From the NCBI GenBank assembly GCA_007128675.1, contig SKWY01000161.1:1-25815 (forward strand): a stretch of DNA of 25,815 bases, given 5' to 3'. Below, piece after piece: positions 1 to 25,815 of this stretch. A program made the translations under genes and the position numbers. Positions within the stretch are counted from its first letter, which is position 1. Each line of letters starts with the position of its first letter. The notes below the pieces were generated by a model. That model was not told where the DNA came from and made no database searches. It was given only the letters and a program-made list of their open reading frames with translations. This stretch comes from Deltaproteobacteria bacterium. GTDB lineage: Bacteria > Myxococcota > Myxococcia > SLRQ01.

Positions 1-1413
1 AACCTCTCCAGAACCCGCCATCGCCTTGGCGCGCGCGGCGAGGTTCACCGGCTCTCCATACACGTCGGCCCCGAATAAACGAACTTCTCCGGAAGATGCA
101 CCTACTCGAAGTCGCACGGCGAGGTCCTCGGCGGCCTCTCGAGTGTACCGCGCGGCACGGTCCTGCATTGCCGCCGCCGCTTTCATTGCCGAGGTCGGAG
201 AGGAGAAGGTGAAGAGCTGACTTTCCTGGATAGTCTTGACCTTCGTCCCGTCATGCTTCTTCGCGACGGGGACCGTCAAGGCCTCGAATATTGCCGCCAG
301 AGAGGCTTGGTCCTGGTATGAGAGCCGAGTCATCCTCTCCGCCAGATCCTCCATGGAGACGAAAACTACCGTCAGGTTGGCGGTGCGCATGCCCGCTGCT
401 GGCGGCTCCGAGGCATCCCTGCATTCGAGCCCGCTGCTCGTTTCTTCGGCCTCGCTCGAGGGAACCTCGGAAGATGAAGAGGGCTCGTCGGTCGAAGGGT
501 CACTTTCGGTCTCGGACGAGCCATGACCGGTTTCATCTTGGCTGCTCGCGAGGGACCAAGCCAGGGAGAGAGCGCCGGCCGCGGCCTCGGCGGTTGGGAA
601 CCGTTGTGAGGGACGTTTGGCGAGGAGCTGGTGTACCACCTTGGCGATCTCGCGCCCGGTCGGGGAGATCCGTTCGACCAGAGGAGGAGGATCCTCCTGT
701 GCATGCTGGGCGAGAACCTTCCTCGGAGTATCGCCCTTGAAAGGCAGTCGCCCCGAGAGCATCCGATACGCCAGCACTCCGAGCGAGTAGAGATCGCTTC
801 GAGCGTCGAGAGGTTGCCCCATGGCTTGCTCTGGTGAGACGTACTCCGGTGTGCCGACCACCATGCCGGCGGCCGTGAGGGGTGTCCTGTTGGAGTCTTC
901 CACGCCCATGAGCCGGGCGATCCCAAAGTCCACCACTTTGACGCGGCCCTTCGACGAGATGATCACATTGTCTGGCTTCAGATCCCTGTGAATGACTCCG
1001 AACTCATGGGCATGGCCAACGGCGGCGCAGATCTGGACGAGCACATCGACAGACTCTTCCAAGGGAAGCCCAACTCCCCCGGCGAGCATCAGCTCGAGGC
1101 TCTTACCTTCGACGAGGTCCATCACCAGAAATGGTCGATCCTGATGAGCTCCGTAGTCGAGAACTCTCACTATGCCGGGGTGATCCAGACGAGAGAGGAT
1201 CTTCGCTTCGTCCTCGAAGCGGCGTAGGACGACGGGGTCACTGACGCCGGCTCGTAGAACCTTCACCGCCACGGGGCGGTTCAAAGAGATTTGAACGCCT
1301 CGAAAGACCTCCCCCATCGCGCCATCACCGATGCGGGAGTCCAGGCGAAACCTCCCATCGAGGATAGCTCCCACGAGGTTCGTGCCGCCGCCCAATGGAG
1401 AGGAGGAGGTCAT
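1..1413 (-). CDS. Ser/Thr protein kinase fused to a C-terminal class III nucleotidyl cyclase homology domain (C2-like half-site). Partial: the 3' end runs off the window start.
   Basis: I reverse-translated this myself: the minus-strand frame with codon first bases at positions that are 0 mod 3 is open from ATG 1413-1411 down to position 1 (471 codons, no stop). It is absent from the ORF track only because it has no stop inside the window. Kinase motifs: Gly loop IGDGAMGEVF, VAVKVL Lys, HRDLKPDN (rc of 961-996), DFGIA, GTPEYVSPE. An acidic Ser-rich linker follows. The CHD shows FSSP, LRVGASSGEV and DVYGEPVNLAARA (rc of 1-120). Confidence 0.85.
   Translation of the reverse strand, partial: MTSSSPLGGGTNLVGAILDGRFRLDSRIGDGAMGEVFRGVQISLNRPVAVKVLRAGVSDPVVLRRFEDEAKILSRLDHPGIVRVLDYGAHQDRPFLVMDLVEGKSLELMLAGGVGLPLEESVDVLVQICAAVGHAHEFGVIHRDLKPDNVIISSKGRVKVVDFGIARLMGVEDSNRTPLTAAGMVVGTPEYVSPEQAMGQPLDARSDLYSLGVLAYRMLSGRLPFKGDTPRKVLAQHAQEDPPPLVERISPTGREIAKVVHQLLAKRPSQRFPTAEAAAGALSLAWSLASSQDETGHGSSETESDPSTDEPSSSSEVPSSEAEETSSGLECRDASEPPAAGMRTANLTVVFVSMEDLAERMTRLSYQDQASLAAIFEALTVPVAKKHDGTKVKTIQESQLFTFSSPTSAMKAAAAMQDRAARYTREAAEDLAVRLRVGASSGEVRLFGADVYGEPVNLAARAKAMAGSGEV
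558..1374 (-). other. Protein kinase catalytic domain within CDS 1..1413 (approximate bounds)
   Basis: Gly-rich loop through the APE motif, located by my own translation. All canonical catalytic residues (VAVK Lys, αC Glu, HRD, DFG) are present. Confidence 0.75.
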
Positions 1414-2771
1414 TCCTCGTGGTCTCCCTGCTCCAGGGCCGCTATTGCTCTTCGGGCCGCGCCTCGGAAGTCACAGCGAAGCCGGCCCAATCCCAGGGGA
1501 CCACGGGAACGAGAGGCCTCGGCCTCGAGGGCCTTCTCAAGTGCCGGGATGACGTCTTTCTGGCCCGTCAGGGCAAGGGTGTTCGCCGCAGCTCGGCGAA
1601 CGGGACAGCTGTCGTCCTCGAGAGCCTTCACCATTTGTTTCTTGATGGTTCGGTGTCCCGCATACGCGCCGGGCTCTGCGGATATTGCGCCGCGATAGGC
1701 GGCCGCGGCGTCGACGGGACGGTCCTTGCTCCATGCAAGATAGCCGCGCAGGTAGTGGACGTCCGCGTCGCGTTCAGGTCCTTCTTGCGAAAGCTCTTCG
1801 ATTGCTTCGATGGCCTCGGTGTAACGCGCCTCGTTCACGAGGGACTCGATGGATCCTATGGGATCCAACGTAAGGGGGCATTTGATTAGAAGCAGGGTGA
1901 GCGAACCCAAGAGTACCGCCAACAAGCCGCCGCATGCATAGAGGGTTGCTCGCCGGGGAAAGCCGCTGCCGGGTGATTCCAGAAGCTTGTCCTTGAGCTT
2001 CTTGCCGACCGCTTGTCCAACCGCCTCGATCTCTCCGGTGAGGCGGCGCCCATGGCCGCTCGTCGGCTCCGAGGAGCTCTTGACGTTGCGGTCTATCCAA
2101 TCCGCGTCGATGATGTCGAGCTGGGGGGGAGGAGGCAGGGTGCGATTGCCATACGGCGGGCCATCGGCGGCATGAGTGACGCGAGCGGCGCGAAACAGCC
2201 TTACCGCCTCGGGAAGGCCAGGCGCTTGACGTAGGCCGATCTCCTCGGTTGGGGCCTCCTTCCTGTTCATGGCCAGGTAGACCGACTCCGCTATTACGAC
2301 CTCCGAGGCTTCGGCAAAGCCCTCGAGCGCGAGGGCGCTGGTTACGGCCTCGCCGATTAGCTCCTTGTTGCTGACCTGGAGCTCTCCCAAGGTGAGCACG
2401 GCGCGGACCTCTATACGCTGGGTCGAAGGAACCTGGCTATTGTAGGCCCATAGACGGTCCTGTATCGCCATGGCGGAGCGGACGGCGTCTGTCGGAGAGG
2501 CAAAGGTAACGAGCCAGGCGTCTCCGATATCCTTCCTGCGGATGCCTCCGAAGAGCTTGACCACGGGTCCGAGAAGGGCCTCGTGGCGAGCGAGCCAACG
2601 GGCGCTCTCCTCTCTGCTTTGAGATGCCGTGCGCTCGGTAAAGCCCTTGATGTCCGTCAAGAGGACGGTCAGGTTCTCCGTGCGAAAGCTCGTCCGAAAA
2701 ATGCCGCTCATACCCTCGTTGCCTAGCCAGCGGAGATAGCCGCTTACTCGTGCGTCCCGGTACTCCGCCAA
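1410..2771 (-). CDS. Class III adenylyl/guanylyl cyclase homology domain protein (C1-like half-site) with a hydrophobic/TM segment and C-terminal HEAT/PBS-lyase-like repeats
   Basis: 453-aa ORF. The CHD shows LTVLLTDIKGFT (metal Asp), GGIRRKDIGDAWLVTF (Lys + second metal Asp) and RIEVRAVLTLGEL. The hydrophobic stretch is LYACGGLLAVLLGSLTLLLI. The C-terminus has HEAT-like repeats (RRAAANTLALTGQKDVIPALEKALE). The TGA stop at 1412-1410 overlaps the ATG of the downstream kinase gene (ATGA). The start is TTG 2771, which is the 5'-most possible because an in-frame TGA lies immediately upstream. An internal ATG at 2711 is an alternative start. Confidence 0.8.
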   Translation of the reverse strand: MAEYRDARVSGYLRWLGNEGMSGIFRTSFRTENLTVLLTDIKGFTERTASQSREESARWLARHEALLGPVVKLFGGIRRKDIGDAWLVTFASPTDAVRSAMAIQDRLWAYNSQVPSTQRIEVRAVLTLGELQVSNKELIGEAVTSALALEGFAEASEVVIAESVYLAMNRKEAPTEEIGLRQAPGLPEAVRLFRAARVTHAADGPPYGNRTLPPPPQLDIIDADWIDRNVKSSSEPTSGHGRRLTGEIEAVGQAVGKKLKDKLLESPGSGFPRRATLYACGGLLAVLLGSLTLLLIKCPLTLDPIGSIESLVNEARYTEAIEAIEELSQEGPERDADVHYLRGYLAWSKDRPVDAAAAYRGAISAEPGAYAGHRTIKKQMVKALEDDSCPVRRAAANTLALTGQKDVIPALEKALEAEASRSRGPLGLGRLRCDFRGAARRAIAALEQGDHEE

Positions 2772-2857
2772 TCATCATTATTCTCGACCAGCAATGGCCA
2801 AGATACTAGCGCTTGCCATCAGGGTCGAGATCCCGTTAGATCCCGGCTTCCAAATTC

Positions 2858-3646
2858 TTGGGGGTGGCCGTGTCAGGGTTCCTCGATCACTTCGTTGCAT
2901 TTCCGACGGTTATCTTCACCGTTCTGCTCGGCATTCTACTGCTCTACTGGCTTCTAGTGATCGTGGGAGCACTCGGTATGCCGTCGGTCGATATCGACTC
3001 TGGCCTTGATAGTGGGCTGGAGGGCATCGGAGACGGGATTGGCGGCGCGGAAGGATTCGACGGGATTGGCGAAGCGGCCGAAGGCGTCGGCGAAGGGGCG
3101 TCGGGCCTTCTTTCGGGTCTCTTTCACGCATCCAAACTGGGAACGGTCCCCGTCACCGTGGCCACGAGCCTTCTGGTTTTTTGGGTGTGGCTCTCCAGCA
3201 TGTTTGGCAGCATCCTCCTTCGTCCCTACTTGCCCGACTGGGGCGCGGCGACGTTGGGCCTTCTCGTTATTCTCCCGCTCTCCTTCATCACGGGTCTGAT
3301 TCTGACCTCCCTCGTAGTCAGGCCGCTTGGGCCGTTGTTCGTGGTTCACGCGGCTCCGAGCAGACGGCAACTCGCGGGGCGCATTTGCGAGGTGAGGAGC
3401 GGAAGCGTGACCTCGGATTTTGGCCAGGCCGAGCTGGCGGACGGCGGGGCGGGCCTGATTCTCTCGGTGCGTTGTGCGAAGGAGAACGACCTGAAGCGAG
3501 GAGATCTGGTGGTCATAGTCTCCTATGACGAAGAGAAGGACACGTACGACGTCGAGCCCGTCGACTGGCTCGAGCCGGGCGAGCGCGTAGGTCGCCATGA
3601 GGCTCAAAGGATTATCCAAGAGATGAGAAAGGCAGGAAGGCTCTAA
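2858..3646 (+). CDS. NfeD-like membrane protein (short NfeD/YuaF type) that partners with SPFH/flotillin
   Basis: The N-terminus has hydrophobic helices. A Gly/Asp/Glu-rich acidic loop follows. More TM helices come next. The C-terminal OB-fold pattern resembles YuaF/NfeD (GRICEVRSGSVTSDFGQAELADGGAGLILSVRCAKENDLKRGDLVVIVSYDEEKDTYDVEPV). The TAA stop overlaps the ATG of the flotillin gene (TAATG). The start is TTG 2858 per the ORF track. GTG at 2864 or 2870 are alternatives. Confidence 0.7.
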   Translation: MGVAVSGFLDHFVAFPTVIFTVLLGILLLYWLLVIVGALGMPSVDIDSGLDSGLEGIGDGIGGAEGFDGIGEAAEGVGEGASGLLSGLFHASKLGTVPVTVATSLLVFWVWLSSMFGSILLRPYLPDWGAATLGLLVILPLSFITGLILTSLVVRPLGPLFVVHAAPSRRQLAGRICEVRSGSVTSDFGQAELADGGAGLILSVRCAKENDLKRGDLVVIVSYDEEKDTYDVEPVDWLEPGERVGRHEAQRIIQEMRKAGRL

Positions 3647-5748
3647 TGTCCGAACAACTGAACTACACTATTCCAGAGGCCTGGTTGCTCGTTGGGACCG
3701 CGATTCTAATTGGCTTCTTCCTGCTCCTTGGCTTCGGCCTCATGGTGAAGGCCTTCTACCGGAAGGTAGACCAGGGCAGAGCCCTCATCATAAACAAGCT
3801 GACGGCAGAGCCCACGGTGACGTTCACGGGAGGCCTCGTCCTTCCGATCATCTATCGCGCGGAGTTGATGGACATCTCCTTGAAGACGATCGAGATCGAT
3901 CGTCGGGGCAAGGAGGGCCTGATCTGCCAGGACAACATTCGCGCGGACATCAAGGTGACGTTCTATGTTCGAGTGAACAAGACGAAGGAGGACGTCCTCA
4001 AGGTTGCGCAGGCGGTGGGGTGCGAGCGAGCTTCCGACCAGCGCACTTTGGAAGAACTCTTCGTAGCCAAGTTCTCCGAGGCTCTGAAGACGGTCGGCAA
4101 GCGTCTCGACTTCGAGGACCTCTACCAGAAGCGAGACGACTTCAAGGATGCGATAGTTCGGGTCATTGGACAGGATCTGAACGGGTATCTCCTCGAGGAC
4201 GCGGCCATCGACTATCTAGAGCAGACGCCGGTGGAGCTGCTCGATCCAAAGAACATCCTCGATGCCCAGGGCATCAGGAAGATAACGGAGCTGACGACTC
4301 GGCAGAACATCTTCACCAACGACTTCCGTCAGACAGAGCGTAAGGAGATAAAGCGGCAGGATGTGGAAGCCGAAAAGGCCGTCCTCGATCTAGAGCGTGA
4401 CGAGGCCGACGCGCGCGCCACGCAGGCCCGTGAGGTCGATACGATGCGTGCGAGGGAGGAGGCGGAGACCCGCAAGATTCAAGCGGAGGAGCAGGCTCGT
4501 TCGGAGTCGGCGAGAATCAAGGCCGCCGAGCAGGTAGCGATCGAGAACGAGAACAAGATGCGACAGATCGAGATTGCCGCCAAGAATCGGGAGCGCGCCG
4601 TGCTTGTCGAGGGCGAGAAGGTTGAACGTGATCGCGCTTTGGAGCAGGTCGCTCGCGAGCGGCAGGTCGATCTCGAGACGATAGAGAAGGACAAGGCGAT
4701 AGAGGTCGAGAAGAAGGAGATCGCCGATGTGGTGCGCGAGCGCGTGGCCGTCGAGAAGAAGGTCGCCGAGGAGGAGGAGAGAATCAAGGATGTTCGCGCC
4801 ATCGAGGAGGCCAGACGTATGAAGGCCGTGCAGATCACGACAGCCGAAGCGGAGGCCGAGGAGAAGCTGGTCAAGGACATAAAGGAGGCCGAGGCCGCCG
4901 AGGAGGCGGCGAAGTTCAGGGCCCGGGAGCGGCTCGTTCTGGCTGATGCCGAGCTAGAGGCATCGGAGAGGGAGGCACAGGCCAAGATTCGGCTAGCCGA
5001 AGGTGTTCAGGCCGAGAGAGCCGCGCCTGGTCTCGGGAACGTCAGGGTTCAGGAAGCGCAGGCCGTGGCAATAGAAAAGCAGGGCCGCGCCGAGGCGATG
5101 GTCGTTCAGGAAAAGGGTCTTGCCGAGGTGCGGGTCCGCGAGCAAGACGCCCAGGCAGTGGAGAAGCTCGGGAAGGCCGAGGCCGTCTCGATTCAGGCAA
5201 GATTGGAGGGAGAGTCGGCGGGTCTTGCGAAGAAGGCGGAGGCGATGAAGCTTCTGGACGACTCCACTCGTCACCACGAGGAGTTCCGGATCCGGTTGGA
5301 GCAAGAAAAGGAGGTCAAGCTCACGCACATAGAGGCGAGGCGGCAGATCGCCGAGCAGCAAGCCATCGCGATGCAGAAGGCCTTCCAGACAGCCAAGATC
5401 AACATAGTCGGCGGTGATGGAGACTTCTTCGACAGGTTCATCAACGCGGTGGGCGTGGGACAGTCGCTCGACGCGGCCATCGAGCAGTCGAGTACGCTGC
5501 AGACAGGGCTTGGCGACTATCTTACCGGTGACCGCAGCTTGCCGGAGGACCTGCGTGAGATCCTCTCCAACCCCGCCTTCTCGAGTCAGGCTCTCCAGAA
5601 CACCTCCGTATCGGCTTTTCTATTGCATTTGATGCGGCGAGCCGATGATGAGACGAAGGAAGAGATAGCTCAGCTGCTGAAGCAGGCGGAGAAGCTGAAG
5701 GCCACAGTCGAGCCGGCGAAGGGCGGCGGCACCAAGAAGTCGCAGTAG
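3646..5748 (+). CDS. Flotillin-like SPFH/band-7 protein (FloT/YqiK family)
   Basis: 700 aa. It has an N-terminal TM helix. The SPFH domain covers roughly aa 55-230. A long E/A/K/R coiled coil follows with flotillin EA repeats (KAEAVSIQARLEGESAGLAKKAEAMKLL). The C-terminal region (AFQTAKINIVGG...) resembles the FloT tail. Confidence 0.9.
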   Translation: MSEQLNYTIPEAWLLVGTAILIGFFLLLGFGLMVKAFYRKVDQGRALIINKLTAEPTVTFTGGLVLPIIYRAELMDISLKTIEIDRRGKEGLICQDNIRADIKVTFYVRVNKTKEDVLKVAQAVGCERASDQRTLEELFVAKFSEALKTVGKRLDFEDLYQKRDDFKDAIVRVIGQDLNGYLLEDAAIDYLEQTPVELLDPKNILDAQGIRKITELTTRQNIFTNDFRQTERKEIKRQDVEAEKAVLDLERDEADARATQAREVDTMRAREEAETRKIQAEEQARSESARIKAAEQVAIENENKMRQIEIAAKNRERAVLVEGEKVERDRALEQVARERQVDLETIEKDKAIEVEKKEIADVVRERVAVEKKVAEEEERIKDVRAIEEARRMKAVQITTAEAEAEEKLVKDIKEAEAAEEAAKFRARERLVLADAELEASEREAQAKIRLAEGVQAERAAPGLGNVRVQEAQAVAIEKQGRAEAMVVQEKGLAEVRVREQDAQAVEKLGKAEAVSIQARLEGESAGLAKKAEAMKLLDDSTRHHEEFRIRLEQEKEVKLTHIEARRQIAEQQAIAMQKAFQTAKINIVGGDGDFFDRFINAVGVGQSLDAAIEQSSTLQTGLGDYLTGDRSLPEDLREILSNPAFSSQALQNTSVSAFLLHLMRRADDETKEEIAQLLKQAEKLKATVEPAKGGGTKKSQ

Positions 5749-5760
5749 AGGGCTACGTCA

Positions 5761-7848
5761 ATGGCGGCCCCACAAGCCAAGGATACAGAGGCGCTCGACG
5801 AGGCGGCGCTCGAAGGCGGAAGCTACGAAGTCTTGCGCCAGCGCCTCCTCGAGCAGGCGCGGATTTTGGCGGAAAAAGCTGCTCGCCTGAACGAGCGACG
5901 TCAGGAGAGCTTTGGTGGAGTGGAGCTATCCATCATCGGCAACGAGCGCATCCGCACGGAGAACAACTGTGTGCCCCAGGACATGGTGCAGGTGCAGGGC
6001 ATGCTCCTGTTTGGCTACAACGTCTTCGTGGGGCTGCGCAAGGAGACGCGTGTCTCCGACGTCTTCGCATTGCACCGGTTCGAGCACGAAGAGGAAGGCT
6101 TCGACCTCTCCGCCGTGCCGCTAGAGGAGGCTCCTGCTAGTCTCTTGCGTCACGAAAGGTTCGTTCGAGAGTTCGAGGAACTCTACCGCTACTACTCGAG
6201 CACTCGCCTTTCGCTTCTTCGTCGCACCGAGTCCAGGCTGCTTGCCGTTTTTCGTGTCGGAGCCGGCGAGAAGGATGTGAGGGTCTTCAGGTGGGAACTC
6301 GATGGCGCTGGAGAAGCCACCTACATCGATAATCGAGGCGAGAGGGAGCACGTCTTCCCTAGATCTCACGACTTCGAGTGGATCGCCACTGGCAGGGAAG
6401 ACCAAGTCAGGGGCCCGCATCCACATGTATCCATCTTGGAGGAGGTCTTCGTCGAGGCGGTCGGTGGCGACCTGACAGTAAAGGTCGAGAACAACACCGA
6501 GGATGGACAGGGAATATACGCCGAGCCGGTGGACGAACCAAGCCAGGGACTGGACGACGGTCAGATCGAGTACGCCAAGGTCGGCAGCCTGATACTGATT
6601 CGGGTGTTGCCGTTTCGCGAGAGCGAATGGCGTCACCTCGTCTTCAATACTCGCACCAAGCAGGTAGCGCGCATAGATGCGATTGGCCAGGCCTGTGTCT
6701 CCTTGCCCGAGGATCAGGGGATCATCTTTCCGGGGGGCTACTACCTGCAGACCGGGGACTATCGCCTCTTCGATACGGACACGAGCGGTCTTCGCTTCAA
6801 GAGAGCTATTCGTTCTCCCAATGGCGAGGATGTTCTCTACGTCTTCCACCGGGACAGCGACGGGCATTTTCTCCTCTTTCCGTACAACATTGTGCGCCAG
6901 GAAGTTGCCAGCCACATCAACTGTCACGGTTACAGCCTCTTCGATGACGGCAAGATGGTCGTATTTCGGGCCGTGAGCGACGAGCCGACGCGGGTGCACC
7001 CCGTCCAGATATGGCAGACGCCTTTCAGCTCCGCCGAGCATGCCGCGGGGCACGCGGTCGATGCTTCCTTCCTAGGACGAATCGGCAACTCCGATCTGGT
7101 GAGGGGCGTCTCCGATTGCTTCACCATCTGCAGGATGGCGCGGTCGGAAGAGGCGGGCCGGGAGACCTACGAGGATTTGGTCGGCCAGGTTCAGCGGGTG
7201 ATCGATGCATACTACTGGCTGTCGGACTCCGAGGTGGAGGACATAGCCTCCAACCTCGCGGAGCTGAAGGCGACCTCCGAGCTGATATTGGACGAGTACG
7301 AAAAGGTCGTCGCGATGAGAGCCAGGGCAAAGGAGGCTCTCTTTACCGCACAGGAGAGAGCCCGGGCCTTGCTGCGAGAGATTCGCCCCGACACATGGGA
7401 GCGAGTCGACGACTTCTTGAAGGCCATGACGGGGCTGCGCACCGAGCGAGGCCACGTAATCACCGTCAAGGATGTTCGCTACGTGGACGTGGCCAGCCTT
7501 GATTCCCTGGAGGAGGAGATTGCCGCCGCTTTCGATGAGGTCAGCGAGGCTGCTGTCTCCTTCTTGCTGAACAAGGACGCATTCGCTTCGATGCGGGAGG
7601 ATCTGGACAGGCTCTCCAGCAGAATCGCCGAGGCGAGGGGCTCCGTGGAGCTGACCGAGCTATTCGAGCGTCTCGACGAGCTTGCCGATTGTCTCACGGT
7701 GCTCGGCGAGACGGTAGGTGGACTCGAGGTCGGCGATCCGACGGCGCGTACAGATTCTTCAAGACGTCTCGGAGGTCTTCTCTCTTCTGAACCGTGTTCG
7801 AGCAACGCTCGCAAACCGCCGCCAGGATCTGCTCGGGCGCGAGGGTAG
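5761..7848 (+). CDS. Large conserved hypothetical protein with an N-terminal coiled coil, a beta-rich middle and a C-terminal helical region. The last ~130 nt are probably not genuinely coding (see the frame transition with the next ORF).
   Basis: 695-aa ORF. A GAGGG SD lies 8 nt upstream of ATG 5761, which is 12 nt after the flotillin stop. GC3 is high through ~7720, then third-codon positions turn A/T-rich up to the stop at 7848. I recognise no domain. Confidence 0.55.
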   Translation: MAAPQAKDTEALDEAALEGGSYEVLRQRLLEQARILAEKAARLNERRQESFGGVELSIIGNERIRTENNCVPQDMVQVQGMLLFGYNVFVGLRKETRVSDVFALHRFEHEEEGFDLSAVPLEEAPASLLRHERFVREFEELYRYYSSTRLSLLRRTESRLLAVFRVGAGEKDVRVFRWELDGAGEATYIDNRGEREHVFPRSHDFEWIATGREDQVRGPHPHVSILEEVFVEAVGGDLTVKVENNTEDGQGIYAEPVDEPSQGLDDGQIEYAKVGSLILIRVLPFRESEWRHLVFNTRTKQVARIDAIGQACVSLPEDQGIIFPGGYYLQTGDYRLFDTDTSGLRFKRAIRSPNGEDVLYVFHRDSDGHFLLFPYNIVRQEVASHINCHGYSLFDDGKMVVFRAVSDEPTRVHPVQIWQTPFSSAEHAAGHAVDASFLGRIGNSDLVRGVSDCFTICRMARSEEAGRETYEDLVGQVQRVIDAYYWLSDSEVEDIASNLAELKATSELILDEYEKVVAMRARAKEALFTAQERARALLREIRPDTWERVDDFLKAMTGLRTERGHVITVKDVRYVDVASLDSLEEEIAAAFDEVSEAAVSFLLNKDAFASMREDLDRLSSRIAEARGSVELTELFERLDELADCLTVLGETVGGLEVGDPTARTDSSRRLGGLLSSEPCSSNARKPPPGSARARG

Positions 7849-10800
7849 GGTCGAGTTCGGGGCCCAGTTCGCTCTGTTCAGTCAGACCGTTGAGAGCGCT
7901 CTAGCCCTATGTGACGAGCCTGACAAGTGCGACGAGCAGCTCTCGCGGGTGCTGGTGACCTTGGAGGAGCTGGAGAGCCGCTTTTCCGACTTCGATGAGT
8001 TCGCGGAGCAGCTGACGGAGAAGCGCGAAGAGGTCTATGAGGCGTTCACGGGCCGAAAGCAGCAGCTACGAGAGGGGCGGCAGCGCCGAGCCGCGAATCT
8101 TGTCGTGGCGGCTGACAGGATATTCCAAGGGATTGAGCGGCGAGCCGGAACCTTCAAGGATCAGGATGAGCTGAACGGCTTCTTCGCTTCGGATCCGATG
8201 GTTCATCGCTTGAGAGGGCTCGTGGGGCAGCTGCGTGAGCTCGATGATCCGGTAAAGGCGGACGAGATCGAGGGACGCTTGCAGTCTGCCAGACAGGATG
8301 CGCTGCGAACGCAGCGCGATAGGGCGGATCTCTTCGAGGAAGGGCAGGCCGTCGTTCGTCTGGGAAGACACAGGTTCAATGTTTCCACCGAGCAGGTCGA
8401 GTTGACCTTGGTGCCTAGAGGCGAGGAGATGATGCTCCATCTCTCGGGCACGGACTACTACGAGAAGCTCGAGGATCCCGAGCTGGAGGCCGCGCGGCAT
8501 CTTTGGCATCAGCAGTATGTATCCGAGTCCGAGGATGTCTATCGGGCCGAGTATCTTGCGGCCCAGATTCTGTTCACGGCCGAGGCGGCGCGGGAAGGGC
8601 TTTCCCTCGCCGGGTTGCACGAGGCCTACCGACAGGACGGCGGCCTGCTCGAGCTCACCCGTCAGTTCGCGGCCGATAGGTACGAGGAAGGCTACGAGCG
8701 AGGTGTTCACGACTCGGACGCCGCGCGAATTCTGGAGAAGCTTCTCGCAATGCGAGAGACGGTGGGCCTGCTTCGGTTCCCGCCGGAGCCCAGGGCGCTG
8801 GCATGTCTGTTCTGGGCGCTACACGAGGACGAGAACGAGCTGGGCAGCATCGCCCGAAGAGCCGGTAGCCTCGGTCGTCTCCGCAATGCCTTCTCACAGG
8901 AGGTGGGCCTCGCCGCGCTCGGTGATGAGCTCGGCCGCAGGATCGATGCATTCCTGGAGAAGGCGGGGATAGAGCACGGCCGCGGTGACGTGCTCCTCGC
9001 GGGACGTTACCTCGCCGAGGAGCTGACTCGCGAGAATCCTCGCTTCGTGGTGGGCCAGGACGCGGTGGTGTTGCAAGAGGCTTTGCTTCGCCACCTCGAA
9101 CAGCACGGGATGCGGACGGCTTTCGAGCAGGACCTCGACGCCCTTCGCCCGTCGCCTCGTCAGGTGCTAGAGCTATTGGTGGCTTGGCTCGAGGGGTTCG
9201 TGCAGAGCCGAGAAGGAAAGAAACACGCGGATAGGAGGGAGTCCATCCTGGCGGCGGCGGTGCTGTTCCTGACCGAGGGGCGTCTGGAAAGAGAGGTCTC
9301 GAGCGCGCGCACTCGGATGGAAATCGAAGGCCTTCTGGGTCAGCATCCGAGAGTGAGTTCGGGAAGGATCGAGGTCAGGCTCGAGGCCTTCTTGGAGCGT
9401 CTAGCTGAATTCATCGAGACGAGGGCTCCAGAGTACAGGGCATACCGAAAGGAGTCCGCCCTCATCCTCGAGCGTGAGCGCCAGCGCTTGAGGCTCGATG
9501 AGCTCAAGCCCAAGGTGCTCACCTCCTTCGTTAGGAACCAGCTCATAAACGACGTCTACCTTCCGCTGATTGGCGGCAATCTCGCCAAGCAGCTTGGCGC
9601 CGCCGGCGCTGATAGGCGGACGGACCAAAGCGGTCTTCTGCTTCTGATCTCGCCGCCCGGTTACGGCAAGACGACGCTGATGGAGTATGTCGCGAGCACT
9701 CTCGGGCTCATATTCGTCAAGGTCAACGGTCCTTCTCTTGGGCATGCCGTGACCTCCCTCGATCCGGCGGAGGCGCCCAACGCCACGGCTCGCCAAGAGG
9801 TGGAGAAGATCAATCTCGCTCTCGAGATGAGCAATAACGTCATGTTGTACCTGGACGATATTCAGCACACCCACTCCGAACTCTTGCAGAAGTTCATAAG
9901 CCTATGTGACGCGCAGCGGCGTGTCGAAGGTGTCTGGAAGGGGCGAACGCGGACATACGACATGCGCGGCAAGCGTTTCGCGGTGGTCATGGCTGGAAAC
10001 CCATATACGGAGGCGGGCGAGCGCTTCCAGCTTCCCGACATGCTCGCCAATCGAGCGGATACCTACAACCTCGGCGATATCCTGGAAGGAAAGGATCAGC
10101 TCTTTGCGCAAAGCTACATCGAGAACGCGCTCACATCGAACCCGGTGCTGAGGCCCTTGTCCGGAAGGGAGCCACGTGATGTGCGACTCTTCATTCGGAT
10201 GGCCAGGGGCGAGGAGATTCCGACCAGCGATCTCTCTCACAACTACTCGGCGGCCGAGATCGAGGAGATCCTCGCGGTTCTACGGCATCTGACGAAGGTC
10301 CAAGCGGTCTTACTCGAGGTGAACGCCCAGTACATTCGTTCGGCCAGTCAGGACGACAGGTATCGCACCGAGCCTCCATTCAAGCTGCAGGGCTCATACA
10401 GAAACATGGCCCGCATCGCGGAAAGAGTCGTCCCGGCCATGACGCCCGAGGAGGTCGAGCGATTGATAGACGATCACTACCTCGGAGAGTCCCAGACCTT
10501 GACCACGGGAGCGGAGCAGAATCTGTTGAAGCTCGCCAAGATGCGCGACCGAGTGAGCGAGGAGCAGGCCGAGCGCTGGGAGGAGATCAAGAGGGGCTTT
10601 GCTCGTCATCAGATCATGGGCTCCAGCGAGGAGGATCCGACCGTTCGAGCCCTCGGGCAGTTGGCCGCTCTCACCGAGCAGGTCAGTGCGCTACGCGATG
10701 TGGTGGCCTCCGCGGCAAAGGCCGGTCGCGTCGAGGCAAGGCAATCAAAGGATGTCGAGAAGAGCGAGAAGGCCGAAGCTCGTAAGAGGAGCCTCGAGGA

Positions 10801-11530
10801 GAGCGCCGAGCGCGAAGCCAAGGAGAGGCTCGAGGCCATGCGGATGCAGTCCGAGCTTCACCTAGAGGCATCCACAAAGGCAGCGCTACTGCAGGGAGAG
10901 CAGCAGGCCAAGGCCTTTGGAGAGGCGGCACGGGTTCAGGCGCACGCTCAGATGGAGGCGGCCAGGCTCCAGGTAGAGGCCAAGATGGAAGCGGCCAAGA
11001 CTCACGCTCGGGCTCAGGCGCAGATCCAATCGAGGCTCGCCGAGGTGCTCGTTCCGAGGCTCGAGTCTCTGGAGAAGGCATTGGCCAAGGTGGCCGAGTC
11101 CGCCGCCAAGGCATCGAAGGCCGCCGCCAAATCCAGCCCATCGGCGACAGGCGAGGCTCACTCTGCTGCAGCGGTTGATCTATCGCCCCTGATCGAAAAG
11201 CTCTCGGACACGCTCGAGGCCCTGGCCGACCGAAAGGTGGAGCTTCAGATTCCTCCGGATGCTTTCATGGGCCCGATGATGCCGCCGCTCGCGCTGTCAC
11301 AAGGTTCCATCGAATCGGGTTCGGCGCCGGGTGAGGGCGAGGAAGGCCAGCCGTTGGGTCCACCTGGTTATTCCCATCAGCTCCGGCTCATTCAGGATGC
11401 GCTCATGCCACTTCGCCAGTTGTCTCGTCGCCAGATCCGAGACGGCGAGGGGAAGATGAGTGCGATGCAGGTTTGGCGACAAGTGAACGAGGCCTTGCAG
11501 GTGGTCCAGGCGGCCGCATTTTGGAAATAG
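7718..11530 (+). CDS. Very large protein with a central MoxR-like AAA_5 ATPase domain and a C-terminal flotillin-like EA-repeat coiled coil
   Basis: 1270-aa ORF. Walker A is LLISPPGYGKTTL (~9645-9676). Walker B is VMLYLDDIQH (~9840-9869). There is a helix-2-insert-like segment. Sensor-1 is FAVVMAGNPYTE (~9984-10013). An Arg-finger-like LANRADTYNLGD follows. The C-terminus has AEA-rich repeats. The GTG start at 7718 lies immediately after an in-frame TAG, with no convincing SD. Confidence 0.75.
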   Translation: MDSRSAIRRRVQILQDVSEVFSLLNRVRATLANRRQDLLGREGRVEFGAQFALFSQTVESALALCDEPDKCDEQLSRVLVTLEELESRFSDFDEFAEQLTEKREEVYEAFTGRKQQLREGRQRRAANLVVAADRIFQGIERRAGTFKDQDELNGFFASDPMVHRLRGLVGQLRELDDPVKADEIEGRLQSARQDALRTQRDRADLFEEGQAVVRLGRHRFNVSTEQVELTLVPRGEEMMLHLSGTDYYEKLEDPELEAARHLWHQQYVSESEDVYRAEYLAAQILFTAEAAREGLSLAGLHEAYRQDGGLLELTRQFAADRYEEGYERGVHDSDAARILEKLLAMRETVGLLRFPPEPRALACLFWALHEDENELGSIARRAGSLGRLRNAFSQEVGLAALGDELGRRIDAFLEKAGIEHGRGDVLLAGRYLAEELTRENPRFVVGQDAVVLQEALLRHLEQHGMRTAFEQDLDALRPSPRQVLELLVAWLEGFVQSREGKKHADRRESILAAAVLFLTEGRLEREVSSARTRMEIEGLLGQHPRVSSGRIEVRLEAFLERLAEFIETRAPEYRAYRKESALILERERQRLRLDELKPKVLTSFVRNQLINDVYLPLIGGNLAKQLGAAGADRRTDQSGLLLLISPPGYGKTTLMEYVASTLGLIFVKVNGPSLGHAVTSLDPAEAPNATARQEVEKINLALEMSNNVMLYLDDIQHTHSELLQKFISLCDAQRRVEGVWKGRTRTYDMRGKRFAVVMAGNPYTEAGERFQLPDMLANRADTYNLGDILEGKDQLFAQSYIENALTSNPVLRPLSGREPRDVRLFIRMARGEEIPTSDLSHNYSAAEIEEILAVLRHLTKVQAVLLEVNAQYIRSASQDDRYRTEPPFKLQGSYRNMARIAERVVPAMTPEEVERLIDDHYLGESQTLTTGAEQNLLKLAKMRDRVSEEQAERWEEIKRGFARHQIMGSSEEDPTVRALGQLAALTEQVSALRDVVASAAKAGRVEARQSKDVEKSEKAEARKRSLEESAEREAKERLEAMRMQSELHLEASTKAALLQGEQQAKAFGEAARVQAHAQMEAARLQVEAKMEAAKTHARAQAQIQSRLAEVLVPRLESLEKALAKVAESAAKASKAAAKSSPSATGEAHSAAAVDLSPLIEKLSDTLEALADRKVELQIPPDAFMGPMMPPLALSQGSIESGSAPGEGEEGQPLGPPGYSHQLRLIQDALMPLRQLSRRQIRDGEGKMSAMQVWRQVNEALQVVQAAAFWK
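9600..10150 (+). other. AAA_5 (MoxR/dynein-related) ATPase core within CDS 7718..11530 (approximate bounds)
   Basis: The motif order is Walker A, Walker B (hhhhDD), an insertion, then a sensor-1 containing the NP dipeptide, then a conserved Arg. This is the order typical of the MoxR/AAA_5 clade. Confidence 0.65.
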
Positions 11531-11631
11531 AGATCCATCCCCGTTGTGGAGGCGTTCTTGGGACGGTAGGGCTCAGAGGCCCCGGCTCATCATCTCTTCG
11601 CGGGACGTGAAGAGCCCTGTATCATGAGCGT

Positions 11632-12417
11632 ATGAACACGAGCGAGACGCGGGTGAATCTCGAGCTAGCCATGGACGTGGCGCGAAGGGCCGTGAAGTCG
11701 GCTGGGGACGCGGCGCTTCGTCACTTTGGGGCCAATATCTCTATTGAGCGAAAGGCCGATAGATCGCCGGTCACGGCGGCGGATCGAGAGGCCGAGGCCG
11801 CCACTCTCCAGGTAATCAGGGCCGCCTTTCCCGATCATTCGATTCTCGGTGAGGAGACGGGCGAGCATGCCGGGAGCTCGGCTGCTCGCTGGATCATCGA
11901 TCCCATAGATGGAACGAAGGGCTTCACCAGGGGAGGGTCGCTTTGGGGACCATTGGTCGCGTTGGAAATCGAAGGCGAGGTCCTGGCAGGCGCCATCGCC
12001 CTGCCTGCGCTAAAAAAGACTTACTACGCGGCTCGTGGTCTCGGAGCCTTCCGCGATGGTAGGCCTCTTCGCGTCTCGAGCGTCGAAGATTGGAGCGAGG
12101 CCACATTGAGTCTTGGCGAGATTCAGAACCTTCTTGCTGTGCCGTACCGTGAGCAGGTCATCAACCTCATCTCCAGCGCTTCGGCCACGCGTTGCGAAGG
12201 TGATCTCGCCTCATGCGCAATGCTCCTGGAGGGGCGAGCGGACGTTTGGCTCGAGGCAGGAGTTCGGATCTGGGATCTCGCTCCCCTCAAGGTATTGGTC
12301 GAGGAGGCCGGAGGGCGCTTCACCAGCTTCTCCGGCGAAGAAGTAGTCGACGAGGCCTCCGCGGTTGCAACCAACGGCCGCATTCACGATCACGTGCTGG
12401 CCGTGTTGTCCGGCTGA
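11632..12417 (+). CDS. Inositol monophosphatase family protein (SuhB/HisN-like phosphatase)
   Basis: 261 aa. It carries the IMPase signature WIIDPIDGTKGF, a TAAD motif, and the fold-typical EETGE metal-binding region. Confidence 0.85.
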   Translation: MNTSETRVNLELAMDVARRAVKSAGDAALRHFGANISIERKADRSPVTAADREAEAATLQVIRAAFPDHSILGEETGEHAGSSAARWIIDPIDGTKGFTRGGSLWGPLVALEIEGEVLAGAIALPALKKTYYAARGLGAFRDGRPLRVSSVEDWSEATLSLGEIQNLLAVPYREQVINLISSASATRCEGDLASCAMLLEGRADVWLEAGVRIWDLAPLKVLVEEAGGRFTSFSGEEVVDEASAVATNGRIHDHVLAVLSG

Positions 12418-12537
12418 TGACCGGGCTGATCGATGTGTCTGATGGAGAGGGCGGGTGATTGGCGGACCGCCAGAGGCGAGGACCTGCTAGGACACCGAGG
12501 TTTTTATCGAAGTCACGCCAACGGAGGTGCTATACCG

Positions 12538-13536
12538 ATGAGCATGAAATCGCGAGCCGCTTTGACACTGTGCTTTCTCATGATCGCTGTTGCTCTGTTT
12601 TCCTGCTCGAGGCCTGACGCCGTCACTAGGCCCGACGAGCTTCCCGAGGCGGAGGCTGCCCCGGCGGAACCGGAGGCACAGCCCGAGGCAGCCCCCGAGA
12701 CCGACGAGATAGCTCTGGGGCGAGAGCTGATCGACGCGGGAGCCGAGCCGAGAGAGCTTCTCTCCTACGATCTCGAACCTCACGTGTCTCGCTTCTGGTA
12801 TCGCATGCGTGTCGAGCTCACGGTGGATGACGAATCACCCGATGTTCCCGAGATGGGTTTTCTCTATCTCTGGTCGGTCACCCCATGCGAGACGAGCGAG
12901 GGTCACGCCAGGGTGGAGGTAGAGATTGAAGATGTGGAGATAGATACTTCGGCTCTCGCGGAAACGATGACTCCCGAGATGTTGGAATTCATGGAGGAGC
13001 AGTTTCGAGAGATGGTCGGTCCAGTAGGCGTCATCGAGCTTGATGAGGAAAGAAACGTGGTCTCTGTCGAGATGACGGCGCAGGCTCGCAGGGACTCACT
13101 CATAGATGTCGCCGAGATGATCAATCAGCTCGCCCATCAAGTGCCCACGCCCCCACTCGAGCCGGTAGGTGTTGGAGCCAGGTGGTCGATGACACTGGAG
13201 ACTGTTCAGCAGAGCATGCCCGTGGTCATGAAGGTCGACGAGACCTTGGTCGAGCGCGAGGGAAGCCGGGTTCGTATCGACCAAGAGTACTCGTTGGTTG
13301 GAACGGCTGATGGCGCCGTGGTGTCTGGCGCCGCTCTTCTGGAAGACTACCAGATGAACGGATCCGGCCAGATCTCGATGGATATGAAGACCCTGTCCTT
13401 GACCAGCGAGAGCCACATGAGAATGGAGAACCGAATGCGGATGCGTCCAGCAAGCGGAGTGGGGGGGCAGCCCGAGCCTGGCGATTTTGTGGATGTAATA
13501 ATGCTGCTCGAGATAGTGATGATACCGGTGGAGTGA
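12538..13536 (+). CDS. Hypothetical lipoprotein with an acidic Pro/Glu/Ala-rich N-terminal linker
   Basis: The track ORF begins at 12433. The in-frame ATG at 12538 is preceded by GGAGGTG (12523-12529). It opens a signal peptide MSMKSRAALTLCFLMIAVALFSC with a lipobox-like LFSC. Confidence 0.6.
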   Translation: MSMKSRAALTLCFLMIAVALFSCSRPDAVTRPDELPEAEAAPAEPEAQPEAAPETDEIALGRELIDAGAEPRELLSYDLEPHVSRFWYRMRVELTVDDESPDVPEMGFLYLWSVTPCETSEGHARVEVEIEDVEIDTSALAETMTPEMLEFMEEQFREMVGPVGVIELDEERNVVSVEMTAQARRDSLIDVAEMINQLAHQVPTPPLEPVGVGARWSMTLETVQQSMPVVMKVDETLVEREGSRVRIDQEYSLVGTADGAVVSGAALLEDYQMNGSGQISMDMKTLSLTSESHMRMENRMRMRPASGVGGQPEPGDFVDVIMLLEIVMIPVE

Positions 13537-13730
13537 TTGGGGCTGCCGATATCGCCGTCTTGCTTCGCGAGGCCCCGTCGTCATGGGGAGGACCGCGGGG
13601 GATCTGGATGAATCTTGGATGGGCTGCGTTATTGCCGGGCCCTCGAGCGCGAGCGGGCCGCCTGCAAATCGGTCCCGATAGGCGCGAATACGTATGCCGC
13701 CTCGCCCTCGGGAACTAGTAGTCTCGTCGT

Positions 13731-13738
13731 TGTCGACA
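13731..13738. promoter_or_regulatory. TGTCGACA perfect palindrome 28 nt upstream of the blaI-like start. Candidate autoregulatory operator overlapping a -35-like TTGTCG/TCGACA.
   Basis: Seen directly at 13731-13738. An extended -10-like TGcTAACTT lies at 13751-13759. The ATG is at 13766. Confidence 0.3.
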
Positions 13739-13765
13739 TGGGATCGATTGTGCTAACTTCTTGGC

Positions 13766-14242
13766 ATGTCTGATGGAAAAGAGAGCCCCTCAACGGCCGG
13801 TTTGAGCCGCCGGACAAGACAGATCCTGGAGGTAGTCTACCGGCTCGAGCGCGCTACGGCGGCGGAGATTCAGCAAGCTCTTCCCGATCCGCCTAGCTAC
13901 TCCGCGGTTAGAACGCACCTTCGGATTCTGGAGGAGAGGGGCCATTTGACCCATGTCTCCGAGGGGCCTCGATATGTCTACACTCCCAAGGTTCCTCGCG
14001 AACGAGCCTCTCGCGGAGCCATTCGCCACTTGGTGGATACCTTTTTCGAGGGCTCCGTTGCTCACGCGGTGGCCGCGCTCTTGGACACCTCGAGCTCGAA
14101 GCTATCGCCCGAGGACGTGGAGCATCTGAAGGTTCTCATCGAGGATGCGAGAAAGGAATCTGCTTCACGGTCCCAAGATGCCGCCGCGCGACCTGCGAGA
14201 AGCCGCCGCGGCGCATCGAAACGTAAGGGGGAAGGCAAGTGA
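13766..14242 (+). CDS. BlaI/MecI/CopY-family (penicillinase-repressor-type) winged-helix transcriptional repressor
   Basis: 158 aa. The N-terminal wHTH pattern is RQILEVVYRLERATAAEIQQAL...SAVRTHLRILEERGHL. A C-terminal dimerisation helix follows. An M56 BlaR1-like peptidase gene overlaps its stop (GTGA at 14239-14242). Confidence 0.8.
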   Translation: MSDGKESPSTAGLSRRTRQILEVVYRLERATAAEIQQALPDPPSYSAVRTHLRILEERGHLTHVSEGPRYVYTPKVPRERASRGAIRHLVDTFFEGSVAHAVAALLDTSSSKLSPEDVEHLKVLIEDARKESASRSQDAAARPARSRRGASKRKGEGK

Positions 14243-15444
14243 GTCTATTGCTCGAGTCCACCATTAGGTGGTCGGTGCTTCTCCTGCTCGTCTTTGCGTT
14301 TTGTTTTTTTTGGCGAGGTTCCGCGGCCGTAAGGCACCTCGCCTGGACCTTTGGCGCCGTAACCGGTCTGCTCTTTGTCGTGATCGGGTTGCTTGGACCG
14401 ACCTGGACCCTGACTCTGCCATGGTTGCAGGCTGCCGCGGCCGATCCCGTCGTGACCACCAAGGCTTCCTCGTCCTCGTCGGGGGCCCCGGTCGCTGCCG
14501 CATTCTTTTGGCCGAACCTTCTTCTCCTAGGCTGGCTGCTGGGATCGCTCTTGCTGATGGGTTGGACCTTGCTCGGGGTCGCCCTCTCCGCGCTTCTCTT
14601 GCGGGAGGCGACCGAAGTCCGAAGGCCCCTTCCCGATGTCGCGGAAGGCATTTGCGTGCGCTCGAGCAGCCGGGTCTCAGGCCCGGTCACAGTGGGGTTG
14701 TTGCGACCTGTGATAGTAGTGCCAAAACGCGCCTTGTCATGGACGCCGGTTCGTTGGGATGCGGCGCTGGCTCATGAGGCGGCCCATGTGCGGCGCAAGG
14801 ATGTCCTGATACGGTGCCTTGGCGCGCTCGTCCGGGCCGTTCATTGGCCAAACCCCTTGGCATGGGTGATGCTCTCGCGCATTCGTCACGAGGCCGAGAT
14901 GGCCGCCGACGAGTCGGTCTTGGGCTTGGGTGTAAGGCCGGCCGATTACGCCGAGTTGCTTCTCGAGGAGAACGATTACCTGGGCCGTGGCCTTGGACCG
15001 CTGGTCTCCGTCTCCATGAATCGAGGAGATCTCTCCCGTCGAATCAAATGGGTGCTTGGAAGATCGCGGCGGGCTCCGCCGCCCCGTGGATACGTTGCCA
15101 TTGGCGCCCTGTTGGCAATGTTTTTCGCAGTTCCCGCGGCGATCGTCACCTTCGTACCTCCCGAAGCCGAGCCGGCCGAAACAGCCGGCGCGGCAGGTGA
15201 TGGCGCCGATTCATCTGCGGTCGCGTCGGCTCCACGGACCATTCACGCCCGCGTGGGAGATCTTATTTCGGAGCGCTTCGATGGCATCTCCAGGATTGCC
15301 ATATCCAACCCCTCGAGCCTCGACGTTCGGCATCCAGTGGATGGCGAGATCGTAATGGAGGCGCTGGCCCCCGGTGATTCCAGCGTCCTGATTTGGCTTG
15401 GGGGGCAGGAGCCGGCCGAGAGGCTGATCGTCGAGGTCGAGTAG
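14239..15444 (+). CDS. BlaR1/MecR1-like peptidase M56 signal transducer with a noncanonical C-terminal secretin/pilus-N-like sensor domain
   Basis: 401 aa. It has N-terminal TM helices. The zinc motif is HEAAH (AHEAAHVRRKD) with a downstream EMAADES Glu. A final TM helix comes next. Then there is a ~100-aa extracellular tail (RIAISNPSSLDVRHPVDGEIVMEALAPGDSSVLIWL) instead of a penicillin-binding domain. Confidence 0.8.
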   Translation: MSLLLESTIRWSVLLLLVFAFCFFWRGSAAVRHLAWTFGAVTGLLFVVIGLLGPTWTLTLPWLQAAAADPVVTTKASSSSSGAPVAAAFFWPNLLLLGWLLGSLLLMGWTLLGVALSALLLREATEVRRPLPDVAEGICVRSSSRVSGPVTVGLLRPVIVVPKRALSWTPVRWDAALAHEAAHVRRKDVLIRCLGALVRAVHWPNPLAWVMLSRIRHEAEMAADESVLGLGVRPADYAELLLEENDYLGRGLGPLVSVSMNRGDLSRRIKWVLGRSRRAPPPRGYVAIGALLAMFFAVPAAIVTFVPPEAEPAETAGAAGDGADSSAVASAPRTIHARVGDLISERFDGISRIAISNPSSLDVRHPVDGEIVMEALAPGDSSVLIWLGGQEPAERLIVEVE

Positions 15445-15458
15445 GAGGACACATCTAC

Positions 15459-15818
15459 TCATCCATCCGTCACGGTCACGTGAACGGACACCTTGGAGTC
15501 GTCGGGAAGCCATATTAGGACGCTGGCCTCGCCGGAGGACAAGCCCTTCAGGAGCACGTGCCCCGAAGAGTCCACACGAGTGTCCAATGTGTCCGGATTG
15601 CTGATGGCTACTCGGGTCACGGGCCCGTAATCGAGGCTCACCTCTTCACCCACCACGAGCACCACGGTATCCATGGCCTCTCTATCATGCCGCTCATCAG
15701 CGCCGGCGCTGTGACCAACGAGGCCGGCGAGCAGAAGGCTGCTCACCAAGATGATCAGGCGGATGGCGCCTGGCCGTAATACTCGCAAACTCTCTCTCTT
15801 GCCTTTTCGGTCGTTCAT
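15459..15818 (-). CDS. Small secreted protein carrying a pilus-formation/secretin N-terminal-like beta domain (paralogous to the BlaR1-like C-terminal domain)
   Basis: 119 aa. The signal peptide is RLIILVSSLLLAGLVGHSAGA. The domain is VSLDYGPVTRVAISNPDTLDTRVDSSGHVLLKGLSSGEASVLIWLPDDSKVSVHVTV. The gene is convergent with the M56 gene and separated from it by 14 bp. Confidence 0.6.
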   Translation of the reverse strand: MNDRKGKRESLRVLRPGAIRLIILVSSLLLAGLVGHSAGADERHDREAMDTVVLVVGEEVSLDYGPVTRVAISNPDTLDTRVDSSGHVLLKGLSSGEASVLIWLPDDSKVSVHVTVTDG

Positions 15819-15890
15819 CTCGTCTCTCCCTGTGGGGTTGTCGTTGGTCTTCTTGGGGTCAGCCTCAATAAGAAAGCTCGATTGGCGGAG

Positions 15891-15926
15891 GCTGCTAATA
15901 ATTTAGCAGCAGGCTAAAATTTTAGC
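15891..15926. promoter_or_regulatory. Tandem palindromes in an AT-rich divergent intergenic region. Candidate operator for a dimeric regulator.
   Basis: GCTGCTAA-taat-TTAGCAGC (15891-15910; 8-bp perfect arms, 4-bp spacer) is followed by GCTAAAATTTTAGC (15913-15926; perfect 14-bp palindrome). The two share a GCTAA/TTAGC core. The surrounding 450 bp is markedly AT-rich relative to the window. Confidence 0.35.
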
Positions 15927-16211
15927 AAGAGCAATCCTTGAAAAGCTCTGGCGCTTCCAGCATTCCGAAAGCTTGGCGCGACCTAGTCGGCGAGGCGCGG
16001 CGATCCCTTGGGCCCGTGTCCTCGGGCCGGCCTAGCCCCCGCCTCGCCTCGAAAAACTGAGGGCAGCCTCCAAGCGACTGACCTTCGAGTCACAGCCGCT
16101 AACAAGAGAATAAGGTTAGGAAAGAGAGCCCCTTCCTCTAAGCCCCCGTGTTTACGGGAATGAAGGCCGGCGGAGCCGGCGAAATGCCCAGGCGAACCAA
16201 CTAGGCCCGGC

Positions 16212-16227
16212 TCTTGCTTGCTTGCTT
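16212..16227. repeat. Short tetranucleotide tract, (CTTG/GCTT) ~3.5-4 copies, 43 bp upstream of the vWA gene start
   Basis: The sequence is tCTTGCTTGCTTGCTTa at 16212-16227. Confidence 0.5.
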
Positions 16228-16269
16228 ATCGAAAGACTAATTGGGGCCCACAACAGATAGGAGCAAGGA

Positions 16270-17853
16270 ATGAACGGTGTGCGAACGAATTCCAAGATCG
16301 GGCTCGTGGCCGTGATGGCCATGGCCCTTTGTATCGGCTGCTTGGTAGAAGGCGGTGGAGTAAGAAATGGGCACGACGAGACGCATCGCGAGGACTCTTC
16401 TCCTTCCTATGACACTGGCGATGGAAACGTAGGAAGCAATATCGGCTTTGGAGGGGAGCAGGATTTTGCTTATTTCAGGACGCAGCTGGACAATGGCGTG
16501 GTGCCCGACCCGGATGTGCTCCAGGCCTCCGGCTTCTTTGCCGAGCACCACACATCCTTGCCTCCGCCTGAATGCGGCCAGACTCTCTGCCTTCATCCTA
16601 TGCTAGGGGTGGCCGAGGACCCCCTCGGGGGTGAGCCTCGTACCGTCTTGCAGATCGGCCTGAACACTCCAATCGAGCTCAACCCAGACGAGCGGCCAGA
16701 TCTCGATCTCTCCTTGTCGATAGACGTCTCTGGATCGATGAGCGCCGACAACCGCATCGGATATGTGCGAAGCGGCCTGGAGCTCATGCTGGACGAACTC
16801 TTCGACGATGATCGAGTTGCGATCATCATCTACAGCTCCGATGCGAGCGTGCTGCTCCCGATGACGCGCGTCGGTGATTCTCGAGAGGAGATCCGCGAGC
16901 ACATCCAGTCCTTGCAGGCCGGGGGGATGACGGCCCTGTACGCTGGTCTAGAGCTTGCCTATCAGGAGTCCTTGGAGCATTTCGATCCCGAGCGTGAAGC
17001 GCGCGTCATAATGCTTAGCGATGGCCAGGCCAACGTCGGTCCTAGCGCGGACGATGAGATTCTCTCCATGAGCCGGGAGTACAACGACGAAGGCATCGGG
17101 CTGACGACGATCGGTCTTGGAAGCAGCTTCAATGTGGACCTGATGCGAGGGCTGGCGGAACAGGGCGAGGGCAACTTCTACTACGTCGGCTCCGCGGCGG
17201 ACGTGGAGGATGTCTTCACGGTCGAGGTGCATAGCTTCACGGTGCCCGTGGCGCGGGACGTGCTCATCGAGGTCGAGGAAGGTTTCCGTTACACCTTCCA
17301 GCAATCCTGGGGGAGCCCGCATTGGGAGGATCTGGAGGACGGCGGGACGCTCGCTCTCCCCTCGGTCTTCGCGGCGTGGCGAACTTCTCACGATGACACC
17401 ACGGACTCTGGCGGCCGGCGAGGCGGTGGTTCTGCCTTGCTGTTGGAGCTTGCGCCCCGGGACGACGTGCCGGAGGATGTATCCGAGGCCGAGGTTGCGA
17501 GGATAACCTTGTCCTACGAGGATCCCGAGCTTGGCGAATACGTGGAGGAGACGACAGAGGTCGTCTATCCCTATCACCCAACATTCCTGATGGCGGGAGG
17601 CTACTTCAGCTCCCATGGGCAGGGAGTGATCATGAAGAGCTTCGCCATGCTGCATGCCTACCTGGCCCTCAAGGAGGGATGCCGCCTCTTCCACGAAGGC
17701 GAGGCCGAGGAGGCAATCGAGCTATTGAGCGCTGTCCAGGAGCCCCTCTCCGACCTCGAGTCGCGGCTGAACGATGGAGAAGGCGACGAGGATATCGAGC
17801 GGGATATCGAGCTCATCGAGCAGCTTCGCGAGGTTATTGAAGCGCACCTATAG
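16270..17853 (+). CDS. YfbK-like von Willebrand factor A (vWA/MIDAS) domain secreted/lipoprotein
   Basis: 527 aa. An AGGAG lies 9 nt upstream of ATG 16270. It has a signal peptide with Cys residues (LCIGC). A YfbK-type N-domain follows (DFAYFRTQLDNGVVPDPDVL). The vWA domain has the MIDAS motif DVSGSMS and LSDGQANVG, and then an acidic helical C-terminus. Confidence 0.85.
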   Translation: MNGVRTNSKIGLVAVMAMALCIGCLVEGGGVRNGHDETHREDSSPSYDTGDGNVGSNIGFGGEQDFAYFRTQLDNGVVPDPDVLQASGFFAEHHTSLPPPECGQTLCLHPMLGVAEDPLGGEPRTVLQIGLNTPIELNPDERPDLDLSLSIDVSGSMSADNRIGYVRSGLELMLDELFDDDRVAIIIYSSDASVLLPMTRVGDSREEIREHIQSLQAGGMTALYAGLELAYQESLEHFDPEREARVIMLSDGQANVGPSADDEILSMSREYNDEGIGLTTIGLGSSFNVDLMRGLAEQGEGNFYYVGSAADVEDVFTVEVHSFTVPVARDVLIEVEEGFRYTFQQSWGSPHWEDLEDGGTLALPSVFAAWRTSHDDTTDSGGRRGGGSALLLELAPRDDVPEDVSEAEVARITLSYEDPELGEYVEETTEVVYPYHPTFLMAGGYFSSHGQGVIMKSFAMLHAYLALKEGCRLFHEGEAEEAIELLSAVQEPLSDLESRLNDGEGDEDIERDIELIEQLREVIEAHL

Positions 17854-17880
17854 TATCGAGTCGATGGAAGCCAGGGGGGG

Positions 17881-17923
17881 GCCTCGCGGACCATGTAGCG
17901 TCCGCGAGGCTTTCTTCGTCTTG
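17881..17923 (+). terminator. Rho-independent terminator downstream of the vWA gene
   Basis: Perfect 11-bp stem GCCTCGCGGAC / GTCCGCGAGGC with an 8-nt loop, followed by TTTCTTCGTCTTG. It lies 28 nt after the stop codon. Confidence 0.7.
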
Positions 17924-18235
17924 CAAACGAACTCTCTTCAGGCTCGTGTTTCCTCCGGCGCCGATAGCGCGTATTGTCTCGCGCGTGGAGAGGACTGGCT
18001 CCAGCGAGGGAAGGATGCCGTTGATGGCGGCATCGAGTGCTTTCGGGCTGCTGCTTCCAGCTCATGCATGCCGGCCCTTTCTGCCCGGCGAAAGCGAGCC
18101 GTGGTCGCGCGGGCTCTCGATGATTCGCCATTCAAGAGGCAGGGCGCCGGTTACAGGTCCATCAATCGGCGCGAGGGCGGCGAGGGAAGAACGACGCCAT
18201 AAAGCGGGCCATCCTGCCCCGGCGGGTGAGAGGCA

Positions 18236-21200
18236 ATGATCGAGCTCATCTACTCGAATAGAACCGAGCGTCTTCTCGAGGCTCTAGTCGTACGTCTAGA
18301 GGAGCAAAGAGCCGGCGGCGGCCACCCGCTGGATCCCGTCGAGATCGTCGTGCCGAACCGAAACATGGAGACATGGGTGTCCCTGGGACTGGCACGCCAC
18401 ACTGGAGTAGCGGCGAACCTTCGCTGTCGGAGGCTAGAGCACTTCTTCGGCGATCTCGTGCTCGAGGCCTTCGAGGGCCGGCGGCGCCTTGTCGATCTCG
18501 ATACCATCGAGTCCGCCATACTCTCCATCTTGCTGGATAGAGAGCAGCTGGAAGAGCCGGACTTGGAGCCGGTGCGAAGCTACTTGCAGGCCGCGGGCAT
18601 CGAGCCTTCCGGCTGTAGCTTCTCATTCGACGCTCATCTTTCCTCCGACGGGGTAGACCTTCGGCGGGTGCAGCTCGCATCTCGTTTGGCCTATCTTTTT
18701 CAGGAGTACTCTTACGGGCGCCCGGAGATGATTGCCTCTTGGCGCGAGCCCTCGAGAGGCGAAGCCCGGGGTCGGCCACTGACCGATCCCGCCGCCATCG
18801 ATCCCGTCACCAGCCCAACCCTGGCTTGGCAGCGCGTGCTCTGGCGCGCTGTCTTCGGAAGAGATGGAGTGCTCGAGAGAAGTCCGCCCACGCCGCAAGG
18901 CTCCTGGACGACCCTCGATCTACTGGCGACGGATGATGATGTATTCGAGAGGCTTGCGAAGAGCGCCTTGCCGCCGGTGCACATCTTCGGAGTGTCCTAT
19001 GTGGCCAGGCTCTTTCAGCTCTTGTTCGCTCGGCTCTGCCGGGTTCGTACCCTCCGGGTCTACTCGCTGAATCCTTGTGCCGAGTACTGGGAGGATGTGG
19101 AGACCCATAGGGAGCTACTGGGGCGCCTGAAAAGAGAGGGCAGCCGGCATGACCGGCCTTCTCGCTTCGGGGCGGTGGAACAAGATGCGGCGAGTGCCGG
19201 CGATGAGGATCCGTTCGGTCTATCCCAGGAAGACACGCCCGCCCTTCGGTACTGGGGAAGGCCTGGACGTGAGCACGTGAGGCTGCTCGGGGAGCTGACC
19301 GGGTGTGATTTTCAAGGCGCATTCGAGGATCCTCTCACGGGCCGCGAGAGGAGCGGCCTGCTCCATTTCCTGCAAAAGGACATTCTCTTTCGCGAGCCGC
19401 CACGCTCACCAAAGCCCGAGCAGGCGGAGGAATCGGCAAGCGACCAGACGCTTCGCTTCGTTGCCGCGCCCTCGATCCGCCGCGAGGTCGAGTGGGTTGC
19501 CGACGAGATCTGGCGCCTCATGCGCGAGGACGAGCAAGGCGACGGGGGACCGTCTCTTCGTTTCAGCGACGTGGCGGTGATAGTAAATAGCGAAGGCCGC
19601 GACGCCTATCTTCCGCAGATCGAATCGGTCTTCGCCGCCTGCAACGAGATCCCTCGCAGCGTCTCCGATCTTCCTGGTGCGTCCGGCAGCCGCCTCATCG
19701 AGGCGATGAGTCTCCTTCTCGAGCTTCCCTTCGGTCGTCTTTCCCGTGCCGAGGTGTTGTCCTTCATGAGTCATCCGGCCGTCATAGGCCATTTCGATGG
19801 GGCGAGCCCGGAGGAGCTGGCGAGGCAGGCGGAGGCTCTGGGGATCATATTCGGCGCCGACCTCTCCGATCACGAGGGGACCTATGTGGACGAGGATGTC
19901 CTAAGCTGGGATCAGGGCATCCGGAGGCTGGCCCTTGGCGCCTTCATGACCGGTGAGAAGAGCGGCGATGAGCGAGTGTTCGAGTCACCCGCGGGTAGAT
20001 GGCTCGTGGAGGAAAACAACGCCTCCAGCTTTGATGCTCCTCGATTTGGGCTCCTTGCGCGATCCTTGATCTCCGACGCCCGCTTCGTGCGCGAGAGAAA
20101 GATGACGCTTACGGACTGGGGCCGGTTCTACTCCACACAGCTCGATGCTTACCTTGCGGTGGAGCAGGGCGCCGACTCCGGGGATCGGCTGCGCTGCCTC
20201 CGCGCGCTCGGCAGGTTGGAGGCGATGGATCAGGGCTGCAAGGTCAGCGGCCGGATCGCCTCCAAGCTTGCCGGCCGTGCCATCGAGTCCCTCGGCGGAG
20301 GCCGAGGCCAGTACTTGGCCGAAGGGGTGGTCGTCTCCTCCTTCCTTCCCATGCGAGCCATCCCCTTCAAGGTCATCTTCGTCCTGGGCCTTGGAGAAGG
20401 TCTCTTTCCGGCATCGGGGCGTCATGACGCCCTGGACCTTCGCGCGGGCAGGCGCCGGGCGGGCGACGTCGATCCCTCGGAGCGCGACCGCTACATGTTC
20501 TTGGAGACCCTTCTTTGCGCAAGAGAGAAGCTCTATCTCTCCTATGTCAGAAGGGACGAGCAGACAGGCGATCCCCTTCAGCCCTCCGCCGTGGTCCAGG
20601 AGCTGGCCCATATCCTGGAGACCGGTTATCTCGACAAGGAAGGAATCGAGAGGCTGCGGGTCGAACCTCCGTTGTGGCGTTTCGACGAGACCTTCGCATC
20701 GAGCAGATCCTTTTTGGACGAGGCAAGGATCGAGGCGAGAGTCCAAGATGCGGCCGATAGCTGGCGCGATCATATGCAAAGGTCTATTGGCCGGATGCTC
20801 GCCGACTACTCCTTGTCCCATGTGGAGGAGCTTCGAGGGGATCTCGAGGGGATGAGGCGTGTTGTCTCCGAGGACAGCTGGACCAGGCTTTCGAGTTTGC
20901 TGGCGCTTCCAGGAGAGCCGCCTCCCGTCTCGGCGGTGACCGTTACCCCTGTGCGCCATGGCCCCGGCGACGAAGAAAGGATCGAGGAGTCAATCTCCAT
21001 CTCGCTCTCCAATCTGCGCCGTTTTCTCGCCTGCCCCATGCAGGGCTGGGCATCGACCATGCTCGGCCTCCACGAAGAGGAGGAGGATCTCCTCGATCGA
21101 GAGGAGGAAGACTTCGAGATTGGCATGCTCATGGAGACGAGCATTCTTCGAGAGTCCTTCCTCGATGCCGCCGAGAAGGGGTTGTCCGCCTCGAGCGTCC

Positions 21201-22141
21201 ATCAGAGAAAGGCCGCTCGGCTTAGGCTTTCGGGCGCCATGCCGGTCGGCGTATTGGGCCGCGCCATCCTTGCCCGGCACGAGGGAGTCCTAGAGGGCTG
21301 GCAAACTGCTCTTTTGGCCTACCTCGATCATCACGGCTCCAGCTCTGCGCGTCAGCCGGCGGAAAGCGCCTTTTCGGATCAGGCCTCCATCCCGCTCCAC
21401 AGAGTGCGCCTAGGAAGAGCGAGCCGGGATTGCGCGAGCGAGACAGTGATGGATCCCCTCGTCTTGGACGTCACTCTCGACGACTCGCAACACGCACCTA
21501 GAAAGGTACCGGTGCGAATCAGCGGTCGCACGGAAGGGCTCACCGCTGATCGGGGAGCCTCTATCGTTCTCAAGCCGAGGAGGCCCCCATCGAGGGTAGA
21601 CGATGCCTTTCGAGGGCGCTTTTTTCGCGACCTCTTGGGAGGCATCGTGGATCACGCGGTGCTCTCGGCAATGGGAGCGGCAGGAGAGCTGGAGAGGCGC
21701 GTCGCGCTCTGCCTTTCGGGAGGGCGGGAGGACTCGGCCGTATTCGCTCTTCGGCTTCGTCCTTTGTCCCAGAAGAGAGCCCTGGCTTGGCTTTCGGAGA
21801 CGATCGCCGATCTGCTCGGCGGCTCGCACGGGTATCTTCTGCCCTGCGAAGCTGTCTTCCTCGATTATGTCGATAGGACGAGCCGGGGAAGAAAGCCGAG
21901 CCGAAAAGAGGATGTGAAGACCAGGAAAGAAAGCGATCCCCGCCGTCCCGATGGTGACAGGATATCGGCCCACATCCTGAAGATGTCGAAAAGCGACCGC
22001 TCAAGCTTCTCGAGCCTGTGGGGCCCCGTGCCCTCGCCCCGTTCGTATGAGCCGCCGCCTTCCGTGGAGTGCGCCCGCATCGTCGAAAGACGCTTCGGTC
22101 CCCTATTCGACGACATCCTCGATCTCGAGGGCTTCCGATGA
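18236..22141 (+). CDS. recC: RecC-like subunit of a RecBCD-type helicase-nuclease
   Basis: 1301 aa. The N-terminus follows the RecC pattern MIELIYSNRTERLLEALVVRL...VEIVVPNRNMETWVSLGLARHTGVAANL (compare the E. coli RecC N-terminus). It is very long and helical and lacks a Walker A, as expected for RecC. Its TGA overlaps the recB ATG (ATGA at 22138-22141). Confidence 0.8.
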   Translation: MIELIYSNRTERLLEALVVRLEEQRAGGGHPLDPVEIVVPNRNMETWVSLGLARHTGVAANLRCRRLEHFFGDLVLEAFEGRRRLVDLDTIESAILSILLDREQLEEPDLEPVRSYLQAAGIEPSGCSFSFDAHLSSDGVDLRRVQLASRLAYLFQEYSYGRPEMIASWREPSRGEARGRPLTDPAAIDPVTSPTLAWQRVLWRAVFGRDGVLERSPPTPQGSWTTLDLLATDDDVFERLAKSALPPVHIFGVSYVARLFQLLFARLCRVRTLRVYSLNPCAEYWEDVETHRELLGRLKREGSRHDRPSRFGAVEQDAASAGDEDPFGLSQEDTPALRYWGRPGREHVRLLGELTGCDFQGAFEDPLTGRERSGLLHFLQKDILFREPPRSPKPEQAEESASDQTLRFVAAPSIRREVEWVADEIWRLMREDEQGDGGPSLRFSDVAVIVNSEGRDAYLPQIESVFAACNEIPRSVSDLPGASGSRLIEAMSLLLELPFGRLSRAEVLSFMSHPAVIGHFDGASPEELARQAEALGIIFGADLSDHEGTYVDEDVLSWDQGIRRLALGAFMTGEKSGDERVFESPAGRWLVEENNASSFDAPRFGLLARSLISDARFVRERKMTLTDWGRFYSTQLDAYLAVEQGADSGDRLRCLRALGRLEAMDQGCKVSGRIASKLAGRAIESLGGGRGQYLAEGVVVSSFLPMRAIPFKVIFVLGLGEGLFPASGRHDALDLRAGRRRAGDVDPSERDRYMFLETLLCAREKLYLSYVRRDEQTGDPLQPSAVVQELAHILETGYLDKEGIERLRVEPPLWRFDETFASSRSFLDEARIEARVQDAADSWRDHMQRSIGRMLADYSLSHVEELRGDLEGMRRVVSEDSWTRLSSLLALPGEPPPVSAVTVTPVRHGPGDEERIEESISISLSNLRRFLACPMQGWASTMLGLHEEEEDLLDREEEDFEIGMLMETSILRESFLDAAEKGLSASSVHQRKAARLRLSGAMPVGVLGRAILARHEGVLEGWQTALLAYLDHHGSSSARQPAESAFSDQASIPLHRVRLGRASRDCASETVMDPLVLDVTLDDSQHAPRKVPVRISGRTEGLTADRGASIVLKPRRPPSRVDDAFRGRFFRDLLGGIVDHAVLSAMGAAGELERRVALCLSGGREDSAVFALRLRPLSQKRALAWLSETIADLLGGSHGYLLPCEAVFLDYVDRTSRGRKPSRKEDVKTRKESDPRRPDGDRISAHILKMSKSDRSSFSSLWGPVPSPRSYEPPPSVECARIVERRFGPLFDDILDLEGFR

Positions 22142-25100
22142 CGATCACGTACTACGAGAGGCCAAGGATTCTGCAACATCCCGGGCTCGAGCAAGGGCAT
22201 GCGGTGATCGAGGCTTCCGCCGGCACGGGGAAGACCTTCACGCTGGAGCATCTGGTGCTCGACCTAATCATAACCGGCAAGGCCAAGGTCGAGGAGATCC
22301 TCGTTGTGACGTTCACCGACGCCGCGACAAGAGAACTTCGCGAGCGAGTCCGTGAGCTGATCCGATCCGTTTGCGACGAAGGAGAAGGGACGCCGCCGCT
22401 GGACCTTCGCTCGTGTTGGAGGGTGGACGAGGCGGCGAGGGTGCGTCTTCGAGAGGCCCTCTTTCGCTTCGATGGAGCTTCGATCTCGACGATTCATGCT
22501 TTCTGCCAGCGCATCCTCGCAGAGCAGGCGTTTCTTGGAGGGAGACTCTTCGAGCAGGAGCAGGTAGACGGCAGGGAAATGTTCGGCCTGGTCTTCCGGG
22601 AGGAGGTGCGAAGGACGCTTGCCGAGGATGGGCTCGTCGGTGAGGCGCTTCGGCGCTGGATCGAGGTGGGAGAGACCATCGACAAGCTCGAGGCTCTCCT
22701 GCACACATGCCACCGGGAAGGCTATCCGGATAGATGCGCCATCACGCCAATCTGGGATCCCGACGGGCTGTTCAGCGCAAGAGACGATCTCCCGCCGCTC
22801 TCGGACTTGAAGGCCGAGGGGGCCTTGCTATTCAAGAACGCCAGGACACGCGGCACATTCGATGACCACCTCGACCTGCTGGTTACGGCGCTCGCCGAGC
22901 TAAGGGACGAGAAGAGCATCCACGCGGCCACGTTAGCCTTCGGCGCGTGGGCGAGTCGAAAGAGGAGCCTCGCCGGCAAGACGGATAGCCAGATCGAAAA
23001 CCTGCGCAGGGCGGCGAGCATGACCGAGGACGGCAGCGCGCTGAAGAAGCTCTCGGGAGTGCTGGATAGACTCGAGAGGCGGGCAGCTCCACCAGAGGTG
23101 TTCTTTGCTCAAGAGCTTCTTCCCAGGGTTCAGGCAAGGCTTGCGCTGAAGAAGAGGGCGCTCGGCCTCATTGACTACGACGACATGCTCCTGGGCGTGC
23201 GGGGGGCGCTCCTTGGCCCGGGGGCAAGATCTCTTCTCCATGCCTTGAGGGAACGCTGGCGCTTTGCTCTGGTCGACGAGTTTCAGGATACCGATTCGGT
23301 GCAGTGGGAGATCTTCCGCCGGATCTTCGTGGATGGAACGAGCCGGCACCGGCTCATGGTGATAGGCGATCCCAAGCAGGCCATCTATGGCTTTCGCGGA
23401 GCGGACGTACACACGTTCGCGCAAGCGAAGAGACACCTCCTCGAGAAGTGCGGCGCCCGGAAGGTGGTGCTGGCCGAGAGCTATAGATCCACGGAGCCCA
23501 TGATAGGCTCCGTCAATGAGCTGCTCACCTTCCAGGATGAGCGGGGCTCTCGCTTCTTCGACGGTCTGAACAGCTACGATCATCCCGTCGTATGCGGCGA
23601 CCCGTCCCGCGCCGCAAGCGAGATGGGAGAGCCGGCGGCCCCCGTCCATCTTCTCCACCTTCATGGCGCCGAGGCGAAGCTCTCCTCGACCTCGATTAGA
23701 GACGGCCTCGCCTCATTCATCGCCGAGGAGATCGGGCGGCTCACAACCGGCAAGAGCAAGCTCGTCACTGCCGGCAAGGGCAAGGAGGCAGCCCCTATCA
23801 GGCTCTCGGATATCCATATCCTCACGCGCATGGGGTGGGAGGGCCAGCTCGTCGGCCGGGAGTTGCGTCGCCACGGCATCCCGCACGCCTTCTACAAGCT
23901 AGACGGTCTGTTTCAAACCGACGAGGCCAAAGACGTCCACTGCTTGCTGTGCGCCATCGATTCCCCGTCGAAGAGGGCGACGCGTATGTCGGCCTGGCTG
24001 ACGCCCTTTTTCGGGGTCTCTCTCTCCGAGCTTCCGGAATGGAGCGCCGCGGGCGAGAATCACCGCCTCGTCGCACTGCTCTTCGAGTGGAAGAGGCTCG
24101 CCGACGCCCATGAATGGGCCAGCTTCTTCGATGAGATAGTTTCCCAATCGGGCATTGTCAGGCGCCTTGTCTTCACGCGAAACGAGAGAGCCCTGACCAA
24201 CTACCTCCATCTATTCGAGCTGCTCCTAGCCGAGGCCCACGCAAGGCCACTGACCCTCGGCGAGCTTGCCCGCGGCTTGAAGGCCCGAATCGATGGCAAG
24301 ACGGCCGGTGGGGGCCGTGAGGAAGGCGTTCAGAGGCTCGAGACAGACAAGGAAGCCGTCCAGATCCTGACGGTGCACAAGGCGAAGGGGCTGGAGGCCG
24401 AGGTGGTCTTCATCGCGGGTGGGTTTGGTGATCCGAGGCAAGGAAGCACGAGCGTCTATCATCATGAAGGCAAGCGATGTCTGCACGTGGGACAGGCCAG
24501 CGGCGAGATAGCTGGTCTCGTCGCCAGGGAGAACCTGGAGGAGACGCAGCGGCTGATGTACGTGGCGCTGACGAGAGCCAGATCCAGGCTCTATGTTCCC
24601 TACCTCGGACCCGCGCCAGAGCGCGCGGAAGACGAGAGCGTCTACGGTTATCCGCGGCTGGGCTCCTTCTTCAAGCCCCTTCAAAAACGGCTGGATCGAA
24701 TGCGCGAGGAGGGAAGGCTGGATTATTCGAGGGGCTTCGTTTTTCGAGACGTATGCTGTGGCAAGAGACCTCGGCGCGAGGGGCGGCCGGATCTCGATCT
24801 TTCGGGCTGGCCCGAGGAAGGTCTTCTGGATTTGCCTCCATCCAGTGCCGGCGAGGCAAGGGAGATCGAGCCGAAGCATCGCGGGGTGCTGCTTACCAGC
24901 TATACGAGAATGAGCCGGAAGGATAGCTGGCAGGTGCCGGCCGACGATGGGGACGATGGCGCGGCGAGAAGAGATGCGGAGGTGGCGGCGGAGGTGGTGC
25001 CTGACGAGTCTTTCATCGACGCTGTGGAGCCCGCCTTCACCGGAAGCCTTGTAGAGGGGTCGAATGGAGGGCGCGCCGATGAGGCTCGGGCAAAGGAGCC

Positions 25101-25815
25101 CATGGATTTGCCCGGAGGGCGGGAGGCTGGAATCTTCCTGCATGCGCTCTTGGAAGAGACCCCTTTCGAGGAGCTGGCCGCGGGTTCCTTCGAGAGCTGG
25201 GCGGCCCTCGAGTCCGTCCGTGAGCGGGCGGCGGCCATCGCCAGACGTCACGGCTTCTCGAGAGTTCATCTGCCCGCCGCCCTCGAGCTGGTACACCGCG
25301 CCTTGGCAAGTCCCGTTCACGTATCGAGTGTCGAGTCCCGCTGCATCGAGGACGCATCTTCGTGCAAGCAAGCAAGCGAGCAGGCAGAGAGCCTCTTCAT
25401 GCCTGGTGGCATCGTCTCGGCGGTGCGCCGGATGCAAGAGATGGCCTTTGTCTATCCCATACCGGAGCGGGGCCATCCTCTTCTCTCTCGCCTTTTGGGC
25501 GATGAAGAAGCTGGGCTCCACATCGCCCGCACACAACCGGGCTCCATCGGGTCCAGTTTGTATCGTCCTCCCTACGACGTCGAGAGAGGCTACGTGCAGG
25601 GCCTAATCGATCTGGTCTTCGAGCACGAAGGGCGGGTCCATATGCTCGACTGGAAGAGCGATCGTCTTCCTTCCTACGATGAGAAAAGCCTCGATGCTCA
25701 TGTGGAAGCAAACTACCTTCTCCAGGCCAAGGTGTACTCTCTCGCCGTGATTCGTCTCTTGGGGATAGCCTGCGAGAGTGAGTACGAGAAGCGTTTCGGC
25801 GGGATCATCTATGCG
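22138..25815 (+). CDS. recB: RecB/AddA-like UvrD-family helicase with a PD-(D/E)XK nuclease. Partial: it runs off the window end.
   Basis: The frame is open from ATG 22138 to 25815. Helicase motifs: EASAGTGKT, VVTFT, TIHAFC, VDEFQDT, GDPKQAIYGFRGAD, VLAESYRST, LTVHKAKGLEAEVV, YVALTRARSRLYV. Nuclease motif: GLIDLVFEHEGRVHMLDWKSD. Confidence 0.9.
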   Translation, partial: MTITYYERPRILQHPGLEQGHAVIEASAGTGKTFTLEHLVLDLIITGKAKVEEILVVTFTDAATRELRERVRELIRSVCDEGEGTPPLDLRSCWRVDEAARVRLREALFRFDGASISTIHAFCQRILAEQAFLGGRLFEQEQVDGREMFGLVFREEVRRTLAEDGLVGEALRRWIEVGETIDKLEALLHTCHREGYPDRCAITPIWDPDGLFSARDDLPPLSDLKAEGALLFKNARTRGTFDDHLDLLVTALAELRDEKSIHAATLAFGAWASRKRSLAGKTDSQIENLRRAASMTEDGSALKKLSGVLDRLERRAAPPEVFFAQELLPRVQARLALKKRALGLIDYDDMLLGVRGALLGPGARSLLHALRERWRFALVDEFQDTDSVQWEIFRRIFVDGTSRHRLMVIGDPKQAIYGFRGADVHTFAQAKRHLLEKCGARKVVLAESYRSTEPMIGSVNELLTFQDERGSRFFDGLNSYDHPVVCGDPSRAASEMGEPAAPVHLLHLHGAEAKLSSTSIRDGLASFIAEEIGRLTTGKSKLVTAGKGKEAAPIRLSDIHILTRMGWEGQLVGRELRRHGIPHAFYKLDGLFQTDEAKDVHCLLCAIDSPSKRATRMSAWLTPFFGVSLSELPEWSAAGENHRLVALLFEWKRLADAHEWASFFDEIVSQSGIVRRLVFTRNERALTNYLHLFELLLAEAHARPLTLGELARGLKARIDGKTAGGGREEGVQRLETDKEAVQILTVHKAKGLEAEVVFIAGGFGDPRQGSTSVYHHEGKRCLHVGQASGEIAGLVARENLEETQRLMYVALTRARSRLYVPYLGPAPERAEDESVYGYPRLGSFFKPLQKRLDRMREEGRLDYSRGFVFRDVCCGKRPRREGRPDLDLSGWPEEGLLDLPPSSAGEAREIEPKHRGVLLTSYTRMSRKDSWQVPADDGDDGAARRDAEVAAEVVPDESFIDAVEPAFTGSLVEGSNGGRADEARAKEPMDLPGGREAGIFLHALLEETPFEELAAGSFESWAALESVRERAAAIARRHGFSRVHLPAALELVHRALASPVHVSSVESRCIEDASSCKQASEQAESLFMPGGIVSAVRRMQEMAFVYPIPERGHPLLSRLLGDEEAGLHIARTQPGSIGSSLYRPPYDVERGYVQGLIDLVFEHEGRVHMLDWKSDRLPSYDEKSLDAHVEANYLLQAKVYSLAVIRLLGIACESEYEKRFGGIIYA

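Follow-up and report, generated by a model that had tools for sequence, protein, structure and literature searches.

Two genes, referred to here as A and B, lie on the minus strand at the left end of the window, i.e., the whole 25,815-nucleotide stretch of DNA that was analyzed (Table 1). The overlap of A and B by ATGA, reported in the earlier note, was found in the sequence on this strand. For A, the maximal open reading frame is probably longer than the translated one: a 433-aa form is present in public collections (P0001), and orthologues begin at the Met equivalent to the internal ATG. B leaves the window at residue 471; full-length B (849 aa) was taken from ENA contig L001 (6293-8842), and the part after residue 471, including K497 and the last ~40 residues of the cyclase homology domain (CHD), lies in that contig outside the window.

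Table 1. Features of genes A and B (residues of A in 453-aa numbering)
Feature	Position	Strand	Description
Gene A (C1-like subunit)	1410-2771	minus	Maximal ORF, 453 aa from TTG 2771
Gene A, probable start	ATG 2711	minus	Gives 433 aa; agrees with P0001 and orthologue starts
A, cyclase homology domain	2184-2687	minus	aa 29-196; PF00211 and PDB matches
A, metal Asp 1 (D40)	2652-2654	minus	In D-I-K-G-F-T, 2637-2654
A, intact phosphate loop (G43-F44-T45)	2637-2645	minus	
A, K80	2532-2534	minus	In R-R-K-D-I-G-D, 2520-2534
A, metal Asp 2 (D84)	2520-2522	minus	In R-R-K-D-I-G-D
A, E137 in the Asp(-7) column	2361-2363	minus	Degenerate C2-type position
A, T144 replacing Asn	2340-2342	minus	Under N in the 3mr7 alignment
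A, A148 replacing Arg	2328-2330	minus	Under R in the 3mr7 alignment
A, P184 in the K-G motif lysine column	2220-2222	minus	Lysine lost
A, predicted transmembrane helix	1884-1943	minus	aa 277-296, preceded by R-R; hydrophobic stretch in sequence
A, C-terminal TPR/HEAT-like helical domain	1413-1874	minus	HEAT_2 30.1 bits, TPR_16; pLDDT >90
ATGA start/stop overlap of A with B	1410-1413	minus	4 nt: TGA stop of A, ATG of B (GAATGACC)
Gene B (C2-like subunit)	1-1413	minus	Start ATG 1413; residues 1-471 of 849 in the window
B, Ser/Thr kinase domain	529-1356	minus	aa 20-295; Pkinase (PF00069) 172.2 bits
B, disordered linker	391-525	minus	aa 297-341; rich in Ser, Thr, Glu, and Asp; pLDDT <50
B, cyclase homology domain (N-terminal three quarters)	1-390	minus	aa 342-471
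B, degenerate metal/phosphate loop (S353-M-E-D-L-A358)	340-357	minus	Ser for metal Asp 1; D-L-A for G-F-T
B, K393 (kept)	235-237	minus	In K-T-I-Q-E, 223-237
B, E397 replacing metal Asp 2	223-225	minus	In K-T-I-Q-E
B, kept C2-type residues	D450, 64-66; N457, 43-45; R461, 31-33	minus	

A consists of the CHD, a linker, one transmembrane (TM) helix, and a C-terminal helical-repeat domain, while B carries a Hanks kinase and an acidic Ser/Thr-rich linker, followed by the CHD, a linker, a TM helix, and a helical-repeat domain. A and B are paralogues sharing one architecture (30% identity with an E-value of 4e-24 by gapless BLASTP). Both matched PF00211 only marginally (23.3 and 22.2 bits, respectively, against a gathering score of 21.9). 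Among solved structures, A was closest to 3mr7 (E 2e-12 by phmmer), and also matched Ma1120 and Rv1900c; its AlphaFold2 (AF2) model (mean pLDDT of 81.8), in which the TM segment is helical, showed a predicted cyclase fold, superposing in a fold search on Ma1120 with a TM-score of 0.88 (rmsd of 2.1) and on Rv1900c with 0.85. The CHD of B matched Ma1120 (E 1e-9 by phmmer) and had the cyclase order of secondary structures in its AF2 model (pLDDT mostly 85-97), although it was unranked in a fold search dominated by kinase matches.

The kinase fold of B matched PknB/PknA with 38-40% identity, and its motifs were all intact (GDGAMG, VAVK, HRDLKPDN, DFG, and SPE, at residues 29, 48-51, 142, 162, and 187). 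Assignment of B to the TOMM kinase/cyclase fusions of NCBIfam TIGR03903 was rejected, because it scored 162.9 bits where 705.75 are required, as was that of A and B to the NF058673 LipJ lipase/adenylate cyclases, with which the CHD part alone aligned (47.6 and 34.1 bits, respectively, against 800). The membrane topology of both proteins is inferred; the helical domain of A is presumed to be a periplasmic sensor, and contains two Cys (C389 and C433) that were invariant in alignments A1 and A3.

Partition of catalytic residues between A and B

Residue columns were set by three alignments, i.e., phmmer to 3mr7/Ma1120, BLASTP of A against B, and a family HMM, all of which were concordant. The six canonical positions were occupied by D40, K80, D84, E137, T144, and A148 in A (DKDETA), and by S353, K393, E397, D450, N457, and R461 in B (SKEDNR). 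The earlier note had read A as keeping both metal Asp with Thr and Ala for Asn and Arg, and B as having Ser and Glu at the metal positions with Lys, Asp, Asn, and Arg kept; both readings were reproduced in all three alignments, and the comparison with PF00211 and solved structures that it had proposed left neither domain complete, nor both fully degenerate. The full catalytic set, which resides in one chain in homodimeric bacterial enzymes, was absent from A and from B.

Two extra positions were split likewise: A has G-F-T in the phosphate loop without the Lys of the K-G motif, and B has D-L-A with this Lys (K497, seen in L001). In rat AC2, the K-G motif lysine (K1065) contacts the gamma-phosphate, and the identity of its column was checked against the sequence of 1azs_B (IIC2); the phosphate-loop Thr corresponds to AC5 T401. 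Since these residues are halved between A and B, a complete active site appeared to be possible only in a mixed dimer. The complementarity exceeds chance: it reached two positions that the earlier note had not used and recurred in every adjacent degenerate pair found.

Recurrence of the partition in related loci

A search for the split pair elsewhere, also proposed in the earlier note, revealed five related pairs with the same partition as A/B, including L002 (DKDETK + GKEDNR), L009 (DKDETK + AKEDNR), L004 (DKDEAK + EKEDNR), and L170 (DKDEVR + EKEDNR). The pair was kept in several lineages at 40-64% identity, with no frameshifts and no random non-complementary losses in orthologous pairs. The residues of the predicted productive site were invariant over these pairs (the two Asp and G-F-T of A; K, D, N, R, and the K1065-type Lys of B), whereas most of the predicted pseudo-site residues were variable: S, G, A, or E at metal position 1 of B, and T, A, or V in the Asn column, A, K, or R in the Arg column, and P, A, E, or C in the K1065 column of A-type proteins. 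The exception among the pseudo-site positions was metal position 2 of B, at which Glu was invariant.

The search also revealed ~40 soil-metagenome loci with tandem CHD genes, in which a metal-site-deficient, N/R-proficient domain lay beside its converse (DKGDNR then DKDDQR, or GK[GAS]DNR then DKDD[QRG]x). A 4-nt start/stop overlap was present in 36 of them, and no C1-C1 or C2-C2 tandem was seen among these ~40 loci. Over distinct domain sequences (41 C1-like, 58 C2-like, and 200 complete), the K1065-type Lys was missing in every C1-like domain (Arg in 8) and kept in 56 C2-like domains, and K or R was found in 197 complete domains; the loop Thr/Ser was kept in all C1-like and 197 complete domains, and Ala was found in 47 C2-like domains. 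One single-chain fusion of a C2-like with a C1-like domain was found (P0025/L169). The A/B arrangement is one of a sizeable family rather than a one-off. Invariant productive-site residues, mostly variable pseudo-site residues, and the ~40 further tandem pairs supported, as far as sequence analysis allows, the C1/C2-like division of labour and the Lys/Asp (ATP) specificity that had been proposed at the outset. On the other hand, the view of A/B as an unusual kinase-fused split module held only for the presence of the kinase on B, and not for uniqueness: the kinase is optional, being missing from one orthologous B (P0013) and all soil pairs, kinase-cyclase fusions are known, and the arrangement recurs.

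Predicted mechanism and alternative readings

We consider it probable, albeit with considerable doubt, that A and B pair in the membrane as a heterodimer holding a single composite ATP site. The gene structure, the domain identities, the residue assignments, and their conservation over many pairs were established from sequence, whereas heterodimerization and catalysis are inferred in the absence of biochemical or interaction data, the former with only the indirect support of the gene overlap, the co-conservation, and the one fused homologue; 'obligate' pairing and adenylyl cyclase (AC) activity are predictions. Each protein would be a single-pass membrane protein with a cytoplasmic CHD, one TM helix, and an extracytoplasmic HEAT/TPR-like repeat domain, the latter probably disulfide-bonded; the two would be co-produced and pair head-to-tail via their cyclase domains. 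In the productive site, A may provide D40 and D84 for Mg2+ binding and the phosphate loop G-F-T, and B may provide K393/D450 for adenine selection, N457 and R461 for the ribose and transition state, and K497 for the gamma-phosphate. cAMP is the predicted product. The symmetry-related site (S353/E397 of B with K80/E137/T144/A148/P184 of A) would have no catalytic role, as with the forskolin site in mammalian AC, and may have turned into a regulatory pocket. The PknB-like kinase of B, apparently active, would be tethered by the acidic linker. Since it is joined to the sensor and CHD, one sensor pair could control cAMP synthesis together with protein phosphorylation; alternatively, the kinase could gate CHD pairing, and either role is inferred.

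More tentatively, and at slightly less than even odds, A/B may represent one case of a widespread, undescribed bacterial family of two-gene heterodimeric class III AC, in which tandem CHD-TM-sensor paralogues were subfunctionalized, possibly repeatedly, into C1- and C2-like halves that are usually encoded separately and occasionally fused, with the pseudo-site, including the invariant Glu of B and the acidic residues near it, kept as an allosteric cation/nucleotide pocket and a Hanks kinase wired in for one lineage.

An unlikely, but not negligible, reading is that both CHDs are a non-catalytic scaffold joining two sensors and controlling the kinase, the output being phosphorylation and not cAMP. 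Kinase-fused CHDs from the same clade are completely degenerate in Anaeromyxobacter (EREDDA, EREDES, and QGGGAA) and adjoin a complete CHD, so that catalytic complementation is impossible for that pairing. Furthermore, among four kinase-fused C2-like relatives checked prospectively for an adjacent partner, two (P0044, GKDDNR; P0065, EKGDNR) had no partner within +/-5 kb; these C2-like genes are orphans, which qualifies the earlier note. The CHDs in the window barely exceed the Pfam threshold, and no cNMP-binding (cAMP receptor) gene was found in the window, which would also be in line with a scaffold. However, a scaffold would not preserve exactly one eight-residue catalytic set divided over two chains amid drift at most pseudo-site positions, and the partition persists in pairs without a kinase (L009 and all soil pairs).

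It is somewhat less plausible still that one subunit is active as a homodimer and is modulated by the other, the heterodimer being facultative or inhibitory rather than obligate. The better candidate is A, which has the metal Asp pair and Lys with substitutes for Asn/Arg; B, acting via Glu or other acidic residues, is less likely. Ma1120 is an adenylyl cyclase according to its deposition, and its structure was determined with ATP analogues; it has Ala in the canonical Asn column of the 3mr7/Ma1120 alignment, so that the loss of Asn alone does not prove a dead A homodimer, and several A-type proteins have Lys or Arg in the Arg column (DKDETK, DKDEAK, and DKDEVR). Because of the invariant Glu of B and acidic residues at or just after its metal position 1, the possibility that B binds some metal also stands, and orphans exist not only among C2-like genes, but also among A-type genes (L008, DNDATA; L010, DQDKAA), for which no CHD partner was found within reach. 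Nevertheless, A in the window has none of the three residues Asn, Arg, and K1065-type Lys, metal position 1 is Gly or Ala in B orthologues (L002 and L009) and both metal positions are Gly in soil C2-like domains, and adjacent genes invariably show complementary losses; a homodimer could still be active. It is already disfavoured and very improbable that a redundant tandem duplicate is decaying neutrally, with one or both genes becoming pseudogenes and the complementarity being coincidental: the low Pfam scores of the tandem paralogues and the small size of the family of close relatives would fit it, but neither open reading frame is disrupted, the two AF2 models have confident folds, the pair persists in several lineages, and the same eight-position partition is found in ~40 other pairs.

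If the heterodimer reading is true, such pairs would be simple two-protein models for a one-site cyclase with pseudo-site regulation, and would call for caution in annotation, since the label of these proteins is 'adenylate cyclase', or they have no recorded Pfam cyclase match, although neither subunit is predicted to be active alone. The kinase fusion suggests that one membrane sensor has cAMP and Ser/Thr phosphorylation as its two outputs.

Comparison with known cyclases

Bacterial class III ACs are stated to homodimerize (Schultz 2022, PMC9552081), and the working rule in the field gives these homodimers two equivalent sites. The homodimeric enzymes Ma1120, Rv1900c/LipJ CHD, Rv1625c/Cya, and CyaB, which include the closest matches, have the same fold as A and B; however, each chain carries all catalytic residues and two symmetric sites are formed, whereas A and B are each incomplete. 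Relatives with a complete CHD and the CHD-TM-HEAT architecture were common (P0008, Elusimicrobiota loci, and 126 of 150 representatives). Kinase-cyclase fusions (TIGR03903, P0009, and P0014) resemble B in placing a PknB-like kinase N-terminal to a CHD, and P0009 and P0014 also share its TM and helical-repeat C-terminus; these two differ in their complete CHDs (DKDDNR), B being metal-site-deficient, and TIGR03903 in a long ATPase/TPR tail that B lacks. The chytrid NeoR/RGC rhodopsin-guanylyl cyclases are reported to be exclusively heterodimeric and, like A/B, are membrane sensor-cyclase subunits from separate genes (PMC8815786); they differ as eukaryotic proteins with rhodopsin sensors and cGMP as the product. 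No description of a natural bacterial heterodimeric class III cyclase was found in the searchable literature.

The mammalian transmembrane AC (C1 of AC5 with C2 of AC2; PDB 1azs and 1cjk) has one active site, one degenerate pseudo-site, and Lys/Asp specificity for ATP. Like A, its C1 half carries both metal Asp and D-I-x-G-F-T; like B, its C2 half carries Lys, Asp, Asn, Arg, and the K-G lysine (K1065). On the other hand, its halves are two domains of one 12-TM chain, whereas A and B are products of two genes, single-pass, with extracytoplasmic domains of their own; their CHDs belong to another, bacterial sub-lineage (nearest to Ma1120, Rv1900c, and 3mr7) and show neither G-protein nor forskolin features. 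Soluble guanylyl cyclase (sGC) alpha/beta is similar in that paralogous subunits from separate genes form an obligate CHD heterodimer with one catalytic site and one pseudo-site, but is eukaryotic, soluble, and GTP-specific (Glu/Cys), with H-NOX, PAS, and coiled-coil domains, whereas A/B is predicted to be ATP-specific and membrane-anchored, with a kinase on one subunit. Asymmetric C1/C2 cyclases have been treated as a eukaryotic invention via gene duplication and fusion (Schultz 2022, PMC9552081). If the family reading is true, the asymmetric design would have arisen in these conserved bacterial pairs by subfunctionalization of separate genes, as a bacterial parallel to the mammalian and sGC enzymes.

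Catalytic residues of the overlapping genes A and B

The public protein P0001, the 433-aa form of A, and all orthologues of gene A start at the equivalent of the Met encoded at 2711, and this codon was taken as the real start (433 aa). The ATG of gene B overlaps the TGA of gene A by four bases (GAATGACC), and the whole of B was recovered from ENA contig k141_776557 (L001), found by an exact-protein look-up of A, as an 849-aa protein with Pkinase, Guanylate_cyc, and TPR_20 domains. Judged from their sequences, A and B are paralogues with a common layout: the cyclase homology domains (CHDs) align gaplessly (BLASTP, 30% identity, E 4e-24), and behind each come a linker, a single hydrophobic helix, and at the C-terminus a helical-repeat domain, which matched HEAT_2 and TPR_16 in A and TPR_20 in B (Pfam). 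The N-terminus of B is a PknB-like kinase with every catalytic motif present, and residues 297-341 form an acidic, disordered linker rich in Ser/Thr. AlphaFold2 models were confident in the folded parts (mean pLDDT of 81.8 for A and 77.4 for B), and the CHD of A superposed on Ma1120 (TM 0.88, rmsd 2.1 A) and also on Rv1900c. A Cys pair in the C-terminal helical domain, ~30-44 residues apart (C389/C433 in A, C803/C833 in B of L001), is kept across the CHD-TM-HEAT family, which suggests a disulfide and an extracytoplasmic site for this presumed sensor domain. Because of this pair, and because R-R precedes the helix of A, an N-in topology was inferred (not shown), which would put the CHDs and the kinase in the cytoplasm and the helical domains outside it. 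Every family member also carries the motif P-[YF]-G-[GN]-x-x-L ~10 residues past the CHD, alike in complete, C1-like, and C2-like members.

The Pfam matches of the CHDs were barely over the threshold of 21.9 bits (23.3 for A, 22.2 for B), and their identity is supported more firmly by comparison with solved structures: A matched 3mr7 at E 2e-12, as well as Ma1120 and Rv1900c, and B matched Ma1120 at E 1e-9 and 3mr7 at 1.7e-9. The catalytic columns were read from alignments to canonical 3mr7 (FGDAVNVAARLE) and Ma1120, from the A-vs-B alignment, and from a family-built HMM, all of which were concordant. In the order metal Asp 1, base-specifying Lys, metal Asp 2, Asp at -7, Asn, and Arg (the order of the six-letter codes below), A has D40, K80, D84, E137, T144, and A148, and B has S353, K393, E397, D450, N457, and R461. 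The earlier note had given this six-position split; these alignments confirmed it, and its sequence observation was right in every detail checked. Two positions not used there partition like the other six: the D-I-x-G-F-T phosphate loop past metal Asp 1, with the Thr of AC5 T401, has its full motif in A (D-I-K-G-F-T) and reads S-M-E-D-L-A in B, and the K-G lysine, which corresponds to K1065 of rat AC2 (in 1azs, 47 positions past D1018 of the IIC2 chain), survives in B as K497, outside the window, and is replaced by Pro in A (P184). In an A:B dimer, one site would therefore be complete and the other would lack almost all of these residues.

No cNMP-binding or phosphodiesterase gene was found in the window; in L001, an HD-domain response regulator lies about 7 kb from the cyclase pair. 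The 262-aa and 700-aa genes, divergent from the pair, adjoin it in L001 too, and were not conserved beside the pair in L002, L004, and L009. A DUF7902 domain is split over two overlapping ORFs, with positions 1-60 of 85 at the end of the first and 58-84 at the start of the second, for which a frameshift, a misassembly, or one long gene seen in two reading frames may account.

Coordinates of features in the window and in related contigs (empty cell, not reported)
Feature	Location	Strand	Remark
Gene A, maximal ORF	1410-2771	minus	453 aa from TTG
Gene B, ORF	ATG at 1413; exits window at residue 471	minus
B E397	223-225	minus
B S353-M-E-D	346-357	minus
Cys pair of A	about 1473-1607
P-[YF]-G-[GN]-x-x-L of A	about 2136-2162		aa 204-212
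P-[YF]-G-[GN]-x-x-L of B	in L001		aa 517-525
Membrane protein, 262 aa	2858-3646	+	no Pfam match
Glu/Ala/Lys-rich protein, 700 aa	3646-5748	+	no Pfam match; probably coiled-coil
DUF3686 ATPase ORF	5761-7848	+	first part of DUF7902
AAA_5-bearing ORF	7718-11530	+	second part of DUF7902
Small ORF	13766-14242	+	possibly BlaI-like repressor; 4-nt overlap with next gene
BlaR1-type M56 peptidase gene	14239-15444	+
RecC-like gene (Exonuc_V_gamma, RecC_C), then RecB-like UvrD helicase	18230-25815	+	helicase with PD-(D/E)XK nuclease domain; overlap with RecC-like maximal ORF about 90 nt
207-aa protein	L004 2194-2817; L170 4709-5332		between B-type and A-type genes
Anaeromyxobacter degenerate kinase-fused CHD and neighbouring CHD-TM-HEAT gene	L011 3969-7206
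P0025, two CHDs in one chain	L169 1223-2959

Related pairs and the wider family

The close homologues of the window pair form a small family, the nearest named relatives being a Myxococcia MAG and Anaeromyxobacter. The residues of the predicted productive site were constant over the related pairs on the homologue contigs inspected (both Asp and G-F/Y-T in the A-types; K, D, N, R, and the K-G Lys in the B-types), and most of those of the predicted pseudo-site varied: metal position 1 of B is S, G, A, or E, and in the A-types the Asn column is T, A, or V, the Arg column A, K, or R, and the K1065 column P, A, E, or C. At metal position 2 of B, Glu is invariant in the window clade (window, L002, L004, L009, and L170), within a Q-E-[ST/A] motif, and the B-types of this clade always have an acidic residue at metal position 1 or 2-3 residues past it. 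The pseudo-site may still bind something, for example a cation or nucleotide. The conserved 207-aa protein encoded between the B-type and A-type genes of two lineages has a signal-peptide-like N-terminus and no Pfam match on record.

Six-column codes of the related A/B-type pairs
Locus	A-type	B-type	Arrangement
L002/L003	DKDETK	GKEDNR, kinase-fused	A then B directly
L009 (GCA_003561785.1)	DKDETK	AKEDNR (P0013), no kinase domain
L004-L007	DKDEAK	EKEDNR, kinase-fused	B, 207-aa gene, A
L170	DKDEVR	EKEDNR, kinase-fused	B, 207-aa gene, A
L171	C-terminus only on contig	AKDDNR	A upstream of B

A metagenome scan with the B-type alignment returned 80 loci, in each of which the same six columns were read, and ~40 of these had tandem CHD genes with complementary losses. 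DKGDNR followed by DKDDQR was found in 17 loci, and EKGDNR followed by DKDDQR in one more. In ~21 others the first domain (GKGDNR, GKADNR, or GKSDNR) had lost both metal Asp and kept K/D/N/R, and the second (DKDDQE, DKDDQQ, DKDDRV, DKDDQS, DKDDGA, and similar) had kept both Asp and lost Asn and Arg. The start of the second gene overlapped the stop of the first by four bases in 36 tandem loci, and the soil proteins had a CHD-TM-(HEAT-like) build without a kinase. These counts are not independent events, because different samples contributed many near-duplicate loci; the tandem loci cover several sequence clades. When the six columns were masked, a neighbour-joining tree separated the A-clade of the window from the soil C1-like clade, although a double loss of Asn/Arg is only tentative because the tree has no support values. 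Directly upstream of the C2-like gene in the soil pairs L113, L161, and L103 (about 4400-5950) lies peptide-chain release factor 3 (prfC-like, assigned by GTPase motifs), a context that looks conserved.

Among the distinct domain sequences in everything fetched, all 41 C1-like domains lacked the K1065-type Lys (Arg in 8) and kept the loop Thr/Ser; the Lys was kept in 56 of 58 C2-like domains, whose loop residue was Ala in 47. Complete domains (n=200) had K or R at the K1065 column in 197 cases and the loop Thr/Ser likewise in 197, and three domains had lost both sets. No adjacent C1-C1 or C2-C2 pair was seen in the fetched loci. When P0013 was searched exhaustively against 1.84 billion cluster representatives, 126 of the best 150 matches were complete (DKDDNR) and ~20 were C2-like, several of them kinase-fused. 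The same split pair, sought in other genomes, thus had counterparts in both the related pairs and the tandem loci: the window pair belongs to a larger family, in which the kinase on B is a lineage-specific addition. The earlier note had regarded a kinase-fused split pair as unusual; the split and the kinase fusion both hold, but the pair is not singular, and kinase-less pairs (L009 and soil) exist.

Exceptions and alternative explanations

For two A-type relatives, in L008 (DNDATA) and L010 (DQDKAA), no CHD neighbour was found. Four kinase-fused C2-like representatives were checked prospectively, of which one (L170) had a complementary partner; in L171 the partner is present with its CHD off the contig, and P0044 (GKDDNR) and P0065 (EKGDNR) were orphans without a partner within 5 kb. 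The kinase-fused CHD of Anaeromyxobacter, from the same clade, is fully degenerate (EREDDA, EREDES, or QGGGAA; contigs L011, L012, and L017). The adjoining CHD-TM-HEAT gene has a complete CHD (DKDDNR), as in L011 of Anaeromyxobacter oryzisoli, or, in L017, one short of the second metal Asp only (DKEDNR). Complementation cannot be the logic of this related pair. A kinase-CHD may therefore have been paired with a CHD-TM-HEAT protein before catalytic complementation arose, and such a pairing need not be a sign of it. These degenerate domains, together with the orphans, would fit CHDs that are pure scaffolding pseudo-cyclases controlling the kinase; we consider this unlikely, because one full catalytic set is selectively kept, kinase-less pairs included. 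Activity of one subunit by itself appeared less probable still. In its favour, the adenylyl cyclase Ma1120, whose structure was solved with ATP analogues, carries Ala in the canonical Asn column and an Asn two residues earlier, and the Arg column of some A-types holds Lys or Arg. Against it, Asn, Arg, and the K1065-type Lys are all missing from A of the window, and metal position 1 of B orthologues is Gly or Ala. Neutral decay of the A/B pair is contradicted by conservation and seems very improbable.

A C1/C2-type heterodimer is the best-supported reading of the pair; it was strengthened by the comparative data and is biochemically untested. The residue partition exists and is conserved, and all later steps (pairing, catalysis, and product) are inferred. 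A and B would be co-expressed from the overlapping genes, inserted as single-pass proteins, and paired via their CHDs. In this dimer, D40, D84, and the G-F-T loop of A would bind the triphosphate and two Mg2+ ions. From B, K393/D450 would recognise adenine, N457/R461 would serve the ribose and the transition state, and K497 would contact the gamma-phosphate. cAMP is the predicted product, and the second, symmetry-related pocket would be non-catalytic. The two differing extracytoplasmic helical domains would make an asymmetric sensor, and the B kinase may be a second sensor output or a regulator of CHD pairing, for example via the Ser/Thr-rich linker. P0025, known from one Logan contig only, joins a shortened C2-like CHD and a C1-like CHD (DKDDRA) directly in one chain, followed by a TM helix and a helical domain, and is possibly a natural, Rosetta-stone-type fusion of both subunits, seen once. 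A single ORF with both CHDs in the soil contig L111 was rejected as a frameshift: downstream of CHD1 its translation matches an out-of-frame reading of L103.

Comparison with known cyclases

According to a recent review (PMC9552081), bacterial class III cyclases homodimerise, and the duplication-fusion that gave pseudo-heterodimers is dated to early eukaryotes. No description of a natural bacterial heterodimeric class III cyclase was found in the searchable literature, the coverage of which is incomplete, so that a prior mention cannot be excluded. Rhodospirillum centenum gcyB/gcyC were set aside as a possible precedent, because neither of two sources on them mentions complementary CHDs: the terms used are 'putative guanylyl cyclase subunits' and 'non-catalytic subunits' in Dong et al. 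2015, and 'guanylate cyclase genes' in a 2023 review. Fusions of a kinase to a cyclase are already known (NCBIfam TIGR03903), and the kinase-cyclase relatives P0009 and P0014 have complete CHDs, unlike B; membership of the pair in TIGR03903 or LipJ was rejected at scores far under the cut-offs. By sequence and fold, the CHDs of A and B group with the homodimeric bacterial enzymes Ma1120, Rv1900c, and 3mr7. Our verdict, not shown biochemically, is that the window pair is a bacterial class III cyclase with a C1/C2-type asymmetry, having the same eight-position split as C1/C2 of mammalian adenylyl cyclase and being encoded, like the alpha/beta subunits of soluble guanylyl cyclase, by two genes.

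Follow-up and report, generated by a model that had tools for sequence, protein, structure and literature searches.

The locus described here is a conserved three-gene membrane module, made up of a yqiJ-like gene, a gene for a yqiK-like flotillin, and a gene for a giant AAA+ ATPase. It lies in the window, by which we mean the whole 25,815-nt stretch of DNA that was analyzed. The first-pass annotation had proposed a four-gene operon at this site, and we confirmed the four plus-strand open reading frames (ORFs) on which that proposal was built, at 2858-3646 (262 aa), 3646-5748 (700 aa), 5761-7848 (695 aa), and 7718-11530 (1270 aa). The TAATG stop-start overlap described for the junction between the YqiJ-like and flotillin genes was found at 3644-3648, and the 12-nt spacer and SD described ahead of the third ORF were also present, with GAGGG upstream of the ATG at 5761. 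The number of genes, however, is three rather than four, since ORF 5761-7848 and ORF 7718-11530 together make up one gene (Table 1). Elsewhere in the window, recC is found 6.7 kb downstream, and a VWA gene (16270-17853) is located 4.7 kb from the ATPase gene, with unrelated genes between.

Table 1. Features of the three-gene cassette, in window coordinates.
Feature	Position	Strand	Basis or remark
YqiJ/YuaF-type (short NfeD-like) membrane protein	2870-3646	+	mechanical ORF 2858-3646 (262 aa)
YqiK-type flotillin, 700 aa	3646-5748	+	ORF; hhalign; Band_7 in homologues
Beta-propeller/coiled-coil/AAA+ ATPase, one gene, ~1,923 aa after frame repair	5761-11530	+	Pfam; homologues
DUF3686: N-terminal helix, then divergent beta-propeller-like all-beta domain	5761-7230	+	
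DUF7902 helical domain, broken by frame change	7576-7825	+	Pfam PF25472
Frame-break site, 2-nt gap vs relatives	7750-7753	+	DNA and protein alignments
AAA+ core of giant ATPase	9638-10066	+	Pfam AAA_5, AAA
Walker A GYGKTT	9659-9676	+	
Walker B YLDDIQ (DD, not DE)	9848-9865	+	
Sensor-1 MAGNPYTE	9989-10012	+	beta-hairpin precedes
LANRADTY arginine	10043-10066	+	

Gene order and the two membrane proteins

Among the 76 related loci with enough upstream DNA to be counted, 74 carried a flotillin-like gene directly upstream of the ATPase gene and on the same strand, and in 69 of those 74 a YqiJ-like gene lay directly upstream of the flotillin gene. The cassette loci span Myxococcota, Actinomycetota, Gammaproteobacteria, Acidobacteriota, Planctomycetota, and Eremiobacterota, so that the order is kept across at least six phyla, which argues against chance adjacency and supports the core idea of the first-pass annotation, that the ATPase is functionally tied to the NfeD-flotillin pair. 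Clustering of the flanking ORFs yielded no conserved fourth gene across phyla, and the other neighbors vary. The ATPase was counted in at least 597 species-level genomes. The cassette is patchily distributed across distant phyla, yet cross-phylum identity is high, at 47-64% for the propeller and 58-72% for the AAA region; it is also carried on megaplasmids and was absent from phage genomes. One flotillin subfamily is almost always encoded beside an AAA+ ATPase that is both huge and strongly conserved.

The first two products are homologues of YqiJ and YqiK and are predicted to be membrane-anchored. When searched directly, neither window protein gave significant Pfam, NCBIfam, or PDB sequence matches, and profiles of their close homologues likewise returned nothing significant from the PDB; the NfeD and flotillin identities proposed earlier are supported by profile comparison rather than by direct Pfam assignment. 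For the flotillin, alignment with E. coli YqiK using hhalign gave a probability of 99.8% (E 4e-28, 390 columns), and this alignment takes in the TM, SPFH, and coiled-coil regions, with the C-terminal region of the window protein lying outside it. Pfam Band_7 was detected in five of 22 close homologues (best E 7e-13), the window flotillin itself matched only NCBIfam FloT (E 3e-4), and the homologues bear the JGI name 'uncharacterized membrane protein YqiK'. The protein comprises an N-terminal anchor, corresponding to the single hydrophobic segment seen by hydropathy (aa 8-39), an SPFH/Band-7 domain, a coiled coil of ~370 aa rich in E, A, R, and K (19% E, 18% A, 11% R, and 9% K over residues 231-600), and a conserved C-terminal domain.

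Three hydrophobic segments were seen in the YqiJ-like protein, along with a linker rich in Gly and acidic residues and a putative beta domain at the C terminus. Its alignment with E. coli YqiJ reached an hhalign probability of only 69% (E 4e-5) over 127 columns, covering TM2-TM3 and the C-terminal domain, and YqiJ_N (Pfam) was present in two of 20 homologues. Its gene probably starts at GTG 2870 rather than at the mechanical TTG 2858, in agreement with the 258-aa database product of the same contig (P0241), and GGGGTGG is found just upstream.

The same homologous pair, an SPFH2-type flotillin and a short NfeD protein, is encoded in the same order by E. coli yqiJ-yqiK and B. subtilis yuaF-floT. 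In E. coli K-12, however, yqiK is followed by sibD/ibsD and there is no ATPase gene, and E. coli YqiK is 553 aa long, compared with 700 aa for the window flotillin. The ATPase partner goes unmentioned in an earlier survey (Hinderhofer et al., 2009; PMC2636767).

The first-pass annotation took the arrangement to be undescribed, but the operon had already been reported (Ravi et al., 2024, mSystems; PMC11237479). The long form given there encodes CesT/Tir-PspA, YqiJ/YuaF, a Band-7+coiled-coil+flotillin protein, and a beta-propeller+coiled-coil+AAA+ ATPase, with an example next to ANH61663.1 of Dokdonia donghaensis, and widely distributed abbreviated operons are said to hold only the flotillin, YqiJ/YuaF, and the ATPase. 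That treatment, which runs to a few sentences and draws on comparative genomics only, predicts sub-membrane dynamics and proposes chaperone-like assembly roles. Our own analysis independently recovered the long form as well as the short one, and our literature search found no experimental work on the operon. The window encodes the same three proteins in the same order; it differs in being the short form, PspA, CesT/Tir, and PLD genes being absent from its surroundings, and in its frame-broken ATPase. What the contig holds is an unremarkable copy, carrying a frame break, of an operon already described by computation.

The frame-broken ATPase gene

The region downstream of the flotillin gene had been read as two giant proteins encoded with a minimal gap between them. 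We found instead that the third and fourth ORFs share 131 nt, which they read in different frames; the shift is explained by a 2-nt gap near 7751 that shows up in comparison with the closest relative. In the DNA alignment the window reads 'GCGCGTAC--AGATT' at ~7751, where a 79%-identical relative reads 'GCGCGTACCAAGATC', changing ACCAAG to ACAG at a site outside any homopolymer. A Pfam search showed that a single domain, DUF7902 (PF25472), spans the break, its columns 1-60 matching residues 606-665 of the third ORF and its columns 58-84 matching residues 10-36 of the fourth (7718-11530). The ATPase gene was uninterrupted in all 82 related loci, and the best 120 listed of more than 6,300 ATPase homologues were all single chains of ~1,650-1,970 aa, partial records included; one unbroken chain of about 1,600-2,000 aa is a family trait that the window copy lacks. 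Both long ORFs do exist in the window as listed, but taken together the overlap, the split domain, the gap, and the single-chain relatives make it scarcely credible that adjacent genes here encode two separate large proteins of 695 and 1270 aa. The fourth ORF also has no plausible start by eye: no SD was visible upstream of GTG 7718, which is merely a mechanical ORF start.

An independent contig from the same organism ends 46 nt upstream of the frame break, with one SNP ~60 nt upstream of the gap; the break coincides with an assembly breakpoint and could be artefactual. Either the assembly is in error here or the gene has recently been inactivated by mutation, and if the frame break is real, the cassette is non-functional in the source organism. 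Programmed frameshifting was considered and rejected, as the relatives read through in one frame and no slippery motif was apparent by eye.

Domains and AAA+ class of the giant ATPase

The third product is a soluble protein of ~1,900 aa, with a beta-propeller-like DUF3686 domain, helical and coiled-coil arms that include DUF7902, and one AAA+ module; no TM segment was predicted in it. Pfam identified DUF3686 (PF12458, E 4e-206), DUF7902, and AAA_5/AAA (PF07728/PF00004) in that order, and the protein shared 52-79% identity with full-length family members. The first-pass annotation had set aside about 1,000 residues as unassignable, and this was accurate for part of them: the remaining helical region indeed matched nothing, but the rest belongs to DUF3686 and DUF7902, which are curated families of unknown function.

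The AAA+ module appears to be of the pre-sensor-1-hairpin type, which is MoxR/MCM/RuvB-like. The four motifs picked out earlier, GYGKTT, YLDDIQ, MAGNPYTE, and LANRADTY, all fall within the fourth ORF and varied little or not at all among relatives drawn from several phyla, with Walker A, the sensor-1 Asn, and the conserved Arg invariant and the Walker B reading hhhhDD in 34/34 sequences. Because DD stands in place of DE in all members, hydrolysis may be slow or regulatory. A beta-hairpin precedes the sensor-1 strand in the predicted structure, a model built on database homologues that are less diverse than the phylum-wide locus alignment.

The narrower AAA_5/MoxR label is plausible. In its favor, AAA_5 scored 30.5 bits (cut-off 22) and NorQ/CbbQ were among the best folds; against it, Pfam AAA scored 29 bits on the same protein, the Walker B is DD, and the Foldseek matches of the AAA+ part were weak (E ~1e-2) and alike for MCM, NorQ/CbbQ, RuvB, and ClpB/Skd3, so that the MoxR types matched no more strongly than MCM or RuvB did. 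A PDB profile search with the full ATPase gave matches around Walker A only, plus coiled-coil noise. With the MoxR family (RavA, NorQ, CbbQ) the protein shares a single AAA+ module, the P-loop, and a predicted hairpin before sensor-1, and its stretch 'NP..E..G....LP....NR' resembles the MoxR signature. It differs from that family in size, being ~6 times larger because of a propeller and helical arms that total ~1,000 residues, in its Walker B, and in that no conserved VWA partner gene accompanies it.

Proposed role, alternatives, and membrane-stress context

We infer, with somewhat better than even confidence, that within this three-gene membrane module the ATPase remodels flotillin or PspA scaffolds under membrane stress. 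In such a mechanism, the flotillin and YqiJ would build an oligomeric scaffold at the cytoplasmic face of the membrane, and the ATPase, oligomerizing via its AAA+ module, would dock on this scaffold via its propeller and coiled-coil parts. By spending ATP, it would put together, take apart, or reshape flotillin scaffolds when the membrane is stressed or being repaired; alternatively, the target could be PspA/ESCRT-III-like polymers recruited to them. Known parallels are Vps4 with ESCRT-III and FtsH with HflK/C. These systems, along with PspA and PspF, likewise combine an oligomeric membrane scaffold with a dedicated AAA+ ATPase, which is a functional analogy, as homology is limited to generic SPFH/AAA+ folds and Pfam detects no protease, MIT, or enhancer-binding domain in the window ATPase.

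A more specific version, which we advance only tentatively, casts the ATPase as an ATP-driven factor dedicated to assembling and disassembling bacterial flotillin cages, and the PspA polymers recruited to them, in a Vps4-like role. If true, this would be the first known motor on an SPFH scaffold, and the strict inheritance of the motor together with one YqiK subfamily would define 'active' flotillin microdomains in membrane repair. A recent P. aeruginosa study found that SPFH gene deletions were without pronounced phenotypes; a conserved, energy-consuming partner offers a concrete experimental handle, and tractable organisms that carry the cassette include Myxococcus xanthus, Streptomyces, Proteus mirabilis, and P. 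fluorescens SBW25 with pQBR103.

SPFH cages are known to enclose AAA+ proteases, as in HflK/C-FtsH and prohibitin-m-AAA. This arrangement favors a different division of labor, in which a flotillin/YqiJ cage corrals membrane-protein clients and the ATPase unfolds, extracts, or assembles them, much like HflK/C-FtsH without a protease domain, the scaffold itself not being remodeled. The predicted pre-sensor-1-hairpin AAA+ fold would be compatible with substrate threading, S. aureus FloA-NfeD has been reported to stabilize unfolded proteins (according to the statement citing that work in PMC13086221), and the chaperone-like assembly roles proposed by Ravi et al. (PMC11237479) point in the same direction. 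We nevertheless think such a client-directed chaperone or extractor rather unlikely, given that Pfam found no protease or other effector domain in the ATPase, that no client gene is conserved in the neighborhood, and that a beta-propeller with long coiled coils resembles docking or spacer elements more than a substrate-entry domain.

Patchy distribution combined with high identity, together with the presence on megaplasmids, might instead suggest horizontal spread of an anti-phage or conflict system, with the flotillin/YqiJ pair as sensor or effector and the ATPase as switch. We consider this improbable: none of the four ORFs matched PADLOC-DB at E <= 0.01, Pfam detected no effector domain of the nuclease, TIR, Sir2, or toxin type, the neighbors are housekeeping or PSP/polyamine genes rather than defense islands, and phage genomes lack the cassette. 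Still further down in probability, and in our judgment very unlikely, is a DNA repair ATPase that merely adjoins a flotillin operon. The family carries the NCBI name 'DNA repair ATPase', the Pfam entry for DUF3686 reads 'ATPase involved in DNA repair', RuvB is matched weakly at the P-loop, and the window contains the downstream recC gene mentioned above. The RuvB similarity, however, is confined to a stretch of ~45 residues at Walker A, the protein lacks any domain for DNA binding, helicase, or nuclease activity, recC is not conserved as a neighbor, the invariant partners are two membrane proteins, and our literature search found no paper in support of the name. Nothing supports 'DNA repair ATPase', which is a misleading database name.

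The membrane-stress component of the scaffold-remodeling proposal draws on gene neighborhoods in other lineages. No PspA gene was found in the window, nor did the loci from Myxococcota and Actinomycetota have one within 10 kb of the cassette, and the PSP link is therefore indirect for the source organism. In some lineages, Gammaproteobacteria among them, and on plasmid pQBR103, the three genes form part of PspA/YjfI-type (CesT-like) membrane-stress operons, and polyamine, PLD, or rhomboid genes accompany some of these. DUF2170 and PspA_IM30 genes lay directly upstream of it in 10 of 81 related loci, all gammaproteobacterial; rhomboid genes occurred nearby, mostly downstream, in six gammaproteobacterial loci, and PLD genes, again mostly downstream, in four loci. 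On pQBR103, the cassette (PQBR_RS00460-00470) follows genes for DUF2491, DUF350, and DUF1190 proteins and a glutathionylspermidine-synthase-like gene.

The reading frame of the ATPase gene

The first-pass annotation had described a flotillin operon of four genes, the last two encoding separate giant helical proteins, and all of the ORFs and ATPase motifs that it quoted were found in the window. The YqiJ-like and flotillin genes meet at a TAATG junction (3644–3648), and ORF3 begins 12 nt past the flotillin stop codon with GAGGG ahead of its start. The mechanically called ORF for the first gene begins at a TTG (2858); a 258-aa database product and homologue alignments indicate that the gene probably starts at the GTG at 2870, with GGGGTGG just upstream.

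Features of the window in and around the YqiJ/NfeD-like, flotillin and ATPase gene cassette
Feature	Position	Strand	Length	Remarks
Nucleotide-cyclase domain (weak) + TPR + HEAT repeats	1410–2771	−	453 aa	Divergent, upstream of cassette
ORF 1, YqiJ/NfeD-like	2858–3646	+	262 aa	
ORF 2, flotillin	3646–5748	+	700 aa	
ORF3	5761–7848	+	695 aa	
ORF4	7718–11530	+	1270 aa	
Inositol monophosphatase				Neighbour of cassette
BlaI/MecI-type repressor (Penicillinase_R), then BlaR1-type M56 peptidase sensor	13766–15444	+		4-nt overlap
Small ORF with pilus-formation N-terminal domain	15459–15818	−		Divergent
VWA-domain protein	16270–17853	+		Secreted or lipoprotein-like; 4.7 kb downstream of ATPase
RecC (exonuclease V gamma)	18236–22141	+		

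The existence of two giant proteins was not upheld. ORF3 and ORF4 share 131 nt that they read in different frames, and a single Pfam DUF7902 domain is divided between them (columns 1–60 at ORF3 residues 606–665, columns 58–84 at ORF4 residues 10–36), while DUF3686 is located in ORF3 (E 4e-206). When the DNA was aligned with that of the closest relative (79% identical at the protein level), 2 nt proved to be missing from the window at ~7751 (GCGCGTAC--AGATT versus GCGCGTACCAAGATC), and a frame change in the ATPase gene was seen in none of 82 related loci. By eye, no start codon with a ribosome-binding site was seen for the downstream part. We searched databases with a repaired reading of 1,923 aa (5761–7749 joined to 7748–11530), which returned >6,300 homologues; every one of the best 120 was a single chain of ~1,650–1,970 aa, and the shortest of these were partial records. 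Most of the 120 came from Myxococcota, and NCBI names them "DNA repair ATPase". ORF3 and ORF4 are parts of one broken gene.

The window is a complete contig (25,815 bp) present in public databases, as is a second, independent contig from essentially the same organism (ENA ERZ27301262 k141_776557), whose flotillin gene is identical to that of the window. This sister contig stops 46 nt short of the gap (window 7690–7752; sister contig 13860–14060), which places the frame break at an assembly breakpoint. It differs from the window by one SNP ~60 nt upstream of the gap (Cys in the window, Gly in the family consensus). A true pseudogene is no more likely than an assembly artefact or strain heterogeneity.

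The upstream pair and its conservation

Direct Pfam searches gave no match for the 262-aa or the 700-aa protein, and profiles built from their close homologues found nothing in the PDB. By hhalign, the 700-aa protein aligned with Escherichia coli YqiK from the membrane anchor through the SPFH domain to the coiled coil (probability 99.8%, E 4e-28), and the match of the 262-aa protein to E. coli YqiJ was weak but consistent (probability 69%, E 4e-5). Band_7 was present in 5 of 22 homologues of the former, many of which JGI names YqiK, and YqiJ_N in 2 of 20 homologues of the latter. The larger protein has a single hydrophobic segment, at its N-terminal end, and a stretch of ~370 residues rich in Glu, Ala, Arg and Lys; the smaller has three hydrophobic segments. 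The homologue domains and E. coli matches support the NfeD-flotillin reading proposed at first pass, and the pair appears to be of the YqiJ/YqiK (SPFH2) type.

Scanning one genome per species, we found at least 597 loci with the cassette ATPase, the best 80 of which came from Myxococcota, Actinomycetota, Gammaproteobacteria, Acidobacteriota, Planctomycetota and Eremiobacterota. These loci were searched with HMMs built from homologues of both upstream proteins. A co-oriented flotillin-like gene lay directly upstream of the ATPase gene in 74 of the 76 loci with enough upstream DNA (at 0.5 and 6.4 kb in the other two), and a YqiJ-like gene directly preceded the flotillin gene in 69 of those 74. 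All other neighbours were variable. Chance adjacency of the flotillin and ATPase genes is excluded, and the three genes are strictly co-inherited. ATPase identity across phyla was high (propeller 47–64%, AAA region 58–72%). The cassette also occurs on a few megaplasmids and was not found in phage genomes. A second flotillin-like ORF, more divergent than the first, is present in some Myxococcota-type loci (L027, 6058–7722; L010, 3453–5252); in L027 it sits between the YqiJ-like and main flotillin genes.

Domains of the ATPase

Residues 1–490 were modelled confidently (pLDDT 86.5, pTM 0.85) as an N-terminal helix followed by an all-beta domain. The closest PDB structures were beta-propellers with low Z scores (7.5–8.9); the fold is propeller-like but divergent, and no solved structure is closely related to it. 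This domain was found in 776 of 1.84 billion cluster representatives and, where proteins were full-length, formed the N-terminus of ~1,600–2,000-aa chains. In the model of the following 964 residues (pLDDT 81, pTM 0.43), long helices lead to a small beta unit and a helical domain. The AAA+ core comes next, has a beta-hairpin ahead of its sensor-1 strand, and is followed by a helical lid. No TM segment was predicted.

In a PDB sequence search, the P-loop region alone was matched. Foldseek matches to the AAA+ core were weak (E ~1e-2) and comprised MCM, NorQ/CbbQ (MoxR family), RuvB and ClpB/Skd3, all of them members of the pre-sensor-1-hairpin group. The MoxR-like AAA_5 motor of the first-pass annotation thus stood in part: the Pfam AAA_5 score (30.5 bits) and the NorQ/CbbQ matches agree with it, but the structural matches are weak, and the MoxR-like label is plausible rather than established. 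Walker B (9848–9865) reads hhhhDD instead of the canonical hhhhDE, invariantly in 34 aligned sequences from several phyla, and may make hydrolysis slow or regulated.

Operon context and proposed role

This kind of operon is already known from comparative genomics, contrary to the initial claim of novelty. Ravi et al. (mSystems 2024; bioRxiv 2020; PMC11237479) described operons joining CesT/Tir-PspA with three further products, namely a 3TM YqiJ/YuaF protein, a Band-7, coiled-coil and flotillin protein and a beta-propeller, coiled-coil and AAA+ ATPase, and sometimes with a PLD hydrolase; more widespread are abbreviated operons of flotillin and YqiJ/YuaF with or without the ATPase, which may cooperate with a PspA whose gene lies elsewhere. 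Their Table S3 lists the identical gene order in Dokdonia donghaensis. An earlier survey of SPFH operons (2009; PMC2636767) does not mention the ATPase partner, and we found no experimental study of the cassette in the literature. The window, which contains no PspA gene, has the abbreviated form, and its cassette is a further example of this computationally described system.

The cassette is recurrently joined to PSP-type membrane-stress operons. DUF2170 (YjfI) and PspA/IM30 genes directly precede it in 10 gammaproteobacterial loci (L047, L048, L059, L060, L068, L070, L072, L073, L077 and L078). Rhomboid genes are found close by in six gammaproteobacterial loci, L062 and L064 among them, and PLD-family genes in four loci, in most cases downstream of the cassette. 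In L047, the flanking regions concerned are 5602–7006 and 15337–16667. On pQBR103 (NC_009444.1, 87142–106326), a 425-kb megaplasmid of Pseudomonas fluorescens SBW25, it directly follows DUF2491, DUF350, DUF1190 and a glutathionylspermidine-synthase-like gene, i.e., the yjfK-L-M-C set, with a PLD-family gene 8.6 kb downstream. The carrier of this plasmid is a tractable experimental host.

With the three proteins identified, the association of the ATPase with flotillin is real and the functional intuition behind the first-pass annotation was sound, although its anatomy and novelty were not. We propose that flotillin and YqiJ would form a sub-membrane scaffold, on which the ATPase could dock via its propeller and coiled coils. 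Under membrane stress, the ATPase would then use ATP to build, take apart or reshape polymers of flotillin, PspA or both. In the main rival model, the scaffold holds client proteins, and these would be the substrates of the ATPase. A defence system finds little support, as does a role in DNA repair: we found nothing to support the name "DNA repair ATPase," and the RecC gene lends it none because RecC is not a conserved neighbour.

The VWA gene is a tempting candidate for a MoxR-type partner, but unrelated genes intervene and only the two upstream genes are conserved in related loci. No long ORF was listed from 22141 to the contig end, where a gene, at a guess recB, possibly runs off the contig. 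The sister contig, which is longer, shows the cyclase/TPR/HEAT gene next to one for an 849-aa protein with Ser/Thr kinase, cyclase and TPR domains (region 5219–9126). The C-terminal part of the BlaR1-type sensor resembles the pilus-formation N-terminal region, the same domain as in the small divergent ORF.

Follow-up and report, generated by a model that had tools for sequence, protein, structure and literature searches.

Two overlapping open reading frames are very probably the halves of one frameshifted DUF3686-DUF7902-AAA+ ATPase gene

Background

Does a long overlap between two giant open reading frames mark two genes, or one gene that has lost its frame? The question is raised by a DNA stretch of 25,815 nucleotides (the window), in which ORF A (5761-7848, frame 1, 695 aa, C-terminus ...PTARTDSSRRLGGLLSSEPCSSNARKPPPGSARARG) and ORF B (7718-11530, frame 2, 1270 aa) share 131 nt; all coordinates refer to the plus strand. 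ORF B starts with a GTG at 7718, immediately after a TAG at 7715-7717 that is in frame with it. A first-pass annotation of the sequence had described this layout, and its coordinates are confirmed here. It preferred a single gene interrupted by a +1 shift near 7718-7735 (a 1-bp insertion, an assembly error or a programmed frameshift) over a true overlap, and it also considered that the other frame has a real stop at or near 7715.

Our analysis indicates that ORF A and ORF B are almost certainly the two halves of one DUF3686-DUF7902-AAA+ ATPase gene of about 1,920 residues (~1,923 aa), which is frameshifted. The gene family is named 'DNA repair ATPase' in annotations elsewhere. Literature searches on DUF3686, DUF7902, PF12458 and sample accessions found nothing, including no experimental paper on the ATPase family, and a search on flotillin, NfeD and 'DNA repair ATPase' found no paper mentioning it. 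No solved structure was found for the N-terminal part of the ATPase, and PADLOC gave no defence-system match.

Results

The native N-terminal part of the gene lies in frame 1 at 5761-7752 (664 codons) and carries DUF3686 and the first two thirds of DUF7902. DUF3686 (PF12458) occupies residues 36-485 of ORF A (nt 5866-7215), with a Pfam score of 685.4 bits over positions 2-448 of the 448-position model. The native C-terminal part, in frame 2 at 7751-11530, comprises the end of DUF7902, a long helical region, an AAA+ module and an Ala/Glu/Lys-rich low-complexity tail. The AAA+ module (ORF B residues 641-769, nt 9638-10024) is recognised by Pfam AAA_5, AAA and AAA_22, whose matches at residues 636-769 include the Walker A-like motif PPGYGKTT; in the PDB it weakly matches AAA modules of the p97/Rix7 type. 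DUF7902 (PF25472, 7576-7825) is divided between the frames: frame 1 (7576-7755) encodes model positions 1-60 and frame 2 (7745-7825) encodes positions 58-84, with 46.9 and 27.9 bits. When 2 nt are restored the two become a single match of 85.0 bits (1-84 of 85), and only after this repair, not as encoded, is DUF7902 contiguous between DUF3686 and the ATPase. The window thus encodes 695 + 1,270 aa, and not a single polypeptide of about 1,600-2,000 aa carrying all the domains.

Orthologues, checked for single fused proteins as the first-pass annotation had proposed, give a uniform answer. All of the best 120 protein homologues (120/120) have DUF3686, DUF7902 and AAA in this order on one chain of 1,650-1,970 aa, and the junction is crossed in one frame without a stop in 80 of 80 GTDB species-representative loci; of the 65 complete ORFs among these loci, 63 are at least 1,600 codons long. 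The junction is likewise uninterrupted in an alignment of 40 sequences, where it reads GDPxAR[T/A][K/Q/R]ILExxSEVF. Those representatives that measure ~700-790 aa either continue past the junction until the contig ends, or carry a frameshift elsewhere. Natural stand-alone DUF3686 proteins of ~700 aa were considered and rejected, the candidates (P0135, P0139, P0145, P0165 and P0187) being contig-end cuts or other frameshifts. Frameshifts at positions not homologous to this one interrupt the gene in the MAGs L059, L075, L088 and P0139. When the metagenomic homologue P0001 is used as a tblastn query, its residues 1-665 align to 5761-7752 in frame 1 and its residues 664-1899 to 7745-11521 in frame 2, which places the hand-over between frames at 7745-7752. 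The homologues, together with the rejoining of DUF7902 by the repair, bear out the earlier preference for one interrupted gene.

Base composition follows the same course. In frame 1, third positions are G or C in 499 of 664 codons over 5761-7752 versus 12 of 31 in the ORF A tail at 7753-7845 (Fisher p = 3e-5), and in frame 2 in 938 of 1259 codons over 7751-11527. Both the passage of third-position GC (GC3) from frame 1 to frame 2 and the non-native character of the ORF A tail, reported in the first-pass annotation, therefore hold. This tail of 31 codons (7753-7848) is present in no homologue, and its differences from the closest orthologous DNA (L001, 79% protein identity) fall 1/1/20 at codon positions 1/2/3 of frame 2. 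The stretch 7718-7750 is a non-native leader of ORF B, where homologues align to frame 1 (...GLEVGDPTAR). Frame-2 GC3 is already high there (9/11), and because of this the frame switch had been misplaced: the net +1 frame change stands, but homology puts it at 7750-7753, ~20-30 nt downstream of 7718-7735. From GC3 frame plots a frameshift can be placed only to a few tens of nt; homology placed this one to within 4 nt.

At 7750-7753 the window lacks 2 nt relative to the orthologues (...CGT ACA [2 nt] G ATT...). Its sequence over the lesion, CGTACAGATT, is 2 nt shorter than the orthologue-like allele, and alignment with L001 requires a single clean 2-nt gap, CGTAC--AGATT in the window versus CGTACCAAGATC. 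In the protein alignment with 40 homologues one residue is missing from the window, R-T-K/Q-I-L versus R-T-(frame jump)-I-L. The exact lost bases are ambiguous, with ACA-AAG, ACC-AAG and ACA-CAG all possible as the ancestral sequence. Relative to every orthologue examined, the lesion is a 2-bp deletion that shifts translation from frame 1 to frame 2, and it disrupts a conserved reading frame, as a true pseudogene does.

As encoded, the upstream product would be a 695-aa N-terminal fragment in which DUF3686 and an incomplete DUF7902 are followed by 31 junk residues. The segment 7753-7848 is out-of-frame read-through up to the first chance stop, TAG at 7846-7848, and at 7718-7750 frame 2 is open by chance back to the TAG at 7715, with a chance GTG at its start. 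The 131-nt overlap is a by-product without function of its own. From the window DNA, the AAA+ half would probably be made poorly or not at all, because GTG 7718, its sole start, lacks a clear ribosome-binding site and stop-start coupling is unavailable to a GTG sitting 131 nt upstream of the ORF A stop. No clear Shine-Dalgarno motif is present in the sequence upstream of this GTG, GGCGAGACGGTAG, in line with the earlier reading, and no sigma-70-like promoter was found in 7400-8100.

Both gene halves show purifying selection, with dN/dS versus L001 of 0.14 for the N-terminal half and 0.13 for the C-terminal half, values in which dS is saturated and a recent event would stay hidden. Neither half contains further stops. 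The gene deviates at 7 of 417 invariant columns; this count is inside the leave-one-out control range (0-16), so the ATPase gene is not generally decayed. Signs of further decay (extra stops, relaxed constraint, loss of invariant columns) were not found in it, again with dS saturated.

Two conserved partners precede the ATPase gene: a multi-pass membrane protein of 262 aa (2858-3646) and a 700-aa protein with a weak flotillin/SPFH-like match (3646-5748). Among the loci with full flanks, the 700-aa protein is found upstream on the same strand in 45 of 45 and the 262-aa protein in 44 of 45, and the arrangement is also that of L001. The sole family match of the two upstream proteins is NCBIfam FloT, with E = 3.4e-4, far below the cutoff.

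Discussion

The lesion is an ordinary frameshift lesion or an assembly error, and not a special overlap or recoding signal. The locus should be annotated as one frameshifted (pseudo)gene or one corrected CDS, not as two overlapping 'hypothetical' proteins, and neither lists of long gene overlaps nor lists of recoding cases should include the 131-nt overlap. Should the lesion be real, the conserved three-gene module would have lost its AAA+ half in this strain, a minor strain-level observation.

On the origin of the lesion we lean, with slightly better than an even chance, to a local error of the consensus or the assembly. Assembled independently from the same strain, L002 matches the window over 1-7705 except at 7691, and its contig stops at 7705, which is 46 nt short of the lesion. 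Position 7691, a second anomaly 60 nt upstream of the lesion, is T in the window (TGT, Cys) and G in L002 (GGT, Gly), and the Gly of this codon is invariant in 40 of 40 homologues; the end of the L002 contig thus falls between the two anomalies. The Gly to Cys change, this contig end and the frameshifts of the same gene in other MAGs are the reasons for our leaning. A true, very recent strain-specific knockout allele has itself close to an even chance. The window shows no indel in 18,687 nt of comparison with two independent contigs, and 11 differences separate it from L005, 10 of them at third codon positions; this is the pattern of real strain variation and counts against an error. A 2-nt deletion outside a long homopolymer is also atypical of short-read errors, and the contig break near the lesion in another sample could reflect a real population polymorphism. 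The window does not look generally error-prone, and the error, if any, is local.

Independent sequence extends up to 7705 (L002) and resumes at 13261 (L005), leaving 7706-13260 uncovered. ORF A, ORF B, recC and the inositol-monophosphatase gene (tried with two alternative starts) gave no record in exact look-ups, and exact junction patterns, with a gap of 0-6 nt allowed, had no match in GTDB genomes and JGI metagenomes. A protein search with 360 aa centred on the junction found no near-identical fragment (best match 61% identical), and a JGI scan with the junction peptide found only relatives at 41-56%. These look-ups, scans and searches thus yielded no independent sequence of the species over the lesion.

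Programmed ribosomal frameshifting (+1 or -2) or transcriptional slippage, by which the cell would make both the 695-aa and a full-length ~1,920-aa product, had been among the options of the first-pass annotation and is now very improbable. Its geometry is suitable, a frame-1 ORF running into a frame-2 ORF that continues the same protein, and the frame-1 tail contains AGA (7762-7764), an Arg codon that would be expected, by expectation only, to be rare at 61% GC. However, the hand-over CGU ACA / G AUU offers no slippery heptamer, homopolymer run, in-frame stop or hungry codon, no Shine-Dalgarno-like stimulator lies just upstream of the junction, and the downstream region 7754-7853 folds at -32.1 kcal/mol versus a shuffle mean of -32.3 (z = 0.06). 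Rfam contains no family that matches at E <= 1, and around the junction repeats, promoter-like sites, terminator-like sites and Rfam gave nothing relevant. A shift at the presumed rare codon, UCA-AGA, was considered and rejected, as it fails to give the conserved K/Q-I-L-Q: this is encoded in frame 2, where the preceding codons CAG ATT CTT CAA differ only synonymously from those of L001. Moreover, known programmed frameshifts are conserved, and this one is carried by 0 of 80 species loci and 0 of the 120 best homologues. We infer that the frame change is not programmed.

It is just as improbable that the deletion is real and a functional enzyme is still made, either through low-level non-canonical +1/-2 recoding at ACA-G or from two reassembling subunits, a DUF3686 half and an AAA+ half. 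If this were true, nature would have run a split experiment on a giant, uncharacterised ATPase encoded beside a flotillin-like gene.

Two genuine genes, that is, an ATPase divided into separately translated DUF3686 and AAA+ subunits with a real 131-nt overlap, are extremely unlikely, even if neither of the two long ORFs contains a further stop and GTG 7718 is a possible start for ORF B. The split would fall inside the conserved domain DUF7902 and occurs at this junction in no orthologue; the last 31 residues of ORF A and the first 11 of ORF B are out-of-frame junk without homologue; substitutions in the overlap obey frame 2 only; and ORF B is preceded by no clear ribosome-binding site or promoter-like site. 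We can dismiss, with hardly any probability left to them, a 1-bp insertion near 7718-7735 and termination of the upstream gene by a true stop at about 7715: they agree with the high frame-2 GC3 from 7718 and with the frame-2 TAG at 7715-7717, but frame 1 is homologous to the orthologues through ...GLEVGDPTART (7723-7752), so that this TAG lies upstream of the lesion in a frame that is non-coding there, and the DNA alignment with L001 places its 2-nt gap at 7751/7752 and none in 7718-7735, a deletion with orthologues one residue longer.

The single-gene reading can be set against three known situations. The first is recoding: prfB (RF2) uses programmed +1 frameshifting, and dnaX and IS elements use -1 frameshifting. 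As in those genes, there is a net frame change between two ORFs jointly encoding one protein, but the window misses their hallmarks, namely conservation in orthologues, a stimulator that is either SD-like and upstream or structured and downstream, and a slippery site (CUU UGA C, or A AAA AAG). The second is found in MAG genes fragmented by assembly or consensus indel errors, in which, as in the window, one long conserved gene shows up as neighbouring ORFs that overlap in different frames and have junk termini. Copies of the same gene in MAGs are broken once (L059), at least five times (L075), shattered (L088) or shifted ~35 aa further downstream (P0139), whereas the window carries one lesion and is otherwise free of indels over the 18.7 kb of independent comparison. 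The third and closest is the single-chain 'DNA repair ATPase' or AAA family ATPase of Myxococcota (Cystobacter fuscus P0006, Archangium violaceum P0013 and the metagenomic P0001). These proteins have the same order of DUF3686, DUF7902 and AAA+, share 53-79% identity with the repaired window sequence over 85-100% of its length (79% for P0001), and have the same two upstream genes. They are encoded by unbroken ORFs of 1,650-1,970 codons, whereas the copy in the window is 2 nt short at 7750-7753 and is read as 695 + 1,270 aa.

Overlapping reading frames and a divided gene

The two giant open reading frames, ORF A (5761..7848, frame 1, 695 aa) and ORF B (7718..11530, frame 2, 1,270 aa), overlap by 131 nt, and a TAG (7715-7717) in frame with ORF B immediately precedes its GTG. 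ORF A ends in the C-terminal tail quoted in the first-pass annotation. Third positions of frame 1 are G or C in 499 of 664 codons over 5761-7752 as against 12 of 31 in the tail (7753-7845; Fisher p = 3e-5), and those of frame 2 in 938 of 1259 from 7751 onward. The coordinates and these counts confirm the overlap, the TAG-GTG arrangement and the compositional change between frames that the annotation had described.

The division of a domain, the lengths of homologues and their alignment agree in showing that ORF A and ORF B are one gene. In Pfam, ORF A carries a full-length DUF3686 (685 bits) and ORF B the AAA modules, while the 85-position DUF7902 model is split between them: positions 1-60 match aa 606-665 of ORF A and positions 58-84 match aa 10-36 of ORF B (46.9 and 27.9 bits). 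When frames 1 and 2 are joined with one restored residue, a single DUF7902 match is obtained (1-84 of 85, 85 bits). A protein search with the joined sequence returned 6,302 relatives, and the best 120, mostly from Myxococcota, are without exception single chains between 1,650 and 1,970 aa in which DUF3686, DUF7902 and AAA follow one another in that order; the closest, P0001, has 1,905 aa and 79% identity. In all 40 aligned homologues the segment ...GDPxAR[T/A][K/Q/R]ILExxSEVF... is uninterrupted, and in the window ...GDPTART is encoded in frame 1 and (Q)ILQDVSEVF... after it in frame 2.

The pattern of substitution follows the same frames. Relative to L001, the DNA locus of P0001, dN/dS is 0.14 in the frame-1 part and 0.13 in the frame-2 part, and over the first 31 codons of frame 2, all within the ORF A tail, the differences number 1, 1 and 20 at codon positions 1, 2 and 3. 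The ORF A tail and the first 11 codons of ORF B are therefore not evolved coding sequence, and the overlap is incidental, set by the positions of chance stops and of a chance GTG. Whether the lesion is a true mutation or an artefact, there is no designed overlap, and the gene is one.

Position and nature of the lesion

Aligned over window positions 7600-7900, L001 and the window are separated by exactly one gap, where CGTAC--AGATT stands against CGTACCAAGATC. By tblastn, residues 1-665 of P0001 fall on 5761-7752 in frame 1 and residues 664-1899 on 7745-11521 in frame 2. From this single gap and the frame hand-over, the lesion is a 2-bp deletion at 7750-7753 relative to the orthologue, with the same net effect as a +1 shift; orthologues have one extra residue at the site. 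ACAAAG, ACCAAG and ACACAG are all possible ancestral hexamers, so that the exact bases lost are ambiguous. The first-pass proposal of one gene interrupted by a frame change is thus upheld as to the gene and revised as to site and type of lesion: it is not the 1-bp insertion suggested at 7718-7735, and the switch had been placed too far upstream because frame 2 is GC3-rich by chance across 7718-7750 (9/11).

Mutation, assembly error or recoding

The junction patterns were found in neither GTDB nor JGI, but ENA ERZ27301262, assembled independently from the same strain, contains two contigs that match parts of the window: L002 (k141_776557) corresponds to 1-7705 with one mismatch and L005 to 13261-24242 with 11, both with 0 gaps. 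Of the 11 L005 differences, ten fall on third codon positions and nine leave the amino acid unchanged, which is true variation between strains; in general the window is accurate. No public contig reached spans 7706-13260; L002 ends 46 nt before the deletion, and ERZ27301262 resumes at 13261. The sole L002 mismatch in 7,705 nt, at 7691, 60 nt from the 2-nt deletion, sets TGT (Cys) in the window against GGT (Gly), a glycine invariant in 40/40 homologues. Two damaging, window-specific changes within 62 nt thus flank the end of the independent contig, with 7,690 nt to the left identical, and for this clustering we lean slightly to a local consensus or assembly error, such as a low-coverage join. 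That the deletion is real in the organism, to which we give somewhat less than an even chance, is the reading less favoured by such clustering; in its favour, the indel record of the window is otherwise clean, and a real polymorphism could also account for the contig break. The break at 7705 may reflect either low coverage or polymorphism at that spot. The window departs from 7 of 417 invariant columns (control range 0-16), and elsewhere the gene is not decayed.

An inverted repeat at 7669-7713 (13 nt, 92% complementary, 19-nt spacer; CGTCTCGACGAGC / GCTCGGCGAGACG) sits exactly at the L002 contig end; it may be coincidental, or it may have to do with locally poor sequencing or coverage.

A programmed frameshift joining the two frames, another option raised earlier, is rejected. 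Where the frames meet, at CGU ACA followed by G AUU, there is neither a slippery heptamer nor a homopolymer, no stop codon, and no Shine-Dalgarno-like element on the upstream side; the next 100 nt form no more stable a fold than shuffled sequences do (z = 0.06), Rfam gives no match at E <= 1, and the shift is not conserved in the best 120 homologues or the best 80 species loci. The rare-codon context UCA-AGA can be excluded as the shift site because the frame-2 codons before it, CAG ATT CTT CAA, already match the orthologue (AAG ATC CTC CAG), with changes of synonymous type only. The search around the junction found no promoter-like site or notable repeat. A true stop near 7715 as the end of the gene is likewise rejected.

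Genomic context

Three genes form a conserved set in which that for the ATPase comes last (window 2858-11530; 3112-11718 in L001; also L008-L087, loci of relatives). Upstream lie genes for a multi-pass membrane protein with no family match (2858-3646, 262 aa) and for a protein with a long charged helical region (3646-5748, 700 aa), whose only match, to FloT/SPFH, is weak and far below cutoff (E = 3.4e-4). In the 45 loci with full flanks, the 700-aa gene is found upstream on the same strand in 45 and the 262-aa gene in 44. A defence-system search of the module gave no match, and sequence searches found no solved structure for the N-terminal 664 aa of the ATPase, the 700-aa protein or the 262-aa protein. 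Many of the best 120 relatives are named 'DNA repair ATPase'; a literature search on DUF3686 and DUF7902 found no paper naming the domains, and 'DNA repair' appears to be only a database description.

Further along, two genes that overlap by 4 nt occupy 13766-15444, one for a BlaI-like repressor (Penicillinase_R) and one for an M56 peptidase sensor resembling BlaR1; the pair recurs in three other samples (L005, L006, L007) at 99-100% identity. A recC-like gene (18236-22141; Exonuc_V_gamma and RecC_C) overlaps by 4 nt an open frame that runs from 22138 off the window end and carries a UvrD/RecB-type Walker A motif, AGTGKTFT. Because they lie inside this frame, the minus-strand ORFs 22933-23664 and 24226-25536 are probably spurious.

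Comparison with related loci

A GTDB scan with one genome per species gave 504 related loci, and each of the best 80 passes the junction in one frame (236-242 residues aligned, 0 stops); a consistent two-protein organisation among orthologues, with an overlap like that of the window, was looked for and not found. At least 1,600 codons are present in 63 of 65 complete stop-to-stop ORFs, the two exceptions being frameshifted at other positions, once in L059 (about 10341-10353) and at least five times in L075 (10395-12300). In L088 the gene is shattered into several pieces (2843-10198). An exhaustive search gave 923 cluster representatives, and among the 150 listed many are below full length. Five of 700-790 aa were read: P0135, P0145, P0165 and P0187 continue across the junction and then stop abruptly within native sequence, which marks contig ends, and in P0139 a frameshift falls about 35 residues downstream of the position in the window. 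Several of the MAGs with frameshifts elsewhere look like long-read assemblies. That frameshifts break this giant gene at unrelated sites in other MAGs (L059, L075, L088, P0139) shows that database fragment ORFs of this ATPase family often reflect lesions or errors and not natural splits. The present locus is an ordinary frameshift-split gene.

Follow-up and report, generated by a model that had tools for sequence, protein, structure and literature searches.

The question raised by this locus is what a BlaI/BlaR1-type switch senses and controls when its sensor is a small pilus-type domain and a free, exported copy of that domain is encoded next to it. The locus occupies three genes of the window, i.e., the whole stretch of 25,815 nucleotides that was analyzed, whose host is an uncultured, probably diderm bacterium. 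The original prediction described a BlaI/M56 pair with a PF13629-type tail, predicted to be extracytoplasmic, and an adjoining free, exported paralog, and this description is borne out by Pfam matches and by 39% identity between the small protein and the M56 tail over 66 aa (BLASTP E 4e-12). All three open reading frames were found at their predicted coordinates, and the stop codons of the convergent protease and small genes are indeed separated by a gap of 14 bp (15445–15458).

The first gene (13766–14242, forward strand) encodes a 158-aa winged-helix repressor of the BlaI/MecI/CopY family, matching PF03965 with an E-value of 4.3e-25 over profile positions 2–114 of 115. It lies directly 5′ of the protease gene, and the GTG start codon of the latter shares four nucleotides (GTGA) with the blaI stop codon. 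The same overlap is found in a second locus, L062, whose BlaI-like orthologue is 70% identical to that of the window, and the order of repressor followed by protease also occurs in L001–L003.

The second gene (14239–15444, forward strand) encodes a 401-aa M56 (BlaR1-type) membrane zinc protease (PF05569, E 1.9e-27). Its zinc site is intact and consists of H179-E-A-A-H183 and E220-x-x-x-D224; H179, E180, H183, E220, and D224 are invariant in the M56 alignment, and the spacing of E220 and D224 matches that of E242 and D246 in the Staphylococcus aureus BlaR1 (PMC9834060). On a simple scale, hydropathy peaks lie at aa 3–52 (two helices), 83–121, and 288–306, with basic residues on either side of the protease loop. 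The predicted layout comprises TM1–3 within aa 3–121, a cytoplasmic protease domain, TM4 at aa 288–306, and an extracytoplasmic linker and tail at aa 307–401. The single-sequence AlphaFold model of the M56 protein is poor (pLDDT 47) and unusable. The nearest M56 relatives, at 31–41% identity, come from metagenome-assembled genomes of Acidobacteriota, Gemmatimonadota, Myxococcota, and similar groups. The pair is a non-canonical BlaIR system and not a β-lactam sensor, since the M56 sensor has neither PF00905 nor an SxxK motif and the protein scores 15–57 bits against the NCBIfam BlaR1/MecR1 models, far under their cut-offs of 400–1200.

The C-terminal PF13629-type sensor domain of the protease (aa 335–401; 15241–15441, forward strand) is assigned by Pfam and by a family profile built here from 248 PF13629 domain copies. 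The profile search proposed for both domains gave the expected family in each case: the tail (aa 349–400) reaches 22.0 bits against PF13629, marginally under the curated cut-off of 23, and 62 bits (E 1.5e-17) against the family profile, while the small protein passes the Pfam cut-off at 35.4 bits. The tail of P0026, an orthologue that is 46% identical to the M56 protein, also passes Pfam, with 67 bits. The best reciprocal match of the window tail is the second domain of P0026 (62.8 bits, 44% identity). In L062 and in a third locus, L063, the tails have two domains, and it is the second, terminal one to which the window tail is orthologous. Common to the three loci is a tail ending of the form VL(I/V)W-GG-(D/E)P...(I/F)VE(V/I)(E/D), followed by the stop codon.

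The third gene (15459–15818, reverse strand) encodes the secreted single-domain paralog of 119 aa (PF13629, E 8.5e-9). Its sequence is predicted to comprise a signal peptide (aa 1–40) with a basic N-terminus, a hydrophobic core at aa 17–35, and an A-G-A/D cleavage site (A38-G-A40/D41), a short acidic/His linker, and the PF13629 β-sandwich at aa 50–117 (nt 15468–15671). A word-indexed search with the small protein returned only the protein itself, and its homologues required an exhaustive HMMER search. Syntenic homologues are present in two other contigs (P0091 and P0083), so the objection that the frame might be a non-conserved shadow ORF fails. Several features mark the small ORF as a genuine gene: these homologues, the signal peptide, its AlphaFold model, an SD-like GGGAGAG located 8 nt 5′ of the ATG, and a GC content by codon position of 0.65/0.43/0.72, with a GC3 resembling that of the neighboring genes.

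The AlphaFold model of the small protein has a pLDDT of 96–98 over aa 50–117 and shows seven strands (aa 50–55, 59–62, 69–72, 78–82, 88–92, 96–103, and 109–117). In Foldseek, this model matches the VirB9 NTD, Big_2, and a Tad-type secretin N-domain; the TrwF/VirB9 NTD matches have an rmsd of 2.2–2.3 over 74 columns, and the match 9wfd_A is 32% identical. Sequence matches in the PDB are to RcpA and related secretins (aa 19–96), where they coincide with the RcpA-type N-domain. On the strength of the model, the domain is a VirB9-NTD-like seven-strand β-sandwich, the N-domain of the Tad secretins RcpA and CpaC, in which this fold has been described (PMC10499894). The fold evidence comes from the small protein model, to which the tail is linked by sequence; as both segments hit PF13629 and share the identity given above, the objection that they belong to unrelated folds does not hold. 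The domain label originally given was twofold. Its pilus-N part (PF13629) stands, whereas secretin-N in the sense of the ring-building module PF03958 does not: neither PF03958 nor PF07660 (the Secretin_N/N0–N1 ring-building domains) matches the window proteins up to E 1, and PF00263 (secretin C-domain) is absent from the M56 and small proteins. Neither protein is a secretin, and the "secretin-N" label fits solely in the loose sense of the N-terminal domain of Tad secretins. The fold of that domain serves here as a signaling module.

Where the two convergent genes meet, their 3′ coding sequences, being paralogous, form an inverted repeat (15356–15550, with arms at 15356–15399 and 15507–15550) of 44 nt with 75% complementarity, and a read-through RNA across both genes is predicted to fold with −103.8 kcal/mol (z −4.9). 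This structure was considered as a conserved RNA hairpin or a terminator for the two genes and rejected, as it is strong in the window and absent from L062. The inverted repeat, which has no conserved counterpart in L062, is taken to be a by-product of paralogy. Rfam and tRNA scans of the window returned no match. An anti-phage defense function was rejected as well; PADLOC found no match for the M56 protein or the small protein.

The pairing recurs, as the original prediction had proposed to check. The same layout is present in L062 and L063, and the module is known only from these loci and the window, i.e., from three distant uncultured bacteria. In L062, BlaI is followed by an M56 protein with a two-PF13629-domain tail and then by a convergent 137-aa PF13629 protein. 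In L063, a 113-aa PF13629 protein is convergent with a tail fragment ending ...LIVEVE-stop, as in the window. Identities between loci are 36–47% for the M56 protein, the tail, and the small protein, and the flanking genes differ while the convergent pairing is kept. As the tail has one domain in the window and two in L062 and L063, the stoichiometry differs between loci. The small protein is closer to the first domain of P0026 (61.6 bits) than to the second (32.7 bits). Domain fission, in which the small protein would be the first tail domain, detached from an ancestor with two, was nevertheless rejected because L062 and L063 keep that domain in addition to the free gene. The free copy is not an obligatory partner of such tails, since neither a free paralog nor the operator box described below adjoins the PF13629-tailed M56 genes of the other lineage (P0106/P0172, L002/L003). 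In 58 M56 loci from species-representative genomes, PF13629 is absent both from the tail and within 8 kb, and a metagenome scan with the tail alignment found nothing. This variant of BlaIR is judged to be real and rare.

The operators are absent from the original prediction, and they turn the small gene from a neighbor into a regulon member. From genomic association, we infer that the BlaI-like protein binds palindromic GCTAA-N4-TTAGC boxes, which differ from the TACA/TGTA boxes used by characterized BlaI, MecI, and CopY proteins. Three such boxes occur in the window, against 0.30 expected (three were reached in 0 of 100 shuffles), and all of them sit at the two candidate promoters of the module. 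A single box, GCTAACTTCTTGGC (13752–13765; one mismatch to the consensus), abuts the blaI ATG and is proposed, from its sequence and position, to be an autoregulatory BlaI site; L062 has the box GCTAGTATTTTGGC at the identical position. The twin operator GCTAATAATTTAGC-agcag-GCTAAAATTTTAGC (15894–15926; 19 bp from center to center) lies 76–108 nt 5′ of the small-gene ATG and is the proposed BlaI binding site for repression of that gene. The small gene is thus preceded by two perfect boxes and the blaI–M56 operon by one imperfect box.

The arrangement GCTAA-N4-TTAGC-N5-GCTAA-N4-TTAGC is found 5′ of all three small genes with the same spacer and order (4482–4514 in L062 and 2422–2454 in L063). 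The twin box of L063 lies within a 138-bp gap that follows a co-directional gene, with no divergent gene, so that it can serve the small gene only. A VWA gene (16270) was considered as the target of the twin box in the window and rejected on the grounds that the boxes are 344–376 nt from its start and that L063 has no divergent gene. The link of the box to the repressor was seen on a larger scale. Among 59 BlaI-encoding M56 loci, 40 of 49 boxes lie between −100 and +50 from the BlaI N-terminus, and a blind metagenome scan with the twin-box DNA pattern retrieved 120 stretches, 94 of which encode BlaI. Because the twin box lies at the start of a BlaI-like gene in 85 of these 120 stretches, the box is taken to be the operator of the repressor and the small gene its regulated output. 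The small gene accordingly appears, on this genomic evidence, to be the output of the BlaI/M56 switch and a member of its regulon.

Both candidate promoters were read by eye, and a generic sigma-70 scan did not call them. For blaI–M56 (13730–13759, forward strand), a candidate −35 element TTGTCG (13730–13735) is separated by an 18-nt spacer from a −10 element TAACTT (13754–13759). As this −10 element ends 7 nt 5′ of the ATG, the blaI–M56 mRNA is probably leaderless. The combination of a TTGAC-type −35, a box over the −10, a box abutting the start, and no SD is also seen in L014, L027, L047, and L062. For the small gene (15900–15928, reverse strand), a candidate −35 element TTGCTA (15928 to 15923), a 17-nt spacer, and a −10 element TAAATT (15905 to 15900) can be read, and both hexamers overlap the two operator boxes. 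The same layout, TTGC(T/C)A-N17-TAAnn(T/A), precedes the small genes of L062 and L063.

Free PF13629 proteins abound in a wide range of unrelated settings, and the contexts of others of them (P0103, P0032) show no consistent link to a sensor. The small protein could then be a coincidental neighbor, either a generic periplasmic Ig-like protein or a Tad/Cpa pilus accessory resembling CpaI, which is a free protein of the same fold in Tad loci (PMC13170226). No Tad/Cpa genes are present in the window, L062, or L063, the convergent pairing persists across the three loci at the identities given above despite differing flanks, and all three small genes carry the twin operator; a coincidence is highly improbable.

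The box recurs in L017 and L034, where it stands ahead of an unrelated secreted DUF5916/CBM9 protein that adjoins the M56 gene; box-controlled neighboring effectors are therefore a general habit of the clade. These cases, together with the operator evidence that makes the small gene the output, would also suit a plain sensor–effector system without feedback, in the manner of BlaR1 and BlaZ. In such a system, the tail and the free protein would owe their common fold to binding the same external or periplasmic target, e.g., a pilus, secretin, or phage component, and the secreted protein would be a protective or assembly factor made on demand that makes no contact with the sensor, with shut-off achieved by removal of the target only. 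The canonical logic is the same, as the BlaR1 sensor is related to β-lactamases (PMC9834060). However, a free protein that shares its target with the sensor competes with the latter, which already constitutes feedback. A catalytic or irreversible effector would be needed instead, whereas the free protein is a 70-aa β-sandwich without an obvious catalytic site, and the fold is documented in protein–protein adaptors that also bind each other (PMC13170226). A system of this kind is considered unlikely.

The preferred reading, to which an even chance is given, is a self-contained three-gene envelope signaling module of the BlaIR type with negative feedback by the free copy of the sensor domain. 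It is built on data: the identified domains, the finding that tail and small protein are paralogs, the conserved synteny, and the shared operator with its link to BlaI. In the proposed mechanism, the BlaI-like repressor would bind the GCTAA-N4-TTAGC palindromes, i.e., the one imperfect box over the −10 and start of the blaI–M56 operon and, at the convergent small gene, the two perfect boxes that cover its candidate −35 and −10. The M56 protein would reside in the inner membrane with its zinc site in the cytoplasm and its VirB9/RcpA-N-like β-sandwich in the periplasm. A periplasmic cue, presumably a protein, would act on the β-sandwich to activate the protease, which would then cleave the repressor and derepress the small gene. 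The exported free copy would recognize what the tail recognizes, which could be a shared partner or strand or else the tail. In excess, it would quench the sensor, either because it sits on the tail or because it sequesters the partner that induces the switch; upon being titrated away, it would allow the switch to turn on and would thereby be replaced. That the feedback is negative and not positive is a guess.

A decoy, anti-sensor, or homotypic role of the small protein had been suggested at the outset, and such a role is made more plausible by the synteny in three loci, by the BlaI-type operators on the small gene, and by the precedent of CpaI, which is modeled as packing on CpaC (PMC13170226). 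A more specific version, in which the sensor reads the occupancy of its own tail by the free copy that it controls itself and thus acts as a homeostat for a periplasmic adaptor, is possible but rather doubtful.

The tethered and free copies also occur together outside the M56 proteins. In L064, a free two-domain PF13629 protein adjoins a zf-HC2/Ser-Thr kinase with a PF13629 tail, to which it is 43% identical; it is encoded immediately upstream of the kinase sensor, co-directionally with the kinase and a sigma-like gene. By sequence, this sigma factor/kinase sensor repeats the pairing of tethered and free copy. The gene arrangement is typical of the subunits of one receptor, and periplasmic binding proteins present ligand to some kinases. 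The free domain might be a co-receptor that helps build the active sensor, either by heteromeric β-sandwich assembly on the M56 dimer or by ligand presentation, so that induction amplifies the response by positive feedback. Such a role would agree with the tight, conserved pairing, and the window tail has a single domain while the free protein is nearest to the domain that is missing from it, domain 1. It is harder to reconcile with the opposite strand and stronger operator of the small gene, which should keep its expression close to zero before induction, just when a co-receptor is required, or with L062 and L063, which keep domain 1 in addition to the free protein, so that the latter is no simple substitute for a lost domain. 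A co-receptor is distinctly unlikely.

Under the reading in which the sensor gauges the occupancy of its own tail, M56 proteases (window, L062, and L063) and anti-sigma-like Ser/Thr kinases (L064) may each have arrived at this principle independently. Periplasmic modules derived from secretins (PF13629, Secretin_N, and Secretin) have repeatedly been recruited as sensors in the M56 clade, which hints that secretin or pilus machines are what it monitors.

The existence of BlaIR systems that do not respond to β-lactams is already known from CenIR and PetRP. What is new is a BlaIR sensor that is a PF13629 domain and whose apparent output is a secreted free copy of that domain; in agreement with the original prediction, no account of this arrangement was found in the literature searched. 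The locus is one of few cases in which sequence alone nominates both the regulated output, via a conserved operator backed by an independent metagenome scan, and a candidate ligand or competitor of the sensor, namely its own free paralog. What a non-canonical BlaR senses is thereby reducible to a simple binding and reporter question. In addition, the operator motif (T)GCTAA-N4-TTAGC(A), usually present as a pair spaced by 19 bp, allows regulons to be predicted for BlaI-like repressors of a large clade that is mostly soil-borne.

Staphylococcus and Bacillus have canonical BlaI/BlaR1 and MecI/MecR1 systems that resemble the window in their overlapping repressor and M56 genes, in an HExxH...ExxxD gluzincin site on a TM3–TM4 loop that is cytoplasmic (predicted in the window), in an extracytoplasmic C-terminal sensor (likewise predicted in the window), in palindromic operators that serve both the promoter of the system and a neighboring target gene, and in a sensor domain that is evolutionarily related to the induced protein. 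BlaR1 cleaves BlaI directly, the signal being displacement of an extracellular loop from the sensor domain by the ligand, and its sensor is related to the very protein class that the system induces (PMC9834060). The window differs in having a β-sandwich of ~70 aa instead of a 250-aa penicillin-binding domain, GCTAA-N4-TTAGC instead of TACA/TGTA operators, a non-enzymatic secreted domain as its target, and presumably a protein instead of an antibiotic as its cue.

In the Cpx system, a functional analog, the transmitter is a histidine kinase, whereas that of the window is a protease–repressor pair for which feedback is only proposed. Among the strongly induced outputs of the envelope sensor CpxA is the small periplasmic protein CpxP, which acts back on CpxA and whose titration by envelope cargo sets that sensor free. 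CpxP is helical and unrelated to the sensor domain of CpxA, whereas the free protein of the window is a paralog of the sensor domain.

CenIR of Clostridioides difficile (10.64898/2026.04.08.717257) and PetRP of cyanobacteria (PMC7896320) are, like the window, BlaIR systems without a β-lactam-binding domain; PetP has been proposed to be a copper sensor (PMC7896320). Unlike the window, they have neither a PF13629 tail nor a target that is paralogous to the sensor domain. Of the 254 M56 architectures recorded, only ~6% have a transpeptidase domain, and the common architectures given there do not include PF13629 (10.64898/2026.04.08.717257).

The N-domain of RcpA/CpaC and CpaI share with the window the PF13629 family, the seven-strand VirB9-NTD-like fold, and the occurrence of tethered and free copies (PMC10499894, PMC13170226), and the free, RcpA-N-like CpaI has been modeled as packing strand-to-sheet against the tethered CpaC N-domain (PMC13170226). 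CpaI is encoded among Tad genes and connects the secretin N-domain with CpaB, whereas the window, L062, and L063 lack a Tad context. The tethered copy is carried by a secretin in the RcpA/CpaC case and by a signaling protease in the window, where the free copy, unlike CpaI, is proposed to be under the control of the repressor of that protease.

The module comprises three genes, and ORF calling places all of them at the coordinates of the original prediction. The first (13766–14242, + strand) encodes a 158-aa repressor of the BlaI/MecI/CopY family (PF03965, E 4.3e-25), the stop codon of which overlaps by 4 nt with the GTG start of a 401-aa M56 peptidase (14239–15444, + strand; PF05569, E 1.9e-27). 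The peptidase harbors an HEAAH motif at residues 179–183. Its E220 and D224, invariant across relatives in the alignment, have the spacing of the zinc-ligand glutamate and salt-bridge aspartate of S. aureus BlaR1 (PMC9834060). Hydropathy places helices within residues 3–52 and 83–121 and another at 288–306, a layout consistent with the BlaR1 plan, in which the protease loop is cytoplasmic and the C-terminus extracytoplasmic. The third, small gene (15459–15818, − strand) is convergent and separated from the M56 stop by 14 bases. It has a good Shine–Dalgarno (SD) sequence and normal codon-position GC, and encodes a 119-aa secreted protein with a basic stretch, a hydrophobic core, and a predicted signal-peptidase site, A-G-A|D, at its N-terminus.

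The small protein and the M56 tail share a domain. The former matches PF13629 with 35.4 bits, while the tail (residues 349–400) scores 22.0 bits, slightly below the Pfam cut-off of 23 bits. Aligned over 66 aa, they share 39% identity (E 4e-12), and a dedicated profile built from 248 domain copies scores them at 82 and 62 bits, respectively. The AlphaFold model of the small protein, computed from an alignment of 24 single-domain homologues, has seven β-strands in residues 50–117 (pLDDT 96–98). Foldseek matches this model to the N-terminal domain of VirB9/TrwF (rmsd 2.2–2.3), to Big_2-type Ig-like domains, and to the N-domain of the Tad-type secretin 9wfd_A (32% identity), and a profile search of PDB sequences matches residues 19–96 of RcpA-type secretins (8jvb, 8odn). 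The N-domain of Tad secretins is VirB9-like according to Tassinari et al. and is not resolved in the RcpA cryo-EM map (PMC10499894). The shared domain is thus the VirB9-like N-domain of Tad secretins, and a Pfam search of the window proteins gave no match to the classical Secretin_N/N0 module up to E 1. For these reasons the earlier domain call is right at the Pfam level (PF13629), but its "secretin-N" has to be read as the Tad-secretin N-domain and not as Secretin_N/N0.

At their 3′ coding ends, which are paralogous, the two convergent genes form a 44-nt inverted repeat of 75% complementarity (15356–15399 and 15507–15550), and a read-through transcript of 15346–15560 has a predicted folding energy of −103.8 kcal/mol (z −4.9). 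In L063, a contig with the same layout, the small gene and tail domain 1 form a 29-nt counterpart; a search of L062, the other such contig, found none. The repeat could be a trace of local gene conversion or a bidirectional stop.

An exhaustive search of 1.84 billion representatives with a two-copy domain profile yielded 158 matches, the majority of which are secreted and carry between one and five copies in tandem. The few sensors among them are Ser/Thr kinases with an N-terminal zf-HC2 motif, TPR proteins, and M56 proteins, the last forming three clusters: the window protein, P0026, and P0106. P0026, encoded on L062, is 46% identical to the window M56, and its tail holds two PF13629 domains. 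The window spans a whole 25.8-kb contig that public collections already contain. In a word-indexed search, the nearest M56 relative was 36% identical and had a different tail.

The pairing recurs: a tailed sensor and a convergent free copy are common to three loci, the window, L062, and L063. In L062, a BlaI gene is followed by the M56 gene with two PF13629 domains and a convergent gene for a 137-aa PF13629 protein. In L063, the gene for the small-protein homologue P0083 converges with zero gap on the 3′ end of another gene, the visible C-terminus of which runs from the last part of one domain through a linker into a second. This second domain is 45% identical to the window tail, and both end in …LIVEVE-stop. 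Identities between loci are 70% for BlaI, 47% for M56, 46% for the tail, and 36–43% for the small protein. The single tail domain of the window is orthologous to the terminal domain of the L062 and L063 tails, and the free protein is nearest to the first. The combination is rare: in 58 further M56 loci of species-representative genomes, the domain was absent from both the tail and the surrounding 8 kb, and a metagenome scan with the tail gave no match. No free copy lies beside the M56 genes of P0106/P0172, a second lineage with two PF13629 domains.

The outer flanks of the three loci differ. Tandem GAGAAAGGTGCC-like repeats flank the three-gene module of L062 on both sides (~1750–1900 and 4530–4566). 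Next to the small gene, toward its promoter, L063 encodes an α-2-macroglobulin-like protein with a CFEQ thioester motif (2–2356) and the window a secreted VWA-domain protein (16270–17853; PF00092, E 4e-17), both large, extracytoplasmic, and of a binding type; no operator box lies close to the VWA gene start. Upstream of the window blaI-like gene, a 367-aa protein with a lipoprotein-like start (12433–13536; internal Met 38, …ALFSC) matched no family in a Pfam search; since the gene preceding L062 blaI is not its homologue, it is placed outside the module. Two very large adjacent ORFs, overlapping as listed at 7718–7848, occupy 5761–11530: a 695-aa DUF3686 "ATPase involved in DNA repair" with DUF7902, and a 1270-aa AAA_5/AAA protein that starts with a DUF7902 fragment. 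PADLOC found no match for either.

The proposed link between the genes is a palindromic box, GCTAA-N4-TTAGC. A twin box, GCTAATAATTTAGC-agcag-GCTAAAATTTTAGC, lies upstream of the small gene (15894–15926), and a single box with one mismatch, GCTAACTTCTTGGC, abuts the blaI ATG (13752–13765). The window as a whole has no further match, giving three against 0.30 expected, and no shuffle out of 100 gave as many as three. L062 has the same arrangement, with a single box abutting the blaI ATG and a twin box preceding the small gene. In L063, two perfect boxes lie 41–73 nt before the small gene; because the 138-bp gap that holds them follows a co-directional gene, they can serve only the small gene. 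The twin boxes of all three loci have an identical 5-nt spacer and order. Across 778 kb of fetched loci, 59 of which encode BlaI-like proteins, 40 of the 49 boxes with at most one mismatch fall between −100 and +50 of an estimated BlaI N-terminus (background 0.011 per 170 bp), many as pairs 19–21 bp apart. In a blind test, a metagenome collection was scanned with the twin-box DNA pattern alone, yielding at least 120 stretches (L069–L188). Among the matches listed, 94 of 120 contain a BlaI-like ORF, 85 have the box centre at −120 to +20 of its N-terminus, and none has a PF13629 gene. Because boxes cluster at BlaI-gene starts, a large clade of BlaI-like repressors is predicted to use this box as its cognate operator, and the small gene is predicted to belong directly to the BlaI regulon. 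That the small gene is a coincidental neighbour of the sensor, a reading contradicted by the operators, is highly improbable.

Read by eye, both boxes of the twin cover a candidate small-gene promoter (TTGCTA-N17-TAAATT), and the single box covers a candidate −10 of the blaI-M56 operon. The blaI-like genes of the window and L062 are without an SD, and at their starts (window 13752–13768; L062 1958–1974) and in several unrelated loci 7 nt separate the operator/−10 end from the ATG; the operon mRNA is probably leaderless.

The twin box is widespread among the matches listed, mostly in soil metagenomes. In eight of these stretches, a ~1.28-kb gene separates the box from blaI, so another conserved target probably heads the operon there. 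In two Rubricoccaceae MAGs, a single box (L017 10285–10298; L034 10343–10356) precedes by ~85 nt the gene for a secreted DUF5916/CBM9 protein, which follows M56 directly, suggesting a different output of the same type of switch. Since the box precedes this gene, these loci show that box-controlled effectors adjacent to M56 are the norm in this clade.

Related architectures occur elsewhere. L064 (4728–7311) encodes, in a row, an ECF-sigma-like protein, a secreted two-PF13629 protein (185 aa), and a zf-HC2/Ser-Thr kinase with a C-terminal PF13629 tail 43% identical to the free copy; this is the sensor and free paralogue theme on another signalling scaffold. The closest relatives of the window M56 (14239–15444), P0174, P0007, and P0003, have tails derived from secretion machines: a partial Secretin (PF00263, in a 792-aa protein), Secretin_N (PF03958), and SecDF_P1_head. 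Sensor use of secretin-type periplasmic modules seems to have arisen repeatedly in this M56 clade.

The proposed mechanism builds on established parts, paralogy, synteny, and an operator linked to BlaI genes. BlaR1 cuts BlaI directly, and its signalling begins once the ligand drives out of the sensor domain an extracellular loop normally lodged there (PMC9834060). Here, a periplasmic protein cue on the β-sandwich tail would activate the protease, and BlaI cleavage would induce the small gene, under strong repression until then, and the operon, under weak repression. The induced protein would be a free copy of the sensor fold and, as such, would be expected to recognize some or all of what the tail binds, so that it could rival the tail for the inducing partner or bind the tail itself. 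A precedent for the fold is the free, RcpA-N-like CpaI, modelled to pack against the tethered CpaC N-domain and to accept a β-hairpin from CpaB (PMC13170226). On these grounds, negative feedback is favoured, which would make the module a homeostat for a periplasmic adaptor, CpxP-like in logic. The same induction could instead release a plain BlaZ-like effector that makes no contact with the sensor, a lesser but real possibility, or a co-receptor closing a positive loop, which is rather unlikely. The favoured switch with negative feedback, taken whole, stands at roughly even odds, the regulatory wiring being more secure than that and the feedback itself less so.

Literature searches on PF13629, M56 architectures, BlaI regulons, and the domain's NCBI name, with incomplete coverage such that absence is no proof, returned no M56 sensor with PF13629, no BlaIR output paralogous to a non-enzymatic sensor domain, and no GCTAA-N4-TTAGC operator. 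BlaR-like proteins have many C-terminal architectures, the majority without a penicillin-binding domain; a survey counts 254, with ~6% canonical (10.64898/2026.04.08.717257). Among non-β-lactam systems, CenIR and PetRP are two that have been studied (PMC7896320). The testable features, the canonical sensor domain excepted, place the module in the BlaIR family.
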